From an uncultured Gammaproteobacteria bacterium (lineage in GTDB: Bacteria > Patescibacteriota > Microgenomatia > CAYXHB01 > CAZYTL01): a DNA stretch of 64,000 bases. The notes beneath the pieces are model-generated. The model did no database searches, was not told the origin of the DNA, and worked only from the letters and a program-made list of their open reading frames with translations. The stretch covers positions 11,019 through 75,018 of the forward strand of contig CAZYTL010000006.1 in NCBI GenBank assembly GCA_964650355.1, in the 5' to 3' direction. Shown here one piece after another: positions 1 through 64,000 of this stretch (positions are counted from its first letter, which is position 1; each line of letters begins with the position of its first letter). Position numbers and translations under genes: made by a program.

Positions 1-313
1 CCTCGATCTGGCTGGCCTCTTCACACAGTTTTAAAATGTTAGATCCTTCAATATGAACGGCTTTTCTTAGTAATTCGTCTTTTGTCTGATTGGTATCTTG
101 AAGATGTTTTTCAAGGGAGGCCTGGTCTTTTTGTGCTTCCTCTGGGGTTAGTATACCGTCGCTAATTTCCTTTTCTAGTTCCTTCTTGCGAAGAAAAGTG
201 AAAGACAGCTCTCCCATGACATCTGCGTGTCTTTGGGATAAGAGATCATCATAAGAAGTTTCTCTAATTCTGGGTTGTTTTTCTTTATCTTGTTGAGCTT
301 CGTCGTCAGCCAT
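1..313 (-). CDS. hypothetical protein; 5' end complete, 3' end runs off the window
   Basis: Minus-strand ATG at 311-313 opens a frame that stays open to position 1 (MADDEAQQDKEKQPRIRE...). No family recognised. Confidence 0.4.
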   Translation of the reverse strand, partial: MADDEAQQDKEKQPRIRETSYDDLLSQRHADVMGELSFTFLRKKELEKEISDGILTPEEAQKDQASLEKHLQDTNQTKDELLRKAVHIEGSNILKLCEEASQIE

Positions 314-362
314 AATGTTGATTATGAATTCAAACTGATGATTATTTTAAAGTATAACATTT

Positions 363-644
363 TTAATGGGTAACTTCACTTAAGGCTTCTTTAAAGGTCC
401 TTATGCCCCAGACAACGGCTCCCCTGGCCCACATAAAGGCCAGATATCCAGCTAAACCGCCAACGGCTAATAAAGAACCTCGGGTAATACCTGGGATATC
501 TAACGGAATTCGAGCTGGTATATTCCTGGGGAGGGCAACGATAGATGGTCTGTTTTCTGTTATCGGTGGTAAATAGGCGGCTATTTCGGGACGCATATAA
601 GTGATTGAATAAATGAATTTAATCCTATAGCTATAATTATACAA
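363..644 (-). CDS. small hypothetical membrane protein
   Basis: 93-aa ORF with a hydrophobic stretch (GSLLAVGGLAGYLAFMWA). The true start may be the internal Met (MRPEIAAYL). Confidence 0.3.
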   Translation of the reverse strand: MYNYSYRIKFIYSITYMRPEIAAYLPPITENRPSIVALPRNIPARIPLDIPGITRGSLLAVGGLAGYLAFMWARGAVVWGIRTFKEALSEVTH

Positions 645-754
645 TAAATGGTGATTTTGTCAACTTTTTTCTGCCTCTCTTAATCCGGTTTAAGGTTGAT
701 GATGTTGTTACTGATGGTCACAACTAATTACCAGGTCAAGAGTGGATGGACGGA

Positions 755-988
755 TTAAGTTGTGGCAGTAAGTCCTTTGGTGCCCCGGCCGTTAATTAAC
801 TCACGGATGCCTAAGGATGCGAATACTCCAAAGATGGCTAGGGATAGAGCTGGGGTGAGCAGTTTGACGCGGGTGGCGAGGAATTCTTTGATATCGAGGT
901 TTGTTAACGCGCCCCATTGGAGATTAATTGTTTCATGAAGTTGTCGGCCATCCCCTACTGGTGATGAGAGGGATTCTTTGGGTGACAT
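755..988 (-). CDS. small hypothetical membrane protein
   Basis: 77-aa ORF with a C-terminal hydrophobic segment. No recognisable family. Confidence 0.3.
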   Translation of the reverse strand: MSPKESLSSPVGDGRQLHETINLQWGALTNLDIKEFLATRVKLLTPALSLAIFGVFASLGIRELINGRGTKGLTATT

Positions 989-1095
989 TTTTTATACTTT
1001 GATTACCCTGTAATCCCTTAATTATATAGGACCGCGTCAAGCAATTTAAGTAGTGATAAATAAATTTATGTTTGATGATATAAGAACCTATAATA

Positions 1096-1124
1096 TTGAC
1101 GCTTTAGGGTTCTTATGATATAGT
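1096..1124 (+). promoter_or_regulatory. sigma70-like promoter candidate (TTGACG-N17-TATAGT) at the head of a ~400-bp ORF-poor stretch
   Basis: TTGACG at 1096-1101 and TATAGT at 1119-1124. No plus-strand ORF follows until 1482, so this could drive a small RNA. Confidence 0.25.
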
Positions 1125-1464
1125 GGCGGGGAGTTAGTCTGTTTTAACAAATTTAAGGATGGAAAGACATTGTTTTGTTCGTTCATTACGAGATTAAGCC
1201 ACTAATGGCCTGATGGTCAGGGTGGTTTTTTAGTGGAAACCGTCTGTTCTTTGCCACCCGGATCTGATGTGCCGGATAAAAAAATAACCGATAATCAAAT
1301 ATTAGGTCACAGTTGGTATTTTTAACGCTAATTGTGAGACTCGCTCTTTAATAATTGAATAGTAGTAGGGAAGCTGGAATGTTTGAGGCTACTCGCGCAA
1401 ATTGGTCAATTGGCTGATTTTTTTGCGGTTTAGTTTCTCGAACCTTCTTTTTCCCTACTACCGC

Positions 1465-1493
1465 AACCACGTTCAGTTTACATGAACGTGGTT
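1465..1493. repeat. perfect 11-bp inverted repeat AACCACGTTCA-N7-TGAACGTGGTT
   Basis: Read directly from the sequence. It lies between the 3' end of the GIY-YIG gene and the upstream non-coding stretch, with no flanking U-run. It could be an operator or an RNA hairpin. Confidence 0.4.
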
Positions 1494-1615
1494 AAAAGGA
1501 TGTTTTTAACAGTCCCCTACTCTTTCGTTGGGGATTTTGGGAAAAGAAGTTTTTATTGGCTGAGCGAAACCAAGTCTGACTTGGCAGAGTCGAAGCCGCC
1601 TGATGATAATATTTT

Positions 1616-1885
1616 TTACCAATTTTGTTTCCACTCACCGGTGATTAGTTTTTCTTTTTTGGATCTGCTCCAACCTTGAATTTGTTTTTCACGCATTCTG
1701 GCTAATTCCAAGTTTTCATATTCTTCCAGATAGATGATTTTTACAAATCCGTGTTTACTAGTGTATTGGGAACCCTTACCTGATTGATGTTGGAATTCAC
1801 GGTGAGCAGGATTCCAGGTCATTCCCGTGTAATATGATTTGTCCGCACATAAAGCAATACAGACATACCACTTCCATTTAGTCAT
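1616..1885 (-). CDS. GIY-YIG nuclease superfamily protein (YhbQ/UPF0213-like)
   Basis: WYVCIALCADKSYYTGMTWN...REFQHQSGKGSQYTSKHG...KIIYLEEYEN...EKQIQGWSRSKKEKLI matches the short stand-alone GIY-YIG family motif pattern. Confidence 0.75.
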   Translation of the reverse strand: MTKWKWYVCIALCADKSYYTGMTWNPAHREFQHQSGKGSQYTSKHGFVKIIYLEEYENLELARMREKQIQGWSRSKKEKLITGEWKQNW

Positions 1886-1904
1886 GATCTCAGTTTATCA
1901 CTTC

Positions 1905-1940
1905 GACATGCTCAGTGAATAAACTGAGGAATTCTTTTTC
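1905..1940 (-). repeat. TTATTCACTGAGC...GTCGAAG leader/repeat element, minus-oriented copy just upstream of the GIY-YIG start
   Basis: The reverse complement of 1908-1934 reads tttattcactgagcatgtcgaagtg. The same motif family occurs twice at 3479-3652 in plus orientation. Confidence 0.4.
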
Positions 1941-2123
1941 CAGAATCCCCAATGAAAGGAGGTTGGGGCCTTAGGCAACCCAGAAAGTCCGGGTTTGCCA
2001 GGTGGGATGGCTGCGACGACCCACCCTCCCCAAAGGGGAGCAGGATTTCTGCCTGAGGGCTGATGTCCGAGTCGCAATGGATCGCGAAGCAATAGTTTCC
2101 CCGATGAGGGGAAGGAGGAAATC

Positions 2124-3119
2124 ATGAATAAGAAGCTTCGCCAACTGGGGATCGTCGCCACCGGCGTGGCGATCCTCGGGGTTTTTCTGATCGCCGGTAT
2201 CGCGTTTGCACAAGGACCCGCCGAGGAGGCGCGAACCGATGTCACCTTCTTAGCAAGAGGTGGCGCCTACACATTCACCGTCAAGAGTGGACACGAAGTC
2301 ACCTTGACGGACTTTCAAAACCCCGCCCCCCCAATGACGGCGACGCTCCGGGCGATGTCGCCGTTTAGTTTTACACTGACGGCGCCCGGTGAGCCCCCGG
2401 ACCAGGGAATCGGCAAGACGGAGTCGAGAACCGACCCATTCACGGCCGAGTTCCCGGTCGCCCCCGGGGCGACCATCGGAGTCGAGCGGGCTGATGTCCA
2501 AATCCGCCTGGAAGTGGCCGGTGCCGCCCATTTTGTTTTGGCGGATCGGCCTACCACGGAGCCCACGCCCACCCCGGCCGTCACACCCACCGTCCAGGTC
2601 GGCCGGACCCTCGTCCGCACCACCGGCCCCATCACCTTAACAAAAGGTGTGACGCACACAGTAGTGCTCACACCGAGCGAAGGGGAGCGGTGGGGGTTGG
2701 CCGTCCCCACTGGCACGGTCAGGGTCGAAATGGCCAGCGACGGGGCCTTTGGGTTCGGGGACAGTCTGGCGACCCCAGGCGCCGGGGGGTCGGCCACCCT
2801 CCACGCTGCCTTCGGCCCCGGCAGCGTCGACACCGCGCCAATCGTCACCACCCGGTCTGGGCAGAAGGTGACCGTCACCTTAGTGGCGGACACCGACGTG
2901 ATTGCCACCTGGGTGCGGGACGTGCCGGTGGCGGGCGAGACGCCGAAGGCCAAGCCCGGAACGATGCCGGGGACCTCGGGTGTTTTTGGCCCCAACGGAG
3001 GCAACCCCGAGGAGGGACCAGAGGTGGCCGGCCAGGATGAGCCTGACTTTCCGCCGCCATGGTGTGCTGGTGGCCTACTGCCCTTGGGGGCAGTGGTCTT
3101 CGCCAGTCGGCGGCGATAG
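2124..3119 (+). CDS. secreted Thr/Pro/Gly-rich surface protein with signal peptide and a C-terminal W-C-A-G-G/hydrophobic/RRR anchor (PEP-CTERM/MYXO-CTERM-like sorting signal); encoded in a high-GC island
   Basis: - A strong SD (GGAGG) sits 8 nt upstream of the ATG.
- The N-terminus (MNKKLRQLGIVATGVAILGVFLIAGIAFAQ) is a classic signal peptide.
- The C-terminus reads PPPWCAGGLLPLGAVVFASRRR.
- The region is markedly GC-rich compared with its flanks.
- Large minus-strand ORFs over the same region are treated as shadow ORFs. Confidence 0.6.
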   Translation: MNKKLRQLGIVATGVAILGVFLIAGIAFAQGPAEEARTDVTFLARGGAYTFTVKSGHEVTLTDFQNPAPPMTATLRAMSPFSFTLTAPGEPPDQGIGKTESRTDPFTAEFPVAPGATIGVERADVQIRLEVAGAAHFVLADRPTTEPTPTPAVTPTVQVGRTLVRTTGPITLTKGVTHTVVLTPSEGERWGLAVPTGTVRVEMASDGAFGFGDSLATPGAGGSATLHAAFGPGSVDTAPIVTTRSGQKVTVTLVADTDVIATWVRDVPVAGETPKAKPGTMPGTSGVFGPNGGNPEEGPEVAGQDEPDFPPPWCAGGLLPLGAVVFASRRR

Positions 3120-3186
3120 TCACCGTTCGGGAGCCTGACGGCCGCCTCCCTGGCCGGATGTACCGGCCCGAGGGCTCCTGGACCCA

Positions 3187-3217
3187 GACAGGGGGGTACT
3201 TCTGGTGCCCCCCTGTC
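3187..3217 (+). terminator. GC-rich hairpin (GACAGGGGGG-N11-CCCCCCTGTC) downstream of the high-GC gene
   Basis: Perfect 10-bp stem read directly from the sequence, 68 nt after the stop at 3119. Confidence 0.5.
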
Positions 3218-3478
3218 AGTAAGCATCCTTTTCCTCCGATATGCTTCGGAGGACCTGACCAGGTATTTTCGCTTTCACCACTAGCGGTGAAATGGTTTGA
3301 AAATATCCCTCAGGTAGCGGTAGTAGGGGCTTACTTGAGAAATCAATACCGTTTCGAAGTTTCCCCCAAAGGGACCTCTTCGGGGACGTTTCAAGATAAT
3401 CTATTGATTTTTCAAGGGAGCCTAAGAAAGTAGTTTCAGGCTGTTTGTTTCAAGTTAATATAACTGACTCTTTAACGA

Positions 3479-3560
3479 TTTATTCACTGAGCGCAACGTA
3501 GTGAAGTCGAAGTGTTGATAGGGCTTCGACTACGCCAAGTCAAACTTGGCTTCGCTCAGC
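3479..3560 (+). repeat. structured repeat element copy 1 (TTATTCACTGAGCG...CGCTCAGCC, with internal GTCGAAG/CTTCGAC and CCAAGT/ACTTGG hairpins)
   Basis: Nested inverted repeats read directly from the sequence. It is tandem with copy 2 and lies upstream of the 3672 operon. Confidence 0.5.
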
Positions 3561-3579
3561 CAATAATTACTATTATCCA

Positions 3580-3652
3580 CTTATTCACTGAGTGAGCGTA
3601 GCGAATCGAAGTAAAGGCTTCGATTCAGCAAAGCTTCACTCAGCCGATATTA
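3580..3652 (+). repeat. structured repeat element copy 2 (TTATTCACTGAGTGAGCG...CTTCACTCAGCC)
   Basis: Shares the 5' TTATTCACTGAG motif and the hairpin architecture with copy 1. It ends 20 nt before the start codon at 3672. Confidence 0.5.
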
Positions 3653-3671
3653 ATTTCCAAATTCAAAATTC

Positions 3672-6386
3672 ATGCCAAGTAAAGAAACATCATCATCATT
3701 CAGACGGCGGGTTTGGGAGCAAACCAGGGAAACCCTGCCACCGGCTCTGGCTGGTGCGGGTACCAGGCTGGCAGTGGATGCCGGACTGACCTATTTGGGC
3801 GCAGCTACCTTTCCGGCTACAGCAGTAGCGGTAGGGATCGGCAGTGCAGTGCGCAAAGGAATAGTGGAAGGCAGGAGAAGGAGAAAAAGTACCAAAGGGT
3901 TTTATAACTATCAAGTGACTCGCCATGAAAAAGCTCATGAGCAACCATGGAACGAGGGATGGATTGGAAAAAGATTAGTCAGAGGCGTGAAACGGTTAGC
4001 GGATAATGTGGCGCACGGAACTGAAATGAGGATTACCCAGAAAGCTTTTGATGTGAGGATGAACAAATTTATGGTTGAGTATGCGGCGGAGCACACAACC
4101 TCTTTAAAGGAAGATATTCCAGTTAGCTGCAGAGAATTAGCGATGAATGAATTAAGGAACGAGATAGCTCAGTTAGATCCTCAGATTTCTCGAGCCAGCG
4201 GAAAAGCAAAGCATGAGTTACTATTAGAAAAACACGAACCAATTGATAGCAGAACGAAAGATTTGATAGGAGAGCAGGCTGAAAAAGTAAAGGCTTTCTT
4301 CTTGAGAGTGGCCAGAACAGGTGCTGGGCCAGAAGCGTCAGAAGAGGTAGTGAGTCAATATGCGACTGAAATGGTCAAAGAGAAGTTAATTAATTTCTCT
4401 ATGGCGCATTTAACAGCGGGAAGGAATCAAGAGGTAAAGAATCGGGCTAACGACCTGTATATGGCTTACTACAGAGCCGCTGAAGATTTGGTAGGTGGAG
4501 AAGAGGAAATGAGGTCAATCAGAGATGAAATTTGGCAGGCGATTAAGAAAGAGAGAGCGAGCGCGGGTAAAAAAGCGGTGCGAAGAATAGCCGCAGTGCA
4601 ATTGGCAAAAGGACCGGTTAAATTTTACGCAGGCGGGTTCCTGGCAAGAAAAATAGTCCAAGGAGCCCAGTGGGCAAAAGAGACGTGGGGAATTTCCGCA
4701 CCTCAAGTTCCAGAACCAGTGCATGATGCGGCGCAAAAGGTAGTCAAGAAGGTAAAGCAGGTTTGGAACTGGGTGCGAGGTAAAGGGAATCAGCATCATG
4801 AATTGCCACCGCCTAGTGACCCCAGGAACGTGCAACCCGGAGGATTGGAGTCAGCCAGTTCACCCCTAGCTGATGGTGCCAGACCAGGAGCCGGAGGGCT
4901 GGTAAGAGGAACGGAAAATCAACCTGTTGTAATGGCGATTAATGTGCCTCAAGGAGGGACCCTGTCCGGTGCTTTGGCTGATGCAGGAGTGATTAGTCCG
5001 GATTTTACCCAAGCCGGCAGCGGAGAGGAATTTTTAAAAGCCGTCCAGGATTATTGTGTGGGTTGCGGCAAATTAACCCCTGAGCAACTACAGGAATTGC
5101 AGACAGCGATTAGAAAGGATCCCAACATTTCATTGGGGCAGTTATGGCATGAATATCCGGGGCCTTTTACAGGCTTAAATCATGTCGATCCCGGTGAGGA
5201 GATTGTAACTCACGTGAGTCACCGAGGGCCGAGTGTAGCCTATCCCCTACTCGAACACCCAGCAGTTAATCCGCCTGACCCGGCTCACATACCCGCACAG
5301 GAGGCGCCTATTTTATATAAATATGTGGAAGTGAATGAACACGGACAAAAAGTATTCAAATTGGTGCCGGTCAACTCTGCTGATCAACCAGCGGAGGCAG
5401 CGCACCAAATGGCCACGGAAACCCTGCCTCAACCGCTACAGACGATGGCGAATAATGCCCCGGCCAGGGTGCCGACAATGAATTCGACCGCGAACCTAAC
5501 GACAACGGAGCCTGAAGTTAAATATCGGTATGTTAAGGTAAGGGTTCACGGACAAGAAGAGTTCGTGTTGCAGCCGGTTTCTCATGATCCCTCATTACCA
5601 GAGAGTGCGGACAACGCCCCGACACAGGTGGTTGACCAGTCAACCCAAGCGAGGACTGAAACGGTTCTACCGGCACATAACAGACAACCAGTGAGGGTTG
5701 AACATCCCAGACCAGAGAATTTAACTAGACAACTGATTCATGGGGCACCAGAGAGACACAGCGAGGCCTTGGTTCAAGTTGATTTTAACCGGCCGGGAGC
5801 TAATGGGGGAATAAAATTTAGTTCAAACCTGCCTGAGTTAAGTCCTCCAGCTGGGGTGAGCATGAAATACCGACCAATTGCTTTTGGCCACTTTGACGTG
5901 TTTAACGGAACTAATTACGACGCGTTAAATAATCCAGCTCAGGATGGAATTACTGTTTATGGAAATACCCAATTGACTGGCTTACCAGGTGAGCGGGTTG
6001 GGCTGTTAACCTGTGCTGATTTAGGTAAATCCAGAACGGTGTTAGAGTTCGTGTCGGAATCAACCGTGGACCCTTTGACCCAAGTGGACGCAAATCCGAC
6101 AGTGTTAGTCAGTCATGCTGACGGCTGGTATCATCAAAATAAGCCTAACGAGAAAGAATGGTGGTATGCGCTGTTTGAAATATTCCGCCGAGCGGCAAAG
6201 AATGCTTATGAAGCAACCGGATCGACTTATGGACAATGGGTGGATTTAGACAGTGGAATTAAGGTTTATTTGACTAATCAAGAAGGGAACGTGTTAGTTT
6301 ATACAGCCCGTCGGGCTTTTGTGTTTGAAAATGACAATATTGATGATGTCGACATTAATGATGTGATGGAGATGTTGAAGAACTAA
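3672..6386 (+). CDS. large hypothetical protein (904 aa) with an internal tandem YxYVxVxxHGQxxFxLxPV repeat
   Basis: Long uninterrupted ORF. The N-terminal third is helical and charged. Two tandem about 45-aa repeats (ILYKYVEVNEHGQKVFKLVPVNSADQP and VKYRYVKVRVHGQEEFVLQPVSHDPS). No signal peptide and no recognised catalytic motif. Confidence 0.7.
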   Translation: MPSKETSSSFRRRVWEQTRETLPPALAGAGTRLAVDAGLTYLGAATFPATAVAVGIGSAVRKGIVEGRRRRKSTKGFYNYQVTRHEKAHEQPWNEGWIGKRLVRGVKRLADNVAHGTEMRITQKAFDVRMNKFMVEYAAEHTTSLKEDIPVSCRELAMNELRNEIAQLDPQISRASGKAKHELLLEKHEPIDSRTKDLIGEQAEKVKAFFLRVARTGAGPEASEEVVSQYATEMVKEKLINFSMAHLTAGRNQEVKNRANDLYMAYYRAAEDLVGGEEEMRSIRDEIWQAIKKERASAGKKAVRRIAAVQLAKGPVKFYAGGFLARKIVQGAQWAKETWGISAPQVPEPVHDAAQKVVKKVKQVWNWVRGKGNQHHELPPPSDPRNVQPGGLESASSPLADGARPGAGGLVRGTENQPVVMAINVPQGGTLSGALADAGVISPDFTQAGSGEEFLKAVQDYCVGCGKLTPEQLQELQTAIRKDPNISLGQLWHEYPGPFTGLNHVDPGEEIVTHVSHRGPSVAYPLLEHPAVNPPDPAHIPAQEAPILYKYVEVNEHGQKVFKLVPVNSADQPAEAAHQMATETLPQPLQTMANNAPARVPTMNSTANLTTTEPEVKYRYVKVRVHGQEEFVLQPVSHDPSLPESADNAPTQVVDQSTQARTETVLPAHNRQPVRVEHPRPENLTRQLIHGAPERHSEALVQVDFNRPGANGGIKFSSNLPELSPPAGVSMKYRPIAFGHFDVFNGTNYDALNNPAQDGITVYGNTQLTGLPGERVGLLTCADLGKSRTVLEFVSESTVDPLTQVDANPTVLVSHADGWYHQNKPNEKEWWYALFEIFRRAAKNAYEATGSTYGQWVDLDSGIKVYLTNQEGNVLVYTARRAFVFENDNIDDVDINDVMEMLKN

Positions 6387-6436
6387 ATATTGCCTTAGTT
6401 ATTTAAGTTATATACAATAAATATTGAATCTGAAAT

Positions 6437-9115
6437 ATGAATGATCAGAGCGGAGAACAAACACCACCTCCTCCAGATGTCCCACAGCCAGAAGGTGGAG
6501 GGCCAACGAGAGAGCAGGTAATGGCAAAGATCGAGCGCGAAGATAGGGATAAAAAGAAAAAAGAAGTACGGGATGAGATTGAAAACGGAACAGATAGAGA
6601 GGGAGCTTTGTTGCGAAATACTATTGTGGATGTGATTACTACGAATCCTGATGATAATCCTCCAATTCCTAATAAACGGATGGGGAGAATGAATGAATCA
6701 TATCAAAGAGCAAGAACACTGGCCGAAGACATGGATACCAATGCTAATCAGGTTTTGACGACCATCAGAGAATTTCATCGACACGCCAGACTGGGGAGAT
6801 ATGAATTGGATGTTAAAGTTCCTGAAGATGCATCACCTGAACAAAAGAAAGAAGCGATGAGGCAACAATTATTGGCAGACTTAGATAAAATGCCAACAGC
6901 AGCGGCCATGAGAGAACTTCAGCCATATGTGGATGAAAAAGCAGAAGCCAAACTAAAGGAAGATAAATTAAGGGAAACATTGAGTGGAGATCATGTTAAT
7001 AGGGCTAAAACAAGAAAAGCAGCTTATCAATTAGAACGGTCGGAAAATAGAGTTAAGGCCAAACAGAGAGCTTTGGCCATAGAGGCAGGAAGATTACACA
7101 CGGTAGAATTGCAATTAACTGATTTGCGTGAAGAAAGATTATCCTACGTGAGAGAGGAATTTGGCGGCATACCTGATGACCAACGCGATGAAAAGTACGA
7201 CCAAACTGTGCGCCGCTATAAGCAAGGTTTAGGGGAAAGAGACGCAAAGGCTCTCGAAGCGCTTGAGGATAAATTGGCGGAAGTGATTCCAGAAGAGGGT
7301 GAGACGGCTGAAGCAGGAGAAGGCGGAGAACCGGCTGAACCTGCCCCTTCGGAAGAGGCACCCCAAGAAGAAATAAAAGGGTTATTAACCCAAAGAACTA
7401 CGATTGAGGCAGAAATTGGACATCAGAGGCAACAATTAGAAGAAGCGATTCGAATTGCTGACGCGGAAGAGATTTGTAAGCTGGCACGTGAAATATCACA
7501 GAGAGAATTGGACTTATCAGCAAATAATGCCCTCCTGGATGCTTCAGCAGCCGGGTTGAGACGGCAGGCTGCTACTCATCAGTGGAACGAGGCTTTCCGA
7601 GGATTTGCTGATTCGTTTATTGCGGAAGGTGGTGACCCGAATCAAGAGTTCAAAGCACTCACCGGCGCGGCTAAGGAATCGGTGGCGTCATTAGCCAATT
7701 CGGGAAAAGAGTCAGCTAAAAGGATTTTTGGTAAATTAGCCAAACCATTAGGTGCAGCTGCCAGATGGACTGGGGAAAAATGGCGCACTTTTTGGACTGG
7801 AGTAGATAAATATGTAACAGAGAATGTGAGGCGAGCAGGTAGATGGGTAGGGGCAAGAATTAGACATGTGACAGAAGGAGCTCAGTCTAAAATTTCAGCG
7901 GCTGGAGGTCGTTTAGAAAGAGGGTTGACTGAAGTTAAAGACCGGTTTTATCGTACCCAGGATGCAATCCACTTAGGGGCCCATAAAGTGAAACGGTCTT
8001 TATTTGGAAGCGGAGCCTTGAAAAAACACCTCAAGGTGACTACAGGAAGGGCAATCGGGTATATTGCTTATTCTCCGGAGATGCAGGCCGATTTAAGAGA
8101 GAAAGTAAAAACCCGCAGGGAAGAGATTAAAGAGCAAAGGGCCGAATGGATTATAGAACAAGATGAAGAGTACAGAAAAAACCGAAAGGAGCATGACAGA
8201 TTTTCTAAGCTAGCCAGAATGGCTGAAAAAAGAGCCAATTTCCATGCAGAACGGGCTGGAGGTGAAGGTGAACCAGGGACAGTAGAAGAGGTTGAGGCGG
8301 GCGAACCAGGTTTGGATGATCTCGTAGAGAGAGTTGCCACTACTCAGCAGGAGGCTGAAGATATTTGGAATAATGTTCCAGAAGAGGAAAGAAGACGAGA
8401 GTTAAAAAAAGAAACTAAAGAGGCTATAAATATGGCAATTGACGAATCATTGGCAGCAAAAACTGCTTTAAGAGAACATTTAGTAACTTTAGTAACTGAA
8501 TTGCCAAGTGAAGCTGATAAAAGTGAAATTGAGAGCACAGTGGCTCAATTGAGAGAAATTGATGAAAAATTAAGGAAAAACGCCGTAAAGCAAGCAGATT
8601 ATGAATTTCCTATATTTGGCGGAGATGAGGGTAAAAAGGCTTTAATGGATGAGTATGATAAACAGTTAACAGCCTTAAGAGAAGCATATATAAAGGCTTC
8701 AGAAGCAGAACCTGAAGCAGAACCTGAGCGGTTAGATGAAGTAGTAGAAATGCAAGAAGAAGCTGAAAGAATGGTGGATGAACAGGGAAGAGACGAAATT
8801 CTTAGACAAACGGAAGCGCAAACAGATGACACTTTACTCCAATTAGAAGGATTGGTAGATAATAGTATAGCACCGGAAGCTCTGGATGTCCGCTCTTTGA
8901 TGGTCAATGAAAGAGCACTTCTCGTTCTGGCAAGACAAGCATCCGACCAGGAGAGAGGACAATTAAACCTGCTTGCTCGAGAGATGGAATCATTCTGGAA
9001 GGCAACCGAAGCTGCCAGATCAAGCACAGCACAAAATTTAAGAGATCAATCCATATCACAAGCAGCAGAGGCACGTGATAGAATAAAAGCGATGCTTGAT
9101 CAATTTAACCAGTAA
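6437..9115 (+). CDS. large hypothetical coiled-coil protein (892 aa), extremely E/K/R-rich
   Basis: Long ORF 50 nt after the previous gene. Its composition is dominated by Glu, Lys, Arg, Ala and Gln, typical of extended coiled coils. Confidence 0.7.
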   Translation: MNDQSGEQTPPPPDVPQPEGGGPTREQVMAKIEREDRDKKKKEVRDEIENGTDREGALLRNTIVDVITTNPDDNPPIPNKRMGRMNESYQRARTLAEDMDTNANQVLTTIREFHRHARLGRYELDVKVPEDASPEQKKEAMRQQLLADLDKMPTAAAMRELQPYVDEKAEAKLKEDKLRETLSGDHVNRAKTRKAAYQLERSENRVKAKQRALAIEAGRLHTVELQLTDLREERLSYVREEFGGIPDDQRDEKYDQTVRRYKQGLGERDAKALEALEDKLAEVIPEEGETAEAGEGGEPAEPAPSEEAPQEEIKGLLTQRTTIEAEIGHQRQQLEEAIRIADAEEICKLAREISQRELDLSANNALLDASAAGLRRQAATHQWNEAFRGFADSFIAEGGDPNQEFKALTGAAKESVASLANSGKESAKRIFGKLAKPLGAAARWTGEKWRTFWTGVDKYVTENVRRAGRWVGARIRHVTEGAQSKISAAGGRLERGLTEVKDRFYRTQDAIHLGAHKVKRSLFGSGALKKHLKVTTGRAIGYIAYSPEMQADLREKVKTRREEIKEQRAEWIIEQDEEYRKNRKEHDRFSKLARMAEKRANFHAERAGGEGEPGTVEEVEAGEPGLDDLVERVATTQQEAEDIWNNVPEEERRRELKKETKEAINMAIDESLAAKTALREHLVTLVTELPSEADKSEIESTVAQLREIDEKLRKNAVKQADYEFPIFGGDEGKKALMDEYDKQLTALREAYIKASEAEPEAEPERLDEVVEMQEEAERMVDEQGRDEILRQTEAQTDDTLLQLEGLVDNSIAPEALDVRSLMVNERALLVLARQASDQERGQLNLLAREMESFWKATEAARSSTAQNLRDQSISQAAEARDRIKAMLDQFNQ

Positions 9116-9139
9116 TTGACAAGTTAAGTTGTTTAAGTT

Positions 9140-9619
9140 ATGAATCAAAATCCACGCGATCGACTATTACAATTAATCATAGATTTACGAATGCCAATGT
9201 CTCCTGAGGAGGCTAAGGACCATATTGCTCATTTGAACGATGAAGAGGTTGGTTTATTGTTGCCCCGATATGAGGCAATCAAAGATTACGAAGATGCGGT
9301 TGATGCTGCAGCCCAAGAAGCTAATCCTGAAGAGTATGCCAAAATCGAGAATAAACTAAATCATGATTTATTGAGGACAAGACAAAGCGTTAGTTTGCGT
9401 AAAGAGCAGTTGCAAAAGGAAGCTGATGATGAGATGGACAAGATTCAGTTAAAAGCTGAAGCTGATATTAAAGATGTTTTGTACCAACAACAACATGAAT
9501 TAGCGGAAATCGAAGACGAATACAAAGATATATATACCAAGATGTCCACAGCGTTAATGAAAGCCCAAGCAAATAAAACTACCCAACAGGAAGCAACTCC
9601 GGAACAGCCTGAATCTTAA
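9140..9619 (+). CDS. hypothetical acidic coiled-coil protein (159 aa)
   Basis: Third gene of the same plus-strand operon. Acidic, helical composition. Confidence 0.55.
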   Translation: MNQNPRDRLLQLIIDLRMPMSPEEAKDHIAHLNDEEVGLLLPRYEAIKDYEDAVDAAAQEANPEEYAKIENKLNHDLLRTRQSVSLRKEQLQKEADDEMDKIQLKAEADIKDVLYQQQHELAEIEDEYKDIYTKMSTALMKAQANKTTQQEATPEQPES

Positions 9620-9658
9620 TTTTCTCCATCTACCACATAGTCAGATTTCAACTCTCCC

Positions 9659-10363
9659 CTATTCTGATTTTTCTTCTGAAGTTTCTTCTTTGGCCTCGCC
9701 TTTTTCTTCGGATTCGGCCTCTTTAGGTTCTTCCTCACCTTTTTCTTCAGTAGCTTCAACTTCTTCGGGGGAAGGAGCCGGAGCTTCCTCTTCCTCTTCT
9801 TGAGGCGCTTCTACTTTGGCAACGGTGGCTTCGGGTTCGGCCTGGAGAGTCACTTTCTTGGTGTCCACTTTAAGGTCGGAAACGAGTAAACTGTCCTCTA
9901 TTTCTACCAATTTGCTGATATCAAGTTCATATTTTTCAGGAAGATCTGTAGGCAAGGCTTCGACTTCGATTTCGTCCATGACCTGAACTAAGATGCCGCC
10001 CTTCTGCTCAACCGCCGGACTCTCCCCTACCAATTCGATGGGCACGTCAGCGGTGATTTTTTCTTTAAGGTCGACCTGGCGGAAGTCCACGTGTAAAGGC
10101 ATATCGGTAACGGGGTGGGTCTGAATCAAGTGGACCAAGGCGGGCCGAGGAGTTTTTTCTCCCTTAACAGTGAGTTCAATCAAGCCGGTATCACCTACCT
10201 GTTGATAGGTTTTAAGAAAATCTTTTTGGTCAACCTGAATGGCCTGGGACTTGACTTTGGAACCGAAGATGTTGGCGGGAAGCAGGCCTTGCGCCCGAAG
10301 TTTTTTGACTTGGCGGCCGGTAATTTTGCGAGGTTCAGAGGTAAGAGGGTGAAGGTTAGGCAT
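9659..10363 (-). CDS. rplY: 50S ribosomal protein bL25 (Ctc-type) with acidic C-terminal tail
   Basis: LPANIFGSKVKSQAIQVDQKDF...HLIQTHPVTDMPLHVDFRQV is the bL25/Ctc signature, followed by a Glu-rich tail. Confidence 0.8.
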   Translation of the reverse strand: MPNLHPLTSEPRKITGRQVKKLRAQGLLPANIFGSKVKSQAIQVDQKDFLKTYQQVGDTGLIELTVKGEKTPRPALVHLIQTHPVTDMPLHVDFRQVDLKEKITADVPIELVGESPAVEQKGGILVQVMDEIEVEALPTDLPEKYELDISKLVEIEDSLLVSDLKVDTKKVTLQAEPEATVAKVEAPQEEEEEAPAPSPEEVEATEEKGEEEPKEAESEEKGEAKEETSEEKSE

Positions 10364-10424
10364 AAGTTGCGAATTTACTCGATGTAAAGCGAATTAGCAC
10401 AAATAGAAATATGTTAAGGTAAGT

Positions 10425-13400
10425 TTATAGAGATCTGATTTTGTGTTTGTTAAAACTGACGTCGATGGTTTGGTCCTGTGATAATGAGATATTGTACCTG
10501 ATGGTCTGGTTATCGGTCAAGTGTGGGGCAGGACCAGATTGAAGATCCGAAGATGACTGGGTAGTGTTGGTGGGTTGAAAACCGACCGGATACTGAACCG
10601 TAAGCCAATAAGGGTCATTTTGGCTGCCCGCTTGTTTGGAAATTTGCAGTCGGTAGGTAAACTGATTAGGCAAAGACTGAGAGGGCAATGAATAGTCAAC
10701 GCGTACCAGATAATACGTTTGAGGTGGAATAGGAGCCAGAAAACCATAGACTTCATAACCATGTTCCTGAGTATGATCGATAAAATCCAAATCAATAGCC
10801 GGCAAGTCAGCAGAAGACTGATCAGATTCGGGACTCCAATGAGGGTCTGTGACCACACCTAACTGAAGGTTTTGCAACGCAGTACCCAAAGGTAAATAAA
10901 GGCGGAGATAGTTTTTGTAAGCGCCTCCTAGCCAGGAATCTGGTTGAGACTGGTTATGGTAAAAAATTTGCAAGGTTTCTTGAGGAGACGCGGTTTCTTG
11001 AAGTTTGATGTGGTGAAAGATCTGCCGCTCGAGGTACTGGTTGACTTTGTTAACGCCTAGGTTCGCTTCGACGATGAGGAGATGATCTGTAATTAAGTTA
11101 CTCCGGGCACTAAGTACCTGGGTGTTTTCCTGTAATTGTTTAACCTGAGATAGCAAAGGAGCAATATTGGACGTGGTATATGAATAAGGCTGCAAGGAAC
11201 CGCTCCAGCCGAGCTGGGAAATTAGGTCTTGGGCGGGTAGATGATCAAAATAAGCTAGAGCGTGTTTGGATTGAAAACCCGTGTTCAAGGCAGTGGCTAG
11301 CTTTACCCAATCTAATTGAGGACCGTGTTTTAATTTATAGAGGATAGCGTCAGCCACCAGACTAAGATGGTCCCCTTTCTGATGAGACCCGGGAAAGTGA
11401 TCCCCTTCTGACTTTTGTTGCAAGTATTGATAAAAATTATCAGCAGTCAGGGTAATCTGCTGATCGGGTAAATATACAGAATTCATGGCGCCGACCAGAT
11501 TCTGTATAAAGTCCACATCCACGGCCAAAACTCCGGATACTGATTGTTTAAGCTCTTTTTTGACAAACCATTGCAGCTTTTCTGACGTAGTAGGAAAATC
11601 CGGATCCCAATTGGCATCGCGCAGATACCAGCTGGCTTCGCCTAAATATTGATGAATAGGGCCGGGCGGCTCAACATAACCCAGTAACTGCCCATCAGCG
11701 TCGTAGACATCATGAATAGTCCAATTAGTTAATTGTCCCTGATCAAGAGTAAGTAGTCCGACTGAGCCGATAAATCCCCCAGTAGGCCGAAGTTCGCGAT
11801 TATTCTGAAAGATAACCAAATAGGTCTGGGGCTTTTGGTAACCGGCAAGAGCAGGATATTGACCCAGGCTATAAATGAAGGTGGCTAGCTGACCCCTAAC
11901 AAGAGGCAACTTGACTTTCAAACTGGTGTAGGTAGGTTGAGAAACGACTTGGCGAAGATAAAAAGGCAAATGATCAGGCAATACCGCTTGCAACTCACCT
12001 AGTAAGGTTTGGGTTTTTGTCAGATGCATACGAGCCTGATCCAAAGTGACCAAAGGATCAGTTTTCAGGCTAGGATCAAGCGTGGTGCGCAGAGAAGTCT
12101 GGAGTAGCAGCAACGAAGAGGAAGACTCAAAGATGGTTTCACTACTCAGTTGAGCCAGACGAATATGGGCCAAAGCCTGATCAAACTTTGTCCCTAAATA
12201 AGGAAGATGCGAAGCAAAAGACAAAAAGCCTAAACCCTGTCCCAGCTGCTGAAAACGGGCTTGAGCAAAGTCCGATTCCTGAGCAGCAGCCGTAAAGTTC
12301 CCGCTTTGTATTTGTTGAAGACTTTGATTTAAAAATAAGCCGCCTTGAATTAAGGTATAACCGAACACTGTGGGAGGAACGATAAGAGTCAAAACGATAA
12401 GGACCACCAAGGCTGGTTTCCAGGCATAAGATAAATTAGGTACTGCAGGTAAACGTCTAGATACAGGTCCAAATAATCTAGATAGTCCAAAGGTAAATCG
12501 CGGAGGTTTAAGTTTAGAAAAAGTCTTTTTAAAATTGAGAAATAAGTTGTTTTTGGATAGCTGTGACTGAGAATCAGATGGCGCGAACTGTCCAGAAAAG
12601 GCGGATTGTTGCTCTAAAACTTTCAAGTACTCATAGTGCATTCCATCCCAAGGCTGCGAAGCCGGCTTAGTCAATAAAATAGGCGGTTTAAGCCAATCAC
12701 CCATCATTTGCAACCCATGCTCAAGAGCAATTTCAGGCTGCCAATGAAGTCGTTGGCAGGTTCGTCGAATAAGTCGCGGATCAATCATGCTAGCCGCCGA
12801 AGGAGGTTGCGCGCTATAAGAAAAGCTTGTCCGGTGAGGCACAATTTGCTGAAGCAAGTGCAGAAAACTTTCCAGAGGATACGAATGATGATGAGCGAGA
12901 ACAAATTGTTGATGTTTAGTATTAGACATGAGAGTAATTTTGATAAGCGCTTGAACAGCATCCTGTACATGAAGAGGATAGATTTTAGTATGCGGAGAAA
13001 CTGAGAGTTGTCTTCTGGTGACTCCAAATTTAACAGCCGAAAAAACCTGCGACAGAGGTTGTTGACCATTTAGGTCGTAATTCGACCCGTAACAGTCTGC
13101 AAGAAGTACTGTGCGGAAATTGATCTGAGGTTTCCGGTCAAGAGAATTAAGCTGCTGAAAAATAAAAGGTAAGTGTAGATCAGTAAATGGAAATGGGGGT
13201 GTTTTTAATTGAGGATTAAAGTAAGGAGAAACATAGGTTATTTTAATGTGTGAGTTAGGCTCGTAAGGCAAAAGTTGCAACTGATGACGCAGTAAGGAAG
13301 TAACTTGTGCCTGATTAAGTTGAGACGCGGAAAAAGAACTAGCATATAAGTCAGTGAGAAAAAGATAGTCTGGTATAAGATCCGACTGTATCAATGGTGA

Positions 13401-13664
13401 TTGCGGAAATCCTTCAGAATGTAAATTGGAGGAGAAAAAGTATTTTGAAGAAATTAACGATTCTGGCAAGACTGTCTGAGTGGTGAAGATTGATGGAAGT
13501 CCAAGAACATAAATCCCCTGTTTAATTAACTCGTGAGCTAAATAATACCCAAGAAACTGATCTACAGCAGTAACTAATGCTAATGGATGAGGTTGTGAAG
13601 AGGATTGAGAAAGACTTGATTTTGAATGCGGAAAATACTGAGATAAGGATTCGGCAGGATGCAT
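10425..13664 (-). CDS. DUF4012-domain membrane protein with N-terminal (degenerate) NAD-epimerase-like domain
   Basis: The C-terminal half contains NNRELRPTGGFIGSVGLLTLDQGQLTNWTIHDVYDADGQ, typical of DUF4012. There is a single TM segment (PALVVLIVLTLIVPPTVFGY) and an N-terminal Rossmann-like region (ALVTAVDQFLGYY...). Confidence 0.65.
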   Translation of the reverse strand: MHPAESLSQYFPHSKSSLSQSSSQPHPLALVTAVDQFLGYYLAHELIKQGIYVLGLPSIFTTQTVLPESLISSKYFFSSNLHSEGFPQSPLIQSDLIPDYLFLTDLYASSFSASQLNQAQVTSLLRHQLQLLPYEPNSHIKITYVSPYFNPQLKTPPFPFTDLHLPFIFQQLNSLDRKPQINFRTVLLADCYGSNYDLNGQQPLSQVFSAVKFGVTRRQLSVSPHTKIYPLHVQDAVQALIKITLMSNTKHQQFVLAHHHSYPLESFLHLLQQIVPHRTSFSYSAQPPSAASMIDPRLIRRTCQRLHWQPEIALEHGLQMMGDWLKPPILLTKPASQPWDGMHYEYLKVLEQQSAFSGQFAPSDSQSQLSKNNLFLNFKKTFSKLKPPRFTFGLSRLFGPVSRRLPAVPNLSYAWKPALVVLIVLTLIVPPTVFGYTLIQGGLFLNQSLQQIQSGNFTAAAQESDFAQARFQQLGQGLGFLSFASHLPYLGTKFDQALAHIRLAQLSSETIFESSSSLLLLQTSLRTTLDPSLKTDPLVTLDQARMHLTKTQTLLGELQAVLPDHLPFYLRQVVSQPTYTSLKVKLPLVRGQLATFIYSLGQYPALAGYQKPQTYLVIFQNNRELRPTGGFIGSVGLLTLDQGQLTNWTIHDVYDADGQLLGYVEPPGPIHQYLGEASWYLRDANWDPDFPTTSEKLQWFVKKELKQSVSGVLAVDVDFIQNLVGAMNSVYLPDQQITLTADNFYQYLQQKSEGDHFPGSHQKGDHLSLVADAILYKLKHGPQLDWVKLATALNTGFQSKHALAYFDHLPAQDLISQLGWSGSLQPYSYTTSNIAPLLSQVKQLQENTQVLSARSNLITDHLLIVEANLGVNKVNQYLERQIFHHIKLQETASPQETLQIFYHNQSQPDSWLGGAYKNYLRLYLPLGTALQNLQLGVVTDPHWSPESDQSSADLPAIDLDFIDHTQEHGYEVYGFLAPIPPQTYYLVRVDYSLPSQSLPNQFTYRLQISKQAGSQNDPYWLTVQYPVGFQPTNTTQSSSDLQSGPAPHLTDNQTIRYNISLSQDQTIDVSFNKHKIRSL

Positions 13665-13900
13665 ATGATTCAGCGTAGCGAAAATTTTGAACTAATACAA
13701 GACCAGTAAAGCTGCTTAAATATATGTATTTTGTTTTTACTTTATTTTTCTATGGATTTTCTACTCATGCTAAATTTCATTTTCTACTTAATTTATACAT
13801 ATTTTCGTTATTACCTTTTCATGTGACGGTATTGACCTCATACATTTTCCACACGGCCATTACAAATCTTTTGTTACATGTTTGTAAGTCCAGAAGAAAC

Positions 13901-14359
13901 CTACGATGCTTGATCCAAAACCCGGTTCGCCAATTGATCAGCTAATTGATTATGCCGCCGAAGTTGATGCTGAAAATTAATCATTGTTCCTTGATTTTGT
14001 AAACGAATAAGCAATTGCTGGATTTTAATCATCAATGGTTGAAGGTGAGCAGCTTTAATTTTATATTTTCCCGTAATTTGTTTATAAAGAAGTTCGGAGT
14101 CGAGATTGATTGTGATTTCGTAGTTTTGAATTGTCGTAATGTCGCCCGCAAGCCATTGAAGTGCTAGAATCACTGCTTGATACTCGGCCACGTTATTCGT
14201 CTGCTTACCCAAAAAAATTCCCTGTTGATGAACAACATGCTGATGTTGATTTACCACCACAAAGGCCGCAGACGCAGAACCGGGATTCCCACGGCTAGCT
14301 CCGTCACAGAAGATGATAAGTTGTCGATGTGGAGATAATGGTGATTCGAAAGTGGACAT
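13901..14359 (-). CDS. rnhA: ribonuclease HI
   Basis: IFCDGASRGNPGSASAAFVV...NNVAEYQAVILALQ...ADQLAN carries the RNase H catalytic motifs. Confidence 0.85.
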   Translation of the reverse strand: MSTFESPLSPHRQLIIFCDGASRGNPGSASAAFVVVNQHQHVVHQQGIFLGKQTNNVAEYQAVILALQWLAGDITTIQNYEITINLDSELLYKQITGKYKIKAAHLQPLMIKIQQLLIRLQNQGTMINFQHQLRRHNQLADQLANRVLDQAS

Positions 14360-14397
14360 GGGTTTAGTTTAACACTGTTTTATGTTACCATGAGCAC

Positions 14398-15417
14398 ATG
14401 TTAAAGTCTTTAACCCCAGGCCAGCAAATCAATGACAAATTCGGGATATTAAGTATTACAGAAAAAACCACGGCTAATGGAGACCCGTATCTGGTAATAG
14501 AATTGACGCATCCGTCAGGTACAATTGCCGGTAAGGTTTGGTCAGATTCAATTCCTAATGTCAAGGTTAAGGAAGGAGATGTCGCCGAACTGAAAGGCAC
14601 TGTAGACCAATATCGAGGGGTGAATAATTTTAACATTCAAAACGCACGTCAAGTGCCCAATGAAGATTTATTGGATTATGTAACGGAAAAACCGACTCTG
14701 GTCTTTGATATCGAAACAGTGGGAAGGCCGTTTGAAGAATTAGATGAACATGACCAAGATTATTTTCTGAATAATTTGGAAAAAAATTTCGAAGGTACAA
14801 AGCAACAATTACACGACAGAACAGGCCTGTATCCCCTATTCGGATTTGTAGTAACGATTGGAATGTATAACCCAGGAACAGAAAAGGGTGCAGTATATTA
14901 CTTGACGAGTAGTAAAAAACAAAAAGCTACCAACAAAAAACTGCAGACAGGAGATAAGAGTGCCAAGGAATCTCCTGCGCATCAATCCAAGGAAGCTTTC
15001 ATTTATAGAGGCTTCGCAGATGAAAAGTCTTTATTAGAGGGTTTTTGGGAAACTGCCTTGAAGTACGAAAGATTCGTGACTTACAACGGCGCAGGTTTTG
15101 ACTGGCCCTTTTTAGTATTCAGATCAGGAGTACACAGAGTTAAGGTACCTTTTGAAACTAAAGGTAATGGAGATAAATTTATTGATTTATCTCAAAAAAT
15201 CAGAGTCGGATATCGGCCTTATCGTTTGGAACAACTGTGTAAAGCTTTCCAGATTAGCAACCCCAAGGAAGACGGAGTATCCGGTATGGAAGTGGCTAAA
15301 TTATACAGGCAAGGAAAACTAGAGGAAATTTTAAAATATGTATCCAGAGACGCTAAGTCTACGTCAGAACTGTACATGCTGTGGAAGACTTACTTAGCAG
15401 GGAAGATTATTGTATAG
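14398..15417 (+). CDS. predicted 3'-5' exonuclease (RNase H-like, PolB-exonuclease-related, COG3298-like) with N-terminal OB-fold
   Basis: Exo I-like VFDIETVG and Exo II-like YNGAGFDWPFL motifs. The N-terminal roughly 100 aa are OB-fold-like. Confidence 0.55.
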   Translation: MLKSLTPGQQINDKFGILSITEKTTANGDPYLVIELTHPSGTIAGKVWSDSIPNVKVKEGDVAELKGTVDQYRGVNNFNIQNARQVPNEDLLDYVTEKPTLVFDIETVGRPFEELDEHDQDYFLNNLEKNFEGTKQQLHDRTGLYPLFGFVVTIGMYNPGTEKGAVYYLTSSKKQKATNKKLQTGDKSAKESPAHQSKEAFIYRGFADEKSLLEGFWETALKYERFVTYNGAGFDWPFLVFRSGVHRVKVPFETKGNGDKFIDLSQKIRVGYRPYRLEQLCKAFQISNPKEDGVSGMEVAKLYRQGKLEEILKYVSRDAKSTSELYMLWKTYLAGKIIV

Positions 15418-15506
15418 CTAGCAGAAACAACATCAAACCTAGGCTGATCAGCCTTTGGCCGAGATATAACGCAATGAGCGTTGATTAAGAGAAGGGATTT
15501 ACGGCT

Positions 15507-16382
15507 TCAGAATTTCATGCTCGGAGTGACAATCTTCACATCGATTTGGTTAGTTAATGCAGAATATTGTTGTTGATCTTTTTGTTTTAAAGTGTTTAAA
15601 AAATCGGTGGTTTTAATGTCTGCCAGAACAGGTTGCCTGACGTTCTCGGGCAAAACCTTGAGAAAGTGGTAGGATTTGACGAACAAATTCACGGACCAAG
15701 TACTATTATTAAGGTGTAAATAGCCCTGAGCTAATAGTCCGTAAATTTGGGCTAGACGTCGATATTGACTCTCCCCTACTCTATTTTCGCTAATAATACC
15801 AACGCAAGACCAAAGTTTAGTGATCATTTGGTGAAAATCCTGCTGAACAAAGTTCAGTTTGGCCCAGTCTAGCAGTACGGTCATTTCCATGAACCAGCTC
15901 CCCTGCTCTCTGATCAAGGTCAGGCTTTGTTTAAGTAGCAATTTGGCTTTGTCTATTTGATCGGTGGCTAAAAACACCAAAGCTGATTTAGCTAAGGTGA
16001 TGCCCAAAGAGACTTTGTCGTCGGTTTGGCTCAGAAGATGAGAACTTTTGTTAAGCCACTCCAAGGCTTGAGGATATTGTCGTTGCTGAAAGTAGGCCAA
16101 GCCAATATCCCGATTGACATTGCCTATGGCCAGCTGATCTTTTAGGCTCTGATATAAACCGGCTGATTGGCGTAAAGCATCAAGAGCAGCCTGATAGTTC
16201 TGGGACATGGTGTGACAGACACCGATCATTTGTTGACAATAAGCTTGTCCGTTGAGATCCTCTGCTTGTTGATAGAGCTGTTGAGCCTGGTGAAAAGCAT
16301 TGATCGCTTGTTGAGTTTGGCCGTTGTCTTTAAATTTCTGAGCTTGATCGAAAAGTTGGTGAGGATCGTTTTTTTCCGTCAT
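15507..16382 (-). CDS. TPR-repeat protein
   Basis: Repeated AxxxYxxA/L helical hairpins (AINAFHQAQQLYQQAEDLNGQAYCQQMIGVCH...). Confidence 0.55.
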   Translation of the reverse strand: MTEKNDPHQLFDQAQKFKDNGQTQQAINAFHQAQQLYQQAEDLNGQAYCQQMIGVCHTMSQNYQAALDALRQSAGLYQSLKDQLAIGNVNRDIGLAYFQQRQYPQALEWLNKSSHLLSQTDDKVSLGITLAKSALVFLATDQIDKAKLLLKQSLTLIREQGSWFMEMTVLLDWAKLNFVQQDFHQMITKLWSCVGIISENRVGESQYRRLAQIYGLLAQGYLHLNNSTWSVNLFVKSYHFLKVLPENVRQPVLADIKTTDFLNTLKQKDQQQYSALTNQIDVKIVTPSMKF

Positions 16383-16457
16383 ATATTTTATGGTTGAGGT
16401 AGAAATATTTTAACACGACAAAATTGCTTTTTATATACAAAAGCTGTCCTTGCCAAA

Positions 16458-16495
16458 AGGAGATCCTATCGCTTCGCTCCAGGATGACGGAAACT
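16458..16495. repeat. dispersed repeat family A copy (GGAGATCCTATCGCTTCGCTCCAGGATGACGG)
   Basis: Read directly from the sequence, immediately downstream of the methyltransferase stop. The same about 33-nt motif recurs at 24892, 54995, 55196 and 55328. Confidence 0.55.
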
Positions 16496-16501
16496 ACGCA
16501 G

Positions 16502-17047
16502 CTACTTGATATAGAGATGCACCTCTCCCCTACTCTGTTGAGGCTGCCAATGAGGAAATTTAAAATAATTAGAGATGACGCGAGCGCCGGGTTTAAGTTC
16601 TTTTTGAAGTTTAGTTTCCAATTTTTTCATGATGTAAGTGGTACCGTAGACCGTAATGAGATCGTAAGAAGATAAATCTATAAGCCAGTAATTTTTAAAA
16701 TAAATAGTTGCTCGATCTGACACTCCGGCTTTAGCGATCTTTCTCCTGGCCTGCCAAACTAAGACGGGGTTAATTTCATAACCGTGAGCAGTGGCACCGG
16801 TTTTAGCCAAGGCAAGGACTACCCGACCATCACCTGACCCTAAATCAGCCGCCTTATCCCCTTTCTTGATCCGAGCCAGTTTGATCATTTGTTTCAGTTT
16901 TTGTCGCTTTGAACCTACGTATGGTGCACCAAAGAGCATAATTCCGCCAAAAATTAGGGTAAGTATGAGCCAGGCAACTACGGCGATTAAGACAAAGACC
17001 AGCAAGATGGAGATAATGATTAATAACCAATACATAAAAGGGGACAA
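16502..17047 (-). CDS. class I SAM-dependent methyltransferase with N-terminal TM helix
   Basis: Motif I (DLGSGDGRVVLALA) and downstream methyltransferase motifs. N-terminal hydrophobic segment. Confidence 0.65.
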   Translation of the reverse strand: MSPFMYWLLIIISILLVFVLIAVVAWLILTLIFGGIMLFGAPYVGSKRQKLKQMIKLARIKKGDKAADLGSGDGRVVLALAKTGATAHGYEINPVLVWQARRKIAKAGVSDRATIYFKNYWLIDLSSYDLITVYGTTYIMKKLETKLQKELKPGARVISNYFKFPHWQPQQSRGEVHLYIK

Positions 17048-17071
17048 TTAAGTCTAGAGAACAGACTGACT

Positions 17072-17860
17072 TTAATTGGCAGAATTATAATACTTTAGCG
17101 CTCGATGCCAGGTGAGATGAGCCAAGAACATGGTTACACAGGCGGCAAAAGGTACGACAAGCCAGAGCACGATAGGGGAGCGACGCATTAAAGTGAATAC
17201 AGGAATGGTGGTGATGATAATAGTAGGGAAGAGGACAGTGGCAAGGAGTTTGGCTAGACCGGAATAGACAGTGCTGGGGTATTGACCGTAAACCCAAGTG
17301 ATATTGAGTACGTTATTAGTAAAGCCGGACTTTTCACCATGCGGGGCAATCAGGAACAGATAAGTAAACCAGATGCCATAGAGTAATAAACTACTAATGG
17401 GAACGGCGATGAGCAAGAAAAGCAGAAGAGCTAAAGAACTTAAGACATTTAATTGATTAAAGAAGTAAAATGAGGCGATGAATCCGCCGATCAAGTCGGT
17501 GAAGGCAAACAAATTAGGTTTGTAAGTAGAAACTAACCAAAGATGATTCAGAGGTTTGATGAGCATGAAATCCATTTGATTGGTATTAAAAGCCTGATAA
17601 GCGATGAAATTAATATTGATCGAGCAAACAATCCAATACAGTCCTTTGACCGCGTGAAAGAAACTTAAAAAGGCCAGAAGTTCCGTTCTGGAATATTGAA
17701 GATTAAATCCGGTGATAATCACGTCCAGAAAAATATAACTGAGCAGGATATAAGCGGAGTGGGCGAGGAAGGAGAATAAAGCCCACAGAGGCTTGTAGGC
17801 CAGTTGATCCTGGACGGCAATATTGAGAAATTTGAGGTAGAGTTTAAGGTATTTGGTCAT
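17072..17860 (-). CDS. ABC-2 family transporter permease-like membrane protein
   Basis: Six hydrophobic segments. Composition and length resemble ABC-2 type permeases. Paralogous to 20318-21097. Confidence 0.45.
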   Translation of the reverse strand: MTKYLKLYLKFLNIAVQDQLAYKPLWALFSFLAHSAYILLSYIFLDVIITGFNLQYSRTELLAFLSFFHAVKGLYWIVCSININFIAYQAFNTNQMDFMLIKPLNHLWLVSTYKPNLFAFTDLIGGFIASFYFFNQLNVLSSLALLLFLLIAVPISSLLLYGIWFTYLFLIAPHGEKSGFTNNVLNITWVYGQYPSTVYSGLAKLLATVLFPTIIITTIPVFTLMRRSPIVLWLVVPFAACVTMFLAHLTWHRALKYYNSAN

Positions 17861-17886
17861 AAATTTTAAATTCGAAATTGGAGCGA

Positions 17887-18669
17887 TTACCCTCCTACTG
17901 CTTCATAAAGATAAAGCACTCGATTCCAGATATAACGACTAATGATGCTTAAAATGGCCAACCAAACAATTCCGTTAAGGAATACCGGGAGAAAGGTGAC
18001 GTTTTGATTAAATACGGCTTCAATAGGCACGGACACGATCCACCGAGTAGGTAAGATTCTGACCAGCCATTGATAATTGTCGGGTAAAAGCCATAAAGGG
18101 AGTTGAGCGCCAATTAAAAAGGGGAGCAAGATGTCAAATATTAAATATAGTGAATTAGGCCTGATCCACACAAAGGCAATACATCCAAGCAAAAAGCTGA
18201 TCAGCAACGAGATCGTCCAACCGATCACCACTAAAGGTAAGGCCATGATAATTTGGCTGAAGTTTAGAGGGAGTTGCAGCACAGTACCAAATTGCCAGCT
18301 GAGTAAATACAAAGCAATTAAATTAACAAATAAGTTAATCAGGCCGCTAGCCAAAATGTTGCATATGGTTATGCCTATATAGGGGAAAGGCTGGAGCAAA
18401 TATTGGGATAGTTCTCCCCGATGAATATCATGAGCCATGCGATGATAAAAACGCTCGCTAGCGAAGCCGCTAATGATGCCAGCAAGCACATAAAACTGCC
18501 ATAAATGTTGGAAAACATCCTGCGGGCGGAAGGCTTTCCACACGCTAAGGGTAAAAAGTAGAGAGATAAAATCTGAAGTTAGCCAAAGGATCAGGTCGGT
18601 GCGATGTTCAAAGATGATACTGAGACGCAATTGAAACGTGAGCCAGCCGACTCTGAAAAACCTAACCAT
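17887..18669 (-). CDS. ABC-2 family transporter permease-like membrane protein
   Basis: Polytopic membrane protein adjacent to 17072-17860. Paralogous to 21145-21996. Confidence 0.45.
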   Translation of the reverse strand: MVRFFRVGWLTFQLRLSIIFEHRTDLILWLTSDFISLLFTLSVWKAFRPQDVFQHLWQFYVLAGIISGFASERFYHRMAHDIHRGELSQYLLQPFPYIGITICNILASGLINLFVNLIALYLLSWQFGTVLQLPLNFSQIIMALPLVVIGWTISLLISFLLGCIAFVWIRPNSLYLIFDILLPFLIGAQLPLWLLPDNYQWLVRILPTRWIVSVPIEAVFNQNVTFLPVFLNGIVWLAILSIISRYIWNRVLYLYEAVGG

Positions 18670-18731
18670 TAGTTAGCAGTATAGCAAATTCACCCGTTTA
18701 TAAATTTCCAGAGCGATGATATACTTAATTT

Positions 18732-18995
18732 ATGGCAACGCAAAAAGAAAAGATAGAAAAAAAGCAACTAGAAGTAAAGGCTGACACCTTTACGGGTAGC
18801 CTATACTCCCAATTTGTGGGCGTAACAGTTACTGATTTAGACATTACCCTGGAGTTTGTATTTATCAATACCCGAACAGGGAAACACGGTGAGGTGGTTT
18901 CAAGAGTTACTTTGCCCAGACAAGCGGGTGAAGGATTAGCGAAAGTAATCATGGAGTTAATTGAAAAACATGACGCGCGTAAAAAGGAGGTATAA
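18732..18995 (+). CDS. DUF3467 family protein
   Basis: LYSQFVGVTVTDLDITLEFVFIN...VSRVTLPRQAGEGLAKVIMELIEKH matches the DUF3467 pattern. AGGAGG SD precedes the next gene. Confidence 0.5.
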   Translation: MATQKEKIEKKQLEVKADTFTGSLYSQFVGVTVTDLDITLEFVFINTRTGKHGEVVSRVTLPRQAGEGLAKVIMELIEKHDARKKEV

Positions 18996-18997
18996 AA

Positions 18998-19252
18998 ATG
19001 ACCTACACAATTCCTTATGAGGAGCTGATTGAAAGCACTCAAGAAAATTACAATTTAATAGATCAATTTCCATATTCAGCTAAGGTTGGTTATGTGAGTG
19101 CTATGCCTAATGATAAATACTCATTTATGGAAACCTTTACTTTTCCAGATTTGAACCAAATAGAACATTCTTTGACAGCCTCCGGCAAATATTCGAAAAA
19201 ACTGGTACGGGAAATTATTTCTGGTCTAAAAACCCTTCCGGAATATGATTAG
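18998..19252 (+). CDS. hypothetical protein (possible antitoxin partner of the downstream RelE-like toxin)
   Basis: 84-aa ORF located 18 nt upstream of a RelE/ParE-like toxin gene. No recognised fold. Confidence 0.35.
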   Translation: MTYTIPYEELIESTQENYNLIDQFPYSAKVGYVSAMPNDKYSFMETFTFPDLNQIEHSLTASGKYSKKLVREIISGLKTLPEYD

Positions 19253-19270
19253 GCCAAAGGCCTACATGAG

Positions 19271-19522
19271 ATGAATAACATTACAGCCAATGTTGAAATT
19301 ACAAATAATGCTAGACAGAAAGCCAGAAAATTCAACTTGAAAAAGAAGTTTAACAAGCAAGTTGGTTTTCTGGAGTCTAATCCGAGACATAACTCTCTAA
19401 ACTTCAAGCCCTTGGAATCAGCCCATGGCATATGGAGATTTAGGATCGATAAGCACTTCTGGGGCCTAGTGATAAAGACTTCAAATGGTTTAAGAGTATA
19501 CGATGTGATTAAACATCCTTGA
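19271..19522 (+). CDS. type II toxin-antitoxin toxin, RelE/ParE (StbE) family
   Basis: NPRHNSLNFKPLESAHGIWRFRIDKHFWGLVIKTSNGLRVYDVIKH matches the RelE/ParE pattern NPxxG..LkG...g.wr.RiGdyRiiY.i.dd...v..igHRkdvY. Confidence 0.6.
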   Translation: MNNITANVEITNNARQKARKFNLKKKFNKQVGFLESNPRHNSLNFKPLESAHGIWRFRIDKHFWGLVIKTSNGLRVYDVIKHP

Positions 19523-19547
19523 GACGAGGTCCCGTTACTGTTAATAA

Positions 19548-20303
19548 TCAATAAATTCGTTGATTTAATTGATAGAGTAGGGAAGTGAAGAAGAGTAAGT
19601 TGAGACAATGCTTCTTAAGTAGTCGCTGAGCTTCTTGGTAGCGAAGTTGAAGGTGATATTTTTGACTTAGGTTAAGGACTTGGCGGGCAGATTTCTGGGC
19701 CAGGGAATGGTTATTAGTGGCTAGATAATATTCGGCCAAGGTAAGTTGGGCATGGGTGAGCCAGATGTGGAGATACAATGAGTCTGACTGGTGTTGGGAT
19801 TCCCGGGTTAAAGTTTTGACGGCTTGGCGCAGTTCTTTTAAAGCCAAGGAGGATCGCTGTTGATTGGTATGTACTCCCCCTAAATAGCTTAAGGCATAAG
19901 CTGCCAAGGCCTGATTCTGCTGTTGCTGCGCCAAGCTTAGTGCTTGTTTGAACTTAGATTCGGCTAAAGAAAGGTTTTTTAAATCTTTGGCTGCCTGTCC
20001 GCAGTGAAGGATGGAGGAAACCTGACCTTCGCCAGTAGAATTAATCGAAGCCTTATCAAACAAGAAGTAGGCGATTTTTATTAAGAAGGTCTGTTGCCAA
20101 TGATGTTTATGATAGTTTTTAAAAGCAATTCCCAGGTGCCCGTAAGCGCCAGCCAACCCTTCCCGGTCACGGATCAGGGAATAGTAAATAATGCCGACCA
20201 GGAATACGGGCATGGACAAAAGCAGGCCCCAGTCTTTTTCTCTAATGGTTTCCCCGGTCAAAAGAAGTTTTCTTTGTTCGTGGGAAGTTAGTTTTTTAGT
20301 CAT
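19548..20303 (-). CDS. TPR-like helical repeat protein
   Basis: Helical repeat composition (AAYALSYLGGVHTNQQRSSLALKELRQAVK...). Positional paralog of 15507-16382. Confidence 0.45.
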   Translation of the reverse strand: MTKKLTSHEQRKLLLTGETIREKDWGLLLSMPVFLVGIIYYSLIRDREGLAGAYGHLGIAFKNYHKHHWQQTFLIKIAYFLFDKASINSTGEGQVSSILHCGQAAKDLKNLSLAESKFKQALSLAQQQQNQALAAYALSYLGGVHTNQQRSSLALKELRQAVKTLTRESQHQSDSLYLHIWLTHAQLTLAEYYLATNNHSLAQKSARQVLNLSQKYHLQLRYQEAQRLLKKHCLNLLFFTSLLYQLNQRIY

Positions 20304-20317
20304 AATTAATGGGACCG

Positions 20318-21097
20318 TTAGCTGCTGGCTGAGGCATATTGGGTAACGGCATAGCGCCAGTATTTAAGACTTAACAAGAGGGCGGCTAAGCCGATGAACA
20401 AAGAGCCAACAATCACATCCGGATGTGTGAGACCCAGGAGGGCTTTGGCAGGAATGGTCATCATGATACCCACGGGAATGACGGTGGTAAAGATGAGATT
20501 GATGGGCCAGCGGTACACGTCAATGGGGATTTTGCCTAAAGAGGTGACGTCACGGTAAATCATGACAGCGTGATCTACCTCAGTGGTAGTAATGCCCAGG
20601 CCGAGGACAAAGATGTGAAAGGCGGTGGCTAGAGTAAGTGCGTTGACGAGTAGTAAGAGAAAGATACCCAAATTCAACCAGGAAGTAGTTACCTGAGGGA
20701 TGATCCAGAGGGTGACGCCTATCAACGGGAGGAGGACGCTAAAGTCAAGGATGTCAATGCCACCGAGAAGGGAGCGGGCCAGGGCATTAAAAGGTTTAAG
20801 AAAGTAGTAGTCAAGTTCGCCGTTAACCACCCGAGAGCGGAAGCGGTACACATCGCGGAAGAGAAACTGGGAGCCGGTATCCACTAAGTTAAAGACCAGA
20901 AAGAAGAAGATGGTTTGGGTGACAGTATAGCCGGATAGGGTCTGAGTACGGGAAACCAGCAGATAAAGGAAGTAGATAAAGGTAATGATACGGGCCACTT
21001 TGCCAAAGATAAAGAGTACGGCGCCGTAACGGGAATAGAGAGCGCCGGAAATGGCTTGGGAATTGATGATCCAGAGGATTTTGAGATTACGGGACAT
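20318..21097 (-). CDS. ABC-2 family transporter permease-like membrane protein
   Basis: Polytopic membrane protein. Paralog of 17072-17860. Confidence 0.45.
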   Translation of the reverse strand: MSRNLKILWIINSQAISGALYSRYGAVLFIFGKVARIITFIYFLYLLVSRTQTLSGYTVTQTIFFFLVFNLVDTGSQFLFRDVYRFRSRVVNGELDYYFLKPFNALARSLLGGIDILDFSVLLPLIGVTLWIIPQVTTSWLNLGIFLLLLVNALTLATAFHIFVLGLGITTTEVDHAVMIYRDVTSLGKIPIDVYRWPINLIFTTVIPVGIMMTIPAKALLGLTHPDVIVGSLFIGLAALLLSLKYWRYAVTQYASASS

Positions 21098-21144
21098 AAG
21101 TTAAATTTCTAATCCGCCAGTTGGCGGACTAATTACTAAGGTAT

Positions 21145-21996
21145 TTACCTCCCGGCAGCTTCGTAGCGGCGGAGACCTAAATGCCAGACGATTTGCTGGC
21201 TAAGATAGGCGATGATCAACCAGGCGCTACCGACCAGGAGGCCGATGGCCACGTCGACCAATGGTAACTGTCCTAAATAGACTTTCATGGGGAAAAAGAG
21301 GATGTAAGGAAAAGGTAAATAGAGCAGGAATTTGGCAAAAAAAGCCGGCAGGATGTCGATAGGGAACAGGCCGCCGGCCAGAAAGTCCAACAGGATCCCA
21401 AACACGAATCTGGGGGCCCACCAGTCTTCGACTAACCAAAAGGCGGTAGAGCTAATGAGCAGATTGGCAAAAAAGTAGAGGGAGAGGGCAATGAGAATGC
21501 TAACGAAGGTGGCTAAAAGGTAAAGGGGATGGGTTTGGAAAGTTAAAGGCGGGCGAAAAAGCCAGACAATGGCTAGTACTTCCACGGAAGAGAAACCTAC
21601 GTTGATTAGTTTATCGCTGAGATCTTTGACAAATACATAGCGTAGATAACTAATAGGTTTGAGGAGCGTGTTGGTGAGGTTGCCGGTGACGATTTCTGCG
21701 CCCACGCCTTCACTCAGGTGGGCTGCTAAAATGTAAGACCTGATCAAGGAAATACCCAGAACATAAGTCATGATTTGGGCATGGGAATAGCCAAAGATAG
21801 TGGTGTGGTGTTGATAAACAGTGGTCCAAAGGAAAAAGAGGATGGCTAACTGGAGAACGGCCCGCACCCGCCAGAGGAAGAAGTTGAGCCGGTAAACCAA
21901 GTATTCTTGGAGAGTGGCTTGGATGAGCAGCCAGTACTTGCGCATAAGACAATGATCAACCAAATAGACTAATGACCAATGCATTAATTTTAGCAA
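21145..21996 (-). CDS. ABC-2 family transporter permease-like membrane protein
   Basis: LQEYLVYRLNFFLWRVRAVLQLAILFFLWTTVY is typical of ABC-2 permeases. Paralog of 17887-18669. Confidence 0.5.
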   Translation of the reverse strand: MLKLMHWSLVYLVDHCLMRKYWLLIQATLQEYLVYRLNFFLWRVRAVLQLAILFFLWTTVYQHHTTIFGYSHAQIMTYVLGISLIRSYILAAHLSEGVGAEIVTGNLTNTLLKPISYLRYVFVKDLSDKLINVGFSSVEVLAIVWLFRPPLTFQTHPLYLLATFVSILIALSLYFFANLLISSTAFWLVEDWWAPRFVFGILLDFLAGGLFPIDILPAFFAKFLLYLPFPYILFFPMKVYLGQLPLVDVAIGLLVGSAWLIIAYLSQQIVWHLGLRRYEAAGR

Positions 21997-22020
21997 ATAT
22001 TGAAAGGAGACGAAGGAGGT

Positions 22021-23016
22021 TTATATGCTAGTTGGTTTATTGGGGTGTTTGCGCTGCCACCAGCGGCGGCCAAAGATGAAGAGGAGAAGAGCTGGCACCC
22101 AGATGACAGCATAGACGGCCAGCCAAATGGCTTTAGCGGCCAGGTTTTGCAGGGTCTGTAAGAGAGAGCGGACTGCCAGTTTGAATACCACCGCAGGGCG
22201 GAAGGTTTCGGAAGGCGTGTAGGGCAAGGCGAGTTCGTCAGTAGACAGGTAGATGGTGAGTTTGGCCAGCTTGGCGGTTTGTTCCAGGTATTGTTGGCGG
22301 CCAATAAGGTTGTCGATCTGATCCTGAAGGTTAAGCACTTCTCTTTGCGCTTGAAGGATTTGGTCAAAGTTGGTGGCTTGATCCAGAAGTTGCTCAAATT
22401 TAGCCTGGGTTTTGCGCAGGCGGGAGATTCTGGTTTCCAGGTCCTGATACTGATCAGTCACGTCATGGCCGTAAAGGTTTTCAGAGGAGACTTTGATGGA
22501 TAGGGAGCGATAGTATTCTAAGGTTTGGTCTAAGGTCTCTGAAGGCACCCTAACTACCACGGTGGCAAAGGGGGCGTCTTCCGGTTGGTTGAGGGTGCTG
22601 GAAACCATATAACCGCCGGATTGAGAAGCGTAGGTGATGATTTGGTTGACTGTTTGTCTGACATTGTTAACGACCAAAGACAAATAGGACTCCTGGACGA
22701 CCATCCGGTTGGAAACGTCCGTGGTGGGAGGGGCTTCGGCTGGAGCAGGAACACGAGGAAGGGAAAGGCCTGAAGTTTTGGCGTTTGTAGGCATGCTTAA
22801 GCCGGCTGATTCGCCCATGGCCATGTCGCTGGTGTAGGAGGGGAACGTTGCCTGGCGGGAAAGATTAGAAACGGAAATGCCGAAGAAAGAGTTAATGAAG
22901 GAACGGCCAAATAAAAAGACAATCACCAAAATTAAGAAGCTGGCCAGTTTGTTACGCTTGATCCAAGAGATGATACTCATTAAGTTTAATTTAGGCGAAA
23001 AGGAGGGGTAAGTCAA
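22021..23016 (-). CDS. DUF4349 domain protein (TM - coiled coil - TM)
   Basis: N-terminal TM segment, central DVTDQYQDLETRISRLRKTQAKFEQLL coiled-coil region, and a C-terminal TM segment. Confidence 0.5.
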   Translation of the reverse strand: MTYPSFSPKLNLMSIISWIKRNKLASFLILVIVFLFGRSFINSFFGISVSNLSRQATFPSYTSDMAMGESAGLSMPTNAKTSGLSLPRVPAPAEAPPTTDVSNRMVVQESYLSLVVNNVRQTVNQIITYASQSGGYMVSSTLNQPEDAPFATVVVRVPSETLDQTLEYYRSLSIKVSSENLYGHDVTDQYQDLETRISRLRKTQAKFEQLLDQATNFDQILQAQREVLNLQDQIDNLIGRQQYLEQTAKLAKLTIYLSTDELALPYTPSETFRPAVVFKLAVRSLLQTLQNLAAKAIWLAVYAVIWVPALLLFIFGRRWWQRKHPNKPTSI

Positions 23017-23058
23017 GTAGAGAGAGATAGGCTTTTAGAGGCGGGTTAAGTTAATTGA

Positions 23059-25059
23059 TTGCGAAGATTATATTGTAAAACGGATGATAAATGGCTAATG
23101 AAAAGTGGTGTCCTAACCGCATATAATAGAGATATGAAACTGGAGGAATTGGAACAGTTAAGTAAGTTGATGCGCTATTGGGTGTTGAAGATGACTACTG
23201 AATCCGGGTCCGGACACCCGACCAGTTGTTTATCTAGCGTGGAATTGATGATAGGGTTGATGTTCGGGGGTTTCTTTAGATTCAAGATTCAAGATTCAAG
23301 ATTCGAGAATAATGACAGGTTGATTTTTTCCAAGGGACATGCGGCGCCGTTGTTGTATGCCTTGTGGGCCGGAGCGAAGGATAGCTCGATTACAGAACAG
23401 GATTTAATGAGTCTAAGAAAATTTGACAGTCCGTTGGAAGGGCATCCCACGCGGCGGTTTGCTTATACCGAAGTGGCCACCGGATCCTTGGGGCAAGGTT
23501 TGTCTGTGGGAGTAGGCATGGCTTTGAATGCCAAGCTGAACAAGTTACCTTACCGCACCTTTGTGTTGCTGGGGGACAGCGAGATGGCGGAAGGGTCGAA
23601 TTGGGAAGCGATTCAACTGGCTAAACATTACAAATTAGACAATTTGATGGGGATCATTGACGTGAACCGCCTGGGCCAGAGAGGACAAACCATGTACGGG
23701 CACGATGTGGTGGCTTACAAACGGAGGTTAAAAGGGTTTGGCTGGCAAACGTACACGGTTGACGGGCATGACCTGGAGCAGATTTTAAGTGTTTATAAGC
23801 AGGCGATGAAGATTAAAGGTCGGCCGGTGATGGTGATTGCGAAGACGGTTAAGGGCAAGGGAGTGTCATTTTTGGAAGATAAGAACGGTTGGCACGGCAA
23901 AGCGCTGTCAAAAACAGAATTGGATCAGGCGATGAAGGAATTGGGTGAAGTGAATACGGAAATCAGAGGAATATTGATGAAGCCCGAAGAAGTTGAACAG
24001 TCCAAGAAGCAAAAAAAGGCGGTAGTTGAGGTGGATGATGATTATGGTCAGCCTCTGGCTACCCGGAAGGCTTACGGGCACGCGCTGGTAAAACTGGCTC
24101 CGGCTTACCCCCAAATGGTGGTACTGGACGCGGAAGTGAGCAATTCAACTTACAGTCAGGAGTTTAAGCAGGCTTATCCGCAACGATTTTTGGAGATGTT
24201 TATTGCCGAACAAAACATGGTAGGTACAGCAGTGGGTTTGGCTTTGCGAGGCAAGATTCCCATGGTGTCCACGTTCGCAGCGTTTTTTACCAGGGCGGTG
24301 GATCAGATCCGGGTGGCCCAATATTCTGAAGTAAACGTGAATTTTGTGGGGTCACACGGTGGAGTGTCGATAGGGGAAGACGGGCCTACCCAGATGGGAT
24401 TGGAGGATTTGTCTATTTTCAGGTCTATCCTGGGGAGCACGGTGTTGTACGCAGCGGATCATGTATCTGAAGAGCAGCTGGTGAAGGCAATGATTGAGCA
24501 GCCGGGAATTTGTTATATGCGCACCACCAGGATGGATACGCCGTCTTTGTATCAGCCGGATGAGGAATTTAAGATCGGAGGCAGCATGGTAGTGAAACAA
24601 AGCAAAGAAGACCAGGTGACGGTGATGGGGGCGGGGGTGACGTTGTATGAGGCTTTGAAGGCTTACGAGGAGTTGCTAAAGGAAGGGATCAAGGTGCGGG
24701 TGATTGATTTGTATTCGATCAAGCCTTTGGACGTGGAAACCTTGAAGAAGGCGGCTGAAGAGACCAAAGCTATGATCACGGTTGAAGATCACTTTGCTGA
24801 GGGAGGAATGGGAGAGGCGGTGGCGAGTGGGTTACGTCATCCTGGAGGGACTCCGATGTTACAGCGGAGGACCGATAGGATCTCATCCCAAGGGGATTCT
24901 ATCGCTTCGCTCCAGAATGACGGACGTTATCCGATTTACTCCCTGGCGGTGCGCAAGATGCCAAGAAGCGGCAAACCGGAAGAGTTATTAGCTTATGAAG
25001 AGATCGACTCTGGAGCGATTGTGAAGAAGGTAAAGGAGATAATAAAGAGTGAGATTTAA
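23059..25059 (+). CDS. tkt: transketolase, single-chain fusion of the short-form N- and C-terminal subunits
   Basis: - TPP-binding N-terminal domain (SGHPTSCLSSVELM...FSKGHAAPLLYA...GSLGQGLSVGVGMA).
- C-terminal domain (VEDHFAEGGMGEAVAS...SGKPEELL).
- A more likely start is the ATG at 23134 (MKLEELEQ).
- It contains an (AGATTCA)3 microsatellite and an in-frame family-A repeat copy. Confidence 0.85.
   Translation: MRRLYCKTDDKWLMKSGVLTAYNRDMKLEELEQLSKLMRYWVLKMTTESGSGHPTSCLSSVELMIGLMFGGFFRFKIQDSRFENNDRLIFSKGHAAPLLYALWAGAKDSSITEQDLMSLRKFDSPLEGHPTRRFAYTEVATGSLGQGLSVGVGMALNAKLNKLPYRTFVLLGDSEMAEGSNWEAIQLAKHYKLDNLMGIIDVNRLGQRGQTMYGHDVVAYKRRLKGFGWQTYTVDGHDLEQILSVYKQAMKIKGRPVMVIAKTVKGKGVSFLEDKNGWHGKALSKTELDQAMKELGEVNTEIRGILMKPEEVEQSKKQKKAVVEVDDDYGQPLATRKAYGHALVKLAPAYPQMVVLDAEVSNSTYSQEFKQAYPQRFLEMFIAEQNMVGTAVGLALRGKIPMVSTFAAFFTRAVDQIRVAQYSEVNVNFVGSHGGVSIGEDGPTQMGLEDLSIFRSILGSTVLYAADHVSEEQLVKAMIEQPGICYMRTTRMDTPSLYQPDEEFKIGGSMVVKQSKEDQVTVMGAGVTLYEALKAYEELLKEGIKVRVIDLYSIKPLDVETLKKAAEETKAMITVEDHFAEGGMGEAVASGLRHPGGTPMLQRRTDRISSQGDSIASLQNDGRYPIYSLAVRKMPRSGKPEELLAYEEIDSGAIVKKVKEIIKSEI
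24870..24925. repeat. dispersed repeat family A copy inside the tkt coding sequence (CGATAGGATC...GGGGATTCTATCGCTTCGCTCCAGAATGACGG)
   Basis: Read directly from the sequence. It is in frame and encodes ...DRISSQGDSIASLQNDGR... within an unusually long linker before the conserved C-terminal SGKPEEL motif. Confidence 0.55.
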
Positions 25060-25070
25060 TTATCAGTGTT

Positions 25071-25739
25071 TTGGTACTTTTTATGAATGAATTTGAGGTT
25101 AAACTTGAGCAAAGGTTAAAAGACATGTTTGCTAATGAATCAAGCGGACATGATCCGAATCATTTAAAGCGGGTTTATAATCTGGCTACTCGCATTCAAG
25201 ATCAAGAAGGTGGTGATCGACTGGTAATCGGAGCTGCTGCCTTTTTGCATGATTTACATAGATTAATGGGAAAGGATCGGGGTAAGTATTGTGACCCCAA
25301 GGAGTCTCTGCCTTTGGTGGAAAAACTGTTGAAGGAGGTAGAATTTCCGGCTACCAAAATTCCTCCGGTTCTACACTGCGTCGAATTTCATGAAGAGTAT
25401 GCCTTTTCAGATCAAGGCAAAACAGTAACTGACCTGGAAACTTTGATCATTCAGGACGCGGATAATTTAGACGCCATAGGAGCAATTGGAATCGGGAGAA
25501 CTTTTACTTTTGGCGGAGCGCATGGGGTGCCCATGTGGGTACCAGAGAGACCCTTTGACAGAGATACTTATGATGAGGCGGTGGGCGATCCTTCGACGAT
25601 CCATCATTTTTATAGCAAATTATTAAAATTAAAAGACAATATGAATACTGAAACAGGTAAACGGATGGCTGAAGCCAGGCATGAATTTATGGAATTATTT
25701 TTGGATCACTTTTTTAAAGAGTGGAAAGGTGAATTATAA
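25071..25739 (+). CDS. HD-domain phosphohydrolase
   Basis: H..R and HDxxR motifs (AFLHDLHRL) and DADNLDAIGAIGIGR. Confidence 0.7.
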   Translation: MVLFMNEFEVKLEQRLKDMFANESSGHDPNHLKRVYNLATRIQDQEGGDRLVIGAAAFLHDLHRLMGKDRGKYCDPKESLPLVEKLLKEVEFPATKIPPVLHCVEFHEEYAFSDQGKTVTDLETLIIQDADNLDAIGAIGIGRTFTFGGAHGVPMWVPERPFDRDTYDEAVGDPSTIHHFYSKLLKLKDNMNTETGKRMAEARHEFMELFLDHFFKEWKGEL

Positions 25740-25764
25740 TTCGTAGGGATAGAGGAAGTAGTTA

Positions 25765-26277
25765 TTGGTATATAATCCAGGTATGGGGATTTATTTGAGT
25801 CGAAAGTATGTGGAGTGGATTGACGTGGTGAAGGTGCTGCAGAAATGCTCGGTGGTGAATAGTGAAGGGAAGATTCTGGCTGTGAAACGCAGGAGTGGAG
25901 CTCATGTGCGGCCGAATAAGTGGGATTTGCCCGGAGGTAACCTAGACCCGGAAGACATTGCCAACCGAAGTTTTAAAAGCGGGAAAGGTGATGATGATGA
26001 TATTTTGGTTCAGGCAGTGAAGAGGGAGGTGCAAGAAGAGACAGGTCTGAAAGCGGCCAAGGGATCGATGAAGTCGATTCATGCGGCGTCGGGGTTTGAC
26101 GAGAACAAGAAGTTATTGGCGATCGGGATCGGTTATCAGTGCAGAGTCACAGATTCTAAGGTGAAGTTAAGCAAAGAGCACCAAGATTTCAAATGGGTGA
26201 CGAAGGAGGAGTTTTTGCAACTGGATGTGGGTGATGACGGAGGATTGATTAAGGGGATTGTGGAGAAGGTGAAGTGA
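25765..26277 (+). CDS. NUDIX hydrolase
   Basis: Nudix box GG-x5-E-x7-REVQEETGL. Confidence 0.75.
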   Translation: MVYNPGMGIYLSRKYVEWIDVVKVLQKCSVVNSEGKILAVKRRSGAHVRPNKWDLPGGNLDPEDIANRSFKSGKGDDDDILVQAVKREVQEETGLKAAKGSMKSIHAASGFDENKKLLAIGIGYQCRVTDSKVKLSKEHQDFKWVTKEEFLQLDVGDDGGLIKGIVEKVK

Positions 26278-26347
26278 AGATAATGTCTTGTCCCTGGAGA
26301 TTTATAGCGTTTGGTTAAAGTTAGAGATTCCCTAGACAGTTAATGAA

Positions 26348-27139
26348 TTGCGGATCAGCAAAGATTTAAGTATGATTAATTTAGGGAACGATGGTATGAA
26401 AAACTTGCTGCGGAGGTTTATTTATCCCAATATAATCTGGTGGCCATTAATAGCTATATTCGTGGGTTGGTTTTATAAATCTGGTTGGTCTTTGTATTGG
26501 GGAGGACCCTGGTTAAGATCTTTATTTAGATTTTTTTATTATCCGTTTGTGTTTTTGCCTAAATCTTTTTTTATAGGAGGACGTGATATTTTTGACTTTA
26601 AAATACCTCAAATAATAGGGGCATTTTTAGTTGTCATGTTAACTGCAGTCGGATGGGGATGGTTGGTGAGGACTTTAGTAAAGAGATTGAAATTAAAAGA
26701 GATTCTTTTCTTACCTATAACAGTGATTCTTTTATGCGGATTAGGTTTGATAGGTCATTGGAGTTATATGAATAACTGTGTGGCTAATTACGAAAATAAC
26801 TCTGCTTACCTACACCATACAGGGTTAGTCCATTTTGTGTTTAGTTCTCAGGGTATTTCGTCAACAATGGCTGATTATTTCTATCAAATGAATAATATGG
26901 AGTATATTTCCGGCAAACCTGATTATACAAGAATTATCGCCAAAGTTACTCCGGGTACAGAATTCAAAACGATATGCAAGATTAAGGCCTATGATCGAAT
27001 ATCTGAGGTGACCAGGCCGTTAATTGTCGAGGACGTGATTTTTGGTCCCAATCAAGACATTAGAGAGAATCTAGACTCTAGCTTCTGTGACACCGGGCAA
27101 ATTGAAAAGAATCAATGTCTGGAGTATTTGAATAGATAA
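26348..27139 (+). CDS. hypothetical integral membrane protein
   Basis: Several hydrophobic helices. AT-rich gene with no recognised family. Confidence 0.45.
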   Translation: MRISKDLSMINLGNDGMKNLLRRFIYPNIIWWPLIAIFVGWFYKSGWSLYWGGPWLRSLFRFFYYPFVFLPKSFFIGGRDIFDFKIPQIIGAFLVVMLTAVGWGWLVRTLVKRLKLKEILFLPITVILLCGLGLIGHWSYMNNCVANYENNSAYLHHTGLVHFVFSSQGISSTMADYFYQMNNMEYISGKPDYTRIIAKVTPGTEFKTICKIKAYDRISEVTRPLIVEDVIFGPNQDIRENLDSSFCDTGQIEKNQCLEYLNR

Positions 27140-27238
27140 GTTGTTTCTATCAGAGGAATTTGCGAATTGAACTTGAGAGATGGAGGATTGATTAAAGAGA
27201 TTGTGGAGAAGGTGATGATCGTTAAGATGGCCCAAAAA

Positions 27239-27877
27239 CTATAAATTTATTTGTTCGCCTTTTCCAATGAGTTTGACGGTTTGGTCTTGAACTAAAAGAG
27301 CTTGGTCGTTGGTAAGTAGACGAACCGGGTATGGGGATTTGTGGCTGCCAGATTTGATTTCGGGATGTTGATCCTCGGAATAATGGGCTTTGATTAAAAA
27401 AGGCACCAGGTTCATGGCGGTTAAATCGGTGACTCCATAACGATTCCAGGGTTTGGAACTCCAGGTATGCATTTCTAAACTGGGACAAGCCAGATAGCTA
27501 CCGCCGCTTTTACCGATGTAAATTAGTTTTCCTTGTTCGACTAGTTGCTTGCCTAATTTAAGGAAACCTGTACGACGAGCATGTTTAAGAAGATAGAAGC
27601 CGTTTCCGCCTTGAACATACACAATTTGTTTTTTTGCCAGTTGCGATTTCAGTTGATGGGGTTCGATTTGAGCCAAGTCGATTTCTACTACGTGAAAGCC
27701 CAGGCAGTTCATGATGAAAACCTCATTTTGGGCGTTGGAGTCATCGGCAATCACTTTGGAAGCCGTGGAGATGTAGGCGACTTGGTAGTGGCTTGGTTTT
27801 TCCGGCAATGCCCTAAGAATTTCTTCCCTAATAATGGGGCGAATAAAACCAGAGGAGGTAAGAATAAGAGTTTTCAT
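27239..27877 (-). CDS. peptidase S51 (dipeptidase E/cyanophycinase-like)
   Basis: Length and motif pattern (YVQGGNGFYLLKH...IYIGKSGGSYLACPS) fit the PepE-like class I glutamine amidotransferase-like fold. Confidence 0.55.
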   Translation of the reverse strand: MKTLILTSSGFIRPIIREEILRALPEKPSHYQVAYISTASKVIADDSNAQNEVFIMNCLGFHVVEIDLAQIEPHQLKSQLAKKQIVYVQGGNGFYLLKHARRTGFLKLGKQLVEQGKLIYIGKSGGSYLACPSLEMHTWSSKPWNRYGVTDLTAMNLVPFLIKAHYSEDQHPEIKSGSHKSPYPVRLLTNDQALLVQDQTVKLIGKGEQINL

Positions 27878-28032
27878 AAGATTCCTATCAAAAGTTTAAC
27901 ATGAATAGTTTGTAGGTTAGAATCCAGATTTTTGTTTAGTTCGAACTACGGACTATTTATTTTGAATAACGGTTGCGATAATTTGTTTTTTAATATCTTG
28001 TAACTTCTTGGAGGATTTTGTAAGGTGAGGTA

Positions 28033-29082
28033 ATGAAAAAATATACTTATAAACGCACCCGGGAGATTAAGGATTTACTGAAGCGGATTGAACGGGTGCA
28101 GGTGCTAGTTGCGGAGCTGCCGGTGGGGCCTTATCGGGAGGAGTCTTTGCGGCGGGCGTCTTTATTAAAAAGTTCTTTGTTTTCAGCCAAGATCGAAGGC
28201 AATCCTTTGAAGTTGAAAGAGATCTCATTGGAGTCGTTAAACAAGAGCAAGTCTAAGGCCAAGGACCAACTGGAAGTGGCCAATGTATTGCGGGGATTGC
28301 GGTGGATTAGAAGTAAGAGAAGCCCCAGGCGGTTGTCGCTGAAATTGTTAAGAGAGTTGCACGGGATCGTGATGAAAAATCTAGCTGGAGACGCAGGGCA
28401 ATTAAGAACTCAACCATCAGGAATTTTTACCCACGCCGGAGTGGCAGTGCGCTTAAATCCATCGCCGCAACAGATCAAATCCTGGTTAAAAGACTGGTTG
28501 GTATGGGTGAAGTCCTTGGTAAAGACAGAGCCGATTCCCGTAGTCGCGGCATTGGCGCATTTGGGTTTGGAAAAGATTCACCCGTTCAGAGACGGGAACG
28601 GCAGGGTAGGGCGGCTGGTTAGCCAGTTTATTCTGGATAGAGGAAACTCCGCCTCGACCCGCGGAAGCCAGTCGACGCGAGACAGGTATGATTTTAAAGG
28701 GCTGGTATCGTTTGAGGAGTATGTGGCTAATCACCGAACCGCTTATTATGATTTATTGGCTGAAGATAAAAAGGTAGCTACGGAGTGGGTGGGGTTCTTT
28801 TTGGAAGCGATAGCTGAATCCGGGGAAAAGACGGTCACGAAGTTGAAGAGAAGGTCGAACAAGAAAAAACGACTGGCTAAGGCGGAGGAGAAGCTGTTGC
28901 CCCGGCGAAAAGAGCTGTTAGAGATCATGCGAGATCACAAACTGGTGTCGTTTGATTTTCTGCAAAGACGGTTTGCCAAGATTAATCAGTACACGTTAAG
29001 GTATGACTTACGGCAGTTAATGAAAGCGGGATTGGTAAAGAAGTTAGGCGGCACCAGGGGAGCCAGGTATGAGGCTGCGTGA
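28033..29082 (+). CDS. Fic/DOC family protein with C-terminal winged-helix domain
   Basis: Fic motif HPFRDGNGRVGR. The C-terminal region (LLEIMRDHKLVSFDFLQRRFAKINQYTLRYDLRQLMKAGLV) is winged-helix-like. Confidence 0.8.
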   Translation: MKKYTYKRTREIKDLLKRIERVQVLVAELPVGPYREESLRRASLLKSSLFSAKIEGNPLKLKEISLESLNKSKSKAKDQLEVANVLRGLRWIRSKRSPRRLSLKLLRELHGIVMKNLAGDAGQLRTQPSGIFTHAGVAVRLNPSPQQIKSWLKDWLVWVKSLVKTEPIPVVAALAHLGLEKIHPFRDGNGRVGRLVSQFILDRGNSASTRGSQSTRDRYDFKGLVSFEEYVANHRTAYYDLLAEDKKVATEWVGFFLEAIAESGEKTVTKLKRRSNKKKRLAKAEEKLLPRRKELLEIMRDHKLVSFDFLQRRFAKINQYTLRYDLRQLMKAGLVKKLGGTRGARYEAA

Positions 29083-29091
29083 TACAATGCA

Positions 29092-29553
29092 ATGGTAAAT
29101 CTGGTTATGAAGACGAAGGATAAGGCTAAATTCAATATTGTGCTGGTAGTAGGAGCGGTGGTGAAGGACGGAAAGGTGTTAATTGGACAACGGAGTTGGG
29201 ATGAGGTGCAGGCCCCAGGTGTATGGTCTTTACCCGGCGGCAAGGTGGAGGTGCAAGGGGAATTTAACAGCGGAGTGATTGAGAAGGCTTTGAAGAGAGA
29301 AATTATGGAAGAGATGGGGGTAAAAGTAGAAGATGAAATAGTTTATATCCGCAGCGGGTCGTTTGTTCGGGTGGATGGAGCGCCGGTAGTGGTCCTACTG
29401 TTTGCGTGCAAATGGAAATCAGGAGAGCCCAAACCATTGGAAGATACGATTGAGGTAGCTTGGGTAGGAAAGAAGGATTTGGATAAGTATGAGTGGGCAG
29501 CGGGGATAAAGGAAGCGGTGAAGCTGGTGTTGGAGAGGTCGAAGGCAAGATAA
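29092..29553 (+). CDS. NUDIX hydrolase
   Basis: Nudix box PGGKVE-x7-ALKREIMEEMGV. Confidence 0.75.
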   Translation: MVNLVMKTKDKAKFNIVLVVGAVVKDGKVLIGQRSWDEVQAPGVWSLPGGKVEVQGEFNSGVIEKALKREIMEEMGVKVEDEIVYIRSGSFVRVDGAPVVVLLFACKWKSGEPKPLEDTIEVAWVGKKDLDKYEWAAGIKEAVKLVLERSKAR

Positions 29554-29617
29554 AATGAAAGAGGAGACAACTAAATAATTCGTTTAACTTATTGGGGGAA
29601 TGCAAAAAATAAAAAGT

Positions 29618-32600
29618 TTATAGCTGAAGCCATTCTAAGTAGTCAAGACTATTGACAAGATGGTCGGAACTAAGATCGATTATGGAATGAGGTTTTTTCT
29701 GGCCCCATGTTTGGAGTAGGATTTGAATATCGAAGACATTTATGTTGCCATCATCGTTAAAGTCTCCCTTTAAATTTGGGGGAGACCAGGCACCAGTATG
29801 CCTCTCGTCGTGAAGATATTGTGGCCATTCAAGGGAGTCAATTTCTGAATCTAGGTTAAATACGTACAGTTCTATTCTGCTCGAATTCCTGTAGGTAGTT
29901 ATCACTTCTCCATGTCTATCCAGTTCTAGGTCGGTGAGGATCGGAGTATCCTTAGATGTTGGAGGACCGAGGAGTTTCGGATAGCCTGGGTGTTGGGTAA
30001 CTCCTTCAGCATGGTATTCGAGAATGGTAAAGCCCTTGCTGGCACCTTGACTTCTGCCGATGGTACCGAAGGAGATGATATCCTGAAGCTGGTTTTTTCC
30101 AATGTCAGCTATGACATTTGAAGCAGAATATGGATAATCTAATCGTTGAGGAAAAGGTGGAAGTCCAACTAGACGCTGGCCATTTTTATCCAGAACAATC
30201 CAGTTTCCGGATAAATCCTGTACCAAAATTTCTGGAAGTTTATCGTTATTAATGTCGGCTAAAAGCAGATCGGTGAAGGGGATCTCTACATCTTTAAACT
30301 GTTTAGGCCAATTCGATAAGTATTGGCCTTCTGAGTTAAATACGTGAATTGTAATAATTGGCTGCGGATGGGTGGGATCAGTTCTATCTAGCTTCCCGGC
30401 AGCAATGATTAATTCAGCTTTTTGATTGTTGTCCAGGTCCCCCAAGACAAAGTTCAGATTGGCGTAAATTCCCATATCGATGATTACGGGCCAACCGCTA
30501 TCATTCAGTTTTTGTCCTGCTGCATTATAGGCATAAAAATAATATTTATTTGAAGATATGGTGTGATCAAAGCTGATGGAATATAAAACGATGTCTTTTA
30601 AACCATCACCATTTAGGTCAGCTACTTGGGGAGAATGGAAACTATTGGTCAAGCTATCAAATTTGGGAATAATGACAGGGAAACCAGTAAGATTATTCCC
30701 CTGCGCATCCCAAGCGTATAACTTTTGATCTACACCACTTAAGGCAATTGAATCAAGGAAAATAATTTCAGGTTGGCCATCTTGGTTAAGGTCGTCTGCG
30801 ACAGCACCATATTCAAGTGATTGCTTATTCCCAACGGGAAGGGCACCGAATGGCCAAACAGACTCACCTTGACCATCAAGGGCTAATATGCCTCTTTGGT
30901 GGCTGTCGTTGATCAATGTTTCACCTGGAATAATAATTTCCAGGCCCGGTGAAGGAGAGATATCTGCCAAAATGGGCTCAGCACTAACATAAATAACATG
31001 ATCTGACAAAGAGGATATTTGTTTAGGCCATCCGGGAAGACTTGTTCCCGAAGGGTTGAAGGCATAAAGTTGGGAACGACTTTCGCCTGTAGCGGTTAAG
31101 ATATCTTGACAGTGGATAATGATTTCTTTGAGCAGATCACCATTAATATCGCCTACAATCGGCCGGGAACAATGCTCGGCATCGCCAGGTTGAAGTGGGA
31201 TAGTTATAGGCCAATTTGGCTTTAAGTCTGAGTCGATCTGAAAAGGCTGGGAGGTACTGTTAGAGTAATTGTTGGTAGTGACTGTGAGTTTAAGCAGATA
31301 ATTTCCTGCTGATAAGCCAGGAATTTCCCATATTCCTAAGATGTTGTTATCCACCCGTGAGTTACCTGAGATACCTGTTTCGTGCCACGTTGTAGGGCTG
31401 GTGGCTGATGTGTATTGGATTTGATAGGTGAGGGGTTCAGGGCCGATGACCGTGCCTCTGATGGTTAATTTGCCCTTGGATGCGACTAGCTGGTTATTCC
31501 TGGGGCTATTGATGGCTACTTTAAGAGGTGGTTCCGTGTGCTTAATCTCTGAAAGTGCCCGAAAAGCATTTAGTCGGCCATATCCGAATCTGGTGTCAAA
31601 ACCAGGGGGGCCCAGATCATCTGCGGTATTGAGGAGAATATTTCTTACTTTATCAGGAGAAGTAATCAGCGTAGGCTCTTGGGCGATTACCAACCCTGCG
31701 ACGGCCGCAACATGGGGAGTAGCAAATGAGGTGCCGTTTGCGCGCCAATATTTGAGACTGTCTTCAGGAGGATTGCCCGCTAATGAGAGAGAATCCCAAA
31801 ATGCTTCTGACTCGCATGCCGGATGAGTACAATTTTGGGCGGCAATCAAAGGAATGGTGCCGCCGTCGCTCACCGATACCGAGTTGCCACCCGGGGCTGA
31901 CAGATCGATTTGTTCACCGTAGTTAGAATAGGGGGCGATATGATCACTTTGGTCTGTGGCTGATACAGCTATTACTTGTTCGTATGACGCAGGTGCAACG
32001 TTGGCAATATCTCGGTTATCATTGCCGGCCGCGGCTACCATCACTATATGGTGGTCATAAGCATATGCGACTGCTAATCGCAGACTCTCATCCGCAGTAT
32101 CAGTGTAGGTACCAAAACTCATGTTAATAATATTGGCCCCATGATCAGCCGCGTAGATGATTGAGTTGGCAACGGTGGAGGAGTCACCGCCATTGGGGCC
32201 AAGAGCCTTGATCACTAATAGCTTAGTTTCCCAGAGTATCCCTGCTAATCCTACTTGATTGTTGGTTTTTGCACCTATAATACTGGCTACAGCTGTTCCG
32301 TGGCCGTTACTATCTTGAGGTTCTGAATCGTTTTCATAAAAGTCGTACCCCTTGAGGATTTGTACTCCCTCGAAATCTTTATGGAGGAATGAAGCGTCAA
32401 AATCAAAACCGGTATCGATGATGGCAATGGTGATCTCTGGTGCGCCTGTTTGTAAATCCCAAGCCTCAGGTACTTTTATCTGTTTTAGACTCCACTGATA
32501 GTCAAACGGCGGATTCCATTGGAGCTTTTGGGTATCTGTTCTGTTTTCCGGTGTGTCTCTGATAAAGGGGTCATTTGATAAAATAGCCGGGGTATAAAGA

Positions 32601-33247
32601 TAGTTTGGATGCGCATATTCGATTAAAGGGTGAGATTGCAATTGGCGAACTTTTGAGCTGACGGGAATGTCTTTATCAAAACTAATTTTATAAGTGCGAG
32701 AGAGGTCTGACTCTAAAAATTTTTGCTGCTTACCGCTTTGGGCAAGTAGACTGGAGTTTATTTGAGTAAGGTTTTTTTGAGGATTAGAGTGCCCTTTAAA
32801 AATTTTGTCTACTTTGGTGATTCTTTGCTGTTGGAGAAAACTGACGAGAGACCTGCTTGACGAGTCAGTGGTCTCTAATTCATTGATAGTTATCTCTGCT
32901 TGGTCTAGATTTTTTCCACTAGCTTTTATTGCTTGTTTAACGGATAGTTCAACTTTCGTTCTAATGAGTATTTCTCCTTTGACATAATTAGGAGGTGTCA
33001 TTGCCGACGCCGATAGGGTTGAGAAGGATAAGTTGTTTGGTTTATTTTGTGCAACTTGGGCATGAGTGATAAGAGGAATAAATAAGAGAAGGGAAATTGT
33101 TGTTAGGTAGATTAAAGTTTTACTTGAATAGGAGATTTTAACCATCAAGTCATTATTGAATACCCGATTAAGTAAGTCAAAACTAGTTTCTCGTTTATTA
33201 AATTTCAATATTGTACTTGTGATGAGGGCGGTGGTGAAGAGCGGCAA
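29618..33247 (-). CDS. subtilisin-like S8 serine peptidase with FG-GAP/beta-propeller repeats and C-terminal dockerin-like module
   Basis: - Catalytic triad motifs AIIDTGFD, NGHGTAVASI and GTSFATPHVAAVAGL.
- Repeated D-x-N-x-D-G-x-x-E/D calcium-binding-loop motifs (DINGDLLKEIII, DLNQDGQPEIIF, DLNGDGLKDIVL).
- The C-terminus (GDFNDDGNINVFDIQILL) resembles a dockerin repeat.
- The signal/TM segment suggests the true start is near Met35. Confidence 0.8.
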   Translation of the reverse strand: MPLFTTALITSTILKFNKRETSFDLLNRVFNNDLMVKISYSSKTLIYLTTISLLLFIPLITHAQVAQNKPNNLSFSTLSASAMTPPNYVKGEILIRTKVELSVKQAIKASGKNLDQAEITINELETTDSSSRSLVSFLQQQRITKVDKIFKGHSNPQKNLTQINSSLLAQSGKQQKFLESDLSRTYKISFDKDIPVSSKVRQLQSHPLIEYAHPNYLYTPAILSNDPFIRDTPENRTDTQKLQWNPPFDYQWSLKQIKVPEAWDLQTGAPEITIAIIDTGFDFDASFLHKDFEGVQILKGYDFYENDSEPQDSNGHGTAVASIIGAKTNNQVGLAGILWETKLLVIKALGPNGGDSSTVANSIIYAADHGANIINMSFGTYTDTADESLRLAVAYAYDHHIVMVAAAGNDNRDIANVAPASYEQVIAVSATDQSDHIAPYSNYGEQIDLSAPGGNSVSVSDGGTIPLIAAQNCTHPACESEAFWDSLSLAGNPPEDSLKYWRANGTSFATPHVAAVAGLVIAQEPTLITSPDKVRNILLNTADDLGPPGFDTRFGYGRLNAFRALSEIKHTEPPLKVAINSPRNNQLVASKGKLTIRGTVIGPEPLTYQIQYTSATSPTTWHETGISGNSRVDNNILGIWEIPGLSAGNYLLKLTVTTNNYSNSTSQPFQIDSDLKPNWPITIPLQPGDAEHCSRPIVGDINGDLLKEIIIHCQDILTATGESRSQLYAFNPSGTSLPGWPKQISSLSDHVIYVSAEPILADISPSPGLEIIIPGETLINDSHQRGILALDGQGESVWPFGALPVGNKQSLEYGAVADDLNQDGQPEIIFLDSIALSGVDQKLYAWDAQGNNLTGFPVIIPKFDSLTNSFHSPQVADLNGDGLKDIVLYSISFDHTISSNKYYFYAYNAAGQKLNDSGWPVIIDMGIYANLNFVLGDLDNNQKAELIIAAGKLDRTDPTHPQPIITIHVFNSEGQYLSNWPKQFKDVEIPFTDLLLADINNDKLPEILVQDLSGNWIVLDKNGQRLVGLPPFPQRLDYPYSASNVIADIGKNQLQDIISFGTIGRSQGASKGFTILEYHAEGVTQHPGYPKLLGPPTSKDTPILTDLELDRHGEVITTYRNSSRIELYVFNLDSEIDSLEWPQYLHDERHTGAWSPPNLKGDFNDDGNINVFDIQILLQTWGQKKPHSIIDLSSDHLVNSLDYLEWLQL

Positions 33248-33329
33248 CGCAGGTAGGGGTGGTTCAGGCTAAATTTTACTAAAGTGGACTTTACTAGATT
33301 TTTAGTGGTTAAAGGTTAGAATACGGTTA

Positions 33330-34047
33330 ATGGCGATTGAGATTGAGCTTCACCCTGCTCAGGCGGAGGTGTTAAAGATATTATTGTTTAGACCGAAGGC
33401 GCGATTCAGGGATTTGAATCTGACGGGGTTAACCAATGATCATTTTACCTGGCATTTGAATAGATTAGTGGAAGTGGGTTTGGTGGAGAAAACAGGAAAA
33501 GGAGAATATCGATTGTCAGTGCAAGGCAAAGAGTTTGCCAATCGCATGGATTCGGAGACGGTCAAGATTGAGAAACAAGCAAAAATAGCAGTGCTAATCG
33601 TGTGTGTGCGGGCAAAAAACGGAAAAACGGAGTATTTTGCAACAACGGTTAAAACAGCCGTATTTTGGATTCTATGGCTTTGTGAGCGGAAAAGTGAAGT
33701 GGGGAGAGTTGGTGGAAGAAGCTGGCAAACGGGAGTTGTGGGAAGAAACCGGCTTGAAAGGCGAACCGCAGTTGACAGGCATCGAGCACAAGGTGGATTA
33801 TGATGGTGGCGGGAAATTATTAGAGGATAAGTTCTTTTACATCATGCGGGTGGACCTGCCTGCACAGGCAGGTGAGCCGGAAGGCCAACTGGTGGCTGAT
33901 TTTGAAGGCGGTAAAAATGTGTGGGTGGAAGAAGGCAAAATAAAGCAGATAGAGAAATTGTTTCAGGATGTGTTGGAAATTATTGAGATAGTGAAGAAAC
34001 GAGGAGTACAGATTTGGGAGCAGAGGTATACGGAAAAGGAATATTAG
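33330..34047 (+). pseudogene. wHTH-NUDIX fusion regulator/hydrolase disrupted by a frameshift near 33614-33650
   Basis: Frame 1 encodes a winged-helix N-terminus ending ...KIAVLIVCVRAKNGKTEYF. The Nudix box (GKVKWGELVEEAGKRELWEETGL) continues in the +1 frame. The shift falls in an A6/A5 homopolymer region. Confidence 0.5.
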
Positions 34048-34537
34048 AGGATTTTAGTAAGAAAAGACCGGGGAGAGATTTAACTGATGATTGAAGAATA
34101 TCAGCGGTGCTCTTGAATCGGGTTGGTGATCTGCATATAATGACAGGATTCTATTTGTGTGGTGATGATGATATGGGAAGGAATCGCGGATCAGGTGAAT
34201 TTGATTGTGCCGGTGTTTGTTATGTTGGCAATGAGAAAATGGCAGTATTGACCCAACGCGTTCAAGTAGGAAAATTTATAAATGGTAGACCTACCTGCGA
34301 TTTCTTGGCGGGGACTGGTATTTGCACTCTGGGGCCAAGCGTGTTTGGACAAGGAACAAGACGGAGAGGAAAAATATATTTACAAAGTGTGAAGGCTAAT
34401 TTCGATATAGATGACAGAGTGTCGGGTACAGAATGCGAGGTGCGGGGGGCTCGACCGGCACCTGGCGCACCTAATCCGGGAATAAGGTAGAAAGTGAGGC
34501 GTCGATCGGTTTCCAGAGGCTGATGTTGTTTAAGTTC

Positions 34538-34852
34538 CTAATCTGGGGTGAATTTAATTTGGAGATGCTTGTTCGTTGCATCGGCAACGCGGTAGAGGGT
34601 TTCCAGGGTGATGTTTTGCTGCCCGCTTTCCATTCGGGAAATAAATTCCCGTTTGACTTGCATTTTAGAGGCCAAGTTTTGCTGGGAGAGTTTAGCACTT
34701 TTTCTTAAGGCACGAATAGCCATGGCCACTTGAAGGTATTTGGCTTTGGACAAGATTTGCTGTTGGTCTTTTTGGGAATAACTATCAAAGACTTGGTTGT
34801 AGGTGATGAGATCGCCGTCTTTGATGGCTTGGTTGACTTTTTGTTTATTCAT
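34538..34852 (-). CDS. HTH XRE-family antitoxin (HigA-like)
   Basis: HTH motif LSQQNLASKMQVKREFISRMESGQQNITLETLYRVADA. Overlaps the upstream toxin gene by 8 nt. Confidence 0.6.
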   Translation of the reverse strand: MNKQKVNQAIKDGDLITYNQVFDSYSQKDQQQILSKAKYLQVAMAIRALRKSAKLSQQNLASKMQVKREFISRMESGQQNITLETLYRVADATNKHLQIKFTPD

Positions 34853-35156
34853 AGGCGTGTAATCTTTGTTTGGCTAGTTTAAGATTTTTTAATGGTGTTT
34901 TCTGGGTTTTCTTTTGGAAAAAATGCAGGATGATGATGTGGTCCTGCCAAACGTAGGCATAAAATCCTCGGAAGGTACCCTGGCTTGAGACTCGCATTTC
35001 AAATAGGTTTGGGCCAACTTTTTTAGCTTCGGGGGGTTCGAGCCGACCGAGCTCTTTTAGAACTTGGATTAAGGCTAAAAAGTCTGTCTGGACTCTTTTA
35101 CTAAAATTTTTAAGTTCTTTTTGCGCTCGTTTGTCGAAGAGGATTTGTTTGGGCAT
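34845..35156 (-). CDS. RelE/ParE-superfamily toxin, phage Gp49/HigB-like
   Basis: FEMRVSSQGTFRGFYAYVWQDHIIILHFFQKKTQKTP matches the Gp49-like/HigB pattern. A toxin-first arrangement with a downstream XRE antitoxin is typical of HigBA. Confidence 0.6.
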   Translation of the reverse strand: MPKQILFDKRAQKELKNFSKRVQTDFLALIQVLKELGRLEPPEAKKVGPNLFEMRVSSQGTFRGFYAYVWQDHIIILHFFQKKTQKTPLKNLKLAKQRLHAYE

Positions 35157-35314
35157 GGTTAATGTAACTTAAAAGTTACTACTTGTCAAGTAACTATTGT
35201 GCGTAAGTTTTCCCTAATTTCAAACTAGGTTGAATTTTACTCGAAGTCAAATGGGGTTTGGCGAGACCCTAAAAGTATGAAGTAAGAGTAGGGTGGTGAA
35301 TTCTCTGAGAGATT

Positions 35315-35686
35315 TTAGGGGTTACTATTTCCCATGTCTACTGCAACTTTCCACTTGCCGTCGGATTGCTTCCGCCAGATATTGAGATATTTTCCCTTTA
35401 TTTCTTTGCCGTTTTCAAGGGTAATAGTATACATTCCCCAGGTGTATCCCAGATCGCCTGATCGGGCAACTATGGCTGTCTGAGGCTCCCAAGTTAAGAC
35501 TTCTTTTTCGTCTGTCTGCATGGCTTGGCTGATGGCCTCAACTCCGGTTACGGGATTCTGGTTATTAGGAAGCATGATGGCATCTTTAACCAAGTATTGG
35601 GCAAAAGCATGGGAAGCACCTTTTTCCTGGGACAACCGGGAAAATGCTCTGTCAGCGGCGAGTAATTCTTCGGTTTCTTTGGACAT
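35315..35686 (-). CDS. SnoaL-like/NTF2-like (DUF4440-type) protein
   Basis: Size and pattern (ADRAFSRLSQEKGASHAFAQYL...GKYLNIWRKQSDGKWKVAVDM) fit the NTF2-like fold. Confidence 0.45.
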   Translation of the reverse strand: MSKETEELLAADRAFSRLSQEKGASHAFAQYLVKDAIMLPNNQNPVTGVEAISQAMQTDEKEVLTWEPQTAIVARSGDLGYTWGMYTITLENGKEIKGKYLNIWRKQSDGKWKVAVDMGNSNP

Positions 35687-35710
35687 ATGTTGCTTTTATG
35701 TCGCTACTCA

Positions 35711-36097
35711 TTAACGATCATTCACTTCATATAAGGTGTTTAACTTTTGTTCAGGATGAACACAATATCCATAGGATTTTGAGTCAAAAGCAACTCCCAA
35801 ATTTTCGCAGCACGGGGACTTTGTATCATCAATCAAGGGGGATACCCACCCCTCTCCTGGTCCAGCACATTCACCAGTGACTTGGGCATTTTTCTTAACA
35901 CAATAGGTGTTTCTGTTAGAAGCAGTAAATGGCTCTAATCCTTGGCAACATACTGACTGAGGCTCGCTTAACATTCTGCCTGGTTCAATACAGTTTTTGG
36001 TCGTCAATGACGGCACCTCAGGTACCAAAACAAAATACAGGCCTAATAAACAAAAACCTAAAAGTCCTATAAGGAGATACTTTTGCTTAGTTTTCAT
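35711..36097 (-). CDS. small secreted cysteine-rich protein
   Basis: N-terminal signal peptide (MKTKQKYLLIGLLGFCLLGLYFVLV) and 10 Cys in the mature part. Confidence 0.5.
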   Translation of the reverse strand: MKTKQKYLLIGLLGFCLLGLYFVLVPEVPSLTTKNCIEPGRMLSEPQSVCCQGLEPFTASNRNTYCVKKNAQVTGECAGPGEGWVSPLIDDTKSPCCENLGVAFDSKSYGYCVHPEQKLNTLYEVNDR

Positions 36098-36129
36098 GTT
36101 TTCCGGACAGATGGTTATTTTTTAACAAC

Positions 36130-38070
36130 TCACTCCACCACTTCTCCTTCTTCCGCGCCTTTGGTGTCGGTATCTGAGGAACCGGGTTTAGTGTCGCCCT
36201 TGGGTGCTTTGTCTGAAGTTTTTGAAGCCTTGTCAGAGCTCTTCTGATCGCCGGCAGGAGGTGTTTGCTGTTGTTGCTGGTACATGGCCTGGCCGATCTT
36301 TTGCAAGGTGTCTGAGAGGTCTTTGGATTTGGCCTCGATGTCCTCCTTGGATTCTTTATCCAGAACTTCTTTGAGGGCTTTGACTTTGTCTTCGACTTCT
36401 TTTTTGGTGGCTTCTTCGACTTTGTCGCCGGCATCTTTGAGGGCTTTTTCAGCGGTGAAGATGAGGCCGTCAGCCATATTGCGGGCATCAATGACTTCCT
36501 TTTTCTTTTCGTCTTCGGCTTTGTGTTTGTCAGCCTCGGCTTTGGCTTTTTCAACTTCTTCGTCAGACATGCCCACGGCGCCGGTGATGGTGATTTTTTG
36601 TTCTTTGCCGGTGGCTTTGTCTTTGGCGGTGACGTTTAAGATACCGTTGGCGTCGATGTCAAAGGTGACTTCGATTTGAGGCACGCCGCGGGGAGCAGGG
36701 GGAATACCGTCCAGGCGGAAGGTGCCCAGGGATTTGTTGTCGGAAGCCATGGGGCGCTCGCCCTGAAGCACATGAACCTCGACCTGAGTTTGATTATCGG
36801 CAGCGGTGGAAAAGATCTGAGATTTGGAACTGGGGATGGTGGTATTGCGGTCAATCATGGGAGTGGCCACGCCGCCCAAGGTTTCGATGCTGAGGGTCAG
36901 GGGGGTGACGTCGAGGAGGAGGATGTCTTTGACGTCGCCGGCCAGGACGCCACCCTGGATAGCAGCGCCTACAGCCACGACTTCATCAGGGTTAACACCT
37001 TTGTGAGGTTCTTTGCCAAAGAAGTCTTTGACGACTTGCTGGACTTTAGGCATGCGGGTCATGCCGCCGACCAGGATAACTTCGTTGATGTCTTTAGCGT
37101 CGAGTTTGGCGTCTTTAAGAGCGTCTTTGACGGGTTTGATGGTTTTCTGGATCAGATCGTCAACCAGGGATTCAAGTTTGGCGCGGGTAAGTTTGAGGCT
37201 GAGATGAAGGGGATTACCGTCTTTGGACTGGGTGATGTAGGGTTGGTTGATTTCGGTTTCCTGAGCTGAGGAGAGTTCGATTTTGGCTTTTTCAGCAGCG
37301 TCGCGGATGCGCTGGAGGGCTTGTTTGTCTTTTTTAAGATCCAGGCCATTGTCTTTTTTGAATTCTTCAACGATCCAGTCCACGATGACTTCGTCAAAGT
37401 CGTCGCCGCCCAGGTGGGTGTCGCCGTTGGTGGATTTGACTTCGAAGACGCCGTCGCCGATTTCCAGGATGGAGATGTCAAAGGTGCCACCTCCAAGGTC
37501 GTAAACGGCGATTTTTTCATTGGTTTTTTTATCCAACCCGTAGGCCAGGGCAGCAGCAGTGGGTTCGTTGATGATGCGTTCGACTTTGAGGCCGGCGATT
37601 TCACCGGCTTGTTTGGTGGCCTGGCGCTGGGAATCGTCAAAGTAGGCGGGTACGGTGATGACAGCTTGTTCGACTTTTTCTCCCAGGAATTCTTCGGCGT
37701 GTTTTTTCATGTAGATAAGGACTTTGGCAGAGATTTCCTGAGGGGTGTATTCTTTGTCGCCAACTTTGATCATGGGGGAGCCGTCTTTGCCTTTGACGAT
37801 TTCGTAAGGAACCATTTCTTTGGTGCGCTGGACTTCGGGATCGTCATAGCGGCGGCCGATAAGGCGTTTGGCAGAATAGATGGTGTTTTTGGGGTTAAGC
37901 ACCATCTGGCGTTTGGCCACGTCGCCTACCAGGTTTTTAATGGGTTCGACCACTGAAGGGGTGGTATTTTTACCGGTGTCGTGCGCGGGGATGACTTTGG
38001 GCTGGCCACCCTGCATGATAGCCACGCAGGAGTTGGTAGTGCCGAGGTCAATGCCAATGATTTTTGCCAT
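36130..38070 (-). CDS. dnaK: molecular chaperone DnaK (Hsp70)
   Basis: [17 protein letters not shown]..., [19 protein letters not shown]. Full-length Hsp70. Confidence 0.97.
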
Positions 38071-38132
38071 AAGTTAGTTACCTCAAAAATAAAAGATTAA
38101 ATAGTAAATATAAAAAGGAGAATTAAAAATAC

Positions 38133-38636
38133 TTAGTTATTACGAGGTAAACATGCCAACAAAGCGTCACTCTGGTTATTAATTAAAGTCAAAGTTGGAA
38201 CATCAGTTAAACCCTTTTTGGCCTCCCCTATTCTGCCATTTAAACCGGCAAGAAAGTTGGTTCGAATATTAGGGTCCTCTTGCTCTCTTAAAAATCCTGC
38301 AATTCCTGCAACAACCGCAATAAATTCATCGCCTCTAAAACCCTGCATGCCGGTAATTAAGGCAAATTCATTAGGTTCTTCCTCGGATCTAAGCATTTCA
38401 GTATATTGCATAATTAGTTCGGGAACGTGGGTACCTGAGGTACTTAATCGGACAATTTGTTCTGCTAGAAGTCGCCTCTGTCCTGGGTCAGGAAACGTCG
38501 CCCTTGTTTCTAATAACATTGCACTGGCGATTGAAGGATTAATTCCCTCTACAGTGGTTGTTAGAAATTTTTGAACGTGGTCATGACCTCCTACTGGGCC
38601 ATCAAATCTAGTTGAAGGTTGGAGTTGTTCTGACAT
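38133..38636 (-). CDS. hypothetical protein inserted between grpE and dnaK, with its own CIRCE-controlled promoter
   Basis: 167-aa ORF with no recognised family. Preceded by TTGACA-N17-TACATT overlapping a CIRCE-like palindrome. Confidence 0.5.
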   Translation of the reverse strand: MSEQLQPSTRFDGPVGGHDHVQKFLTTTVEGINPSIASAMLLETRATFPDPGQRRLLAEQIVRLSTSGTHVPELIMQYTEMLRSEEEPNEFALITGMQGFRGDEFIAVVAGIAGFLREQEDPNIRTNFLAGLNGRIGEAKKGLTDVPTLTLINNQSDALLACLPRNN

Positions 38637-38661
38637 ACAGCAGTTATTTTGAGTGTTTTAT

Positions 38662-38698
38662 TTAGCAGTAATGTAACATGAGTGCTAAGGGGTGTCAA
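38662..38698 (-). promoter_or_regulatory. CIRCE operator (TTAGCAGTA-N9-GAGTGCTAA) overlapping a sigma70-like promoter (TTGACA-N17-TACATT) for the 38133 gene and dnaK
   Basis: Read directly from the sequence. The right half-site is a perfect CIRCE consensus and the left half matches 7 of 9. Confidence 0.65.
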
Positions 38699-38798
38699 GA
38701 ATAAATTAGTTTCTAGTTTCAAGTTGCTAGTTTCGAGTGATTATAATGATGTTAGACTTCACGTTTTGTTGCTTTTATGTTTATGTGTTTTCTTGAGT

Positions 38799-39284
38799 TT
38801 ATGTTTCTATATTCTTTGGTTCTTCAGTTGCCTTATATACTTTGACTTTGGCGTGACGGATCACATAGCCGTCAGTATATTTATAGCCGATTTGGGTGAC
38901 TGTGGCAATTTGGTTTTGTTGATCCGCGGATCCTTCTAGGACTTCGATGCATTCGTGTTCGGCTTCGTTAAACTGGGAACCTATTTCGGGATTGATCTCC
39001 TCAATGCCTTCGTCAGTTAAGAGTTGCTGGAATTGTTTGATGATCATGTCCAAGCCTTGATCCTGCAAGTGGCTTTGGGCTGACTGGAGGTGATCGAGTA
39101 GGGGAAGGATTTGGGAGATGAGCTGGGTGTTGGCGTATTTAAGGTATTCCTGGCGTTCTTTTTGAGTTTGTTTAATCAGGTTTTGGTAATCGGCCAAGGC
39201 GCGTTTGTATTTGTCGTCAAGTTCCTCGAGGCGAGGCTGGAGATCCTGGGTCTGGTCCTGTTTGGTAGGTTTTTTCTTTACCAT
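38799..39284 (-). CDS. grpE: nucleotide exchange factor GrpE
   Basis: Coiled-coil N-terminus, then ALADYQNLIKQTQKERQEY...ISQILPLLDHLQSA and the C-terminal beta domain. Confidence 0.85.
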   Translation of the reverse strand: MVKKKPTKQDQTQDLQPRLEELDDKYKRALADYQNLIKQTQKERQEYLKYANTQLISQILPLLDHLQSAQSHLQDQGLDMIIKQFQQLLTDEGIEEINPEIGSQFNEAEHECIEVLEGSADQQNQIATVTQIGYKYTDGYVIRHAKVKVYKATEEPKNIET

Positions 39285-40006
39285 GATCGGGCGATTTCGT
39301 TTATCAGGTCGCTGAAGTAGCGGAGGCGGGGAATGGCGTAAGGAAAGTTAAGTCTGGCTGGTCCGATGAGGCCAATTTTTCCATAGAGATCAGGATTGAC
39401 TTGAAAATCGGCATAGACGTAACTGACGGGCTCCAAATAAGGATCGTTAAGTTCTTCGCCAAAGAGAATATGGATGGGGCCTTGGCTGGCTGAACGGGAG
39501 AAGAGTTTCATGAGTTGTTCTGTTTGGTCAAGCATGGCCAGCACGTGACGGGTAACGTCAATGTCATAAAATTCGGGCATGTTAAGGAGATGGGCGTAGC
39601 CGGCAGAGTACACCTGGCCCTGATTAGTACAAGCCACAGCCACGGTTTGGGCTTGGTTAGCCAAGGCTAAAGTGGCTTGTTGAAGCAGCCGGTCAATATC
39701 GTGTCGATAATCCCAAACTTTTTCTTTGGTGGAAACTTCTTCGGATACGGAAAGGGGCTTTTCCTGCATGAGTTCGTTAACGTAGAGTTTGAGGGCGACA
39801 GCGCTGGGCACCCGACCGGCTGAGGTATGCGGTTGTTTAAGGTAGCCAAGTTGGGTTAAAGAGCTCATTTCGTTGCGAATAGTAGCGGGGGAGACGCCAA
39901 TGTTGTATTTGCGTTCAATGGTTTCTGAGCCCACGGCTTCAGCGGTGTCAATGAATTCTTCAATGATGGCTTTGAGGATTTGGAGTTGGCGGGGAGTGAG
40001 GTTCAT
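39278..40006 (-). CDS. hrcA: heat-inducible transcription repressor HrcA
   Basis: MNLTPRQLQILKAIIEEFIDTAEAVGSETI...SPATIRNEMSSLTQLGYLKQPHTSAGRVPS. The start is placed at ATG 40004-40006 rather than 40039, because the upstream 11 codons are built from the promoter-region repeats. Confidence 0.85.
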   Translation of the reverse strand: MNLTPRQLQILKAIIEEFIDTAEAVGSETIERKYNIGVSPATIRNEMSSLTQLGYLKQPHTSAGRVPSAVALKLYVNELMQEKPLSVSEEVSTKEKVWDYRHDIDRLLQQATLALANQAQTVAVACTNQGQVYSAGYAHLLNMPEFYDIDVTRHVLAMLDQTEQLMKLFSRSASQGPIHILFGEELNDPYLEPVSYVYADFQVNPDLYGKIGLIGPARLNFPYAIPRLRYFSDLINEIARSW

Positions 40007-40076
40007 AACACGTAGCATGTAACACGTAGCACGTAACAATTTGTTCCAGGTTACGTGTTAGGTGTTACTTGACTCT

Positions 40077-40114
40077 TTGGCACTAATTTACCACGAGTGC
40101 TAGGGGAATGTCAA
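40077..40114 (-). promoter_or_regulatory. CIRCE operator (TTGGCACTA-N9-GAGTGCTAG) overlapping promoter TTGACA-N18-TAAATT upstream of hrcA-grpE
   Basis: Read directly from the sequence. Same architecture as the 38662 element. Confidence 0.65.
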
Positions 40115-40186
40115 TTGGTCTGGAGTAGATAGACGAAACAGATATTTACCTGATTAACGGATTTTTTTGCGTGTTATGATGCATTT

Positions 40187-40504
40187 ATGGACGGATCTGG
40201 TTCAGTGATAGTGAATTTATTATTAGGGATTATTTCAGGATTTCTGGGAGTGCAGTTTTTTTATTATGGAGTAAAGGCGGTAAGAAGGAAGGAGTTTATT
40301 TTCTTTCCTTTTTATGTTCTTTTTGGTGCGTATCATTTTTATGATGACACTTTGTTTAAGAAGGGATATCCTACTGTGAAAGGATGGTGGGGGGTGGTAA
40401 TTGGATCTTTCGTGGTTCTAGTATCAGTACCGCTGATCTGGTTTGCCTGGCAGTTTTTAAATGAAGCGGGAGTAGGAATTTTAAAAGATCTTAATCGTCC
40501 TTAA
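40187..40504 (+). CDS. small hypothetical membrane protein
   Basis: 105-aa ORF with three hydrophobic helices. Confidence 0.4.
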   Translation: MDGSGSVIVNLLLGIISGFLGVQFFYYGVKAVRRKEFIFFPFYVLFGAYHFYDDTLFKKGYPTVKGWWGVVIGSFVVLVSVPLIWFAWQFLNEAGVGILKDLNRP

Positions 40505-41869
40505 TTAGAATAGCTGTTTGCGGTCGAAGATGAGGTTTTTTAGGGTGCCGGGAAGATTCAGCAGGTGGGGAGCAAGGTGTTGTTTTCTGATTAGGTAGGT
40601 GAGGGAGAAGACGAGCACAAAGCTTTCGGTGACGATGGTAATGGTAGCGGAGGCGTAGTAGGAGTATACAGGGATGAACAGGTAGTTCAGGATTAAGTTG
40701 AGGACTAAGGCGGCTGAAGCAATAGCTAGGGAAATGCGTTGCAGACCCAGGGCGGCCAGGGTATAGCCGGTAAGATGATTAAGGTAGGAGACCAGGGTGG
40801 CCAGCATGAGGATGCGGATGAGCACCGCAGAGACCAGGAATTGCTGGCCTCCAAGGAGGAGGACAATGGGTTGGGCCAGTAAAGCAAAGATGACGGCGAC
40901 CAAGGTACCGGCGACCAGGAGGAGATGAAATCCGGTGGTAAAGAATTTTTTGGTTTGGACAGAGCCTTGTCCGGAGCGGGAGATGAGGGGATAGAGGGTG
41001 TTCATAAAGAAGGCAGCGCCCATCACCAGGTTGTCGTGAACTTTGTAAGCCAGGCCATAGAGGCCAACGGCCTGATCGCCCTGGAAATGCTGGAGCAGGA
41101 AGGTGTCTAAGCGGTTGTAGATGCTGAACACCACCAGCAAAGCGCCCATGGGAGCGGCTTCGCGGATGAGGTATTTAAGAAGCGCGGTTGAGAGTTGGTA
41201 GTTGATGGTTGTGAGTTGGTAGCCGAAATATAGGCCAATTAACCCGGCGAGGCCGCTGGCGATGAGCAAATACATAACTACTGACTGGGGGGTAATGGCG
41301 GATTGGGTAACAGCCAGGAAGGTTAAGGAGAGAAAAAGGATGCTGGTAATGACTTCGACCAGGGCACCGTATTGAAATTTGAGATGAACCTGAAAGATGA
41401 CTTGCATGGTATTGCGCAAGGCCAGGGAAAAGAGGACCAGGCTGCCAAGCAGGAAGAGAGGAACAGGCAGGTCCACTATCCGAAAGTACCCGATGAAGAT
41501 CATTAAGAGGGCGCCGACGGTAGTAGCAATGAGGCGAAGAATTAACAGGTTGCCATAGACTTGAGGTGGGGAAAATTGCGGTGTTTCCTTTGTCGAGGCT
41601 TGGGAAGATAAATCCGCTTTCCCCGGTGGGGCGCTGGTTTGCGGAGAACTGAATTGCGATGCCAGGCGGGTGGCAATGAAACCGGTGCCCCAGTCAGTGA
41701 CGGAGCCAAAGAAGATGATCACGGTAGTGATCAGGGTATACTGACCATAGCCGGCCTGACCGAGATGGCGGGTAAGCAAGGCCGTGGTAATCAGGCTGAG
41801 AAGGATGGAAACAGCCTTGCCGGCGGCTTGGTAAAAGGTATTGGCGGTAACGGTGCGGAAAAGGGACAC
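40505..41869 (-). CDS. MOP-superfamily polysaccharide/oligosaccharide flippase (Wzx-like)
   Basis: About 14 hydrophobic segments. The N-terminus (FYQAAGKAVSILLSLITTALLTRHLGQAGYGQY) is typical of Wzx/polysaccharide biosynthesis proteins. Confidence 0.6.
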   Translation of the reverse strand: MSLFRTVTANTFYQAAGKAVSILLSLITTALLTRHLGQAGYGQYTLITTVIIFFGSVTDWGTGFIATRLASQFSSPQTSAPPGKADLSSQASTKETPQFSPPQVYGNLLILRLIATTVGALLMIFIGYFRIVDLPVPLFLLGSLVLFSLALRNTMQVIFQVHLKFQYGALVEVITSILFLSLTFLAVTQSAITPQSVVMYLLIASGLAGLIGLYFGYQLTTINYQLSTALLKYLIREAAPMGALLVVFSIYNRLDTFLLQHFQGDQAVGLYGLAYKVHDNLVMGAAFFMNTLYPLISRSGQGSVQTKKFFTTGFHLLLVAGTLVAVIFALLAQPIVLLLGGQQFLVSAVLIRILMLATLVSYLNHLTGYTLAALGLQRISLAIASAALVLNLILNYLFIPVYSYYASATITIVTESFVLVFSLTYLIRKQHLAPHLLNLPGTLKNLIFDRKQLF

Positions 41870-41955
41870 GGGAATAAGTTGATATTAGAAATACGGATAT
41901 ACATCGAGTTTAGCACTTAAAGGAAGAGGAGATGGGGAGCAACGGGGTTTCAAAT

Positions 41956-43404
41956 TTATATCTCAGTAGAATTGTTAAGCTGAGGAGGCGAATAACCTGG
42001 GAGTTGGTCCTGAAAATCTTCGGGAGAGAATTGGTCCATACTCGGGGAAGGAGCGATCGAAGGATAGTATTGGAAGAACGGATCAGATTCTTTACATTGA
42101 GATTGTTGGTTTTCATCCTGATAACAAAGCCGGTAATTCTGGCCGTCATCAAGCACCTGATACTCATATGGCTGGGAGGTAGTGGGATCAACGGGGATTT
42201 GAATCAGTTCTCCTTCTTCGATCAGTTGGTCTAAGGTAGCAGGAAATTCGCCGTAGGTGGCCCAATATCGTTCCAGTGCGGATTGGATTTCCATTTGGGA
42301 ACTGCGACGGGAGGCGTCACGAGCCCTCTGCATCTGCTTTACTGGGTTGATAGCGACTAAGATGATGGCGGCGGGGACGGCCAACATGGCTAAAATGCCC
42401 CATAAACTGATGAGGATAAATGCCAGTTTGGACTTACCTGAAGGAGTGAATTCCTGGCCGGATTTAAGGGATTTGAGTTGACGGTACATTATGAATTGAT
42501 AGATTAGTAAGATAGGGCCAATAACAAATCCGCTGAGAGTCATTAAGAGATCGATGACGATTTTCAGGGCGCCCAGATCCACCCGTTCTAAAACTAAGGA
42601 GAGGGGAACATAGATAAGGAAGTAAAGGATCATTACCGCTAGAATTCTGAAAAACACGCCCCACCAATGCCCCTGGACGTAAAATTTACTTTTGAGTAAG
42701 GCAGTGAGGCCGCCCTGGTCCTCAGTGACGAGAATCCAAAAGGCAAAGTAGAACCAGATCATGAAGATCAATCCCGGAAGGGCAAAGAGCATGAGCCCGC
42801 CCATGAGAATCAACATAAATAAGATGGCCATCCACCAATAGGCAAGGATTTTGTGCCAAGCCCGGCCGTAGGAGGCTTTGACTCCCAGACGCTCTTGATG
42901 GTTGGCAACCGCATAAAACATGGCCAGGGCGGACCAGGTGTAAATATAAATGATGGCAAGGAATAAGAGGAAGAAGCTGACTCCGATCAAAATCCAGAAT
43001 GAAGTGGGTAGTTGAGGAAGACTGGTTGGGGACAGCATGGGAGACAAACCACCTTGCTTAAGGGCAAAGGAGGAAAGAGACACTCCTACCCATAAGAGGA
43101 AGGCTACGAAGGTAACGGCCCCGACAATCATGCCCACCACATAGGGAATCAGGGTGATGACGATCAGAGTGAGCCAACGGGAAACAAAGATGGCGATTGA
43201 TTGTTGTAAGAGGTCGAGGGGGCCGGAAAGGGAAGTGACGGGAGGGTCCGGATCTGGAGAAGAAGGATCACTCGAAGGTGAGAAGGCTTGATCAACATCA
43301 CTTGGCTGCCAGCCGATTTGAAGAAGTTGTTGACGGATAAAATCATCGGTTTGACCGAGTTGGCGTTGCTGCTGAATGTAGCTGGTCAGGTCGGAATTGG
43401 CCAT
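41956..43404 (-). CDS. polytopic membrane protein with C-terminal type IV pilin/pseudopilin-like domain
   Basis: The C-terminal TM helix followed by QMQRARDASRRSSQMEIQSALERYW resembles the pilin N-terminal helix plus beta-domain signature. It is internal, so there is no prepilin cleavage site. Confidence 0.45.
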   Translation of the reverse strand: MANSDLTSYIQQQRQLGQTDDFIRQQLLQIGWQPSDVDQAFSPSSDPSSPDPDPPVTSLSGPLDLLQQSIAIFVSRWLTLIVITLIPYVVGMIVGAVTFVAFLLWVGVSLSSFALKQGGLSPMLSPTSLPQLPTSFWILIGVSFFLLFLAIIYIYTWSALAMFYAVANHQERLGVKASYGRAWHKILAYWWMAILFMLILMGGLMLFALPGLIFMIWFYFAFWILVTEDQGGLTALLKSKFYVQGHWWGVFFRILAVMILYFLIYVPLSLVLERVDLGALKIVIDLLMTLSGFVIGPILLIYQFIMYRQLKSLKSGQEFTPSGKSKLAFILISLWGILAMLAVPAAIILVAINPVKQMQRARDASRRSSQMEIQSALERYWATYGEFPATLDQLIEEGELIQIPVDPTTSQPYEYQVLDDGQNYRLCYQDENQQSQCKESDPFFQYYPSIAPSPSMDQFSPEDFQDQLPGYSPPQLNNSTEI

Positions 43405-43589
43405 GATTGTTACGGGCTACGAGAATTATGCGCTTATATCCAGTGTAGACTAAATGAGAGGAATTTGACAAGCAGATGAGAAATGAATTTAGCTATTAGC
43501 TTTTGGCTTTTAGCTGTTAGAGAAAATATAAATTTGTCAGGTGATTTTGCAATTATTAAAGAGTTGGTTTAGAGTGATATCTTAGGCTT

Positions 43590-44597
43590 ATGGCAAAGAA
43601 GTTGGTATTGGTGACTGGTTCCTCTGGATTTATTGGCACTAATTTAGTGGGTCGGTTGTTGAAGGAAGGAGATGCGGTGCTGGGGATGGATAATTTTTGC
43701 ACCTCGGAGAGATGGAAGGCGGATTTATATTCTGCAAAGCAGAACTATGAGTTTCTGGAGCAGGATATTGTTGAAGATGTTAAACCGGCGTTAAAGACGT
43801 CTAAATTGTTAAAGAAGTATAAAAAGATTGATGAGATTTACAATTTTGCCTGTCCGGCTTCGCCGCCGCGGTATATGAAGTTGCGGATTGAAACTCTGCG
43901 CGCCTGCACTGAAGGGTTAAGGCAGATGTTGGATTTGGCCCAGAAATATAAGGCGAAGATTTTGCAGGCATCGACTTCGGAAATTTACGGAGAGCCTTTG
44001 GAACACCCGCAAAAGGAAAGTTATTGGGGGAATGTGAATCCGATAGGGAACCGATCTTCTTATGACGAAAGCAAACGGTTAGGGGAAACCCTATGCTACG
44101 AATACCGGAGTTTACACGGGGTGGATACCAAGATTGTACGGATTTTTAATGCTTACGGGCCGTACATGGAGAAAGATGACGGGCGGGTGATCAGTAATTT
44201 TGTGATGCAAGCGTTGGAGGACAAGGATTTAACGATTAACGGTGACGGGCAGCAAACCAGATCGTTTCAATATATCGATGATTTAGTGGAGGGGTTGTTA
44301 AAACTGATGGCCACGGAAAAAGGATTTATGGGTCCGGTGAATATCGGCAATCCGGAAGAGTTTACGATTCTGGAGTTGGCCAAGTTGGTGAGGAAGATAA
44401 TGAAGTCAAAGAGTAAGCTGACTTATCTGCCCTTGGATGCCGGGGATCCCACGCGGAGAAAACCGGATATCAGTCTGGCCAAGAAGAAGTTGCATTGGCA
44501 ACCCCAGGTGAAGTTGGAGGAAGGGCTGGAAAAGACGGTTGAGTATTTTGAGAAGATATTGGAGAATAAGCAAGTTAAGATTAATAGAAGGAGGTGA
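43590..44597 (+). CDS. UDP-glucuronate decarboxylase (UDP-xylose synthase, SDR family)
   Basis: VLVTGSSGFIGTNLV, YDESKRLGETLCYEY and IFNAYGPYM...DGRVISNFV. The order of motifs fits UXS-type NAD-dependent decarboxylases. Confidence 0.8.
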   Translation: MAKKLVLVTGSSGFIGTNLVGRLLKEGDAVLGMDNFCTSERWKADLYSAKQNYEFLEQDIVEDVKPALKTSKLLKKYKKIDEIYNFACPASPPRYMKLRIETLRACTEGLRQMLDLAQKYKAKILQASTSEIYGEPLEHPQKESYWGNVNPIGNRSSYDESKRLGETLCYEYRSLHGVDTKIVRIFNAYGPYMEKDDGRVISNFVMQALEDKDLTINGDGQQTRSFQYIDDLVEGLLKLMATEKGFMGPVNIGNPEEFTILELAKLVRKIMKSKSKLTYLPLDAGDPTRRKPDISLAKKKLHWQPQVKLEEGLEKTVEYFEKILENKQVKINRRR

Positions 44598-44602
44598 TAA
44601 AT

Positions 44603-44800
44603 GTGTCAGAAACTACAGAAGGAATGACTTCCGGTTCCTTGGAAGGAAGCCAACCGGGCGCCCAAGATCGAGGACCGTTCGGATCGGTGAACCAAGAAAT
44701 GGGACAATTTCAACCAGGAAAATCTACAGAGACCGAAGATACTACCACGACAAGATCAACAGGTGCCGGGGGGAGGAAAGAGACTGGACAGACCGACTAA
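44603..44800 (+). CDS. candidate graspetide (omega-ester RiPP) precursor peptide
   Basis: Short ORF. GTG at 44603 lies 8 nt after AGGAGG (the alternative GTG at 44594 overlaps the UXS stop). The C-terminal core is rich in Thr/Ser and Asp/Glu (KSTETEDTTTTRSTGAGGRKETGQTD). It sits immediately upstream of an MdnC-like ATP-grasp ligase. Confidence 0.45.
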   Translation: MSETTEGMTSGSLEGSQPGAQDRGPFGSVNQEMGQFQPGKSTETEDTTTTRSTGAGGRKETGQTD

Positions 44801-44909
44801 CCGTTAAGAATAATCAAAGAGATAAAAACCTATTCGTTATTGAAGAGAGGGATAATTGTAGTGCGTCAGATAGACTTTTATGTTTATGTTAAGACAAAAG
44901 AGTTTTTGA

Positions 44910-45908
44910 ATGGGCAAGAGAAGCAGCAAGGTATTCATCGTCACCAATGAAGATGACCCTCACGTTGACTCGTTAACCCCTCAATTGCAAGCACTGGGTG
45001 CGGAAGTTTTTAGATTTGATACTGAATACTTCCCCACAAAGATAAAGATCAATTTGCAATATACGAGTGGAGACTTGAACGGGGTAATAGAGTGGCCTAC
45101 TGCGAGAGCTAACTTATTTGAGTTTACGAGTGTTTGGTATAGAAGGCCTGTTCGAGGAAAAATATCTAATGAGATTACTAACCCCATTTACAAAAAATTA
45201 GCTAATTCAGAGACAGAGCAATTCTTGTTGCAATTATGGAACGTGATGTTTGAAAAAGGAGTTTTTTTTGTCAGTCCTTGGCAATCCTTGGAAATTGGCG
45301 AAAGGAAACTAGGGCAATTGAAGGTGGCCTCAAAACTGGGAATGCGCACTCCTCAAACACTAGTCACTAACAATATTGATGAGGCAAAAGGATTTTGTAA
45401 ATTTTTAAATAATGATGTGGTGGTTAAGCACATTAGATCCACTTCTTTTATTGATAGCGGACGCAGGCGTCTTTGGTTGGCCACCAAGCATTTGTCTGCT
45501 CAACATTTAAAAAATGTTAGCTATATAAAATACGCCCCTTCCTTTTTGCAAGAGAATATTCACAAAAAATATGATATTAGAGTGACGGTGATTGGTAAAA
45601 AGGTATTTGCGGTTAAAATTGACAGCCAACAATATGAGGACACTAAAATCGATTGGAGGTTTGCAGAACACTCAGAAAGTTTAAAATATGAAGTGATTAA
45701 GTTGCCACAGAGGGTGACAAATTTTTGTTTACAACTAGTCGAGTATTATAAGCTGGCGTTTGGAGCCATTGATTTGGCATTATCTGAAAATGATGAGTAT
45801 GTATTTTTTGAAATAAACCCTAATGGACAATTTCTTTGGCTTGATGATAAAACTGATTTGCAATTGGGAAAAGAGATGGCAAAATTTCTAATACGTGGCA
45901 AAATGTAA
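44910..45908 (+). CDS. ATP-grasp RiPP macrocyclase (microviridin MdnC/MvdD family, graspetide maturase)
   Basis: VFRFDTEYFPTKIKINL, SVWYRRP, PSFLQENI...IRVTVIGKKVFAVKIDSQQYEDTKIDWR and FGAIDLAL...YVFFEINPNGQFLWL track MdnC-family motifs along the whole length. Confidence 0.7.
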   Translation: MGKRSSKVFIVTNEDDPHVDSLTPQLQALGAEVFRFDTEYFPTKIKINLQYTSGDLNGVIEWPTARANLFEFTSVWYRRPVRGKISNEITNPIYKKLANSETEQFLLQLWNVMFEKGVFFVSPWQSLEIGERKLGQLKVASKLGMRTPQTLVTNNIDEAKGFCKFLNNDVVVKHIRSTSFIDSGRRRLWLATKHLSAQHLKNVSYIKYAPSFLQENIHKKYDIRVTVIGKKVFAVKIDSQQYEDTKIDWRFAEHSESLKYEVIKLPQRVTNFCLQLVEYYKLAFGAIDLALSENDEYVFFEINPNGQFLWLDDKTDLQLGKEMAKFLIRGKM

Positions 45909-45910
45909 CT

Positions 45911-47002
45911 ATGTCTGAAAATAACCCATCTACTACTGCAGAGATGCGCTTGCAAATTCCTCTGAAAGGAAAACTGGCTAAGACGGCACAGGATGCTGAG
46001 TCGCCGATTCACTTTGTAGGCAAGAGGCTGGCAGAGAAAGTGGGGGCAAAATTCAGTTTCACAAGTGAAAAAGGAGGCGAAAAAATGAAAATGGGTTCTT
46101 TTTTTGCGGAAATGCTCGAATATGATGGAAAAGAGCAAGTGCCGGAGAGTGACGCCCCGCCGGAAGAATGGAACACCTTTATGAATACATACTTTCAGGA
46201 GTTGGCCGAAAATCCAGACACAGTTAGATTATTCCGCGCTGAAAGATATGGAGAGGGAAAAGTTCCCCGGTTATTGGAAATGCATTTGCCGCCGATGCCA
46301 AAAACTAAAGAGGGCTACCGAGATTTCCTGAGGTCCAGGCATCTATTGGCTGGATTACTAGCCGCGTATCAGCAGGAAATTGTGATGATGGTAGGAGTTA
46401 CCAGAATTATGGATGAATCTGTAATAAAACCTGACCATGAAAGAAGGTTGGGCTTTAATTTCAGTAAAATTGAATTAGACAAACTCGATACCAAACATAG
46501 ATTAGCACAACGAATGATAGCGAAATCACCTAACTTGCCACATAAAGATTTACCAATAAAGGGTATTTATATGCCGACGAAAGAATTTTTAGAAAGGGAT
46601 GAGGTGAGTCTGGCGACAGACGAAGAAGGCTGGTTTTTGCAAGCGGGTCCGGTGAAATTTAATTTTTATAAAGCAGGTGAACTAGACATGGAACGTTTAA
46701 GTGCTGATGAGCCGTCCGATAATGTGGACGAAATTGAGGTGGAAATGCCTGGAAATATTAATGAAATAAGTGCAAAAGATAGAGAAAGAGCAAAGTATGT
46801 ACTGGCTGGGTTTTTAAGAAATTTATTACTAGTAGGGACGGTTTCAATGGTCGTAGACGCTGAGAATCCTGACCAAATCCAATTGGCAAAGGATTTGGGG
46901 ATGAAGAGGGGACGGCGTGAAGGGGAAGGTAAAATCAGACTACAGACTACGAGGGCCCTTTTGGAAGAGGAGTGTTATGTACCAACGGGAGAATTCAAGT
47001 AA
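45911..47002 (+). CDS. hypothetical protein, third gene of the graspetide-like operon
   Basis: 363-aa ORF starting 3 nt after the ATP-grasp stop. No TM segment and no recognised family. Confidence 0.5.
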   Translation: MSENNPSTTAEMRLQIPLKGKLAKTAQDAESPIHFVGKRLAEKVGAKFSFTSEKGGEKMKMGSFFAEMLEYDGKEQVPESDAPPEEWNTFMNTYFQELAENPDTVRLFRAERYGEGKVPRLLEMHLPPMPKTKEGYRDFLRSRHLLAGLLAAYQQEIVMMVGVTRIMDESVIKPDHERRLGFNFSKIELDKLDTKHRLAQRMIAKSPNLPHKDLPIKGIYMPTKEFLERDEVSLATDEEGWFLQAGPVKFNFYKAGELDMERLSADEPSDNVDEIEVEMPGNINEISAKDRERAKYVLAGFLRNLLLVGTVSMVVDAENPDQIQLAKDLGMKRGRREGEGKIRLQTTRALLEEECYVPTGEFK

Positions 47003-47499
47003 TTAAAGTGGAGTGGTTTATTCGCGGGATAAAGGTGGGAATGGGTGTTAGGGAGAGAGTGAAGATAACTAAACCAGAAATAAGAAGCACACTTAATTTT
47101 TGTATATTTAACCCAAGTTCGCTTTCTAAGCGTACAGGGACTTTAGATTCTTTAACTTTAGGAGCTACTCCTAAGAGGGTTATCTCTTCTTTGTTTTTTC
47201 CCTTCCTTGCCACGCTCCTCCTGTCTTTTTTGATGTTGTTGATCGATTGTTCTCCTAGCTGCTCCTCTGGGTCGAAAGGGGTCAAATTGTCTATTAAATC
47301 CTGACATATCTTCACGCATTGACCATCACCTCCTTTCTAGTAATGATTATATTACGTGAGTTTGAGACTAATGGCAAATTGAGTCGAAAGAATGGGAGAA
47401 GAGAGTTGTTAAAGGAATATTCAGTTGGGTGATGGGAATGAGGTATTGAAGTGATTGACGAAGGATTCTATGTGGTGGATTGGGGCAGTTCTATTTGAC

Positions 47500-49488
47500 C
47501 TATACTGGGATGCCTGGAGGAGGTGGTGCGGTAACTGCTTTGATTCGTTCTAGTCGCTTTTTGTCTTTGAAGGCGGCGGTTAATGTCTGTCCTAATTCCT
47601 GAGCATCATGAGCAAGGGTTGATTTCTCGGTTACTTTTCCAGCAGCGGTTTCTGTCGTAGGAACAATTTTTTCGACAGCTTTTTCAGCCAGACCTGGTTC
47701 GGGCGCGTTTAATTTTTGGAGCGTATTATCTACAATTCGATAGCCGATAAGAGCTGGTTGTTGTGCTTGGCGTAAACCATCGTTAACCCGTTCATCAACA
47801 TCGTGGGTGCCTCTAAGTAAGGCAACTACTGACATGACTGCGATACTTTCGGCTTCAAGCTGCGTTGCTCCAGCATGTTCAGATGCGGCACTAAGGAGAT
47901 GGATAATTTCTAGCCCGTGATGGCTTTGCATCCAAGAAGCCCAATGATCGTAAGCGAGACCGTTCGCAAAACGGATGGCTTCATTGATATCGGGATGCTC
48001 GCTAATTCTTCCCGGAATAACTTGCCTTTTCTTGCCTCCTTCTGGCTGATAATCTGGTGCAGCGGCAGCCAGTTCTCTTACAGAATCGCCAACTTGATCA
48101 AGAGCGTCGCTTCCTAATTTATCACTGTTGTCATTAACGACTCTGACTTCCACAGATGCAGCATAAAGAGAAAGTGCTCTTTTGGCCACTTCTTGGGCAT
48201 GATTCCTAGCTTCAGGTGATTTTATACCTTCAGGCCCGAGTAACTTTTCAACGTTGGCAGGATCGGCCAGAAATTCTGCGGCTTTTACGGATGAGAAACC
48301 TTCAGTGTCGGGTTCCTTTTTACTTTCTAAACCGTCTTCGAGAGCTCCGGCTAGATAAGCGATGGCTGTCATTTGATCTTTTAATTGTTGTTGTTCTGCG
48401 AGCTTTTCTCCATTTCGTTTGTCGTTTTCATCCAATTTAGTGGGGCGCATCATGACTTCGGTTTCTCTCTGGGTGAACCATTCCTTTAACACTCCTTGAC
48501 TTCTCTCAAATCTTGCTCCGGTAAGCGGGACAACCTTGATAGCTTCTTGGGATAATAGGCGCATGCGTTTGAGTTCCGCCTGGTCGGCTCCTATTCTTCC
48601 TTGTCTATCGGCTAAATCTATTAAAGGGACATTGTCGGCTGTATCCGGATCCTTATCAATATAGGTAGCCATTCTAACTCGTTCTGCAGGCAGTTCATGC
48701 ACCGGATCGAGTTTAGCCTCAGAGAGAGGAGAATTTTCACCACTGAGAAAGATGCGATAGAATGCCATCCTGGTCGTATCTACCGTTCTGGCTACTTGAT
48801 CAGAATCTTTTATTTTGATTTCTTTCAGGCCTTGGCGACAATCAGCGACAAGCTTGGCTTCTTTACTAGCAATTGTGCCTTCAACAATGGTCTTCCAGCG
48901 ATTATTGAGCTCGGCTCTCGCAATACCAGATTCAGGAGAGAGGGTGTAGGTGGCCACAAATTCGTTGACAGCTTGGCTGTTATCAACAGCATTAGCTACA
49001 GTACCTTCAAGTTCACCTGCGCGTTCTTTCTGAAGGATAGCTATCACGTCCTCTTCGGCGGCGCGATAAGCTTGACGGTAGGCTTCAATCTTACCTTGAT
49101 ACCCCTCAAGTTGATGCGCGAGCTGGCCGTACCGTTTTTCCCCATTTAGTTCTACGAGTCTTTGATCCTTTTCTTGCCTAAGTTGTTGTTCATAACGTGC
49201 TTGTGCCTCTTGAGGATCTGCAGGCTCAGCGAGGGTGGCCCGATTAGCACCATTCAGCTGGTCGAGGATACGTAAATTGCGAAGAGCGGTTTCTGCTCCA
49301 AGTTTAAATATGTCAACTTCATGTGGTTGCGTAAGGGCGTCAAAGGCAGCGCCGGCTGCTGTTTCTAATTGTGGACTGGTAGCCTCAGGCTGAGGTGCAA
49401 GTCTGGTTATTTTGAATTCCTCTGTTGTTTCTGTGGGTGTTTCGGACATCTTGAGTGTGAGTATGGCTGAAAAGGGGAATTGTGTCAA
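47500..49488 (-). CDS. large hypothetical protein (662 aa)
   Basis: Long ORF (start possibly at the internal MSETPTE). Helical, with no recognised motif. Co-oriented with 49510-50124. Confidence 0.5.
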   Translation of the reverse strand: MTQFPFSAILTLKMSETPTETTEEFKITRLAPQPEATSPQLETAAGAAFDALTQPHEVDIFKLGAETALRNLRILDQLNGANRATLAEPADPQEAQARYEQQLRQEKDQRLVELNGEKRYGQLAHQLEGYQGKIEAYRQAYRAAEEDVIAILQKERAGELEGTVANAVDNSQAVNEFVATYTLSPESGIARAELNNRWKTIVEGTIASKEAKLVADCRQGLKEIKIKDSDQVARTVDTTRMAFYRIFLSGENSPLSEAKLDPVHELPAERVRMATYIDKDPDTADNVPLIDLADRQGRIGADQAELKRMRLLSQEAIKVVPLTGARFERSQGVLKEWFTQRETEVMMRPTKLDENDKRNGEKLAEQQQLKDQMTAIAYLAGALEDGLESKKEPDTEGFSSVKAAEFLADPANVEKLLGPEGIKSPEARNHAQEVAKRALSLYAASVEVRVVNDNSDKLGSDALDQVGDSVRELAAAAPDYQPEGGKKRQVIPGRISEHPDINEAIRFANGLAYDHWASWMQSHHGLEIIHLLSAASEHAGATQLEAESIAVMSVVALLRGTHDVDERVNDGLRQAQQPALIGYRIVDNTLQKLNAPEPGLAEKAVEKIVPTTETAAGKVTEKSTLAHDAQELGQTLTAAFKDKKRLERIKAVTAPPPPGIPV

Positions 49489-49509
49489 GCGCCAGCGTGT
49501 CTGATTTAT

Positions 49510-50124
49510 TTAAATCCGGTAATCCATGATAGGCACCAAGGTTCTTTCAACTGGGGAAATAGCCAACCTACCTTCGCTCAATTCGGCGAGAATTTGGGCG
49601 GCATGCAAGACAGCAATGTGGGGTTTTGCCTGATAAGTACAAACGACATCATCAGTCAACCTTTGTTCAGGAGTTCTAGAGTCAAAAGATGGACCTAGAA
49701 ATATATCGACTTTTGGTGATGGCCCAAAATTAAGCCCCTCAAGCTGAAGTCGAGACTGGCTTTCTCTGAGAGCCGTTGTTAATTCTTCATCTGAGACTTT
49801 TTGTTCGTTATTGCGTGCTGTATCTGCTTGGCGAAGAAAGTGCATCATATAATTTCCCATAGTAAGTCTGTATCCTGTCAGAATTAATTGTCTTGCCTGA
49901 TCAGGCGATAAACCGTCTATAGGTAAGTTTCTTTCTAGCTCTCTATGCCTAATGGCACGAGCTTCAGACAAGAATTGATGATCTGTTTCTGAAGAATGAG
50001 TGAATGGGGAGATGTCTGGACACCCAACTCTATCACCGATAAAAGCTCTTACTACCTTTCTGTTCTGATCAATCCAGTAAGAATAAGGTTGAGATCTATT
50101 TTCTCTTGACTTGTTGTTCAACAT
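49510..50124 (-). CDS. hypothetical protein (204 aa)
   Basis: ORF lying 21 nt upstream of the 662-aa gene. No recognised family. Confidence 0.45.
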   Translation of the reverse strand: MLNNKSRENRSQPYSYWIDQNRKVVRAFIGDRVGCPDISPFTHSSETDHQFLSEARAIRHRELERNLPIDGLSPDQARQLILTGYRLTMGNYMMHFLRQADTARNNEQKVSDEELTTALRESQSRLQLEGLNFGPSPKVDIFLGPSFDSRTPEQRLTDDVVCTYQAKPHIAVLHAAQILAELSEGRLAISPVERTLVPIMDYRI

Positions 50125-50499
50125 AGTTGTTTGTTTTTGTTTACGACCTATAGTCTACATTATGGAAGAAGATTTGTCAACTTTTAATTTGTTTCAGATT
50201 TAGATTTGATGTTTTAAGGAAAAATTAATAGTTGACAGGGGAGAAGAAATACAGCATATTAGGGAATTGAAAAGACTTCTTCTGCCCGATGCTTCTTTTC
50301 ACAAGTTTGTACCGATGACACTGATCGGGATCAGCGCAGACGGTATCAATTTTTGTTTATACATAATTAAGGTAATTTACTTCACTGGCCGCAATCGGAG
50401 GTGATTGTCTGGAATTAGGAATTATGAATTAGGGGATAGTTGTTGATTGATTCATGATTCTTGATTCATAATTTCATAATTCTTTTTTCGACTTTTATG

Positions 50500-51921
50500 A
50501 ATTCGAGATTCAGACTCATCAGCAGCGTGCTAGTGATCGGGGTAATCATCGCAGCAGTTTTGGGCGCAAGCAGCGCCTTTTTTAGTGACAAAGAAACGAG
50601 TCCTGACAACACGCTGGTGGCCGGAGCAGTGGATTTGAAGATTGATAACACGAGTTATTACAACGGAGAACCTTCTCCGGACACGAGTTGGACTTTGAAT
50701 GATTTGACGGATCAGTTGTTTTTTAATTTCTTGGACGTGAAGCCAGGGGACAGGGGAGAGGACACGATTTCTTTGCATGTGGATGACAATGACGCCTGGG
50801 CGTGCATGAATGTGGAGTTGACCAAGGATGATGACGCGACTTGTACTGAACCGGAACAAATAGATGATCCCACGTGTGATGAACCGGATGAGCCGGAAGA
50901 TTTGTGGGACGGAGAACTGGGAGGGTTGATTAATTTTATTTTCTGGGGTGATGACGGAGACAATGTGTTGGAGCAAGACGAAACTGATTTGGTATTTAAG
51001 GAAGGCACGGCGTCAGCGGTGCTGGCCAATGGGGTATGGAAGCTGGCTGATTCAACAGGCAATATCTGGGATGAGTTTCAGCATCCTCTGCAGGGAGGCA
51101 AGGATTATTACATTGGCAAGGCCTGGTGTTTGGGCCAGCTGACTGAAGCGCCTCTGGAGCAAGACGGCAAAGGGGCGGATAGCGACAGAACACCCGCGAA
51201 TTCCACAGGCGGAGTGCTTTGTGACGGGTCAGGATTGAACAACGCGGCGCAGTCTGATATTTTGATGGCCAATATCGGGTTTTCTGCGATTCAGTCCAGG
51301 CACAACCCGGACTTTACCTGCGGGGAAAACGGGGGAGAGCCGTGCTTTAAGAAGGCTGATTTGATGTTGGTATTGGATCGGTCAGGCAGCATCAATGATA
51401 CAGAATTGGCAACGTTGAAGACGGCGGCCAAAGCGTTTGTGGATGCGCTGGCATTGTCTGCTAATGGCCCGCATGCCGGGGAGGTGAGTTTTGCGACCAC
51501 GGCCAATCTGGACCAGCACTTGACTGATAATCCGGCATCAGTGAAGGCGGTGATTGACGCTCTGGTGCACAACGGGTTTACTGATTTGAAAGACGCGCTT
51601 GATCTGGCTACCGGAGAGCTGGCCAATCCGGGAGACTTACATGACAGACCTGACCTTGAATCACCTGATTATATTATTTTGATTACTGATGGGAATCCGA
51701 ACCGGCCAGACCCGAACACAGCAGTGGCTGAGGGAAGTGCGGCGGCGACCGCGGCTAAGAATGCAGGGATCACGATTTATGTGGTAGGAGTGGGAAGTGA
51801 TGTGGACACGGCTTATTTGCGGGATGATATTGCCACCGACCCGGCGCACTATTTCGCAGCAAATGATTTTGGAGATTTGTCAACGATCCTGGCAACGATA
51901 GCCCAGTGCCCGAATGAATAG
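50500..51921 (+). CDS. TasA/camelysin-like protein with SipW-cognate signal peptide and C-terminal vWA domain
   Basis: The N-terminus (MNSRFRLISSVLVIGVIIAAVLGASSAFFSDKETSPDNTLVAGAVDLKIDN) matches the SipW-cognate signal class. The C-terminal MIDAS motif (VLDRSGSINDTE...ILITDGNPN...IYVVGVGSD) indicates a vWA domain. The start at 50500 is chosen over 50461 by comparison with the two paralogs. Confidence 0.7.
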   Translation, partial: NSRFRLISSVLVIGVIIAAVLGASSAFFSDKETSPDNTLVAGAVDLKIDNTSYYNGEPSPDTSWTLNDLTDQLFFNFLDVKPGDRGEDTISLHVDDNDAWACMNVELTKDDDATCTEPEQIDDPTCDEPDEPEDLWDGELGGLINFIFWGDDGDNVLEQDETDLVFKEGTASAVLANGVWKLADSTGNIWDEFQHPLQGGKDYYIGKAWCLGQLTEAPLEQDGKGADSDRTPANSTGGVLCDGSGLNNAAQSDILMANIGFSAIQSRHNPDFTCGENGGEPCFKKADLMLVLDRSGSINDTELATLKTAAKAFVDALALSANGPHAGEVSFATTANLDQHLTDNPASVKAVIDALVHNGFTDLKDALDLATGELANPGDLHDRPDLESPDYIILITDGNPNRPDPNTAVAEGSAAATAAKNAGITIYVVGVGSDVDTAYLRDDIATDPAHYFAANDFGDLSTILATIAQCPNE

Positions 51922-51932
51922 AGAATCGTTGT

Positions 51933-51960
51933 GCGTTTCGACGTTTCACGTTTCAACGTT
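51933..51960. repeat. GAAACG/CGTTTC-heptamer repeat block flanking the four-helix-bundle gene (left)
   Basis: gcgtttcgacgtttcacgtttcaacgtt. A direct copy is at 52350-52379 and an inverted copy at 52390-52431. Confidence 0.5.
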
Positions 51961-51987
51961 GGTGGTTTTTGTGTTTAAAAGTTATTT

Positions 51988-52305
51988 ATGTCTAGTTCGT
52001 ATCAAGAATTGGATGTGTGGAAGCTTGGTGTAGAACTAGCAGTGTTGGTATATAGAGTAACCAGTCAATTTCCTCAACATGAATTGTACGGCCTCACCAG
52101 TCAAATGCGCAGAGCCTCGGTAGCCGTGGCTTCGAACATTGCGGAAGGTCAAGGCCGGGGATCGAGGAAGGAATTTCGACAATTTTTAAGGATTGCATTT
52201 GGTTCGCTTTTAGAATTAGAAACTCAAGTCGTAATAGCTGAAAGAATTGGATATTTAAATCAAGCTGAGAAGGATAAAATTTTGGAGATGAGCTTGAGGG
52301 TTTAG
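51988..52305 (+). CDS. four-helix-bundle protein (23S rRNA intervening-sequence protein/Avd-like family)
   Basis: ELDVWKLGVELAVLVYRVTSQFPQHELYGLTSQMRRASVAVASNIAEG...EFRQFLRIAFGSLLELETQVVIAER is the family signature. Confidence 0.75.
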   Translation: MSSSYQELDVWKLGVELAVLVYRVTSQFPQHELYGLTSQMRRASVAVASNIAEGQGRGSRKEFRQFLRIAFGSLLELETQVVIAERIGYLNQAEKDKILEMSLRV

Positions 52306-52348
52306 CAAATGATTTTTAAGTTAGAAAAATCTTTAATAAAGTAAAGTA

Positions 52349-52433
52349 AGCGTTGCACGTTTCTCGTTTTTCGTTTCGGCATTCGATCGCGAAACTTAAC
52401 GATGAAACGTTGAAACGAGAAACGCGAAACGTT
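52349..52433. repeat. right-hand direct + inverted GAAACG-type repeat block after the four-helix-bundle gene
   Basis: gcgttgcacgtttctcgtttttcgtttcgg followed by cgaaacttaacgatgaaacgttgaaacgagaaacgcgaaacg. Together they form a long imperfect hairpin. Confidence 0.5.
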
Positions 52434-52454
52434 TTAGAGAGGAGGTGAGAAAAA

Positions 52455-53327
52455 ATGCAAAAGAGAATTTTATTCAGTTTGATGATTATCGGCATTGTCG
52501 GAGCAGTAGTGTTCGGAGCCACCAGAGCGTTTTTCAGCGACACAGAAACGTCATATGATAATACTTTTGTGGCCGGAGATATTGACTTGCAAATTGACAA
52601 TGAAAGTTACGCCATTGACTACAACATCCCCCAGTATGACGGGACGCCGGTCGGCGCGTTGGTATTGAGCGGACTTACCTCATGGCCGATGGGGGATCTA
52701 GATCTTGAGAAGTTTTTCGACTTTAGAGACCTGAAGCCAGGGGACTACGGCGAAGATACCATTTCCGTGCACGTGGGCAGCAATAATGCCTGGTTGTGCG
52801 CCGCAGCGCAAATCACTGATGATTCAGACCAGACCTGTACAGAACCAGAGTTAGAGGATGATGCCAATTGTGCTGAACCCGGAGAAGGATTGGGCGAACT
52901 TGATGAAGGAGTCAATTTCGCTTTCTGGGTTGATGATGGGGACAACGTGCTTGAATCAGACGAAAAAGGATCGATCTTCCTTAACGGTCCGCTAAGCGGA
53001 TTAAGCGAAGCCGGGCAGATCGCACTGGCTGATTCAGAGCACAGCATCCTAGGCGGTAATGAACCTATTCCCGGAGGAACGACCTTTTATATCGGGAAAG
53101 CCTGGTGCTTTGGAAACCTAACCCCAGATCCAGTTGAACAAGGCGAAGGTGGTCCACTAGATCGGGAAACAACCGGATTTAACTGCGATGGTTCCCAAGT
53201 GAAAAATGCGGCCCAGACCGATCAGGTGGTGGGCGATTTGCAGTTCTACGCAGAACAGTCCCGCAACAATGGTCAATTCCTGTGCAGCAATTGGACGCCA
53301 AACTGGGAGCGGCCAGAAGAACCTTAG
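52455..53327 (+). CDS. TasA/camelysin-like protein with SipW-cognate signal peptide
   Basis: MQKRILFSLMIIGIVGAVVFGATRAFFSDTETSYDNTFVAGDIDLQIDN, and blocks shared with its paralogs (KPGDYGEDTISVHV, TCTEPE, YYIGKAWCFG). A GGAGG SD is present. Confidence 0.7.
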   Translation: MQKRILFSLMIIGIVGAVVFGATRAFFSDTETSYDNTFVAGDIDLQIDNESYAIDYNIPQYDGTPVGALVLSGLTSWPMGDLDLEKFFDFRDLKPGDYGEDTISVHVGSNNAWLCAAAQITDDSDQTCTEPELEDDANCAEPGEGLGELDEGVNFAFWVDDGDNVLESDEKGSIFLNGPLSGLSEAGQIALADSEHSILGGNEPIPGGTTFYIGKAWCFGNLTPDPVEQGEGGPLDRETTGFNCDGSQVKNAAQTDQVVGDLQFYAEQSRNNGQFLCSNWTPNWERPEEP

Positions 53328-53450
53328 GACTAACCTAGAACCTGAGTGTCTACCGAGCTCTCCTGTCCGATCTGAAGATCAGAGCCGGAGATTCGGTGGG
53401 CAGTCAGAGGTGCGAAGTGTAAGGCTTCGCGCTTGTGACTGCCCCTCCAA
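53322..53450 (+). repeat. repeat family B copy (CCTTAG.AACCT...CCGAGCTCTCCTGTCC...GCCGGAGATTCGGTGGGCA)
   Basis: Read directly from the sequence. A second copy is at 55430-55545. Confidence 0.4.
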
Positions 53451-53503
53451 AATGTTTCCAGGTTTTTATTAGCTGTTATCTGCTCGGAAGGAGGTGTATG
53501 TAA

Positions 53504-54889
53504 ATGAAAAAGGTGCTTTATAGTATAATGTTGATCGGGATTGTAGGAACTGTAGTTTACGCAGCCACCAATGCCTTTTTCAGCGATACGGAAACTTCGG
53601 TCGGGAATACGTTCGAAGCCGGAGCCATTGATTTGCAGATTGATAATGAGAGCTGGTATAACGGTGAGCCGCGCGAGGATTTATCCTGGGATTTAAGAGA
53701 TTTGACGATTGAAAAGTTCTTTGATTACGCGGATTTGAAACCCGGAGATTGGGGCGAAGATACAGTGAGTCTGCACGTGACCAGCAACCCGGCTTACGCG
53801 TGTGTAGCTTTCCGGATTACGGAAAACAGTGACAACGGGATTACTGAGCCTGAAGACGAAGTTGACGGCAATATTGACCAGGCTGACGGCACGGCTGACG
53901 GTGATCTGGCCCAAGAACTGCATTTCGCTTTCTGGGTAGATGACGGAGACAACGTGCTGGAAGACAATGAGGTTGAATCGCTGGTGGGAGGCCAGGCGGC
54001 TGATGTGTTTGAACAAGGCATATATGCTTTGGCTGATTCCCAGGGCGGGTTGTTTGAAGAAGCGTTGCAGCCGGAAACCGATTATTACATTGGCAAGGCC
54101 TGGTGTTACGGAGACATGAGTCCGGAGCCGGTACCAGCCGGACAAAGCGAGGATCCAAGTGTGGCATCAGGAATTACCTGTAACGGGCAGCCGGTGAGTA
54201 ATATTTCCCAGACAGACAAGTTGGTGGGGGATATTCAGTTCTACGCGGTGCAGACCAGGCACAATGAAGAGTTCCTGTGTAGCAGGGATTATGAACCTAC
54301 ATGGCCAAGACAAATCACGTCAACTACTGGTGACGGCTGGGCAAGCGTGGGTGGAGATTTCACCGAAGCTTGGCAAGCCGACGGTCGCTGGGGTGACGGA
54401 GGGACTTCCAATGCAGAAAATGAAGTTCGTGTTGGACTGGCTGGCGGTGGAAGCCCACAAGCTCAACACCAGAGCGATAACTCTACCGGCCCTTGGAGAA
54501 ATGGGGTAACTGAAAGCTTTACTCTCACCTATGACGGTGGGACTGAAGCAGCCTTGACTATCGGTGATACCACGGCAGATACCACAGTTGACTTACCTTT
54601 GGGTGATGTTCCCGGTGCTAACGGAAAAATCGGGATTACAGTCAAGACTTACGTGGATGATACCGAAGTTAAAGTTGAAAACGTAAAACTTGACGGGATG
54701 TCTCCAGTAGGTCCTGACAGCGTTAGCGAATCAGTCAATGGATCAAAAGAATACCTGGTCATCAGTGGCCTGACAGAGTTGTCTGACGGGTTCACTTTGA
54801 CAGGTGATTTGACATTCACTTGGGGCGGAACAACGCCTTCCTCAGCAGAGGATATGTCCATGCTCATCCAAGTGGAAAATGCGCCTTAG
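53504..54889 (+). CDS. TasA/camelysin-like protein with SipW-cognate signal peptide and extra C-terminal domain
   Basis: MKKVLYSIMLIGIVGTVVYAATNAFFSDTETSVGNTFEAGAIDLQIDN and shared paralog blocks. About 170 aa of additional C-terminal sequence. Confidence 0.7.
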   Translation: MKKVLYSIMLIGIVGTVVYAATNAFFSDTETSVGNTFEAGAIDLQIDNESWYNGEPREDLSWDLRDLTIEKFFDYADLKPGDWGEDTVSLHVTSNPAYACVAFRITENSDNGITEPEDEVDGNIDQADGTADGDLAQELHFAFWVDDGDNVLEDNEVESLVGGQAADVFEQGIYALADSQGGLFEEALQPETDYYIGKAWCYGDMSPEPVPAGQSEDPSVASGITCNGQPVSNISQTDKLVGDIQFYAVQTRHNEEFLCSRDYEPTWPRQITSTTGDGWASVGGDFTEAWQADGRWGDGGTSNAENEVRVGLAGGGSPQAQHQSDNSTGPWRNGVTESFTLTYDGGTEAALTIGDTTADTTVDLPLGDVPGANGKIGITVKTYVDDTEVKVENVKLDGMSPVGPDSVSESVNGSKEYLVISGLTELSDGFTLTGDLTFTWGGTTPSSAEDMSMLIQVENAP

Positions 54890-54923
54890 TTTTGAGACTA
54901 AGTCTGCCCAATTTAACTTGGAG

Positions 54924-54986
54924 GTTGCCAAGTCTTTGGAGGCTTGGCAATCTGCCGCAGTCCCGAAGGGAATCGGGGTTGCGGCA
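54924..54986 (+). terminator. two consecutive hairpins (TTGCCAAG-N10-CTTGGCAA; CTGCCGCA-N20-TGCGGCAG) after the third TasA-like gene
   Basis: Perfect 8-bp stems read directly from the sequence, 35 nt after the stop. Confidence 0.4.
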
Positions 54987-54994
54987 GGTTAGTT

Positions 54995-55037
54995 AGAGAT
55001 CCTTCGATCCACCAAATGGCGGACTCAGGATGACATG
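54995..55037. repeat. repeat family A, degenerate copy (GAGATCCTTCGATCC...GGACTCAGGATGACATG)
   Basis: Read directly from the sequence. Confidence 0.4.
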
Positions 55038-55182
55038 AATTAATATTAAATTGAGGAATGTCAATTTCCGCAAATTTACCGCGGAATTACCGCAGCCTAG
55101 TGGGTGGGCTGTCAAAGCCTTGATTGAACGTAGGTCTTGTCATTCTGGAACAAGCCAGGTGCCAGAAGATACCTGGCGCAGT

Positions 55183-55245
55183 GATAGAATCTCGGAGATC
55201 CTATCGGCCCGATAAGAATCGGACCTCCAGGATGACGGAAGGCGT
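55183..55245. repeat. repeat family A copy with internal expansion (GATAGAATC..GGAGATCCTATCGGCCCGATAAGAATCGGACCTCCAGGATGACGGAAGGCGTCAT)
   Basis: Read directly from the sequence. Contains ATGACG/CGTCAT and ATCGG/CCGAT inverted repeats. Confidence 0.5.
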
Positions 55246-55327
55246 CATGTTAATCAGGGTTTTGACAGCTTAACTACATGATAAATGTGATTTGGAGTTG
55301 TGTACTTTGAGGCTAATTTAGCCTTAA

Positions 55328-55362
55328 GGGGATCCTATCGCTACGCTCCAGGATGACGGGGG
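55328..55362. repeat. repeat family A copy (GGGGATCCTATCGCTACGCTCCAGGATGACGGGGGG)
   Basis: Read directly from the sequence. Confidence 0.5.
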
Positions 55363-55429
55363 GAGTAAGTCCTGCTGTTAGTTTAAGCTGGCGACAAGTT
55401 CCTGGACAAAAGTGAAGGGACTTGCAAAA

Positions 55430-55545
55430 ACCTTAGAACCTATCATGGTGAACCGATGCTAAATTCGGTTCTCATGGTTGATCTGCCGAGCTCTCCTGTC
55501 CTGTAAAAAGAGTTTGGTGCCGGAGATTCGGCGGGCAACCACAGT
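55430..55545 (+). repeat. repeat family B copy
   Basis: CCTTAGAACCT...CTGCCGAGCTCTCCTGTCC...GTGCCGGAGATTCGGCGGGCA. Confidence 0.4.
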
Positions 55546-55649
55546 TCTGCAAACCTGTCTGCATGCCGGGTAAAATAGGAGTTGAAGGATTGTGGCAGCC
55601 GAAGTAAAACCTTACTGAGCAATAAAAGGTTATAATTAAGGGGAAACTT

Positions 55650-56000
55650 ATGGCTGTTCTGTTAACGGGAGAGATCCTTGACGAGATAAGGACCAAGGGG
55701 GAGGAGATGGAAATGGGGTATTATTTCCGTCTTGGTCCGGACATTTATATCAGAATCACTAATCCGGAAGAAGAGATCCCGGAAGCAGGTAGAGGTGGCA
55801 TAGAGGAGCGGGTTGATGACTCAGGCACTTACGAAGTACTGAATGACCCGACGATGATGCAATTTATCAGCGATTTTCATGATCCTAGCCGGATTAAAGA
55901 GACCCGAGGTTATTTGCTACCTATTTTAGTGCCAAGAGGATTTATGTTATTAACTGCTCAACGGGATTTTTTCCGTAGAATTCCCGAGGAATTTCAGTAG
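55650..56000 (+). CDS. hypothetical protein
   Basis: 116-aa ORF with a weak SD and no recognised family. Confidence 0.35.
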   Translation: MAVLLTGEILDEIRTKGEEMEMGYYFRLGPDIYIRITNPEEEIPEAGRGGIEERVDDSGTYEVLNDPTMMQFISDFHDPSRIKETRGYLLPILVPRGFMLLTAQRDFFRRIPEEFQ

Positions 56001-56049
56001 CCGTATCACGTAATACGTAGCACGTAACAATATATTAATTCCTGATTCA

Positions 56050-57165
56050 TTGTTAAATACTATGCAGTCTTTACATTACTTATTCAGAATTTTTCAATTA
56101 TTAGTGACTATTTTGGTGGTGGTGTTCGCCGGGGTGCTGATTCTGACGGCTTTGCCGGTGAAAGGGAATATTAAATTGTTAACGGTGCTGTCCGGTTCAA
56201 TGGGGCCCACGATTCCGGTGGGCAGCGCGGTGTTGATCAAGCCGGTTGATCATTACCTAACCAATGAGGTGATTACTTATGCCCGCGGGGGCAATGAAAA
56301 GCAGCTGGTAACGCACAGGATTGTGGCTACGCAGTTTGTGAACGGGGAAAAGCAGTATATTACTAAAGGAGACGCCAACGAGGATCCGGATCCGGCCGTG
56401 GTAAAAGCTGATCAGGTGAAGGGGCAGGTGTTGCTGACGGTGCCGTATCTGGGATATGTGGCGAATTGGATCAAGACGCCGGCCGGGTTTGTGAGTCTGA
56501 TTGTGTTGCCGGCGGCGATTTTGATTTACGGAGAGTTGATGGCAGTGAAAAATGAGATGGTGAGAGCATGGAAGAAAAGGCATTTGGGAGTGCTGGCGTT
56601 GTTAGTGGTGATAGCGGCCGGATGGCAGTTAAACAGTAATACTCAGGCGATGCTGGAAGACAGGGAAGTGAGCGAGATGAATACGATCCAGGCGTGGGTA
56701 GAAGGTACGGCCGTGGAAGTTCAGACGGACGGAACGCAGGAAACAACCCCGACAGGTGAGCCGTCTCCAACGCCTCCTGAAGGAGCCAATTTGGTGATTA
56801 ATGAGTTGTTAGCCAATCCTCAAACAGATTTTACTTATGAATGGGTGGAAATTTATAATCCCACCGGAGCGGATGTGGATCTGACTGACTGGGCGTTGAA
56901 GGATGCGGCAAATCCTGCAAAAAGTTTATCCGGATTAGGGACAATTTCGGCCGGAGGATTTAAGGTTTATAGCGACCATAATTGGTTAAATAATAGTGGG
57001 AGTGAAACTTTGCAATTAATGTTTCCGGGTACCAATGTAGTAGACGAGGTCACATACACTGGCACGTCAGCTGACGTGTCGCATGGTAGGGAAACTGACG
57101 GAGGGCTGCCGTGGAAAGACTGCGGCACGGCAACTCAAGGCAGTTCGAATAATGGCAGCTGCTAA
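56050..57165 (+). CDS. SipW-type (archaeal-type) signal peptidase I fused to a C-terminal lamin-tail domain
   Basis: N-terminal TM segment, then LSGSMGPTIPVGSAVLIKP...VTHRIV...ITKGDANEDPDPAVV (catalytic Ser/His region of SipW-like SPases). The C-terminus (LVINELLANPQTDFTYEWVEIYNPTGADVDLTDWAL) is an LTD signature. Confidence 0.75.
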   Translation: MLNTMQSLHYLFRIFQLLVTILVVVFAGVLILTALPVKGNIKLLTVLSGSMGPTIPVGSAVLIKPVDHYLTNEVITYARGGNEKQLVTHRIVATQFVNGEKQYITKGDANEDPDPAVVKADQVKGQVLLTVPYLGYVANWIKTPAGFVSLIVLPAAILIYGELMAVKNEMVRAWKKRHLGVLALLVVIAAGWQLNSNTQAMLEDREVSEMNTIQAWVEGTAVEVQTDGTQETTPTGEPSPTPPEGANLVINELLANPQTDFTYEWVEIYNPTGADVDLTDWALKDAANPAKSLSGLGTISAGGFKVYSDHNWLNNSGSETLQLMFPGTNVVDEVTYTGTSADVSHGRETDGGLPWKDCGTATQGSSNNGSC

Positions 57166-57175
57166 ATGAATCAGG

Positions 57176-58324
57176 ATGTTAAAAAGGCGAATTTTAACTA
57201 TTTTATTTTTGGCTTTGTTGGTAGGGATCGGTTGGTGGGGAGTGGATCACCAGGGGTGGTTGATTCAGGCGGCCGGACCGCTGGTGGTGACCTGGGAGGA
57301 CACGCCATTGTTTTATGTGACTAATATGCTGCCCGGAGACAGCGAGTCCAAGACGATCGGATTTGATAATCAAAAGGACCAGAGTGTGCAGATCGGGTTA
57401 AGAGCGATAAAAGTGGAAGAGGATCCGACTGATCCGGCGATTTCTCAGGTGTTGGATGTGGTAGTGGAAAAGGTGGGAGGAAGTGTGTTGTATGGACAGG
57501 GTAGTCCGGGCGGAGCAAAGACGTTGGCAGATTTGTTAATGGAATTTGACGGCAGCGACTCGCTGGTGTTGGGAACTTTGGCGCCTGGAGATAAAGCTGA
57601 TTACATGATGACGGTGGAGATGCCTACATGGGTCGGGAATGAATACCAGGGCGCCAAGGTGGTGTTTAATTTGCAGGTGATTACTGATCATAAGGCCTTG
57701 GATTTGCCGCCGGAATGTGAGCATTTGAGAGGCACGATCACGGCAGTGATTGAAGGCACGGAGGGGAAGGATGTGCTGCGAGGGACTTCGGCCAATGAGC
57801 TGATTATCGGATACGGAGAAAAGGATAATATCAAAGGCAATGGAGGCGATGATTGCCTGGTGGGAGGAGACGGGGATGACCATATTAACGGGGGAACAGG
57901 GAATGATGTGCTGATCGGGGGAGAAGGTAATGATGATTTGGACGGGCATTTTGGCAATGATTTGATCTACGGAGGCAATGGAAATGATTTGCTGAAAGGC
58001 AAGCAGGGACAGGATGTGTTTTACGCCGGAGAAGGGGATGACAAAGTGCGTGCCGGGTCAGGCGAAGACCTGATTTTCGGAGGACCAGGGAATGACCAAT
58101 TGGAAGGAGGAGGAGACGATGATTTGATTTTTGGGGAAGCGGGAAATGACATGATTAAAGGTGACAGTGGGGATGATGTGATTGAAGGGGGACAGGGAGA
58201 TGATGACATGAACGGCAACAGCGGGGATGATCATTTGACCGGGGATGCGGACACGGACAAGGCTAACGGGAGCTCGGGAACTGATACCTGCGACGCGGAG
58301 ACGGAAATTCACTGCGAGCTATGA
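57176..58324 (+). CDS. membrane-anchored protein with RTX-type (GGxGxDxUx) calcium-binding repeats
   Basis: N-terminal TM helix and a central domain. The C-terminal array (GGDGDDHINGGTGNDVLIGGEGNDDLDG...) is a run of hemolysin-type repeats. Confidence 0.6.
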   Translation: MLKRRILTILFLALLVGIGWWGVDHQGWLIQAAGPLVVTWEDTPLFYVTNMLPGDSESKTIGFDNQKDQSVQIGLRAIKVEEDPTDPAISQVLDVVVEKVGGSVLYGQGSPGGAKTLADLLMEFDGSDSLVLGTLAPGDKADYMMTVEMPTWVGNEYQGAKVVFNLQVITDHKALDLPPECEHLRGTITAVIEGTEGKDVLRGTSANELIIGYGEKDNIKGNGGDDCLVGGDGDDHINGGTGNDVLIGGEGNDDLDGHFGNDLIYGGNGNDLLKGKQGQDVFYAGEGDDKVRAGSGEDLIFGGPGNDQLEGGGDDDLIFGEAGNDMIKGDSGDDVIEGGQGDDDMNGNSGDDHLTGDADTDKANGSSGTDTCDAETEIHCEL

Positions 58325-58393
58325 TCAGCGGTCAGAAGAAGGTAATCCTGACCAGGTGATGACAAATGAGGTATAATTTGACTGGAGTCTAAT

Positions 58394-59695
58394 ATGTCTG
58401 AAGGAATGACCGGGCAGGTGGAAGTACGGAAAGGGCCACGAGCGCAAGCCTTAACACCTCTTTATGAAAAGGCAATGGAGGCGGCAGGCGCGCCGTTGCC
58501 CGCACTCTCGTCTGATAGATTACTGGAATGCTCAACGAAAATCGACAAGGAAAGAAGCGATCCCAAATTTGTTCTAGATGGAGATGATTTGCGAGATATA
58601 TTGGAAATACATGGGATAAACGGCTTTTTACGAGATCAAGTGGTTGACCAAGTAAGCGGACTGCGAAGTGATGTGGAAACCCTCACCAACGCTCACCCTG
58701 ACCGGCAGACGAATATCTCCCTGATCTTGTCAACACTGCGAGAACAATCGCGAGTGCAACAGGCATGGGAGGCGGTACCAAACGAAATACAAAAATTGGT
58801 GGCAGATTATAATGAGCGCTGGACGCCAGGAAGGCGACAATGGACGGTGAGAAAAAACATGGGTGGGGGAAAATTCGTAGAAGAGGAGGGGAAGGAAACT
58901 CAAGAAGAAGCCGATGCAAGGCTGCAAAAAAATAAAGATAAGTTAGGAATATGGAAAAGTGTAGCGGTAACTGATGAACAGCGATATTTATTGCCTGCAG
59001 TGAAGTTTCTGAACAAAGAATTTTCTGTCGACAAGCTGACAGAGTTAGGTTATACAAATGAGGTCAGGGAGCGATTAATCCAGATGATGAAACTTCTGGA
59101 TGATCCCGAGGCCTATCCAGAACTCCAAAAGACATATCCGACCACAGTTTGGAAGCATAGAGATGAATTCTATTATTCAAGACTGGCCCAAATAGCGATG
59201 CCGTTGGTAGAGGCACAAATAAAGGAAGAAAAAAGGAATCGGAATACCGTTCTCGTAGAGACGGCAGCGCAAACCATGAGATCAATGCGAGAAAGAGGAG
59301 GAGGTAACCCCCAAGCACAGGATACAGGTTTGGCAGATCTCTATGCTGACCTTCAATTATTAGCGCGGTCTGATAATGAGAACCGGATACGAAGACAAGG
59401 AGGAAAGTTAGTTGGCACGCAAAGAGAAGACCAGATTCAAGCGCGAAAGCAATTAGTGCAAAAAATAAGATCCAGATTGGGTAACCATTTACCCGGGGTG
59501 ATGATAGTAGGGAATCAGGGATATGAAGGAGTAAGTCTTGACGGTCAAATGTATGACGGATCTAATCCGGCAATGACTTTCTGGTTGGCAAGAAAGCTAG
59601 AAACCCGGCTGTCGGACAAGAGCCACCTGCGACAGATACCTTTGGCCCGGTTACAAGAGTGGCAACAAGGAAAAGCCGAGTTAAAAGAAGAGTAA
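58394..59695 (+). CDS. hypothetical protein (433 aa)
   Basis: Long ORF with charged/helical composition and no recognised family. Confidence 0.45.
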   Translation: MSEGMTGQVEVRKGPRAQALTPLYEKAMEAAGAPLPALSSDRLLECSTKIDKERSDPKFVLDGDDLRDILEIHGINGFLRDQVVDQVSGLRSDVETLTNAHPDRQTNISLILSTLREQSRVQQAWEAVPNEIQKLVADYNERWTPGRRQWTVRKNMGGGKFVEEEGKETQEEADARLQKNKDKLGIWKSVAVTDEQRYLLPAVKFLNKEFSVDKLTELGYTNEVRERLIQMMKLLDDPEAYPELQKTYPTTVWKHRDEFYYSRLAQIAMPLVEAQIKEEKRNRNTVLVETAAQTMRSMRERGGGNPQAQDTGLADLYADLQLLARSDNENRIRRQGGKLVGTQREDQIQARKQLVQKIRSRLGNHLPGVMIVGNQGYEGVSLDGQMYDGSNPAMTFWLARKLETRLSDKSHLRQIPLARLQEWQQGKAELKEE

Positions 59696-59872
59696 ACCAC
59701 GAAGAGAGACTTAAATTAGCCGAGGATACAGGAGGATGGTTTAGAGGACGAGCGACTATCTAATGGCTTGGTTGACAAAGGGGACCTTTGGTGGAATAAG
59801 TGAGGAGGATGTGTGGGGTGAACTTTTTACATTGATTGACGAGACCTATAGATATAATTTATAATAGTTTGG

Positions 59873-60364
59873 ATGGGAACGGAGTATCGCTTAATCACAG
59901 CAATTGAGGAAAGAAATCTTACGAAAAGAGCGCGTTTTGTTAATTGGGTAATGGATAAAGAAACCTTTTTGGGAGTAGTTTGGACGGCGAATACCCGCCA
60001 CTCACTATTGAGATTATCTCCTCCTTTTGAATCGTTAGTGATAAAGCCTCGAGGTTGGAAGGAGATCTCAGTCGTGAATGAAGGAAGAGAAGAATTCTAC
60101 TGGGACAGAAATAAGATAGGGGCGCTTCTACCTCCAGAGGAAGAGAAGATACTGTCTTTAACGTCAGGAGAGCAAGGTCGTATTATGAAGGCGGGTACTG
60201 ATCTGGAGAGAGCGATTGTGGCCAGAATAAATGTGAGAGGAGCCTTGGATAATCTAAACTTAGCAAATCCCATGGCGGATCTACAGTCAGGAGAATTTTT
60301 CAACTTATGGTGGATGGGATATGTAAGAAGGATAAGCGGAGAGCTTGCTCAATTGGCTGGTTGA
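59873..60364 (+). CDS. hypothetical protein
   Basis: 163-aa ORF. The 3' end overlaps the end of the convergent large minus-strand gene. Confidence 0.3.
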   Translation: MGTEYRLITAIEERNLTKRARFVNWVMDKETFLGVVWTANTRHSLLRLSPPFESLVIKPRGWKEISVVNEGREEFYWDRNKIGALLPPEEEKILSLTSGEQGRIMKAGTDLERAIVARINVRGALDNLNLANPMADLQSGEFFNLWWMGYVRRISGELAQLAG

Positions 60365-62820
60365 TCGAGAGTGTCTCTCATCCAGATCTGGAGGTGGGGA
60401 TGATCAAAGACGGAAAAGGTTTCTTCGGCCAAGGCTTCGTCGGTGATGGCGAAAGGCCCGATGCGGGGAGCGTTATAGAAGTCGGCGACTTTGGTGAAGC
60501 CCAGGTCTCCGGAAAACAGTTGCTGGTAAAATTTAGCGGCTTGAGGAAATTGGTCTGGGTGATCAAGGGTATGTTTCCAGAGGCGACGGGAAAGGAGGAC
60601 GATGACGGCGGTTTGGGGAAGGGTAGCGGCTAGTTCCTGCTGACGTTGATAAGAGATGCTGGTTTCTGGAGGCAAAGATTCGTCGGATGATTGATCAAGT
60701 TCGTAAAAATTGAACAAGGTAATATGAGACATAAATCTCGGATTGAAGGGAATAATGCCCAGGTCCCAGACTTCGGAAATAATGCGGGAATTTTGCGGAA
60801 TATGTTGAACGGCCCACTGAGCGGCTTGGATGCGAGGATCAGGCTGAAGGTAGACGGAGAATAAAGACAAGCCTTGAATTACTTGCCAACCAATGATGAT
60901 CAAGAGAAACAGTGGGTATATTTTCAATCTTTTGTTTAATTGTTTCATGGTTTCATTGTTCCATTGTTGAAGTGCGATTAATATCCAAACAGCAGCAAAT
61001 ATCAAATAAGGCAGAGTGGGGATAGTATATCTAGTCCATTTGACGTAGAGTTGACCGATGAAGCCGAATTGGAGGAGGAAAAAGATCACTAGTAGGGAGG
61101 AAGCAGGAAGTAGAGATGGAGACGGTTTCGGAGTGCGGAGAGACAAAATTAGTCCGAGGAGACCCAGGATGAGTACTGGCCAGGAAAGGATCCAGGGGTA
61201 GACGTGGGTGAATTGGTAAAGGTAAGGGATGGTGTTAATAAAGTGACGGGTGTAGAAGGTGGAAATGGTGCCGCGGGCGATGTCGCCTTCGATACCGATA
61301 GAATAAGCAAAGGCAGGATTCAAATTATCCTCGGCTGATTTAATCAGTTCGAGAGGGTGGAGCAAAGTGTACGCTTCAGAAGATGGCTGAGGATGGACGG
61401 CTGGCGGGGGTGGAGGGTTGCCTCCTTTGTCTAAGGGAAGGAGGGCACGGAGAGTAAAAGGGTTAGTAACAAAGAAAATAACCGAACTGGCCAAAATCAG
61501 AGCGGATGATTTAAGAATGAGACTAAATAACCGGTTGACGAAGGCCGGAACCGGAGATTGGAAATAGGCGGGAGAAAGGGAAAGAGGAGCGAGAAGAGTG
61601 CGCGTTTTATGAAAGATGATTCTGGGAAGATTAATGAGCAGGAGGATGGTTTCCCAAACCCAATTAATGATGGAGCCGGCGGGAATACTTGATCCGTAAG
61701 CGGCAATGCCACAAGCCCAGAAGGCTAACAATGACCAAGCAAGATGGTAATCGCTGGTGACGACTAAAATCGACTGATAATCTGCCTGTTTAATTAGTTT
61801 GGTGACGGCTTGGGCGTTGCCCATGGTAGTATGAGACCGAGCTTCAAGGGTAAGATGGGAAGGCTTGACGCCGGCTTTAAGAGCCATCTCCTGCATAGCC
61901 TGAGCTTCGCTGGAGGCTGAATCAGAGAGGCGGTGCCCGGACCCGCCACTGAAGATCAGTTGCGGCGCCAAGCCCTGCTGGTAAAGTTTGAGGGCATGGC
62001 TAACCCTGTTTTTAAGCTCAACTGAAGGTTTACCAGAAGAAGATAAGGATTTGCCCAAGACCACAATGGCATCGTATTTTTCAAGATGAGAAGGATGGAC
62101 GGTTTGTTTGATTAACCACCAAAATAAGGCGAAACACAAAGCAGGAAGAAGGACAAGGCTGGTGACTTTAGTGCCCACGGCCAGACCAAGAAGCAGAGCG
62201 GCCCAGGTGATCCACTTCCAGGTGGGATTTCTGGCCAGTTCAAGAGCAACCACGAATAAGAGGAGGCGAAGAAAGGTGAGCCAGATCTCAAAGGTGCCGA
62301 AATGAGCGAACTGGATGAAACCAAAGCTAAAGGTGGTGAGAGTGGCGGATAAGAGAGGAATTAAGGTGGAGGGTTTAGGGTTTAGGGTGGATTTATTAAT
62401 GGGGCTAAAATATCTTTGGGTGATCCAATACATCAAAGGGATGAGAGCGGTAGAGAGGAGGGCGGAGATAATCCGACCGACTTTGATGGCAGTGAAAAAA
62501 GGGTCTTCAGTGACGCTCAGCCAGTGTTGAGCGGCTTTAACCAGGAAGAAGTTAAGGTAGATGGGCACGGTGCCGTAAGCAAAGAAATCAGGATCCATGT
62601 TATACGGCCAGCTGAGACGGGTGACGGCAGAGGCAATGTTGCGCTCGTCAGGATGGAACCACCAGGGTTCTCCCCAGTTGAGGTTGGTGAAGCGCAGGTA
62701 AGCGCCGATGAGGGTAAGGATGAACAATAAGAAGATTTCCACACGAATGAACCCGAATAGAACTCGAATTGGCGCGAAAAGGTGGCTTTTGTGTAGTGAC
62801 CGTAGGGATAGTTTACTCAT
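60349..62820 (-). CDS. GT-C (GT39/ArnT-like) membrane glycosyltransferase fused with an internal DUF218 (YdcF/SanA-like) domain
   Basis: The N-terminal region (LRFTNLNWGEPWWFHPDERNIASAV...) is typical of GT39/ArnT-family proteins. The mid-protein block (IVVLGKSLSSSGKPSVELKNRVSHALKLYQQGLAPQLIFSGGSG...VTSDYH) is a DUF218 signature. Many TM helices. Confidence 0.55.
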   Translation of the reverse strand: MSKLSLRSLHKSHLFAPIRVLFGFIRVEIFLLFILTLIGAYLRFTNLNWGEPWWFHPDERNIASAVTRLSWPYNMDPDFFAYGTVPIYLNFFLVKAAQHWLSVTEDPFFTAIKVGRIISALLSTALIPLMYWITQRYFSPINKSTLNPKPSTLIPLLSATLTTFSFGFIQFAHFGTFEIWLTFLRLLLFVVALELARNPTWKWITWAALLLGLAVGTKVTSLVLLPALCFALFWWLIKQTVHPSHLEKYDAIVVLGKSLSSSGKPSVELKNRVSHALKLYQQGLAPQLIFSGGSGHRLSDSASSEAQAMQEMALKAGVKPSHLTLEARSHTTMGNAQAVTKLIKQADYQSILVVTSDYHLAWSLLAFWACGIAAYGSSIPAGSIINWVWETILLLINLPRIIFHKTRTLLAPLSLSPAYFQSPVPAFVNRLFSLILKSSALILASSVIFFVTNPFTLRALLPLDKGGNPPPPPAVHPQPSSEAYTLLHPLELIKSAEDNLNPAFAYSIGIEGDIARGTISTFYTRHFINTIPYLYQFTHVYPWILSWPVLILGLLGLILSLRTPKPSPSLLPASSLLVIFFLLQFGFIGQLYVKWTRYTIPTLPYLIFAAVWILIALQQWNNETMKQLNKRLKIYPLFLLIIIGWQVIQGLSLFSVYLQPDPRIQAAQWAVQHIPQNSRIISEVWDLGIIPFNPRFMSHITLFNFYELDQSSDESLPPETSISYQRQQELAATLPQTAVIVLLSRRLWKHTLDHPDQFPQAAKFYQQLFSGDLGFTKVADFYNAPRIGPFAITDEALAEETFSVFDHPHLQIWMRDTLDQPAN

Positions 62821-62877
62821 GGTTGACTGTTTTATTTTAAGCCAGAGAAGAGGGTGAAGTGAAGGGATGACCAGACG

Positions 62878-63555
62878 TTAGTCTGCAAGACTACAGACAG
62901 GTACGCAGACCTGGATACAGGCTCGAGTACTGGGTTGATGGCGGCAGGCAGAAGCACAGGAGTCATAAGTACCCCCGAGAATTTGAGTGCAATCCTGATC
63001 TTTGATGTTTTCACACTCCTGATATTGATCCAGCCACTGGCCACCTAACTGTTCACAGAGTGACTGGTGGTCAGAAGATCGGGGTTGTTCGCAGGTTTGC
63101 TGGCATTGTTCAAGGGTGTTAAAGGGGACCACACCTTGACAACCGCCCCAGAGAAATTGCTGGCACGACTGTGTTTGGTGGTCAAAGTAATATTTGGGAA
63201 AAGCTGCCTCGCAGGGGCCGGCTTTAGGAACCAAGTTACAGCGGAAGGTACATTTGGCAGGTTGATAATCGCAACTATCTGGATCACAGGGGTCAAGATT
63301 GGGTTGGCATTTGGAGATTCTGTCTCGATCGACCGGGGAACCGGTGGTGGAATCAGGTGAGGGGCTGGGGTTTACAACAGGTGAAGATTGAAAGGTGGGT
63401 GGACCTTTAAATATCTGCTGTCCGGTGAGGAGGATGATGACCAGGGCAGGGATGAAAATGATGATGAGGAGCACAAATGGCAACACATACCACCACGGAA
63501 GGCGGGGAAGGATTGATGGGTGTTTGTCAGAGGATGAGGTGGAAGGTGCGTCCAT
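62878..63555 (-). CDS. membrane-anchored protein with Kunitz/BPTI-type domain and a second Cys-rich domain
   Basis: TM helix (WWYVLPFVLLIIIFIPALVIILL). The block CNLVPKAGPCEAAFPKYYFDHQTQSCQQFLWGGCQGVVPFNTLEQCQQTC has Cys spacing 8/15/7/11/2 and the F-x-(Y/W)-GGC motif characteristic of Kunitz domains. Confidence 0.55.
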   Translation of the reverse strand: MDAPSTSSSDKHPSILPRLPWWYVLPFVLLIIIFIPALVIILLTGQQIFKGPPTFQSSPVVNPSPSPDSTTGSPVDRDRISKCQPNLDPCDPDSCDYQPAKCTFRCNLVPKAGPCEAAFPKYYFDHQTQSCQQFLWGGCQGVVPFNTLEQCQQTCEQPRSSDHQSLCEQLGGQWLDQYQECENIKDQDCTQILGGTYDSCASACRHQPSTRACIQVCVPVCSLAD

Positions 63556-63627
63556 GGTGATAACGAATTTTAAAGGATTGGCAGTGAGATTAGCAAAAGG
63601 ATTTTGATTTCTAAAGGTTTGAAAAAA

Positions 63628-64000
63628 TTAATCTATACATAACTCCGGGGCCAGTTGGCTGTTCTCAACAAAGCTGAAACAGCCAAAGATATGCTCGTAA
63701 TTAGCACACTGGCCAGGAATCTTGCCTTCATAACTAATACACCGACCCGATTGACATTGACCACCGTCAGTACAAGATTGATCGGCATCTGAATAAGGGA
63801 TCTGGCAAAACTCCCGGCCGACTATCCCCCAAGCCCGCCAGTCTCCGCCAGCTGCTTCACAGGCTTCCTTGGTTGAAGGCGCTTCTGAAGGGGTGGGAGA
63901 AGGAATCGGAGTCAGTGACTGATCCAAAAACCGGAAGGTGGAGAGGATTTGGTTGATAAGTTGGTGTTTTTTTAGACCTCCACCAAACTCTTCATCATCC
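63628..64000 (-). CDS. cysteine-rich protein, N-terminus beyond window edge
   Basis: The frame stays open to position 64000. The C-terminal part has 9 Cys (CEAAGGDW...CTDGGQCQSGRC...) and resembles the second Cys-rich domain of the adjacent Kunitz protein. Confidence 0.4.
   Translation of the reverse strand, partial: DDEEFGGGLKKHQLINQILSTFRFLDQSLTPIPSPTPSEAPSTKEACEAAGGDWRAWGIVGREFCQIPYSDADQSCTDGGQCQSGRCISYEGKIPGQCANYEHIFGCFSFVENSQLAPELCID

Follow-up and report, generated by a model that had tools for sequence, protein, structure and literature searches.

A CPR operon of TasA-like proteins and a SipW-type signal peptidase as a candidate donor-strand fibre system

The SipW/TasA-like gene cluster

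The window, that is the whole stretch of 64,000 nucleotides analysed here, carries a SipW/TasA-like cluster at positions 50461-58324 on the plus strand, and all five of its genes lie at the positions noted earlier. Three TasA-like paralogs are followed by a SipW-type signal peptidase with a lamin-tail domain (SipW-LTD) and by an RTX protein. The earlier note had described the three paralogs as consecutive; all three are present, but a 23S_rRNA_IVP gene separates the first two. The stretch of 1.16 kb between paralog 3 and the SipW gene includes 760 non-coding nt as well as an orphan ORF of 116 aa, and the RTX gene starts 10 nt past the SipW-LTD stop codon. The features are as follows.

50461-51921, plus strand: TasA-like paralog 1, 486 aa (ORF from TTG 50461, likely start ATG 50497), putative adhesin-cargo subunit
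50530-50628, plus strand: SipW-type signal and donor-strand motif of paralog 1, followed by the jelly-roll core
51358-51891, plus strand: C-terminal vWA domain of paralog 1 with MIDAS DRSGS
51988-52305: 23S_rRNA_IVP four-helix-bundle gene between paralogs 1 and 2
52455-53327, plus strand: TasA-like paralog 2, 290 aa, no added domain, candidate major subunit
53504-54889, plus strand: TasA-like paralog 3, 461 aa
54350-54844, plus strand: C-terminal choice-of-anchor W domain of paralog 3 (NF041928)
56050-57165, plus strand: SipW-LTD, 371 aa, SipW-type signal peptidase with a substrate-like module (start at TTG 56050 or ATG 56062)
56101-56535, plus strand: SipW catalytic domain (S50/H89/D108, 371-aa numbering)
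56563-56649, plus strand: signal-like h- and c-region of SipW-LTD (R172-A200)
56650-56703, plus strand: predicted cleavage site and donor-strand motif of SipW-LTD, A200/MLEDREVSEMNTIQAWVE
56764-57162, plus strand: lamin-tail domain, LTD (PF00932)
57176-58324, plus strand: RTX protein, 382 aa, fourth TasA-fold protein, groove-only, with RTX beta-roll
57188-57250, plus strand: N-terminal hydrophobic segment of the RTX protein
57260-57700, plus strand: TasA-like jelly-roll of the RTX protein, lacking the AFFSD donor-strand motif
57755-58294, plus strand: 20 nonapeptide registers of the RTX protein (aa 194-373)

The paralogs are 36-51% identical in pairwise alignments (51% between paralogs 1 and 2). 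Alignment confirmed the sequence blocks said to be common to them, except that TCTEPE is missing from paralog 3, which reads GITEPE. The signal is followed in all three by the conserved strand motif AFFSDxETSxxNTFxAGxIDL. Their N-terminal motif had been taken as SipW-cognate, and the corresponding model TIGR04088 matches all three above its cut-off of 19, with 21.1, 24.9 and 20.0 bits for paralogs 1, 2 and 3. The twin-arginine (RR) motif is absent from the three N-termini (MNSRFRLISS, MQKRILFS and MKKVLYS), which indicates Sec-type signals. Paralog 2, whose signal reads MQKR...GATRA/FFSDTETS (the slash marks the predicted cleavage site), has a jelly-roll core with 6 Cys and acidic loops (FWVDDGDN) and, as the earlier note had it, no C-terminal cargo. 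The vWA domain proposed for one paralog is clear in paralog 1 (PF00092, 82.1 bits); its MIDAS, DRSGS...T...D, can be read in the sequence, with DRSGS, GFTD and ITDG. The additional domain of about 170 aa was identified as choice-of-anchor W (residues 283-447 of paralog 3; NF041928, 90.8 bits, cut-off 45); like vWA, it is of adhesin type. With a custom HMM of the core, paralogs 1 and 3 score 346 and 366 bits.

The jelly-roll folds of the paralogs are predicted confidently. A structural search with the AlphaFold model of paralog 2 (290 aa) gave the TasA fibre (8AUR) as the best PDB match, in agreement with the TasA-like fold suggested earlier; the archaeal thread 7PNB, AbpA (7UEG) and CanX (9H8B), which all form donor-strand filaments, also ranked high. 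The strand region behind the signal has a pLDDT below 50 in the monomer model, as expected if pairing of this strand occurs in trans. Similarity of the core family to TasA is remote: at the sequence level it is limited to the signal/strand region, and a profile search with the core family found no PDB sequence at E<=10.

The SipW-LTD fusion and the RTX protein

The SipW-LTD protein scores 97.3 bits with TIGR02228 (cut-off 51.85) and 16.8 bits with the LepB-type model TIGR02227 (cut-off 47), which rules out a conventional LepB. Its best PDB sequence matches are SEC11A/C, with the SGSM, HR and KGD columns aligned, and the alignment with human SEC11A/C yields Ser-His(-Asp) instead of Ser-Lys as catalytic residues: S50 (SGSM), H89 (HR) and D108 (KGD). 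The gene downstream of the paralogs thus encodes an archaeal/ER-type (SipW/Sec11-like) peptidase, as had been proposed. The Bacillus SipW equivalog model NF046067 gives 92.4 bits against a cut-off of 190, so that the enzyme is of the same type without being an ortholog-level match.

The catalytic domain is followed by TM2, a basic loop, the signal-like h- and c-region, a strand motif, a Pro/Thr linker and the LTD (residues 243-337; PF00932, 52.5 bits, gathering score 34.3). The lamin-tail domain was recognized correctly before; its presence on SipW had been called unusual, which this fusion is not within the clade. The internal strand motif is degenerate, with ML replacing FF, and matches the N-terminal HMM of the paralogs with an E of 2e-4 as a single sequence and an i-E of 0.094 in a window-wide search. 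Extended SipW proteins with an internal motif (82 of 121) align with it column by column, and the residues ahead of the motif are small in the aligned SipW fusions, with A or S at -1. In other CPR lineages separate LTD proteins begin with a SipW signal and the strand motif. Judged from these sequences, SipW-LTD looks like a SipW fused to a downstream donor-strand and LTD substrate gene, which other CPR lineages carry separately.

The RTX protein had been credited with at least 12 nonapeptides. It contains 20 uninterrupted 9-residue registers, 17 of which fit the loose pattern GGxGxDx[hydrophobic], and PF00353 matches with 128.8 bits. An RTX toxin or protease of a type I secretion system was considered and rejected: the respective models score far below cut-off (NF033943, 87.7 against 1000; NF035945, 53.1 against 500), a hydrophobic segment stands at the N-terminus, and the C-terminus of the RTX-type proteins is an invariant CEL (...TDTCxAETExxCEL). 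The RTX protein is a fourth TasA-fold protein without donor strand and not an unrelated neighbour. PF12389 matches 10 of 51 members of the RTX-type family (best E 7.6e-6). The strand motif is absent from this family, the single match among the 51 being spurious, and TIGR04088 does not match the RTX protein.

Conservation across CPR and a proposed fibre

The suggested comparison of the locus across relatives revealed a conserved operon. All 66 assessable loci have SipW at most 1.5 kb downstream of the paralogs and in the same orientation, and the number of paralogs per locus ranges from 1 to 5. SipW and LTD form a fusion in 16 loci, while in others the LTD lies in the next gene; fused or adjacent copies were found in 29 of the 53 assessable loci. 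A groove-only TasA-like gene with RTX repeats or LTD follows SipW in 21/48 loci. These two modules are thus not universal, with the proviso that the custom HMMs may overlook divergent copies of either. Gene order and modules recur across CPR lineages, and the set of strand-only, strand-plus-groove and groove-only proteins recurs within one operon. The strand motif past the predicted cleavage site is nearly invariant across CPR and present in 63/63 core proteins. Between distant CPR lineages the core protein retains 57-69% identity, an unusually high value for a surface protein. The window carries the Microgenomates-type form of this conserved CPR-wide operon.

Altogether, the operon probably encodes a donor-strand fibre system of the TasA superfamily that has its own dedicated SipW and divides the labour between initiator, polymeriser and terminator. 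SipW would cut each precursor at A/FF, and the strand thereby set free would, as in TasA, fit into the groove that the following subunit offers. The role of initiator, played elsewhere by TapA or TafC, would fall to the strand-only LTD piece, freed from SipW by a cut between A200 and M201 or, in other lineages, made separately. Self-cleavage of SipW-LTD at this predicted site is put forward tentatively; the initiator, strand plus LTD, would then be released at the very site of pilin precursor processing. The paralogs with strand and groove would polymerise and display the adhesins, and the groove-only RTX protein would end the chain. If its N-terminal helix stays uncleaved, it would also anchor the chain to the membrane, like TafF in the haloarchaeal tafi. 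We favour growth at the cell-proximal end, where the new subunit would still be held by its signal peptide. This would place the LTD at the fibre tip, a polarity we suggest with some reservation. The likely function of such a fibre would be to attach the episymbiont to a host cell or matrix in a Ca2+/Mg2+-dependent way. The complete picture would combine SipW-LTD as a self-processing polyprotein, a base-grown fibre and an RTX membrane lock, and the operon would then encode a hitherto undescribed host-attachment fibre, found across CPR and different from type IV pili; in its entirety this must be regarded as doubtful.

Fibre polarity could be reversed, as in the TapA model of B. subtilis, where TapA is a cell-associated nucleator that gives the first strand (PMC9674648). 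The LTD module would then be cell-bound and nucleate the fibre, tethered uncleaved to SipW by the third hydrophobic segment or wall-bound via the LTD. Subunits would be added distally, and a released RTX protein would cap the tip, its Ca2+-folded beta-roll serving as tip adhesin. A membrane enzyme fused to the initiator would indeed keep it membrane-bound. In the RTX protein, small residues precede a conserved Ala (A32), so that the N-terminal helix could act as a signal that is cleaved off instead of as an anchor; across the RTX-type family this Ala is invariant, lies ahead of the first strand and has AxA-like neighbours, as would fit signal cleavage. However, 12-16 residues lie between A32 and the hydrophobic segment in the family, a long distance for a c-region. 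The internal site of the SipW fusions retains the features of a cleavable signal (n/h/c layout, A or S at -1), and in many lineages the LTD protein is separate, cleavable and secreted. Distal growth from diffusing monomers would also seem wasteful for a tiny monoderm cell. We regard the reversed polarity as rather unlikely.

Less probable still is that no fibre is formed, and that the TasA-like domain is a SipW-dependent carrier for monomeric adhesins or enzymes, with the RTX and LTD proteins as independent exoproteins sharing the peptidase. In most members of the core family the C-terminal cargo is indeed large and diverse, with vWA, SpaA-like, beta-helix and subtilase domains among it, their similarity to TasA is remote, and monomeric TasA is itself soluble (PMC9674648). 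A mere carrier makes it hard to explain, however, why the strand motif is nearly invariant and reused on the LTD module. The recurrence of complementary strand-only, strand-plus-groove and groove-only proteins in one operon also speaks against it, as do the top structural neighbours, which are filament subunits. The paralogs could also be taken for camelysin-type (Peptidase M73) metalloproteases or, following some JGI annotations, for RiPP precursors: the Pfam family is named Peptidase_M73, and JGI labels homologs 'predicted ribosomally synthesized peptide with SipW-like signal peptide'. Yet a motif search found no HExxH in any of the cluster proteins, and the Pfam match is confined to the signal/strand region: PF12389 scores 22.9 bits with paralog 2 (cut-off 22.5), spanning residues 17-50 only, and 19.7 bits, below cut-off, with paralog 3, and does not match paralog 1. 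Proteins of 290-486 aa with confidently predicted jelly-rolls are not short RiPP precursor peptides, and we give this reading hardly any credence.

CPR/Patescibacteria represent a very large and mostly uncultured share of bacterial diversity. They apparently live attached to hosts, and beyond type IV pili their means of attachment are largely unknown. With its interchangeable adhesin domains, the operon is a concrete candidate, and one that can be tested, for a fibre used in attachment or in a matrix. As a donor-strand fibre system, it would extend the TasA family to a new clade, with parts that map onto initiator, polymeriser and terminator. Where a peptidase carries its apparent substrate as a fused part, processing would be coupled to fibre initiation in an unusual way.

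Comparison with known systems

In chaperone-usher and sortase pili, terminators and anchors such as PapH and basal pilins accept a strand but do not donate one; they end polymerisation and fix the fibre. The RTX protein resembles them as an accept-only subunit proposed for chain end and cell fixation, whereas the folds and assembly machinery of these pili are unrelated to the CPR system. No sortase gene was found in the window and no LPXTG in the cluster proteins, which suggests assembly without chaperone, usher or sortase.

Archaeal bundling pili, threads and AbpX (7UEG, 7PNB) share with the CPR proteins the TasA superfamily of donor-strand filaments; unlike the latter, the archaeal systems use one small subunit each and display no adhesin cargo. 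A TIGR02228 peptidase is encoded next to AbpX, which assembles in a Ca2+-dependent manner (bioRxiv 10.64898/2026.01.04.697558), to which the very acidic CPR proteins (18% D+E), paired with RTX and MIDAS modules, bear a likeness. The DDGDN loop hints at a role of Ca2+ in the CPR core, which is only a lead.

The tapA-sipW-tasA system of B. subtilis (8AUR, 5OF1), with the TasA donor strand and TapA as initiator, is a published precedent (PMC9674648). Both systems have a dedicated ER/archaeal-type peptidase gene beside its substrates, a jelly-roll subunit with an N-terminal strand just past the cleavage site, and a non-polymerising strand accessory, TapA there and the LTD module in CPR. The correspondence between the latter two would be a functional analogy only, based on strand motif and non-polymerising beta-sandwich (PMC9674648). 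In contrast to TasA, the CPR core is divergent in sequence and has extra Cys-rich acidic loops. The CPR operon, carried by episymbionts, further differs in its several paralogs (up to 5) with adhesin cargo, in a strand-only accessory that has an LTD and is fused to the peptidase or directly follows it, and in the added groove-only TasA-fold protein with an RTX beta-roll.

The other published precedent is the tafi of Haloarcula hispanica, whose tip (TafC), adapter (TafE), core (TafA) and anchor (TafF) are accompanied by an extended signal peptidase, TafD (PMC11821415). Tafi subunits use Tat signals, whereas the CPR proteins are without twin-arginine motif. TafF is anchored by a C-terminal TM helix, while the hydrophobic segment of the CPR RTX protein is N-terminal. 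Tafi lack RTX, vWA and LTD modules, and an internal substrate-like cleavage motif as in SipW-LTD is not reported for TafD. Common to both are a peptidase extended by additional TM segments and by a second domain outside the cytoplasm, and the same proposed logic, which leads from an initiator or tip through the polymeriser to an anchor whose pilin-like domain would take the last strand.

Genes of the predicted fibre cluster and the core fold

The cluster contains the following genes:

50461/50497-51921, plus strand, paralog 1 (486/474 aa), TasA-like core with a vWA domain
52455-53327, plus strand, paralog 2 (290 aa), TasA-like core only
53504-54889, plus strand, paralog 3 (461 aa), TasA-like core with a choice-of-anchor W domain
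56050-57165, plus strand, peptidase (371 aa), SipW-type peptidase with a lamin-tail domain (LTD)
57176-58324, plus strand, RTX protein (382 aa), TasA-like domain with RTX repeats

The earlier note described three paralogs that share sequence blocks and a SipW-cognate signal and differ in their C-terminal cargo, and this description holds. In the alignment they are 36-51% identical across approximately 290 residues, and paralogs 1, 2 and 3 pass TIGR04088 with 21.1, 24.9 and 20.0 bits, respectively (cut-off 19). The proposed MIDAS-containing vWA domain is located at the C-terminus of paralog 1 (PF00092, 82 bits) and has an intact MIDAS motif. The extra C-terminal domain of paralog 3 is choice-of-anchor W (NF041928, 90.8 bits), for which a search against PDB sequences returned nothing useful. 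All cluster proteins are highly acidic (about 18% D+E) and none contains an HExxH motif. The three paralog genes had been called consecutive; all genes of the cluster are encoded on the plus strand, but the cluster is broken by a 23S_rRNA_IVP gene and by a stretch of 1.16 kb.

The TasA jelly-roll suggested for the paralogs was recovered by structure prediction. The AlphaFold model of paralog 2, built from 63 homologs, has a mean pLDDT of 84.8, with values below 50 only in the stretch directly after the signal peptide, and a Foldseek search with it returned TasA (8AUR) as the sole PDB match at E≤1e-3. The PF12389 match of the core family is limited to the signal/strand region, and the core-family profile found nothing among PDB sequences at E≤10; thus, the link to TasA rests on the fold and the N-terminal motif. 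By sequence, the core family is remote from TasA.

The peptidase fusion and the RTX protein

The peptidase had been proposed to be SipW-like and not a LepB enzyme, which agrees with its scores for TIGR02228 (97.3 bits, cut-off 51.85) and TIGR02227 (16.8 bits, cut-off 47). Among proteins of solved structure it matches human SEC11C and SEC11A best; their SGSM, HR and KGD columns are aligned with those of the peptidase, which gives S50, H89 and D108 as the predicted catalytic residues. The lamin-tail domain on SipW is likewise present (PF00932, 52.5 bits), but within this clade it is not as unusual as had been claimed; SipW and LTD form one ORF in Microgenomates-type loci. In many Parcubacteria-type loci SipW is short (170-210 aa) and an LTD protein is encoded directly behind it, in a gene that frequently overlaps or abuts the peptidase gene. 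These separate LTD proteins open with a SipW-type signal and the predicted cleavage-site/donor-strand motif AFFSDxETSxxNTFxAGxIDL (strand motif), as in ...TISYFSDTETSVDNF and ...LAFYGDYENSGGNLF.

Of the 121 SipW proteins that are extended at the C-terminus by more than 60 aa, 82 have a hydrophobic segment and then the strand motif past the catalytic domain. The corresponding region of the window protein reads ...RAWKKRH-LGVLALLVVIAAGW-QLNSNTQA/MLEDREVSEMNTIQAWVE and is followed by a Pro/Thr-rich linker and the LTD. It can be aligned column by column with KAFFFDEEMSQENVITAW from the SipW homolog P0243 (64% identical overall) and with ...SASFFSDTEGSLGNLFRAGEW. The internal segment has the layout of a Sec signal, with a basic n-region, an h-region of 14 residues and a c-region with T-Q-A at its end. 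No other copy in the set has a motif as degenerate as that of the window (E of 2e-4 as a single sequence, i-E of 0.094 in the window-wide search), and the case for the fusion therefore rests on the homologous alignment. The substrate-like module in this lineage consists of strand and LTD without a jelly-roll, and a comparison of the LTD module with PDB sequences gave nothing useful. SipW-LTD is thus a peptidase fused to a substrate-like module. No recorded contig was retrieved with the exact sequence of the window's SipW-LTD or with that of a further protein, P0001. Two further SipW homologs carry other fusions: P0301 (452 aa) has RTX repeats (PF00353) and P0286 a LysM domain (PF01476), with weak internal strand-motif matches in both. 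These fusions suggest that the joining of substrates to SipW-type peptidases is a recurrent theme.

For the last gene of the cluster at least 12 RTX repeats had been counted; we found 20 uninterrupted nonapeptide registers. Alignment of 51 full-length homologs revealed a conserved N-terminal domain of approximately 150 aa (...AVGDLxVxWGVPxGDPIFxVxNMLPGD...GNEYQxAxVVFDLxIGI). PF12389 is matched by 10 of these 51 proteins (best E 7.6e-6), and TasA (5OF1 and 8AUR) was the only protein among PDB sequences reached by the domain profile, in a weak match that spans both co-linear motifs. Comparison with the core family by hhalign gave 76% probability over the segment from the signal to PGD. A regular expression for the strand motif matched 63/63 core proteins versus 1/51 RTX-type proteins, the latter at a spurious position. 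In the alignment the hydrophobic N-terminal segment of the RTX-type family runs almost straight into the equivalent of NTFxAGxIDL, which indicates that the AFFSDxETS part is missing. The RTX protein is therefore a fourth TasA-fold protein, which lacks the strand motif.

Insertions and surroundings of the cluster

The gene between paralogs 1 and 2 (51988-52305, plus strand) encodes a 105-aa four-helix-bundle protein of the 23S_rRNA_IVP type (PF05635, 119.8 bits; TIGR02436). A similar gene is located downstream of the cluster in the related locus L001. The gene of the window resembles a small CPR gene of the mobile type and would lie outside the fibre system. Of the stretch between paralog 3 and SipW (54890-56049), 760 nt are non-coding; it also holds an orphan ORF of 116 aa (55650-56000) without a family match and without a relative among 82 loci. 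The segment 54881-56060 is not a decayed version of any of the cluster genes, nor does it have a counterpart anywhere in these loci. Rfam gave no match in the whole window (gathering threshold) or in 54850-56060 (E≤1), and a scan for promoters and terminators was uninformative.

An intergenic palindromic repeat (GGATCCTATCGC..CGCTCCAGGATGACGG) occurs at 16461-16490, 55196-55238 and 55329-55359, with a variant at 54999-55035. Its 13-nt core has eight matches with up to two mismatches (1.4 expected), and it looks like a REP-type element. A hairpin of approximately 55 nt, CU[A/G]CCGAGCUCUCC...GGAGAUUCGG[U/C]GGG, is present in two copies (53347-53402 and 55476-55540), between which an A-U pair is replaced by G-C in a compensatory change. 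The upstream copy begins 20 nt past the end of the paralog 2 gene, which encodes no cargo, and the hairpin may serve as a stabiliser or an attenuator. Related loci did not contain the motif, and across loci the presence of a strong hairpin behind the paralog without cargo was not a significant mark of the major subunit (Mann-Whitney p=0.07).

Elsewhere the window carries ordinary chromosomal genes, such as those for L25, DnaK/GrpE/HrcA and transketolase. Flanking genes for proteins of 204, 662, 363, 433 and 163 aa have no Pfam match, lack counterparts in the four related loci compared and were treated as outside the system. Sortase genes close to the cluster in L001 and in a second related locus, L002, raised the possibility that a sortase is involved; Pfam scans of window ORFs of at least 150 aa revealed no sortase, and the cluster proteins lack LPXTG. 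Two large proteins are encoded on the minus strand, a 1209-aa subtilase with FG-GAP repeats (29618-33247) and a 1079-aa DUF4012 protein (10425-13664); subtilase is also the cargo of a TasA-like core protein elsewhere (P0503). An MvdD-type ATP-grasp protein (PF21068 and RimK), directly followed by a 363-aa protein without a family match (44910-47002, plus strand), could be part of a graspetide-type peptide-modification pair with it. A Cys-rich secreted protein (62878-63927, minus strand), adjoining a small Cys-rich ORF, contains a Kunitz/BPTI domain (PF00014, 51.8 bits), which seemed unexpected for a bacterial genome.

GC skew is positive in all 2-kb bins of 1-64000 irrespective of the coding strand, and the cumulative skew climbs steadily to 6.4, which brings to mind the strand composition disparity reported for a Microgenomates genome (PMC7143001). 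The G+C content is 0.58 at 2001-4000 and 0.40-0.49 elsewhere; this block contains overlapping ORFs (2124-3119, plus strand; 2315-3226, minus strand), with no Pfam match for 2124-3119 and none in Rfam.

Distribution, proposed polarity and comparison with known fibres

The core family comprises 824 clusters at E≤1e-30 and 1,815 at E≤1e-10 (50% identity; 1.84 billion representatives). Its members are 263 to 921 aa long and carry, among others, vWA, SpaA-like, beta-helix, DUF642 and subtilase domains as C-terminal cargo. Relatives were confirmed to be encoded in 322 species genomes. We took 78 loci from CPR genomes, with titles mostly naming Woese-, Levy-, Kaiser-, Zambryski-, Nomura-, Taylor-, Yonath- and Portnoybacteria, CPR3, Paceibacterota and the like, and annotated them with our own HMMs. 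In 66/66 assessable loci SipW follows the last paralog within 1.5 kb on the same strand. The loci contain one to five paralogs, most commonly two or three; an LTD is fused or adjacent in 29/53, and a TasA-like gene without the strand motif comes next in 21/48 (10 with RTX repeats, 4 with an LTD). Three contigs with called genes agree with this picture, as do the homolog searches with SipW-LTD and the RTX protein. Comparison across relatives, as the earlier note proposed, thus revealed a predicted fibre operon that is CPR-wide.

TasA homologs in Patescibacteria have been noted as a Pfam distribution only (PMC9245690). Our literature searches found this occurrence of PF12389, and no description of SipW-LTD fusions, the CPR operon or the TasA-RTX protein.

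In the mechanism that we propose, the LTD module would provide only a strand, the paralogs, some with adhesin cargo, both a strand and a groove, and the RTX protein only a groove. We favour an arrangement with the LTD at the tip and growth from the base, in which the RTX protein would act as terminator and anchor. The opposite polarity, with a cell-bound LTD as in TapA, is a serious rival, since the N-terminal segment of the RTX protein might be cleaved. Dependence of the predicted fibre on divalent cations is suggested by the MIDAS site, the RTX repeats and the acidic DDGDN loops.

In TasA fibres, cleavage by SipW releases a strand that then completes the following subunit's fold, and TapA is thought to give the first strand (PMC9674648). 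For the haloarchaeal tafi the proposed order is TafC at the tip, an adapter, the TafA core and the TafF anchor, which takes up the last strand with its pilin-like domain; TafD, the peptidase of the tafi, has additional TM segments and also a second domain on the outside (PMC11821415). By analogy with both systems, the CPR operon would encode the same logical set of strand-only, strand-and-groove and groove-only proteins.

What the first reader, a model, noticed from the sequence alone, without database searches (positions are those of the whole stretch)
51925..52450. Four-helix-bundle (23S-IVS/Avd-family) gene inserted between TasA paralogs and flanked by GAAACG-heptamer direct and inverted repeats
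A 105-aa four-helix-bundle gene lies between two TasA-like genes. The same fold family as DGR Avd proteins and rRNA intervening-sequence ORFs, it is bracketed by a direct repeat (51933-51960 and 52350-52379, units CGTTTC[A/G/T]). An inverted copy (52390-52431) follows, forming a long imperfect hairpin. The signature is that of a small mobile or intron-derived cassette that has landed inside the fibre-gene cluster. No reverse transcriptase is nearby.
Basis: partly seen in the sequence, partly recalled or inferred. Interest (0 to 1): 0.6.

Follow-up and report, generated by a model that had tools for sequence, protein, structure and literature searches.

The report
rRNA-IVS-type 4HB cassette in operon
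A small gene for a four-helix-bundle protein, closed off by arrays of 7-base repeats, sits between two fibre genes of an uncultured (CPR) bacterium. It has the same build as the "intervening sequences" known from 23S rRNA genes, and the same build surrounds relatives of this gene in many phyla outside rRNA, which I found described in no paper.

Summary
Window 51988-52305 encodes a PF05635/TIGR02436 four-helix-bundle (S23p/IVS) protein. It lies between two genes with SipW-type signal peptides, and CGTTTCN heptamer arrays occur on both sides of it and nowhere else in the window.

- The 5' array pairs with the outer 3' array in a 23-bp stem that encloses the ORF.
- The ORF has lost 13 residues to a TAG nonsense codon.
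- This architecture is typical of the family, not peculiar to this locus. 30 of 43 non-redundant metagenomic relatives have flanking inverted repeats above the 99th percentile of controls, mostly of period 7. Cyanobacterial plasmid copies look the same.
- The closest relatives (62-66% identity) carry GTTTC-core arrays in other CPR operons: between hrcA and grpE, between nusG and rplK, and between another TasA pair.
- The window's own hrcA/grpE junction is an empty site.

The Coxiella 23S rRNA IVS has the same plan (S23p ORF, tandem heptamers, a 28-bp terminal stem cut by RNase III).

My reading is an IVS-type cassette living in an mRNA operon. It is probably mobile over evolutionary time and is decaying here. 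RNase III processing and the means of movement are inferred. No reverse transcriptase or DGR repeats are present, and there is no general target-site duplication.

The parts
50497..51921 (+). Upstream host gene: a secreted protein with a SipW-type signal peptide and a C-terminal vWA domain (TasA-like paralog 1). Its TAG stop is at 51919-51921.
   Evidence: Pfam VWA E 7.5e-23. TIGR04088 above cut-off. The start at ATG 50497 is my inference from the signal-peptide alignment.
51919..51924 (.). TAGAGA, the left copy of a 6-bp direct repeat that abuts the longest version of the inverted repeat. It overlaps the upstream stop codon. It is a possible target-site duplication, not confirmed.
   Evidence: Read from the sequence. 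The longest inverted repeat has arms 51924-51960 and 52398-52434 (I1). No general TSD was found across 35 related cassettes.
51925..51962 (+). 5' arm: a tandem array of CGTTTCN units (3.5 units, 51934-51960).
   Evidence: It pairs with 52409-52432 in the MFE fold, with 24.4 base pairs expected from the ensemble.
51963..51987 (+). Leader of the 4HB ORF. It has no Shine-Dalgarno sequence and is predicted to pair with 52307-52337.
   Evidence: Sequence. Helices 51964-51970/52325-52331 and 51975-51987/52307-52319.
51988..52305 (+). Four-helix-bundle (S23p / 23S_rRNA_IVP) ORF: 105 codons ending in a premature TAG at 52303-52305.
   Evidence: PF05635 E 7.6e-35. TIGR02436. PDB 2GSC (XCC0516) E 5.8e-37. 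In alignment A1 the TAG lies where relatives have K, R or G.
52306..52341 (+). Former C-terminus of the 4HB protein: 11 sense codons (QMIFKLEKSLIK... frame) plus the original TAA stop, still in frame.
   Evidence: tblastn alignments of relatives extend to query residues 116-118 of the read-through sequence. The invariant M108 and L112 are retained.
52348..52380 (+). Proximal 3' array: a second direct copy of the CGTTTCN array (about 3 units plus a degenerate one).
   Evidence: (D1, D2). It pairs with 52389-52408 in the MFE fold.
52389..52434 (+). 3' arm: an inverted array of GAAACGN units (5-6 units). Its inner part pairs with the proximal array and its outer part with the 5' arm.
   Evidence: (I1-I7).
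52435..52440 (.). TAGAGA, the right copy of the 6-bp direct repeat. It overlaps the Shine-Dalgarno region of the downstream gene (AGAGGAGGTGAG, 52436-52447).
   Evidence: Sequence.
52455..53327 (+). Downstream host gene: a secreted protein with a SipW-type signal peptide (TasA-like paralog 2).
   Evidence: Peptidase_M73 E 8.6e-5. TIGR04088 E 1.6e-5. Relatives in CPR genomes at 44-66% identity.

Best explanation
Window 51925-52434 (about 510 bp) is a discrete cassette of the same kind as the ORF-bearing intervening sequences (IVS) of 23S rRNA genes. It holds an S23p-type four-helix-bundle gene in the loop of a long stem, and the stem is made of inverted arrays of tandem heptamers. Here it sits in the intergenic gap of a protein-coding operon, between two genes for SipW-dependent secreted proteins of a CPR/Patescibacteria genome, not in rRNA.

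**Shown.**
- The anatomy of the element.
- The same plan surrounds most relatives of the gene in many phyla.
- Gene and arms are inherited together. They occur in unrelated operon junctions, always tightly placed between an upstream stop codon and a downstream start.

**Inferred.**
1. The cassette is co-transcribed with the operon.
2. The 23-bp stem folds the insert out of the host transcript and is a substrate for RNase III, as in rRNA IVSs. This limits damage to the host operon.
3. The cassette spreads between intergenic sites over evolutionary time, by a mechanism that it does not itself fully encode.
4. The arrays are recognised in a sequence-specific way, most simply by the pentameric 4HB protein. 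The basis is that the GTTTC core of the unit has survived saturating synonymous divergence.

The copy in this window is decaying or weakly expressed. It has a nonsense codon 13 residues before the normal end and no ribosome-binding site.
For: **Family and anatomy**
- Family assignment.
- Stem enclosing the ORF: the MFE of 51915-52450 is -144.4 kcal/mol (z = -2.11). Positions 51933-51957 pair with 52409-52432.

**Generality**
- 30 of 43 non-redundant metagenomic loci have an upstream/downstream inverted repeat above the 99th percentile of 195 same-contig controls. Arm period is 7 in most, and unit sequences differ between loci.
- The same plan appears on plasmids of Nostoc punctiforme, Calothrix and Stanieria.
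- None of 40 loci scanned lies in an rRNA gene.

**Cassette behaviour**
- The five closest proteins are 62-66% identical to one another. All have (N)GTTTC(N) arrays, yet they lie between TasA genes, between hrcA and grpE (two lineages), and between nusG and rplK.
- Sharing of arm 5-mers rises with protein identity (Spearman 0.26, p = 3e-9; 77% of pairs at 60-75% identity share a 5-mer, against 28-41% of more distant pairs).
- dN is about 0.3 while dS is saturated; dN/dS is 0.07-0.14 in the two pairs where it could be computed.

**Insertion**
- 18 related TasA loci lack the gene and the repeats.
- In the window, the hrcA stop and grpE start overlap (ATGGTAA). A relative whose GrpE is 73% identical has a cassette of about 450 bp at exactly that junction.

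**Relics**
- An ORF-less array at 38707-38738, in the window's own heat-shock operon, aligns 30/34 with that relative's 3' arm (score 48; the best of about 1000 random windows scored 24).

**Precedent**
- The Coxiella burnetii 23S IVS has an S23p ORF preceded by tandem heptamers (GACAGAT). [quoted passage not shown]
- 23S_rRNA_IVP ORFs also occur in rRNA insertions of CPR bacteria (bioRxiv 10.1101/2024.02.27.582315).
Against: - No transcript or cleavage data exist for this organism.
- Mismatches in the arms show no strand bias (39 G.U-compatible against 35 A.C; sense duplex more stable in 21 loci, antisense in 13; Wilcoxon p = 0.18). Selection on the sense RNA rather than on a DNA-level inverted repeat is therefore not demonstrated.
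- There is no general target-site duplication, no recombinase or transposase in the cassette, and only one copy in the 64 kb. Mobility rests on comparative distribution alone.
- A 63%-identical cassette also lies between two TasA-like genes in another lineage. That could mean long residence, or a functional tie to these genes, rather than insertion.
- GC content (0.39) is within the range of host genes (z = -1.3).
- The third array (52348-52380), and the 10 or more dispersed unit copies downstream of the L084 cassette, are not explained by a simple stem.
Confidence: 0.6

Rival explanations
1. This is a resident regulator, not a selfish cassette. The pentameric 4HB ring binds tandem heptamer arrays in RNA or DNA, much as the TRAP ring binds tandem triplets. 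The arrays around its own gene, and the ORF-less arrays in front of other genes (TasA1, hrcA, sipW), are its cis-regulatory sites. On this view the gene sits in the fibre cluster because it regulates it.
For: - A related cassette sits between TasA-like genes in a second lineage.
- ORF-less heptamer-array hairpins lie directly upstream of TasA1 (50410-50483) and of hrcA (40009-40068), and a single array with no inverted partner lies directly upstream of sipW (56002-56029).
- A Portnoybacteria relative has an ORF-less 8-mer array hairpin in front of its TasA gene.
- The GTTTC core is kept despite saturated dS, and the protein is under purifying selection.
- The 3' side of L084 has at least 10 dispersed unit copies against 4 on the 5' side. 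That looks like a cluster of binding sites more than a stem.
- The closest solved structure, 2GSC, is deposited with five chains and is described as a homopentameric toroid (PMC4990558).
Against: - The window has at least 8 different unit sequences but only one 4HB gene, and that gene is truncated.
- The invariant residues of the protein (NIAEG, ELETQ) are the same in loci with quite different units.
- 18 related TasA clusters do without the gene.
- Close relatives sit in heat-shock and ribosomal-protein operons.
- No nucleic-acid binding by non-DGR members has been shown in anything I could read.
Confidence: 0.2
2. This is a remnant of a diversity-generating retroelement: an Avd accessory gene left behind after loss of the reverse transcriptase and template repeat, with the TasA-like proteins as former variable targets.
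For: - PF05635 proteins also hit PF22296 (bAvd), weakly.
- The neighbours are secreted surface proteins, the usual class of DGR targets.
Against: - No RT domain was found in any ORF of at least 150 aa within about 10 kb on either side.
- The only long direct repeats are paralogous TasA coding blocks at 60-78% identity, not TR/VR-like pairs.
- By sequence the protein finds XCC0516 (E 5.8e-37) and 2RLD in the PDB, but not bAvd at E <= 0.001.
- None of the related cassettes examined showed an RT gene among the called neighbours.
Confidence: 0.03
3. The association is a coincidence. The heptamer arrays are slippage-prone intergenic repeats common in this genome. The hairpin downstream of the ORF is an ordinary inter-cistronic stem or terminator, and the 4HB gene is an ordinary small gene that happens to lie between two such arrays.
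For: - Period-7 arrays are frequent in the window irrespective of the 4HB gene (10 against 0 in shuffles).
- The specific CGTTTCN unit occurs only at this site in the window.
Against: - Flanking inverted arrays accompany 30 of 43 relatives in unrelated genomes, against a 1% control rate.
- Arm sequence tracks protein relatedness.
- No terminator-like site is detected at the hairpin.
Confidence: 0.07

Closest known systems
ORF-bearing intervening sequences (IVS) of 23S rRNA genes (Coxiella burnetii; also Leptospira, as cited in PMC4990558)
   Same: - Same protein family (S23p / PF05635).
- The ORF lies in the loop of a stem formed by terminal inverted repeats (28 bp in Coxiella, 23 bp here).
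- Tandem heptamers lie upstream of the ORF (GACAGAT x3 in Coxiella, CGTTTCN x3.5 here).
- The ribosome-binding site is poor or absent, and the ORF shows signs of decay.
- Size is about 430-510 nt.

(PMC4990558.)
   Different: - The host context is the intergenic gap of an mRNA operon, not helix 45 of 23S rRNA. There is no rRNA in the window.
- This element has a third array next to the 3' arm.
- RNase III excision is shown for the rRNA elements and only inferred here.
Avd accessory proteins of diversity-generating retroelements (bAvd)
   Same: Same broad four-helix-bundle family. Relatives give weak PF22296 (bAvd) hits.
   Different: - No reverse transcriptase and no template/variable repeats.
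- bAvd is not found by a sequence profile of this subfamily at E <= 0.001.
- Flanking heptamer arrays are not a described DGR feature, as far as I know.
XCC0516 of Xanthomonas campestris (PDB 2GSC), an S23p-family protein of unknown function
   Same: Closest solved structure by sequence (E 5.8e-37 over residues 5-118 of the profile). It is described as a homopentameric toroid of four-helix bundles (PMC4990558, citing Lin et al. 2006).
   Different: I did not examine its genomic context. No function is known for it either.
STRR heptanucleotide repeats of heterocystous cyanobacteria
   Same: - Tandem heptamers in intergenic DNA, many copies per genome, several unit types.
- Cyanobacterial plasmid 4HB genes are flanked by such arrays (GGGTGTR/YACACCC).
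- One metagenomic cassette (L066) uses GGGGACT, whose complement is a permutation of the unit I recall as STRR1, CCCCAGT.
   Different: To my knowledge STRRs are described as repeats without an associated gene. The link to 4HB genes is made here only from a handful of loci. This window is from a CPR bacterium.
Small palindromic intergenic elements (REP/BIME, MITEs)
   Same: Short, hairpin-forming, and inserted between genes of operons. ORF-less versions exist in this window (40009-40068, 50410-50483).
   Different: - The arms are tandem arrays of 7-8-nt units whose sequence differs between lineages.
- The loaded form carries a conserved non-enzymatic protein gene rather than depending on a known transposase.
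- There is no target-site duplication.

Membership tests
PF05635 / TIGR02436 four-helix-bundle (S23p, 23S rRNA IVS protein) family | Match to the family HMMs above their curated thresholds | tested here: met
   PF05635 scores 119.8 bits against a cut-off of 33.8. TIGR02436 scores 107.3 bits against a cut-off of 24.
PF05635 / TIGR02436 four-helix-bundle (S23p, 23S rRNA IVS protein) family | Full-length protein of about 115-125 aa covering all four helices | tested here: not met
   The match stops at profile position 96 of 106. A TAG at codon 106 removes 13 residues that are still encoded in frame. This is a truncated member.
rRNA intervening sequence (IVS) with S23p ORF | Terminal inverted repeats forming a stem of 20 bp or more that encloses the ORF | tested here: met
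   51933-51957 pairs with 52409-52432 (23 bp; 24.4 pairs expected in the ensemble).
rRNA intervening sequence (IVS) with S23p ORF | Tandem heptameric repeats upstream of the ORF (as in Coxiella) | tested here: met
   CGTTTCN x3.5 at 51934-51960. The feature is described in PMC4990558.
rRNA intervening sequence (IVS) with S23p ORF | Located inside a 23S (or 16S) rRNA gene helix | tested here: not met
   Rfam finds no rRNA in the window. The element lies between two protein-coding genes. None of 40 related loci is in rRNA.
rRNA intervening sequence (IVS) with S23p ORF | Excised from the precursor RNA by RNase III | not testable with these tools
   This needs RNA data. Only the substrate-like stem can be shown.
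Diversity-generating retroelement (DGR) | Reverse transcriptase gene adjacent to the Avd gene | tested here: not met
   No RVT domain in the ORFs of at least 150 aa between 41956 and 62820.
Diversity-generating retroelement (DGR) | Template and variable repeat pair differing at adenines | tested here: not met
   The only direct repeats of 40 nt or more nearby are paralogous TasA coding blocks at 60-78% identity.
Classical DNA transposon / MITE | Terminal inverted repeats | tested here: met
   (I1: 37-nt arms, 73% complementary; I4: 19 nt, 95%).
Classical DNA transposon / MITE | Target-site duplication | tested here: inconclusive
   TAGAGA abuts both ends of the longest inverted repeat here. 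Across 35 related cassettes, however, flanking direct repeats are no longer than in controls.
Classical DNA transposon / MITE | Transposase encoded in the element, or several near-identical copies in the genome | tested here: not met
   The only ORF is the 4HB gene. There is one copy in the 64 kb. The rest of the genome could not be fetched.
Intrinsic transcription terminator | GC-rich short hairpin followed by a U tract | tested here: not met
   No terminator-like site at 52340-52450. Only four U follow the hairpin.

The most novel reading that the evidence does not exclude
PF05635 four-helix-bundle genes closed off by inverted arrays of tandem heptamers form one very large class of mobile cassettes, unrecognised outside rRNA. 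The family has about 21,800 clusters at 50% identity. The classical 23S rRNA IVSs would then be only the subset that landed in rRNA. The ORF-less heptamer arrays and array hairpins scattered through intergenic regions, here and possibly the cyanobacterial STRR repeats, would be their relics or non-autonomous derivatives. The pentameric protein would recognise its cognate repeat unit.
Probability: 0.3. Interest if true: 0.8.

Novelty: new variant of a known kind. Interest (0 to 1): 0.6.

Why it matters
'Four helix bundle protein' is one of the commonest unexplained annotations in bacterial genomes. This search found 21,805 clusters at 50% identity. Its only discussed contexts are rRNA intervening sequences and DGRs.

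Two things follow if these genes generally travel with inverted heptamer arrays and insert precisely between stop and start codons of operons:
1. The origin of rRNA IVSs, open since about 1990, becomes a special case of a testable cassette biology.
2. A class of short tandem intergenic repeats gains a candidate source.

It would also explain why repeat-finding pipelines can flag this family as repeat-associated. That last point is my speculation.

For this window alone the consequence is modest. It holds a decaying selfish insert in a fibre operon of a CPR bacterium.

Tried and rejected
- **Source contig.** Exact-sequence look-ups of the 4HB protein, its cluster representative and TasA2 found no contig. 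The rest of the source genome, including its 23S rRNA gene, could not be searched.
- **Known RNA families.** Rfam at gathering thresholds gives nothing in the window.
- **tRNA genes.** ARAGORN finds none in the window.
- **Terminator reading.** No terminator-like site at the hairpin.
- **DGR reading.** No reverse transcriptase and no TR/VR pair.
- **Foreign composition.** ORF GC is 0.39 against a host-gene mean of 0.465. The z-score is only -1.3, so this is not informative.
- **RNA-level selection.** G.U against A.C mismatch counts, and sense against antisense duplex energies, show no asymmetry. The test neither supports nor excludes an RNA stem.
- **Target-site duplication as a family feature.** Rejected.
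- **RNAduplex z-scores on 150-nt flanks.** Too slow and uninformative. I replaced this with local alignment against same-contig controls.
- **Literature.** Seven full-text searches found no paper that links heptamer arrays to 4HB genes outside rRNA. The library lacks most subscription journals, so prior description cannot be excluded.

Full report
**Observation.**
- Window 51988-52305 is a 105-codon ORF that matches Pfam 23S_rRNA_IVP (PF05635, E 7.6e-35) and NCBIfam TIGR02436 'four helix bundle protein'.
- A profile of it and its relatives finds the pentameric XCC0516 structure 2GSC in the PDB (E 5.8e-37) and 2RLD, but not DGR bAvd.
- The genes on either side (50497-51921 and 52455-53327), and the next one (53504-54889), all carry SipW-dependent-type signal peptides. 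A SipW-type signal peptidase lies at 56050-57165. 'Between TasA-like paralogs' is therefore fair.
- The heptamer repeats are real and local. CGTTTCNCGTTTC with up to one mismatch occurs 6 times, all within 51942-52431, against 0.32 expected. No other cluster of the hexamer exists in the 64 kb.
- The downstream hairpin folds at -35.1 kcal/mol (z = -3.19).

1. The 5' array is complementary to the outer half of the 3' inverted array. In the MFE of 51915-52450 (-144.4 kcal/mol, z = -2.11), 51933-51957 pairs with 52409-52432 (23 bp in three helices). The second direct array, 52359-52374, pairs with the inner half, 52389-52408. The ORF therefore sits in the loop of a long stem.
2. The ORF is truncated. 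Relatives are 117-123 aa. Their alignments run on through the TAG at 52303-52305 to the TAA at 52339-52341. In alignment A1 the TAG falls where relatives have K, R or G, and the invariant M108 and L112 follow in frame. TAG is a real stop in this genome, since the upstream gene ends with it.
3. No Shine-Dalgarno sequence precedes the ORF, although the host gene downstream has AGAGGAGGTGAG.

**Organism and neighbourhood.**
- The best relatives of TasA2 in GTDB genomes are Woesebacteria, Microgenomates and other CPR MAGs at 44-66% identity. The window also holds hrcA-grpE-dnaK and many ORFs without family matches.
- None of the 18 related TasA loci, each with up to 10 kb of flank, contains a 4HB gene or a cluster of the hexamer.

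**The architecture is typical of the family.**
- A metagenome scan returned 57 loci encoding relatives at 38-72% identity. Reading their flanks shows 3-5 tandem units of 6-8 nt upstream and the reverse complement downstream, again and again.
- Units differ from locus to locus: GTTTCTA, GTGGTTA, TAGAATC, GTCAGTA, AGCTTTT, GCGTGAAT, GGGTCTC, GTGTCAG, GGGGACT and others.
- Scored by local alignment of the upstream flank against the reverse complement of the downstream flank, 30 of 43 non-redundant loci exceed the 99th percentile of 195 controls from the same contigs. Arm period is 7 in most. Several negatives are loci where I mis-set the ORF boundaries.
- None of 40 loci scanned is in an rRNA gene.
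- Annotated cyanobacterial plasmids show the same plan. On Nostoc punctiforme pNPUN01 and Calothrix brevissima plasmid 1, GGGTGTR arrays upstream and YACACCC arrays downstream flank genes annotated as 'four helix bundle protein' and 'S23 ribosomal protein' respectively. Stanieria shows it with CTTCTGCC units.
- The family is very large: 21,805 clusters at 50% identity at E <= 1e-3.

**Gene and arms travel together.** The closest proteins (62-66% identical to the window's and to one another) all have GTTTC-core units like the window's CGTTTCA. Their contexts differ:
- P0004 and P0005 lie between hrcA and grpE in two lineages.
- P0003 lies between nusG and rplK. The first unit overlaps the nusG TAG and the last abuts the rplK ATG.
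- P0002 lies between two TasA-like genes (the downstream gene is 58-63% identical to TasA2 and TasA3).

Further points:
- Across all loci, sharing of arm 5-mers rises with protein identity.
- dS among the five CPR copies is saturated while dN is about 0.3 (dN/dS 0.07-0.14 in the two pairs where it could be computed). The protein is under purifying selection.
- Retention of the GTTTC core in non-coding arms points to a constraint on sequence, not only on pairing. This last step is my inference.

**Insertion evidence.**
- In the window, hrcA and grpE overlap (…TCATGGTAA…). In L078, whose GrpE is 73% identical and whose HrcA ends with the same residues, about 450 bp of arm-4HB-arm lie between the hrcA TAA and the grpE ATG.
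- The window's own heat-shock operon carries an ORF-less array at 38707-38738. It aligns 30/34 with the L078 3' arm (score 48; best of about 1000 random windows 24). This is what a relic of such a cassette would look like.

**Wider repeat landscape.**
- Period-7 arrays of at least 3 copies occur 10 times in the window against 0 in 20 shuffles. Other periods show little or no excess: period 6 gives 5 arrays against a shuffle mean of 1.85, and period 8 gives 1 against 0.1.
- Two are ORF-less array hairpins: 40009-40068, directly upstream of hrcA, and 50410-50483, directly upstream of TasA1.
- A Portnoybacteria relative has an 8-mer array hairpin in front of its TasA gene.

**Comparison with what is known.**
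- The Coxiella burnetii 23S IVS is a 428-nt element in helix 45. It has an S23p ORF, tandem heptamers (GACAGAT) upstream of the start, terminal inverted repeats forming a 28-bp stem cut by RNase III in vitro, a poor SD and a decaying ORF. The authors review transposon-remnant and mobile-element hypotheses (PMC4990558).
- CPR rRNA insertions also contain 23S_rRNA_IVP ORFs (bioRxiv 10.1101/2024.02.27.582315).
- The window's element meets every structural criterion of that kind except its defining location.
- I found no paper that describes the same plan outside rRNA. The library is incomplete.

**Mechanism, with its weak points.**
- The most economical reading is an IVS-type cassette that is co-transcribed with the operon. 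It folds out of the host RNA through its array stem and is probably trimmed by RNase III.
- The tight placement between stop and start codons would keep the host cistrons close at the base of the stem.
- These steps are inferred.
- The arms show no G.U over A.C bias (39 against 35), so an RNA-level function is not demonstrated over a DNA-level one.
- There is no family-wide target-site duplication. The TAGAGA at 51919-51924 and 52435-52440 abuts the longest inverted repeat here and would restore a compact stop-SD junction, but it stands alone.
- The third array here, its mirror image in L076 ([A+][A-]-ORF-[A-]), and the 10 or more dispersed units downstream of the L084 cassette suggest binding-site clusters as much as stems. 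Recombination between the two direct arrays would delete the ORF and leave an array hairpin like those at 40009 and 50410. That is a hypothesis.

**Verdict.** It is wrong or unproven in detail: there is no link to introns, recency is not shown, and the mechanism is unknown. The locus itself is a decaying member. The interest lies in the general architecture it led to.

Noticed in passing
window 40009-40068: ORF-less hairpin built from heptamer arrays: CACGTAG x3.9, a 14-nt loop, then GTTACGT x2.7. It folds at -36.0 kcal/mol on the + strand and -21.3 on the - strand. It abuts the hrcA start codon (ATG at 40006 on the - strand) and lies next to a CIRCE-like operator at about 40080-40106.
   Followed up: partly
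window 38707-38738: A solo array of TAGTTTC units (GAAACTA on the sense strand of the heat-shock operon) between grpE and a CIRCE-like operator (38663-38692). It aligns 30/34 with the 3' arm of the 4HB cassette that relatives carry between hrcA and grpE.
   Followed up: yes
window 50410-50483: Array hairpin (GGAATTA x3.3 paired with TGATTCA/ATAATTC units through many G.U pairs). It folds at -30.9 kcal/mol on the + strand and -13.0 on the - strand. It lies directly upstream of the likely TasA1 start (ATG 50497). The strand asymmetry suggests an RNA structure in the 5' leader.
   Followed up: partly
window 55993-56036 and 40002-40045: A 44-nt direct repeat (80% identical) made of CACGTAR heptamers. 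One copy lies between the stop of ORF 55650-56000 and the sipW-like gene (56050). The other is the hrcA-proximal arm of the 40009 hairpin.
   Followed up: partly
window 3652, 23275-23310, 41193-41222, 43488-43520, 60931-60969, 62365-62391: Further tandem arrays of period 7 (one of period 8) with different units: AGATTCA, AGTTGGT, TTTAGCT, TTGTTTCA, AGGGTTT. Period 7 is specifically enriched in the window (10 arrays against 0 in shuffles). At least the array at 60931 lies inside a long ORF.
   Followed up: partly
L010 (Candidatus Portnoybacteria, JACQXN010000020.1), about 110 nt upstream of locus position 10001: ORF-less hairpin of 8-mer arrays (AATTAACG x4 / CGTTAATN x3) directly in front of a TasA-like gene in another CPR lineage.
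   Followed up: no
L051 1324-1395, L064 3388-3459, L029 3661-3731: In three metagenomic loci a tRNA gene lies downstream of the 4HB cassette. In L051 and L064 it begins about 45 and 70 nt after the 4HB stop codon, within a few nt of the 3' array. In L029 it lies about 300 nt further on.
   Followed up: no
L040 2167-2212, L042 3437-3482, L070 4381-4426: Acido-Lenti-1 RNA motifs (Rfam RF01687) lie 1-1.5 kb from 4HB cassettes in three contigs. This may only reflect the taxon.
   Followed up: no
L090 (Nostoc punctiforme pNPUN01) and L092 (Calothrix brevissima plasmid 1): In both plasmids the 4HB cassette directly follows a tyrosine recombinase/integrase gene. In L089 and L091 it lies beside transposase genes.
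   Followed up: no
window 57176-58324: A protein with RTX calcium-binding nonapeptide repeats (HemolysinCabind, E 6e-38) lies just downstream of the sipW-like gene, in the same cluster as the TasA-like genes. TasA3 carries a 'choice-of-anchor W' domain.
   Followed up: no
window 29618-33247: A large subtilisin-like (mycosin-like) serine protease of 1209 aa. A 47-nt repeat is shared between 29128-29174, 33201-33247 and 33453-33499.
   Followed up: no

Follow-up and report, generated by a model that had tools for sequence, protein, structure and literature searches.

Kunitz/BPTI domains are textbook inhibitors of animals and are used as drug scaffolds. A gene close to the end of the window (the whole stretch of 64,000 nucleotides analysed here) raises the question of whether a prokaryote carries such a domain as well, and what it would use it for. 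The peptide CNLVPKAGPCEAAFPKYYFDHQTQSCQQFLWGGCQGVVPFNTLEQCQQTC, in which the original prediction recognised a Kunitz domain, corresponds to residues 106–155 of the open reading frame 62878..63555 (-). The features of this gene and of its surroundings are collected in Table 1.

Table 1. Features of the Kunitz gene, its neighbours and the S8 subtilase gene in the window.
Feature	Position	Strand	Basis and remarks
Upstream neighbour gene, 3' part	63628..>64000	(-)	Window end cuts the 5' part; the Logan contig extends 15 bp
Complete CDS of the Kunitz mosaic protein, 225 aa	62878..63555	(-)	ORF list, ATG start; stop codon 62878–62880
N-terminal tail, residues 1–20, MDAPSTSSSDKHPSILPRLP	63496..63555	(-)	Translation; presumed cytoplasmic
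Predicted single TM helix / uncleaved signal anchor, residues 21–44, WWYVLPFVLLIIIFIPALVIILLT	63424..63495	(-)	Hydropathy and AlphaFold
Pro/Ser/Thr-rich linker, residues 45–82	63310..63423	(-)	Composition; low pLDDT in the full-length model
Small 4-Cys segment, residues 83–102, CQPNLDPCDPDSCDYQPAKC	63250..63309	(-)	Cys 83, 90, 95, 102
Kunitz/BPTI domain (sequence and model), residues 105–156	63088..63243	(-)	Cys 106, 115, 131, 139, 151, 155; PF00014, PDB matches, AlphaFold, Foldseek
Putative reactive-site loop, P3–P3' = P-C-E-A-A-F	63199..63216	(-)	P1 Glu116 codon 63208–63210; alignment and translation
8-Cys module, residues 167–221, C-x4-G-x-W...CASACRH...C-x3-C-x3-C	62893..63057	(-)	Unannotated family
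Downstream gene, 823-aa polytopic protein, DUF218	60349..62820	(-)	57 bp after the Kunitz stop; DUF218 E 2.5e-24
S8 subtilase	29618–33247		Peptidase_S8 E 1.5e-56, plus FG-GAP and dockerin domains

Identity and fold of the Kunitz domain

The open reading frame matches the Kunitz family PF00014 (MEROPS I2) with an E-value of 9.1e-14 and 51.8 bits, the gathering cut-off being 21, and the match covers positions 1–53 of the 53 in the profile. With phmmer, 102 solved Kunitz chains in the PDB were found to match the domain, which shares 32–47% identity with solved domains. The AlphaFold model of the isolated domain (pLDDT 79.6, pTM 0.63) contains the elements H4-7, E19-25, E30-36 and H48-55 in the order typical of Kunitz domains. 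The best 50 PDB matches to this model in Foldseek are all Kunitz domains (probability 1.00, TM 0.74–0.86), and it superposes on TFPI-2 KD1, boophilin, textilinin and BPTI with TM values of 0.75–0.86 and an rmsd of 1.2–2.1 Å. The profile search and the structure prediction, which had been suggested as checks along with the original prediction, thus both agree with it, and on the combined grounds of sequence and model we regard the domain as a genuine Kunitz/BPTI domain.

The six Cys residues are spaced 8/15/7/11/3, the family pattern being C-8-C-15-C-7-C-12-C-3-C. The spacing first given for the peptide (8/15/7/11/2) was right for the first four gaps but not for the last one, which is 3. The fourth gap, one residue short, is common to 90/90 prokaryotic domains examined. 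As the Cys residues occupy homologous alignment columns, the disulfides would be expected to pair as 106–155, 115–139 and 131–151 (1-6, 2-4 and 3-5), corresponding to 5–55, 14–38 and 30–51 in BPTI.

Layout and anchoring of the protein

The Kunitz protein combines three Cys-rich units in a mosaic, with 18 cysteines after the TM helix. An identical protein (P0001) is found in the public protein collection, with an NCBI contig of 86,464 bp and a 26,602-bp contig of an independent Logan assembly as its sources. The N-terminus is conserved between the Kunitz protein (MDAPS...) and its homologue P0004 (MDSPS...), and the anchors of the two proteins resemble each other.

The mean Kyte-Doolittle value is 3.31 for residues 24–42 and does not exceed 0.62 beyond residue 50. 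The full-length AlphaFold model has a helix at residues 21–44, in a block with pLDDT 92–95. This model was run on an alignment of 13 rows and has an overall pLDDT of 53.8. It is usable solely for the TM helix and for the secondary structure of the Kunitz domain; the 4-Cys segment and the 8-Cys module are unresolved in it. The TM anchor that had been proposed from the sequence is therefore real as the sole hydrophobic stretch, and the proposed Pro/Ser linker is recognised in the composition of residues 45–82 (7/38 Pro, 7/38 Ser and 3/38 Thr).

No lipobox ([LVI][ASTVI][GAS]C) closing a signal peptide is present in the Kunitz protein, since its first Cys is residue 83, far past the hydrophobic segment 21–44. 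What anchors the protein is a TM helix or signal anchor and not a lipid. Because the C-terminal part is rich in Cys, we infer a type-II (N-in) single-pass membrane protein with a cytoplasmic N-terminal tail and an external ectodomain. Display outside the cell, as originally suggested, is what a single N-terminal TM helix with so many cysteines behind it most naturally points to, with the topology deduced from the sequence.

No Pfam match was obtained for the 4-Cys segment or for the 8-Cys module, and a PDB profile search with the latter found no relative. A phmmer search with residues 157–225, on the other hand, gave 861 cluster representatives at E≤1e-3, 157 of which reach E≤1e-10, with a best non-self E-value of 2.6e-40. 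The HMM of the module scores 82.4 bits (E 7.7e-25) on the Kunitz open reading frame, which contains its sole copy within the window. Shuffling has placed the module in many surface proteins that are unrelated to each other (among them ZnuA-like, PsbP_2, PG_binding_1 and SLH). In 9/148 proteins it sits, with a conserved CRH(D), in ZnuA-like proteins at the position of the His-rich loop, and it co-occurs with Kazal inhibitor domains in 5/148. P0004 has retained the anchor and the 8-Cys module, while the Kunitz unit is replaced by another domain. With this number of sequence clusters and no Pfam or PDB relative, the module is a candidate new domain family.

Reactive loop and P1 residue

An ungapped alignment places residues 106–139 on residues 5–38 of BPTI and thereby Glu116 on Lys15, the P1 residue. 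Both the canonical binding loop (A-G-P-C-E-A-A-F) and the secondary loop (W-G-G-C) are present. Among 90 unique prokaryotic domains, G12, C14, W35, G36 and G37 are invariant, although the invariance of W35–C38 is imposed by the search pattern itself, and A16 is found in 82/90. The P1 residue has an entropy of 2.44 bits (n=90), with 40 Lys, 18 Glu, 11 Arg, 7 Asp, 4 Phe, 3 Met, 2 Asn, 2 Tyr, 2 Leu and 1 Gln. An acidic P1 is thus seen in 25/90 domains, often alongside copies with a basic P1 in tandem: the P1 residues read R/L/E in loci L053 and L061, K/E in L047 and L040, KEKEKR in the six domains of L014 and KKDD in protein P0002. A binding loop that is kept while P1 diversifies is, at the level of sequence, the classic signature of canonical inhibitors. 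An association of acidic P1 with the TM-anchored forms was considered as well and rejected, as an acidic P1 occurs in 7/28 TM-anchored and 7/39 lipobox forms.

By the textbook rules for P1, Glu suits neither trypsin-type nor subtilisin-type specificity, the two types that had been named for comparison in the original prediction. Some animal Kunitz domains with an acidic or otherwise unusual P1 show no measurable inhibition. In work by Komiyama and colleagues from 1991, Glu at P1 of the turkey ovomucoid third domain reportedly gave a strong inhibitor of the Glu-specific protease of S. griseus.

A prokaryotic Kunitz subfamily

The domain is one residue shorter than BPTI and belongs to a subfamily with the signature WGGC[QD]GVVPF. 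A search with the signature pattern gave matches in at least 68 of 185,579 species-representative genomes and in 208 metagenome stretches. This fits the original remark that such domains are rare in bacteria, and the subfamily is rare and scattered over both bacteria and archaea. Export signals are present in nearly all members. Most of them are lipoproteins of ∼80 aa with a single domain and Lys at P1, and some are short TM-anchored proteins.

Lipoproteins with this signature occur for example in Maribacter algicola, Pelagihabitans pacificus, Saprospiraceae, Myxococcota, Marinimicrobia and Woesearchaeota. They share the signature, the 11-residue gap, the conserved loop and the export with the window protein, and the domain identity is 46–71%. 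The window protein differs from them in having a TM anchor in place of the lipobox, a long linker, Glu at P1 and the added Cys modules. The pairing of a Kunitz domain with the 8-Cys module recurs only in P0124, and an orthologue search of metagenome contigs with the whole protein gave 64 pattern matches, of which 0 were confirmed. Relatives occur in 0.1–0.2 µm groundwater fractions. Together with TM anchors where lipoboxes would be expected, junctions of the PsbP_2 type (...ILSTF[KR]F) and a DUF4012 protein, this gives a tentative impression of a CPR/Patescibacteria-like source.

Protease genes near members of the subfamily

Conserved neighbours were analysed for 68 genome loci and 80 metagenome loci, and no general protease partner was found over these loci. 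An S1 protease gene adjoins the Kunitz gene in 2/68 genome loci and 0/80 metagenome loci. In these two cases (L024 and L067, both Bacteroidota) the gene for a lipoprotein with a P1-Lys Kunitz domain is located 60–77 bp from that of a T9SS-secreted S1 protease. The protease is closely related to Achromobacter protease I (API)/lysyl endopeptidase (E 9e-72) and has kept the Asp aligned to API Asp225. The two loci therefore offer candidate protease-inhibitor pairs. An S8 neighbour was found in 1/80 metagenome loci (L143), where a T9SS S8 subtilase gene is divergent from a P1-Lys Kunitz gene. The synteny seen is clade-limited and involves a topoisomerase, an LVIVD-repeat protein, a homocysteine methyltransferase and M20. 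Since the S1 cases are few and both come from related genomes, the genomic context is weak as support for an inhibitor role.

Comparison with known inhibitors

The window protein has several features in common with animal Kunitz proteins (BPTI, TFPI, TFPI-2, textilinin, boophilin and SmCI), namely the six-Cys framework, the F33-x-aromatic-G-G-C38 core, the YYF strand, the G12-P13-C14-P1-A16 loop, the N-terminal 3-10 turn, the β-hairpin and the C-terminal helix. It differs from them in the gap between Cys38 and Cys51, which is 11 instead of 12 with deletion of the conserved Asn43, in having Trp for Tyr35 and GVVPF after Cys38, and in its P1 Glu. Furthermore it is encoded by a prokaryote and carries an N-terminal membrane anchor, and both a 4-Cys segment and the 8-Cys module are joined to the domain.

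Ecotin (MEROPS I11) and Streptomyces subtilisin inhibitor (I16) have the same proposed role and mechanism; the window protein might work like them, but it is not a member of their families. Both are exported, substrate-like inhibitors that shield the cell envelope from serine proteases. They are soluble periplasmic or secreted dimers, with folds and sequences unrelated to Kunitz, and Pfam gave no sequence match to either of them on the window protein.

Five Kunitz domains (KABP1-5) from 'Acinetobacter baumannii F6W77' inhibit FXa and FXIa in a P1-dependent manner (Sun et al., 2024; PMC11511053). The authors describe these domains as animal-like and suggest a transfer from the host (PMC11511053). 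KABP1-5 resemble the window domain in being six-Cys Kunitz domains from a bacterial genome record. They differ from it in that five domains stand in tandem behind a cleaved signal peptide, with Arg at P1 in the active ones, and in having neither a membrane anchor nor extra modules. In the literature searched, this study is the sole one to use the phrase 'bacterial Kunitz' and the only one found on prokaryotic Kunitz proteins, and no biochemistry of any member of the present subfamily was found there.

Proposed function

We infer an inhibitory activity and a protease target for the window protein. The reading that we favour from sequence and model, and that we hold to be probable rather than assured, is a surface-displayed serine-protease inhibitor of the standard mechanism, with a Glu/Asp-specific S1 endopeptidase as the best candidate target. 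The whole Cys-rich ectodomain would be held beyond the cytoplasmic membrane by a flexible Pro/Ser/Thr stalk and would present a canonical Kunitz core of a prokaryote-specific subfamily. As in animal Kunitz domains, the standard (Laskowski) mechanism would have the rigid, disulfide-braced G-P-C-[P1]-A loop enter the active site of the protease in a substrate-like manner and block it, with the specificity set mainly by P1. Since P1 is Glu, the domain would be a poor fit to enzymes of the trypsin, chymotrypsin and subtilisin types and only weak on them, which would favour a Glu/Asp-specific S1 enzyme of the GluV8 or GluSGP type. Through its membrane tether the inhibitor would shield the surface of its own cell, whether the protease comes from outside or is secreted by the cell itself. 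Scenarios that involve a 'host' for the target are guesses. Among the points that speak against the inhibitor reading, the conserved Asn43 is lost through the one-residue deletion, no S1 protease is encoded within the window, and some animal domains with an acidic or unusual P1 are inactive, as noted above.

The mosaic structure of the protein, the shuffling of its 8-Cys module among unrelated surface proteins and the exchange of the Kunitz unit in P0004 could also be accommodated if the domain were a non-inhibitory binding or adhesion module on an ultra-small cell, directed at a partner-cell or matrix component. A P1 Glu, by textbook rules a bad match to the usual S1 and S8 enzymes, would suit such a module too. 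We nevertheless find it unlikely, though not far-fetched, as a contact loop (G12, P13, C14, A16, G36 and G37) conserved around a variable P1 would hardly be expected if no protease were bound. In addition, acidic P1 residues form a regular class, often paired with basic-P1 tandem copies, and the 8-Cys module also travels with Kazal domains. Another possible role is that of a cognate inhibitor of the cell's own secreted S8 subtilase, guarding the cell surface. The enzyme at 29618, originally named as a possible own target, is a real subtilase of extracellular design (Table 1), and L143 provides one metagenome locus at which a T9SS subtilase adjoins a Kunitz gene. In the window, however, a distance of ∼30 kb and more than 20 unrelated genes separate the two, and nothing links the subtilase to the Kunitz gene. 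The classical targets of Kunitz/BPTI domains are S1 enzymes, and subtilisins are badly matched by an acidic P1. As the single S8-adjacent case moreover has Lys and not Glu at P1, we regard this pairing as distinctly improbable.

The insertion of the 8-Cys module into ZnuA-like metal-binding proteins opens for yet another view, in which the cysteines are metal ligands or redox centres of a metal-binding surface protein and the Kunitz match is structurally real but functionally incidental. This argument covers the C-terminal module only and is based on domain co-occurrence alone, while the six Kunitz Cys residues align column by column with those of the three structural disulfides in BPTI, and we give this view very little credence. 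Finally, Kunitz domains are overwhelmingly animal, and the gene might thus stem from eukaryotic contamination or a chimeric assembly. This is effectively refuted by the contig itself, which carries genes for DnaK, ribosomal protein L25, transketolase and ABC transporters, and by the repetition of the gene order in the independent Logan assembly. The GC content of the Kunitz gene (0.51) lies inside that of its neighbours (0.43–0.52), and its closest relatives are prokaryotic lipoproteins, some of them on a 2-Mb scaffold of a cultured Maribacter.

The favoured inhibitor reading can be extended to a broader scenario, which as a whole is speculative and rather doubtful. Prokaryotes would have a Kunitz clade of their own, marked by the one-residue deletion and WGGC[QD]GVVPF and spread by horizontal transfer through Bacteroidota, Myxococcota, Marinimicrobia, CPR and DPANN. 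In this clade P1 would be tuned to microbial proteases, with Lys for lysyl endopeptidases and Glu or Asp for glutamyl endopeptidases. Ultra-small, surface-attached cells like this one would carry the domain in membrane-tethered Cys-rich mosaics that, together with the undescribed 8-Cys module family, would neutralise proteases of hosts or neighbours. If true, such a native clade would represent a natural specificity library that includes acidic P1 residues, which are uncommon in well-studied inhibitory domains. It would also offer a way into the question of how microbes, possibly with episymbiotic ultra-small cells among them, protect their surfaces from each other's proteases. A known family is hereby extended into poorly explored territory, and current understanding is not overturned.

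Neighbouring genes

The adjacent Cys-rich gene was originally described as a downstream paralogue of the Kunitz gene, but by the direction of transcription it is located upstream. Its visible product contains a domain ending in ...QILSTFRFLDQ, followed by a Pro/Ser/Thr linker and then by a different 8-Cys domain opened by CEAAGGDW. The reported CE..GG.W motif is indeed shared with the Kunitz protein (CEQLGGQW); in the neighbour, however, it opens the Cys-rich domain and is not C-terminal. As the likeness is limited to this 10-residue CExxGGxW motif, the neighbour is not a paralogue: BLASTP gives an E-value of 0.15 over 11 residues, the module HMM scores 0.1 bits and hhalign gives a probability of 12.9–13.9% over 10 columns. 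The Cys spacing of the neighbour's domain differs from that of the 8-Cys module as well. No relatives of the visible part were found in Pfam, NCBIfam, the PDB or the database homologue search. DUF333 (PF03891) was considered for the CExxGG-led domain and rejected, as there was no Pfam family at E≤1 and no NCBIfam match.

A scan for promoters and terminators gave counts no higher than in shuffled controls, and the tRNA and Rfam scans had no matches in the window. On the downstream side, the order of the Kunitz gene and 60349..62820 is identical in the Logan contig, and the product of the latter also has a match to TMEM260-like O-mannosyltransferases that, at 22.5 bits, falls short of the 24.2-bit cut-off. 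The ILSTFRFLDQ junction of the upstream neighbour is also found in P0004.

A Kunitz domain in a membrane-anchored, Cys-rich protein

The Kunitz protein contains 18 Cys residues in three blocks: a 4-Cys segment (residues 83/90/95/102), the Kunitz block (106/115/131/139/151/155) and a C-terminal 8-Cys module (167/181/189/200/204/213/217/221). The peptide cited in the original prediction is encoded at residues 106-155; the first four gaps of its proposed Cys spacing (8/15/7/11/2) hold, but the last is 3 (8/15/7/11/3), the 2 being a miscount. Analysis with Pfam supported the Kunitz assignment, as PF00014 matched over its full profile (positions 1-53 of 53, E 9.1e-14, 51.8 bits with a cut-off of 21 bits). 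Among PDB sequences 102 Kunitz chains were matched by phmmer, including SmCI (3e-25), TFPI (1e-16), boophilin (1e-13) and BPTI (~1e-6).

The suggested structure prediction pointed the same way. An AlphaFold model of residues 101-158, based on a 13-sequence alignment (pLDDT 79.6, pTM 0.63), starts with a short helix, continues with a hairpin formed by 19-25 and 30-36 and closes with a helix at 48-55, which is the Kunitz order, and the top 50 Foldseek matches in the PDB were all Kunitz domains (probability 1.00, TM 0.74-0.86, rmsd 1.2-2.1 Å, 28-47% identity). Because the Cys residues occupy matching alignment columns, we infer the disulfides 106-155, 115-139 and 131-151. The domain is almost certainly a member of the Kunitz/BPTI family, every testable defining feature of which was found. 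It differs from the family in five respects: a subfamily deletion and Trp35, its acidic P1 residue, its prokaryotic origin, its transmembrane (TM) anchor and the two additional Cys-rich units to which it is fused. Ecotin and SSI are parallels in proposed function and are unrelated to it.

The only strongly hydrophobic stretch is found at residues 24-42 (mean Kyte-Doolittle 3.31, at most 0.62 past residue 50), and AlphaFold modeled residues 21-44 as a helix (block pLDDT up to 95), in agreement with the predicted TM anchor. The predicted Pro/Ser linker corresponds to residues 45-82, with P, S, or T at 17 of 38 positions. A sequence check gave no lipobox, since the first Cys is only at residue 83.

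Contamination was considered as a source of the gene. An identical protein is recorded twice, at NCBI (86,464-bp contig) and in an independent Logan assembly (run SRR14802573), and the gene order around the Kunitz gene on the Logan contig (26,602 bp) is identical to that of the window. The GC content of the gene (0.51) falls inside the span of its neighbors (0.43-0.52), and the window also encodes DnaK, ribosomal protein L25, transketolase, RNase H and ABC transporters. Gene order, GC content and bacterial housekeeping genes thus rule out contamination, and the Kunitz gene is a genuine prokaryotic chromosomal gene.

Features of the window and of related loci (L-numbers, prokaryotic loci with a Kunitz gene from genome and metagenome scans)
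Feature	Position	Strand	Evidence or remark
Kunitz protein, 225 aa	62878..63555	-	ORF and translation; ATG start
8-Cys module, residues 167-221	62893-63057	-	Family proteins P0014-P0161
Upstream neighbor	63628..>64000	-	Domain ending QILSTFRFLDQ, Pro/Ser/Thr linker, 8-Cys domain
Polytopic membrane protein, 823 aa	60349-62820	-	DUF218; sub-threshold TMEM260-like protein O-mannosyltransferase match
Secreted subtilase, 1,209 aa	29618-33247	-	Peptidase_S8 E 1.5e-56; FG-GAP repeats; weak sub-threshold C-terminal dockerin match
MvdD-like ATP-grasp enzyme	44910-45908	+	Pre-ATP-grasp domain E 1.6e-17
363-aa protein after MvdD-like gene	45911-47002	+	No Pfam match
Run of probable surface/secreted proteins	50461-59695	+	Domain matches
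Four ABC-2 type permease genes (ABC2_membrane_6)	17072-21996	-	Two adjacent pairs
DUF4349 gene	22021-23016	-	Directly past permease genes, same strand
Kunitz proteins of DPANN MAGs	L006:9413-10339, L030:9410-10336, L020:53-658	not given	Sequence
Kunitz lipoprotein and protease genes	L024:3-275 with L024:335-3580		Adjoining
Protease and Kunitz genes	L067:6502-9786 with L067:9866-10180		Adjoining
Tandem Kunitz genes/domains	L053:2689-3500, L061:2918-3780, L047:1031-1512, L040:9667-10159, L014:9548-10684		P1 differs

A rare and scattered prokaryotic subfamily

All 12 database homologs share the pattern KYYFD...C..F.WGGCQGVVPFETLEEC and an 11-residue Cys4-Cys5 gap. In BPTI this gap is one residue longer, and the Asn43 position is lost in the homologs. 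The single pattern WGGC[QD]GVV, run over 185,579 species-representative genomes, gave 68 confirmed loci; this frequency is a lower bound. The subfamily domain is therefore rare (at least ~0.04% of species), as had been predicted for bacteria, yet phylogenetically scattered. Bacteroidota is the commonest phylum, with Maribacter algicola and Pelagihabitans pacificus as cultured examples; other loci are in Myxococcota, Marinimicrobia/Fidelibacterota, Nitrospirota, Proteobacteria and one Saccharibacteria genome, and among archaea in Woesearchaeota, Altiarchaeota and one Methanosarcinales MAG. Metagenomes contributed 208 further stretches with a subfamily domain.

The typical member is ∼80 aa long, with a single Kunitz domain behind a signal peptide and a lipobox Cys. 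Some members are short TM-anchored proteins, such as those from 0.1-0.2 µm groundwater fractions with P1 Glu (L081, L084, L086) or P1 Lys (L101). In the DPANN archaea (L006, L030, L020) the proteins are mosaics very rich in Cys, with a TM anchor and P1 Glu. The motif LCExxGG comes after the Kunitz domain in L006 and L030, as it does in the window protein.

No NCBIfam model matches the Kunitz protein, and our literature search found no study of the WGGC[QD]GVV subfamily. The term "bacterial Kunitz" was found only for an Acinetobacter baumannii record (KAB1093641.1) with five Kunitz domains, P1 Arg and a 15-aa signal peptide, described as animal-like and modeled on tick boophilin (Sun et al., 2024; PMC11511053). 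The subfamily is already visible to Pfam-based annotation, as JGI names one member, and appears to be experimentally untouched.

Reactive site and possible protease targets

Alignment with BPTI runs without gaps from Cys5 to Cys38 and places Glu116 on Lys15, which makes Glu116 the P1 residue of the reactive loop A-G-P-C-E-A-A-F. Among 90 unique prokaryotic domains, the scaffold in contact with the protease is constant: G12 and C14 are invariant, and A16 (82/90) and P13 (56/90) are frequent; W35, G36, G37, and C38 are also invariant, these four columns being preset by the search pattern. P1, with these constant residues on either side, varies widely (entropy 2.44 bits; K40, E18, R11, D7, F4, M3, N2, Y2, L2, Q1). 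Tandem genes or domains diverge chiefly at this position, with R/L/E in L053 and L061, K/E in L047 and L040, KEKEKR within one protein of L014 and K/K/D/D in the homolog P0002, which points to duplication with later diversification of the reactive site. Judged from these counts and tandems, an acidic P1 is a regular class (28%), often with a basic-P1 partner copy.

In canonical inhibitors, P1 Glu binds trypsin, chymotrypsin and subtilisin poorly and can bind Glu-specific S1 proteases tightly. Glu116 is thus a poor match to both specificities, trypsin- and subtilisin-type, named in the original prediction. The Leu18Glu variant of OMTKY3 is reportedly a precedent for P1-Glu inhibition, acting against GluSGP. 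The protein would be a surface-tethered standard-mechanism inhibitor, and an inhibitory function is reasonably probable. Since P1 Glu can suit Glu-specific S1 proteases, the best candidate target would be a Glu/Asp-specific S1 endopeptidase; a Glu-specific target is proposed only tentatively.

Genomic context gives thin support for protease targeting. In two Bacteroidota genomes (L024, L067) the gene of a P1-Lys Kunitz lipoprotein lies 60-77 bp from that of a T9SS-secreted S1 protease (1,082 or 1,095 aa), whose catalytic domain matches Achromobacter protease I (API)/lysyl endopeptidase (PDB 1arb, E 9e-72). An Asp is kept at the position of API Asp225, by alignment the residue for Lys specificity. 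P1 Lys agrees with this specificity, the pattern expected of a cognate inhibitor, and the two loci offer a ready-made candidate protease-inhibitor pair. An S1 neighbor occurs at only 2 of the 68 genome loci, in related genomes, and at 0 of 80 metagenome loci; at L143 a T9SS S8 subtilase adjoins the Kunitz gene. The 64-kb window contains no S1 protease, and its only secreted serine protease is the S8 subtilase, 30 kb from the Kunitz gene. The dockerin of this protease, if real, would imply docking to a cohesin-bearing scaffold.

The 8-Cys module and the neighboring genes

Residues 157-225 gave 861 phmmer matches at E≤1e-3 (157 at E≤1e-10) among 1.84 billion cluster representatives, corresponding to 861 clusters at 50% identity, and by sequence belong to a large unannotated family. 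Its consensus, CxxxGGxWLxxYxECExIxxxxCxxLGGxFxxCASACRHDPxAExCIxxCVxVC, has eight invariant Cys residues and neither a Pfam model match nor a sequence relative in the PDB. In exported proteins the module usually comes last, 92 of 146 copies ending within 5 residues of the C-terminus. Partners among 148 carriers are ZnuA-like (9), Kazal inhibitor (5), PsbP_2 (5), DUF333 (3), Gmad2 (3) and PG_binding_1 (2) domains. A second carrier with a Kunitz domain, P0124, has P1 Lys. Another homolog, P0004, shares the N-terminal anchor and a module of 78% identity but has a different middle domain, so the Kunitz unit is an exchangeable cassette, and anchor and module form the conserved frame. The ZnuA-like solute-binding proteins P0020 (470 aa) and P0040 (377 aa) carry one or two modules at the site of the His-rich metal loop; by eye, the flanking motifs of P0020, usually the site of metal-ligand His, read ...DPTTF... 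and ...DPYYW..., a hint of a metal-related role for the module.

The upstream neighbor had been regarded as a paralog. It does contain the predicted CE..GG.W motif, as CEAAGGDW, and likeness to the 8-Cys module is confined to this motif; the Cys spacing of its 8-Cys domain is quite unlike that of the module. BLASTP (E 0.15), HMM (0.1 bits) and hhalign comparison (12.9-13.9% over 10 columns) argue against paralogy. The two genes are alike in design, both encoding modular secreted Cys-rich proteins, but are not paralogs by any of the tests run on the sequences. The QILSTFRFLDQ junction of the neighbor is common to P0004.

The DUF218 gene shares the strand of the Kunitz gene and begins 57 bp past the stop codon of the latter. 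As both genes upstream of it encode Pro/Ser/Thr linkers, O-glycosylation of these linkers is conceivable. The same-strand gaps around the Kunitz gene (72 and 57 bp) are compatible with co-transcription; a promoter and terminator scan performed no better than on shuffled sequence.

Other features of the window

Enzymes of the MvdD type mature microviridin-class peptides, and microviridins are protease inhibitors; no precursor peptide was recognized among the small ORFs of the window. The run of surface or secreted proteins includes VWA-domain, lamin-tail-domain and RTX-repeat proteins, a 433-aa protein with no match, and two proteins matching camelysin (Peptidase_M73) in the N-terminal signal region only. 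The permease pairs are split by a ∼0.9-kb gap and an ORF with a TPR match (19548-20303). No tRNA gene or Rfam family was found within the 64 kb. GC skew (G over C, + strand) is positive in all 4-kb blocks (0.06-0.30), irrespective of gene strand.
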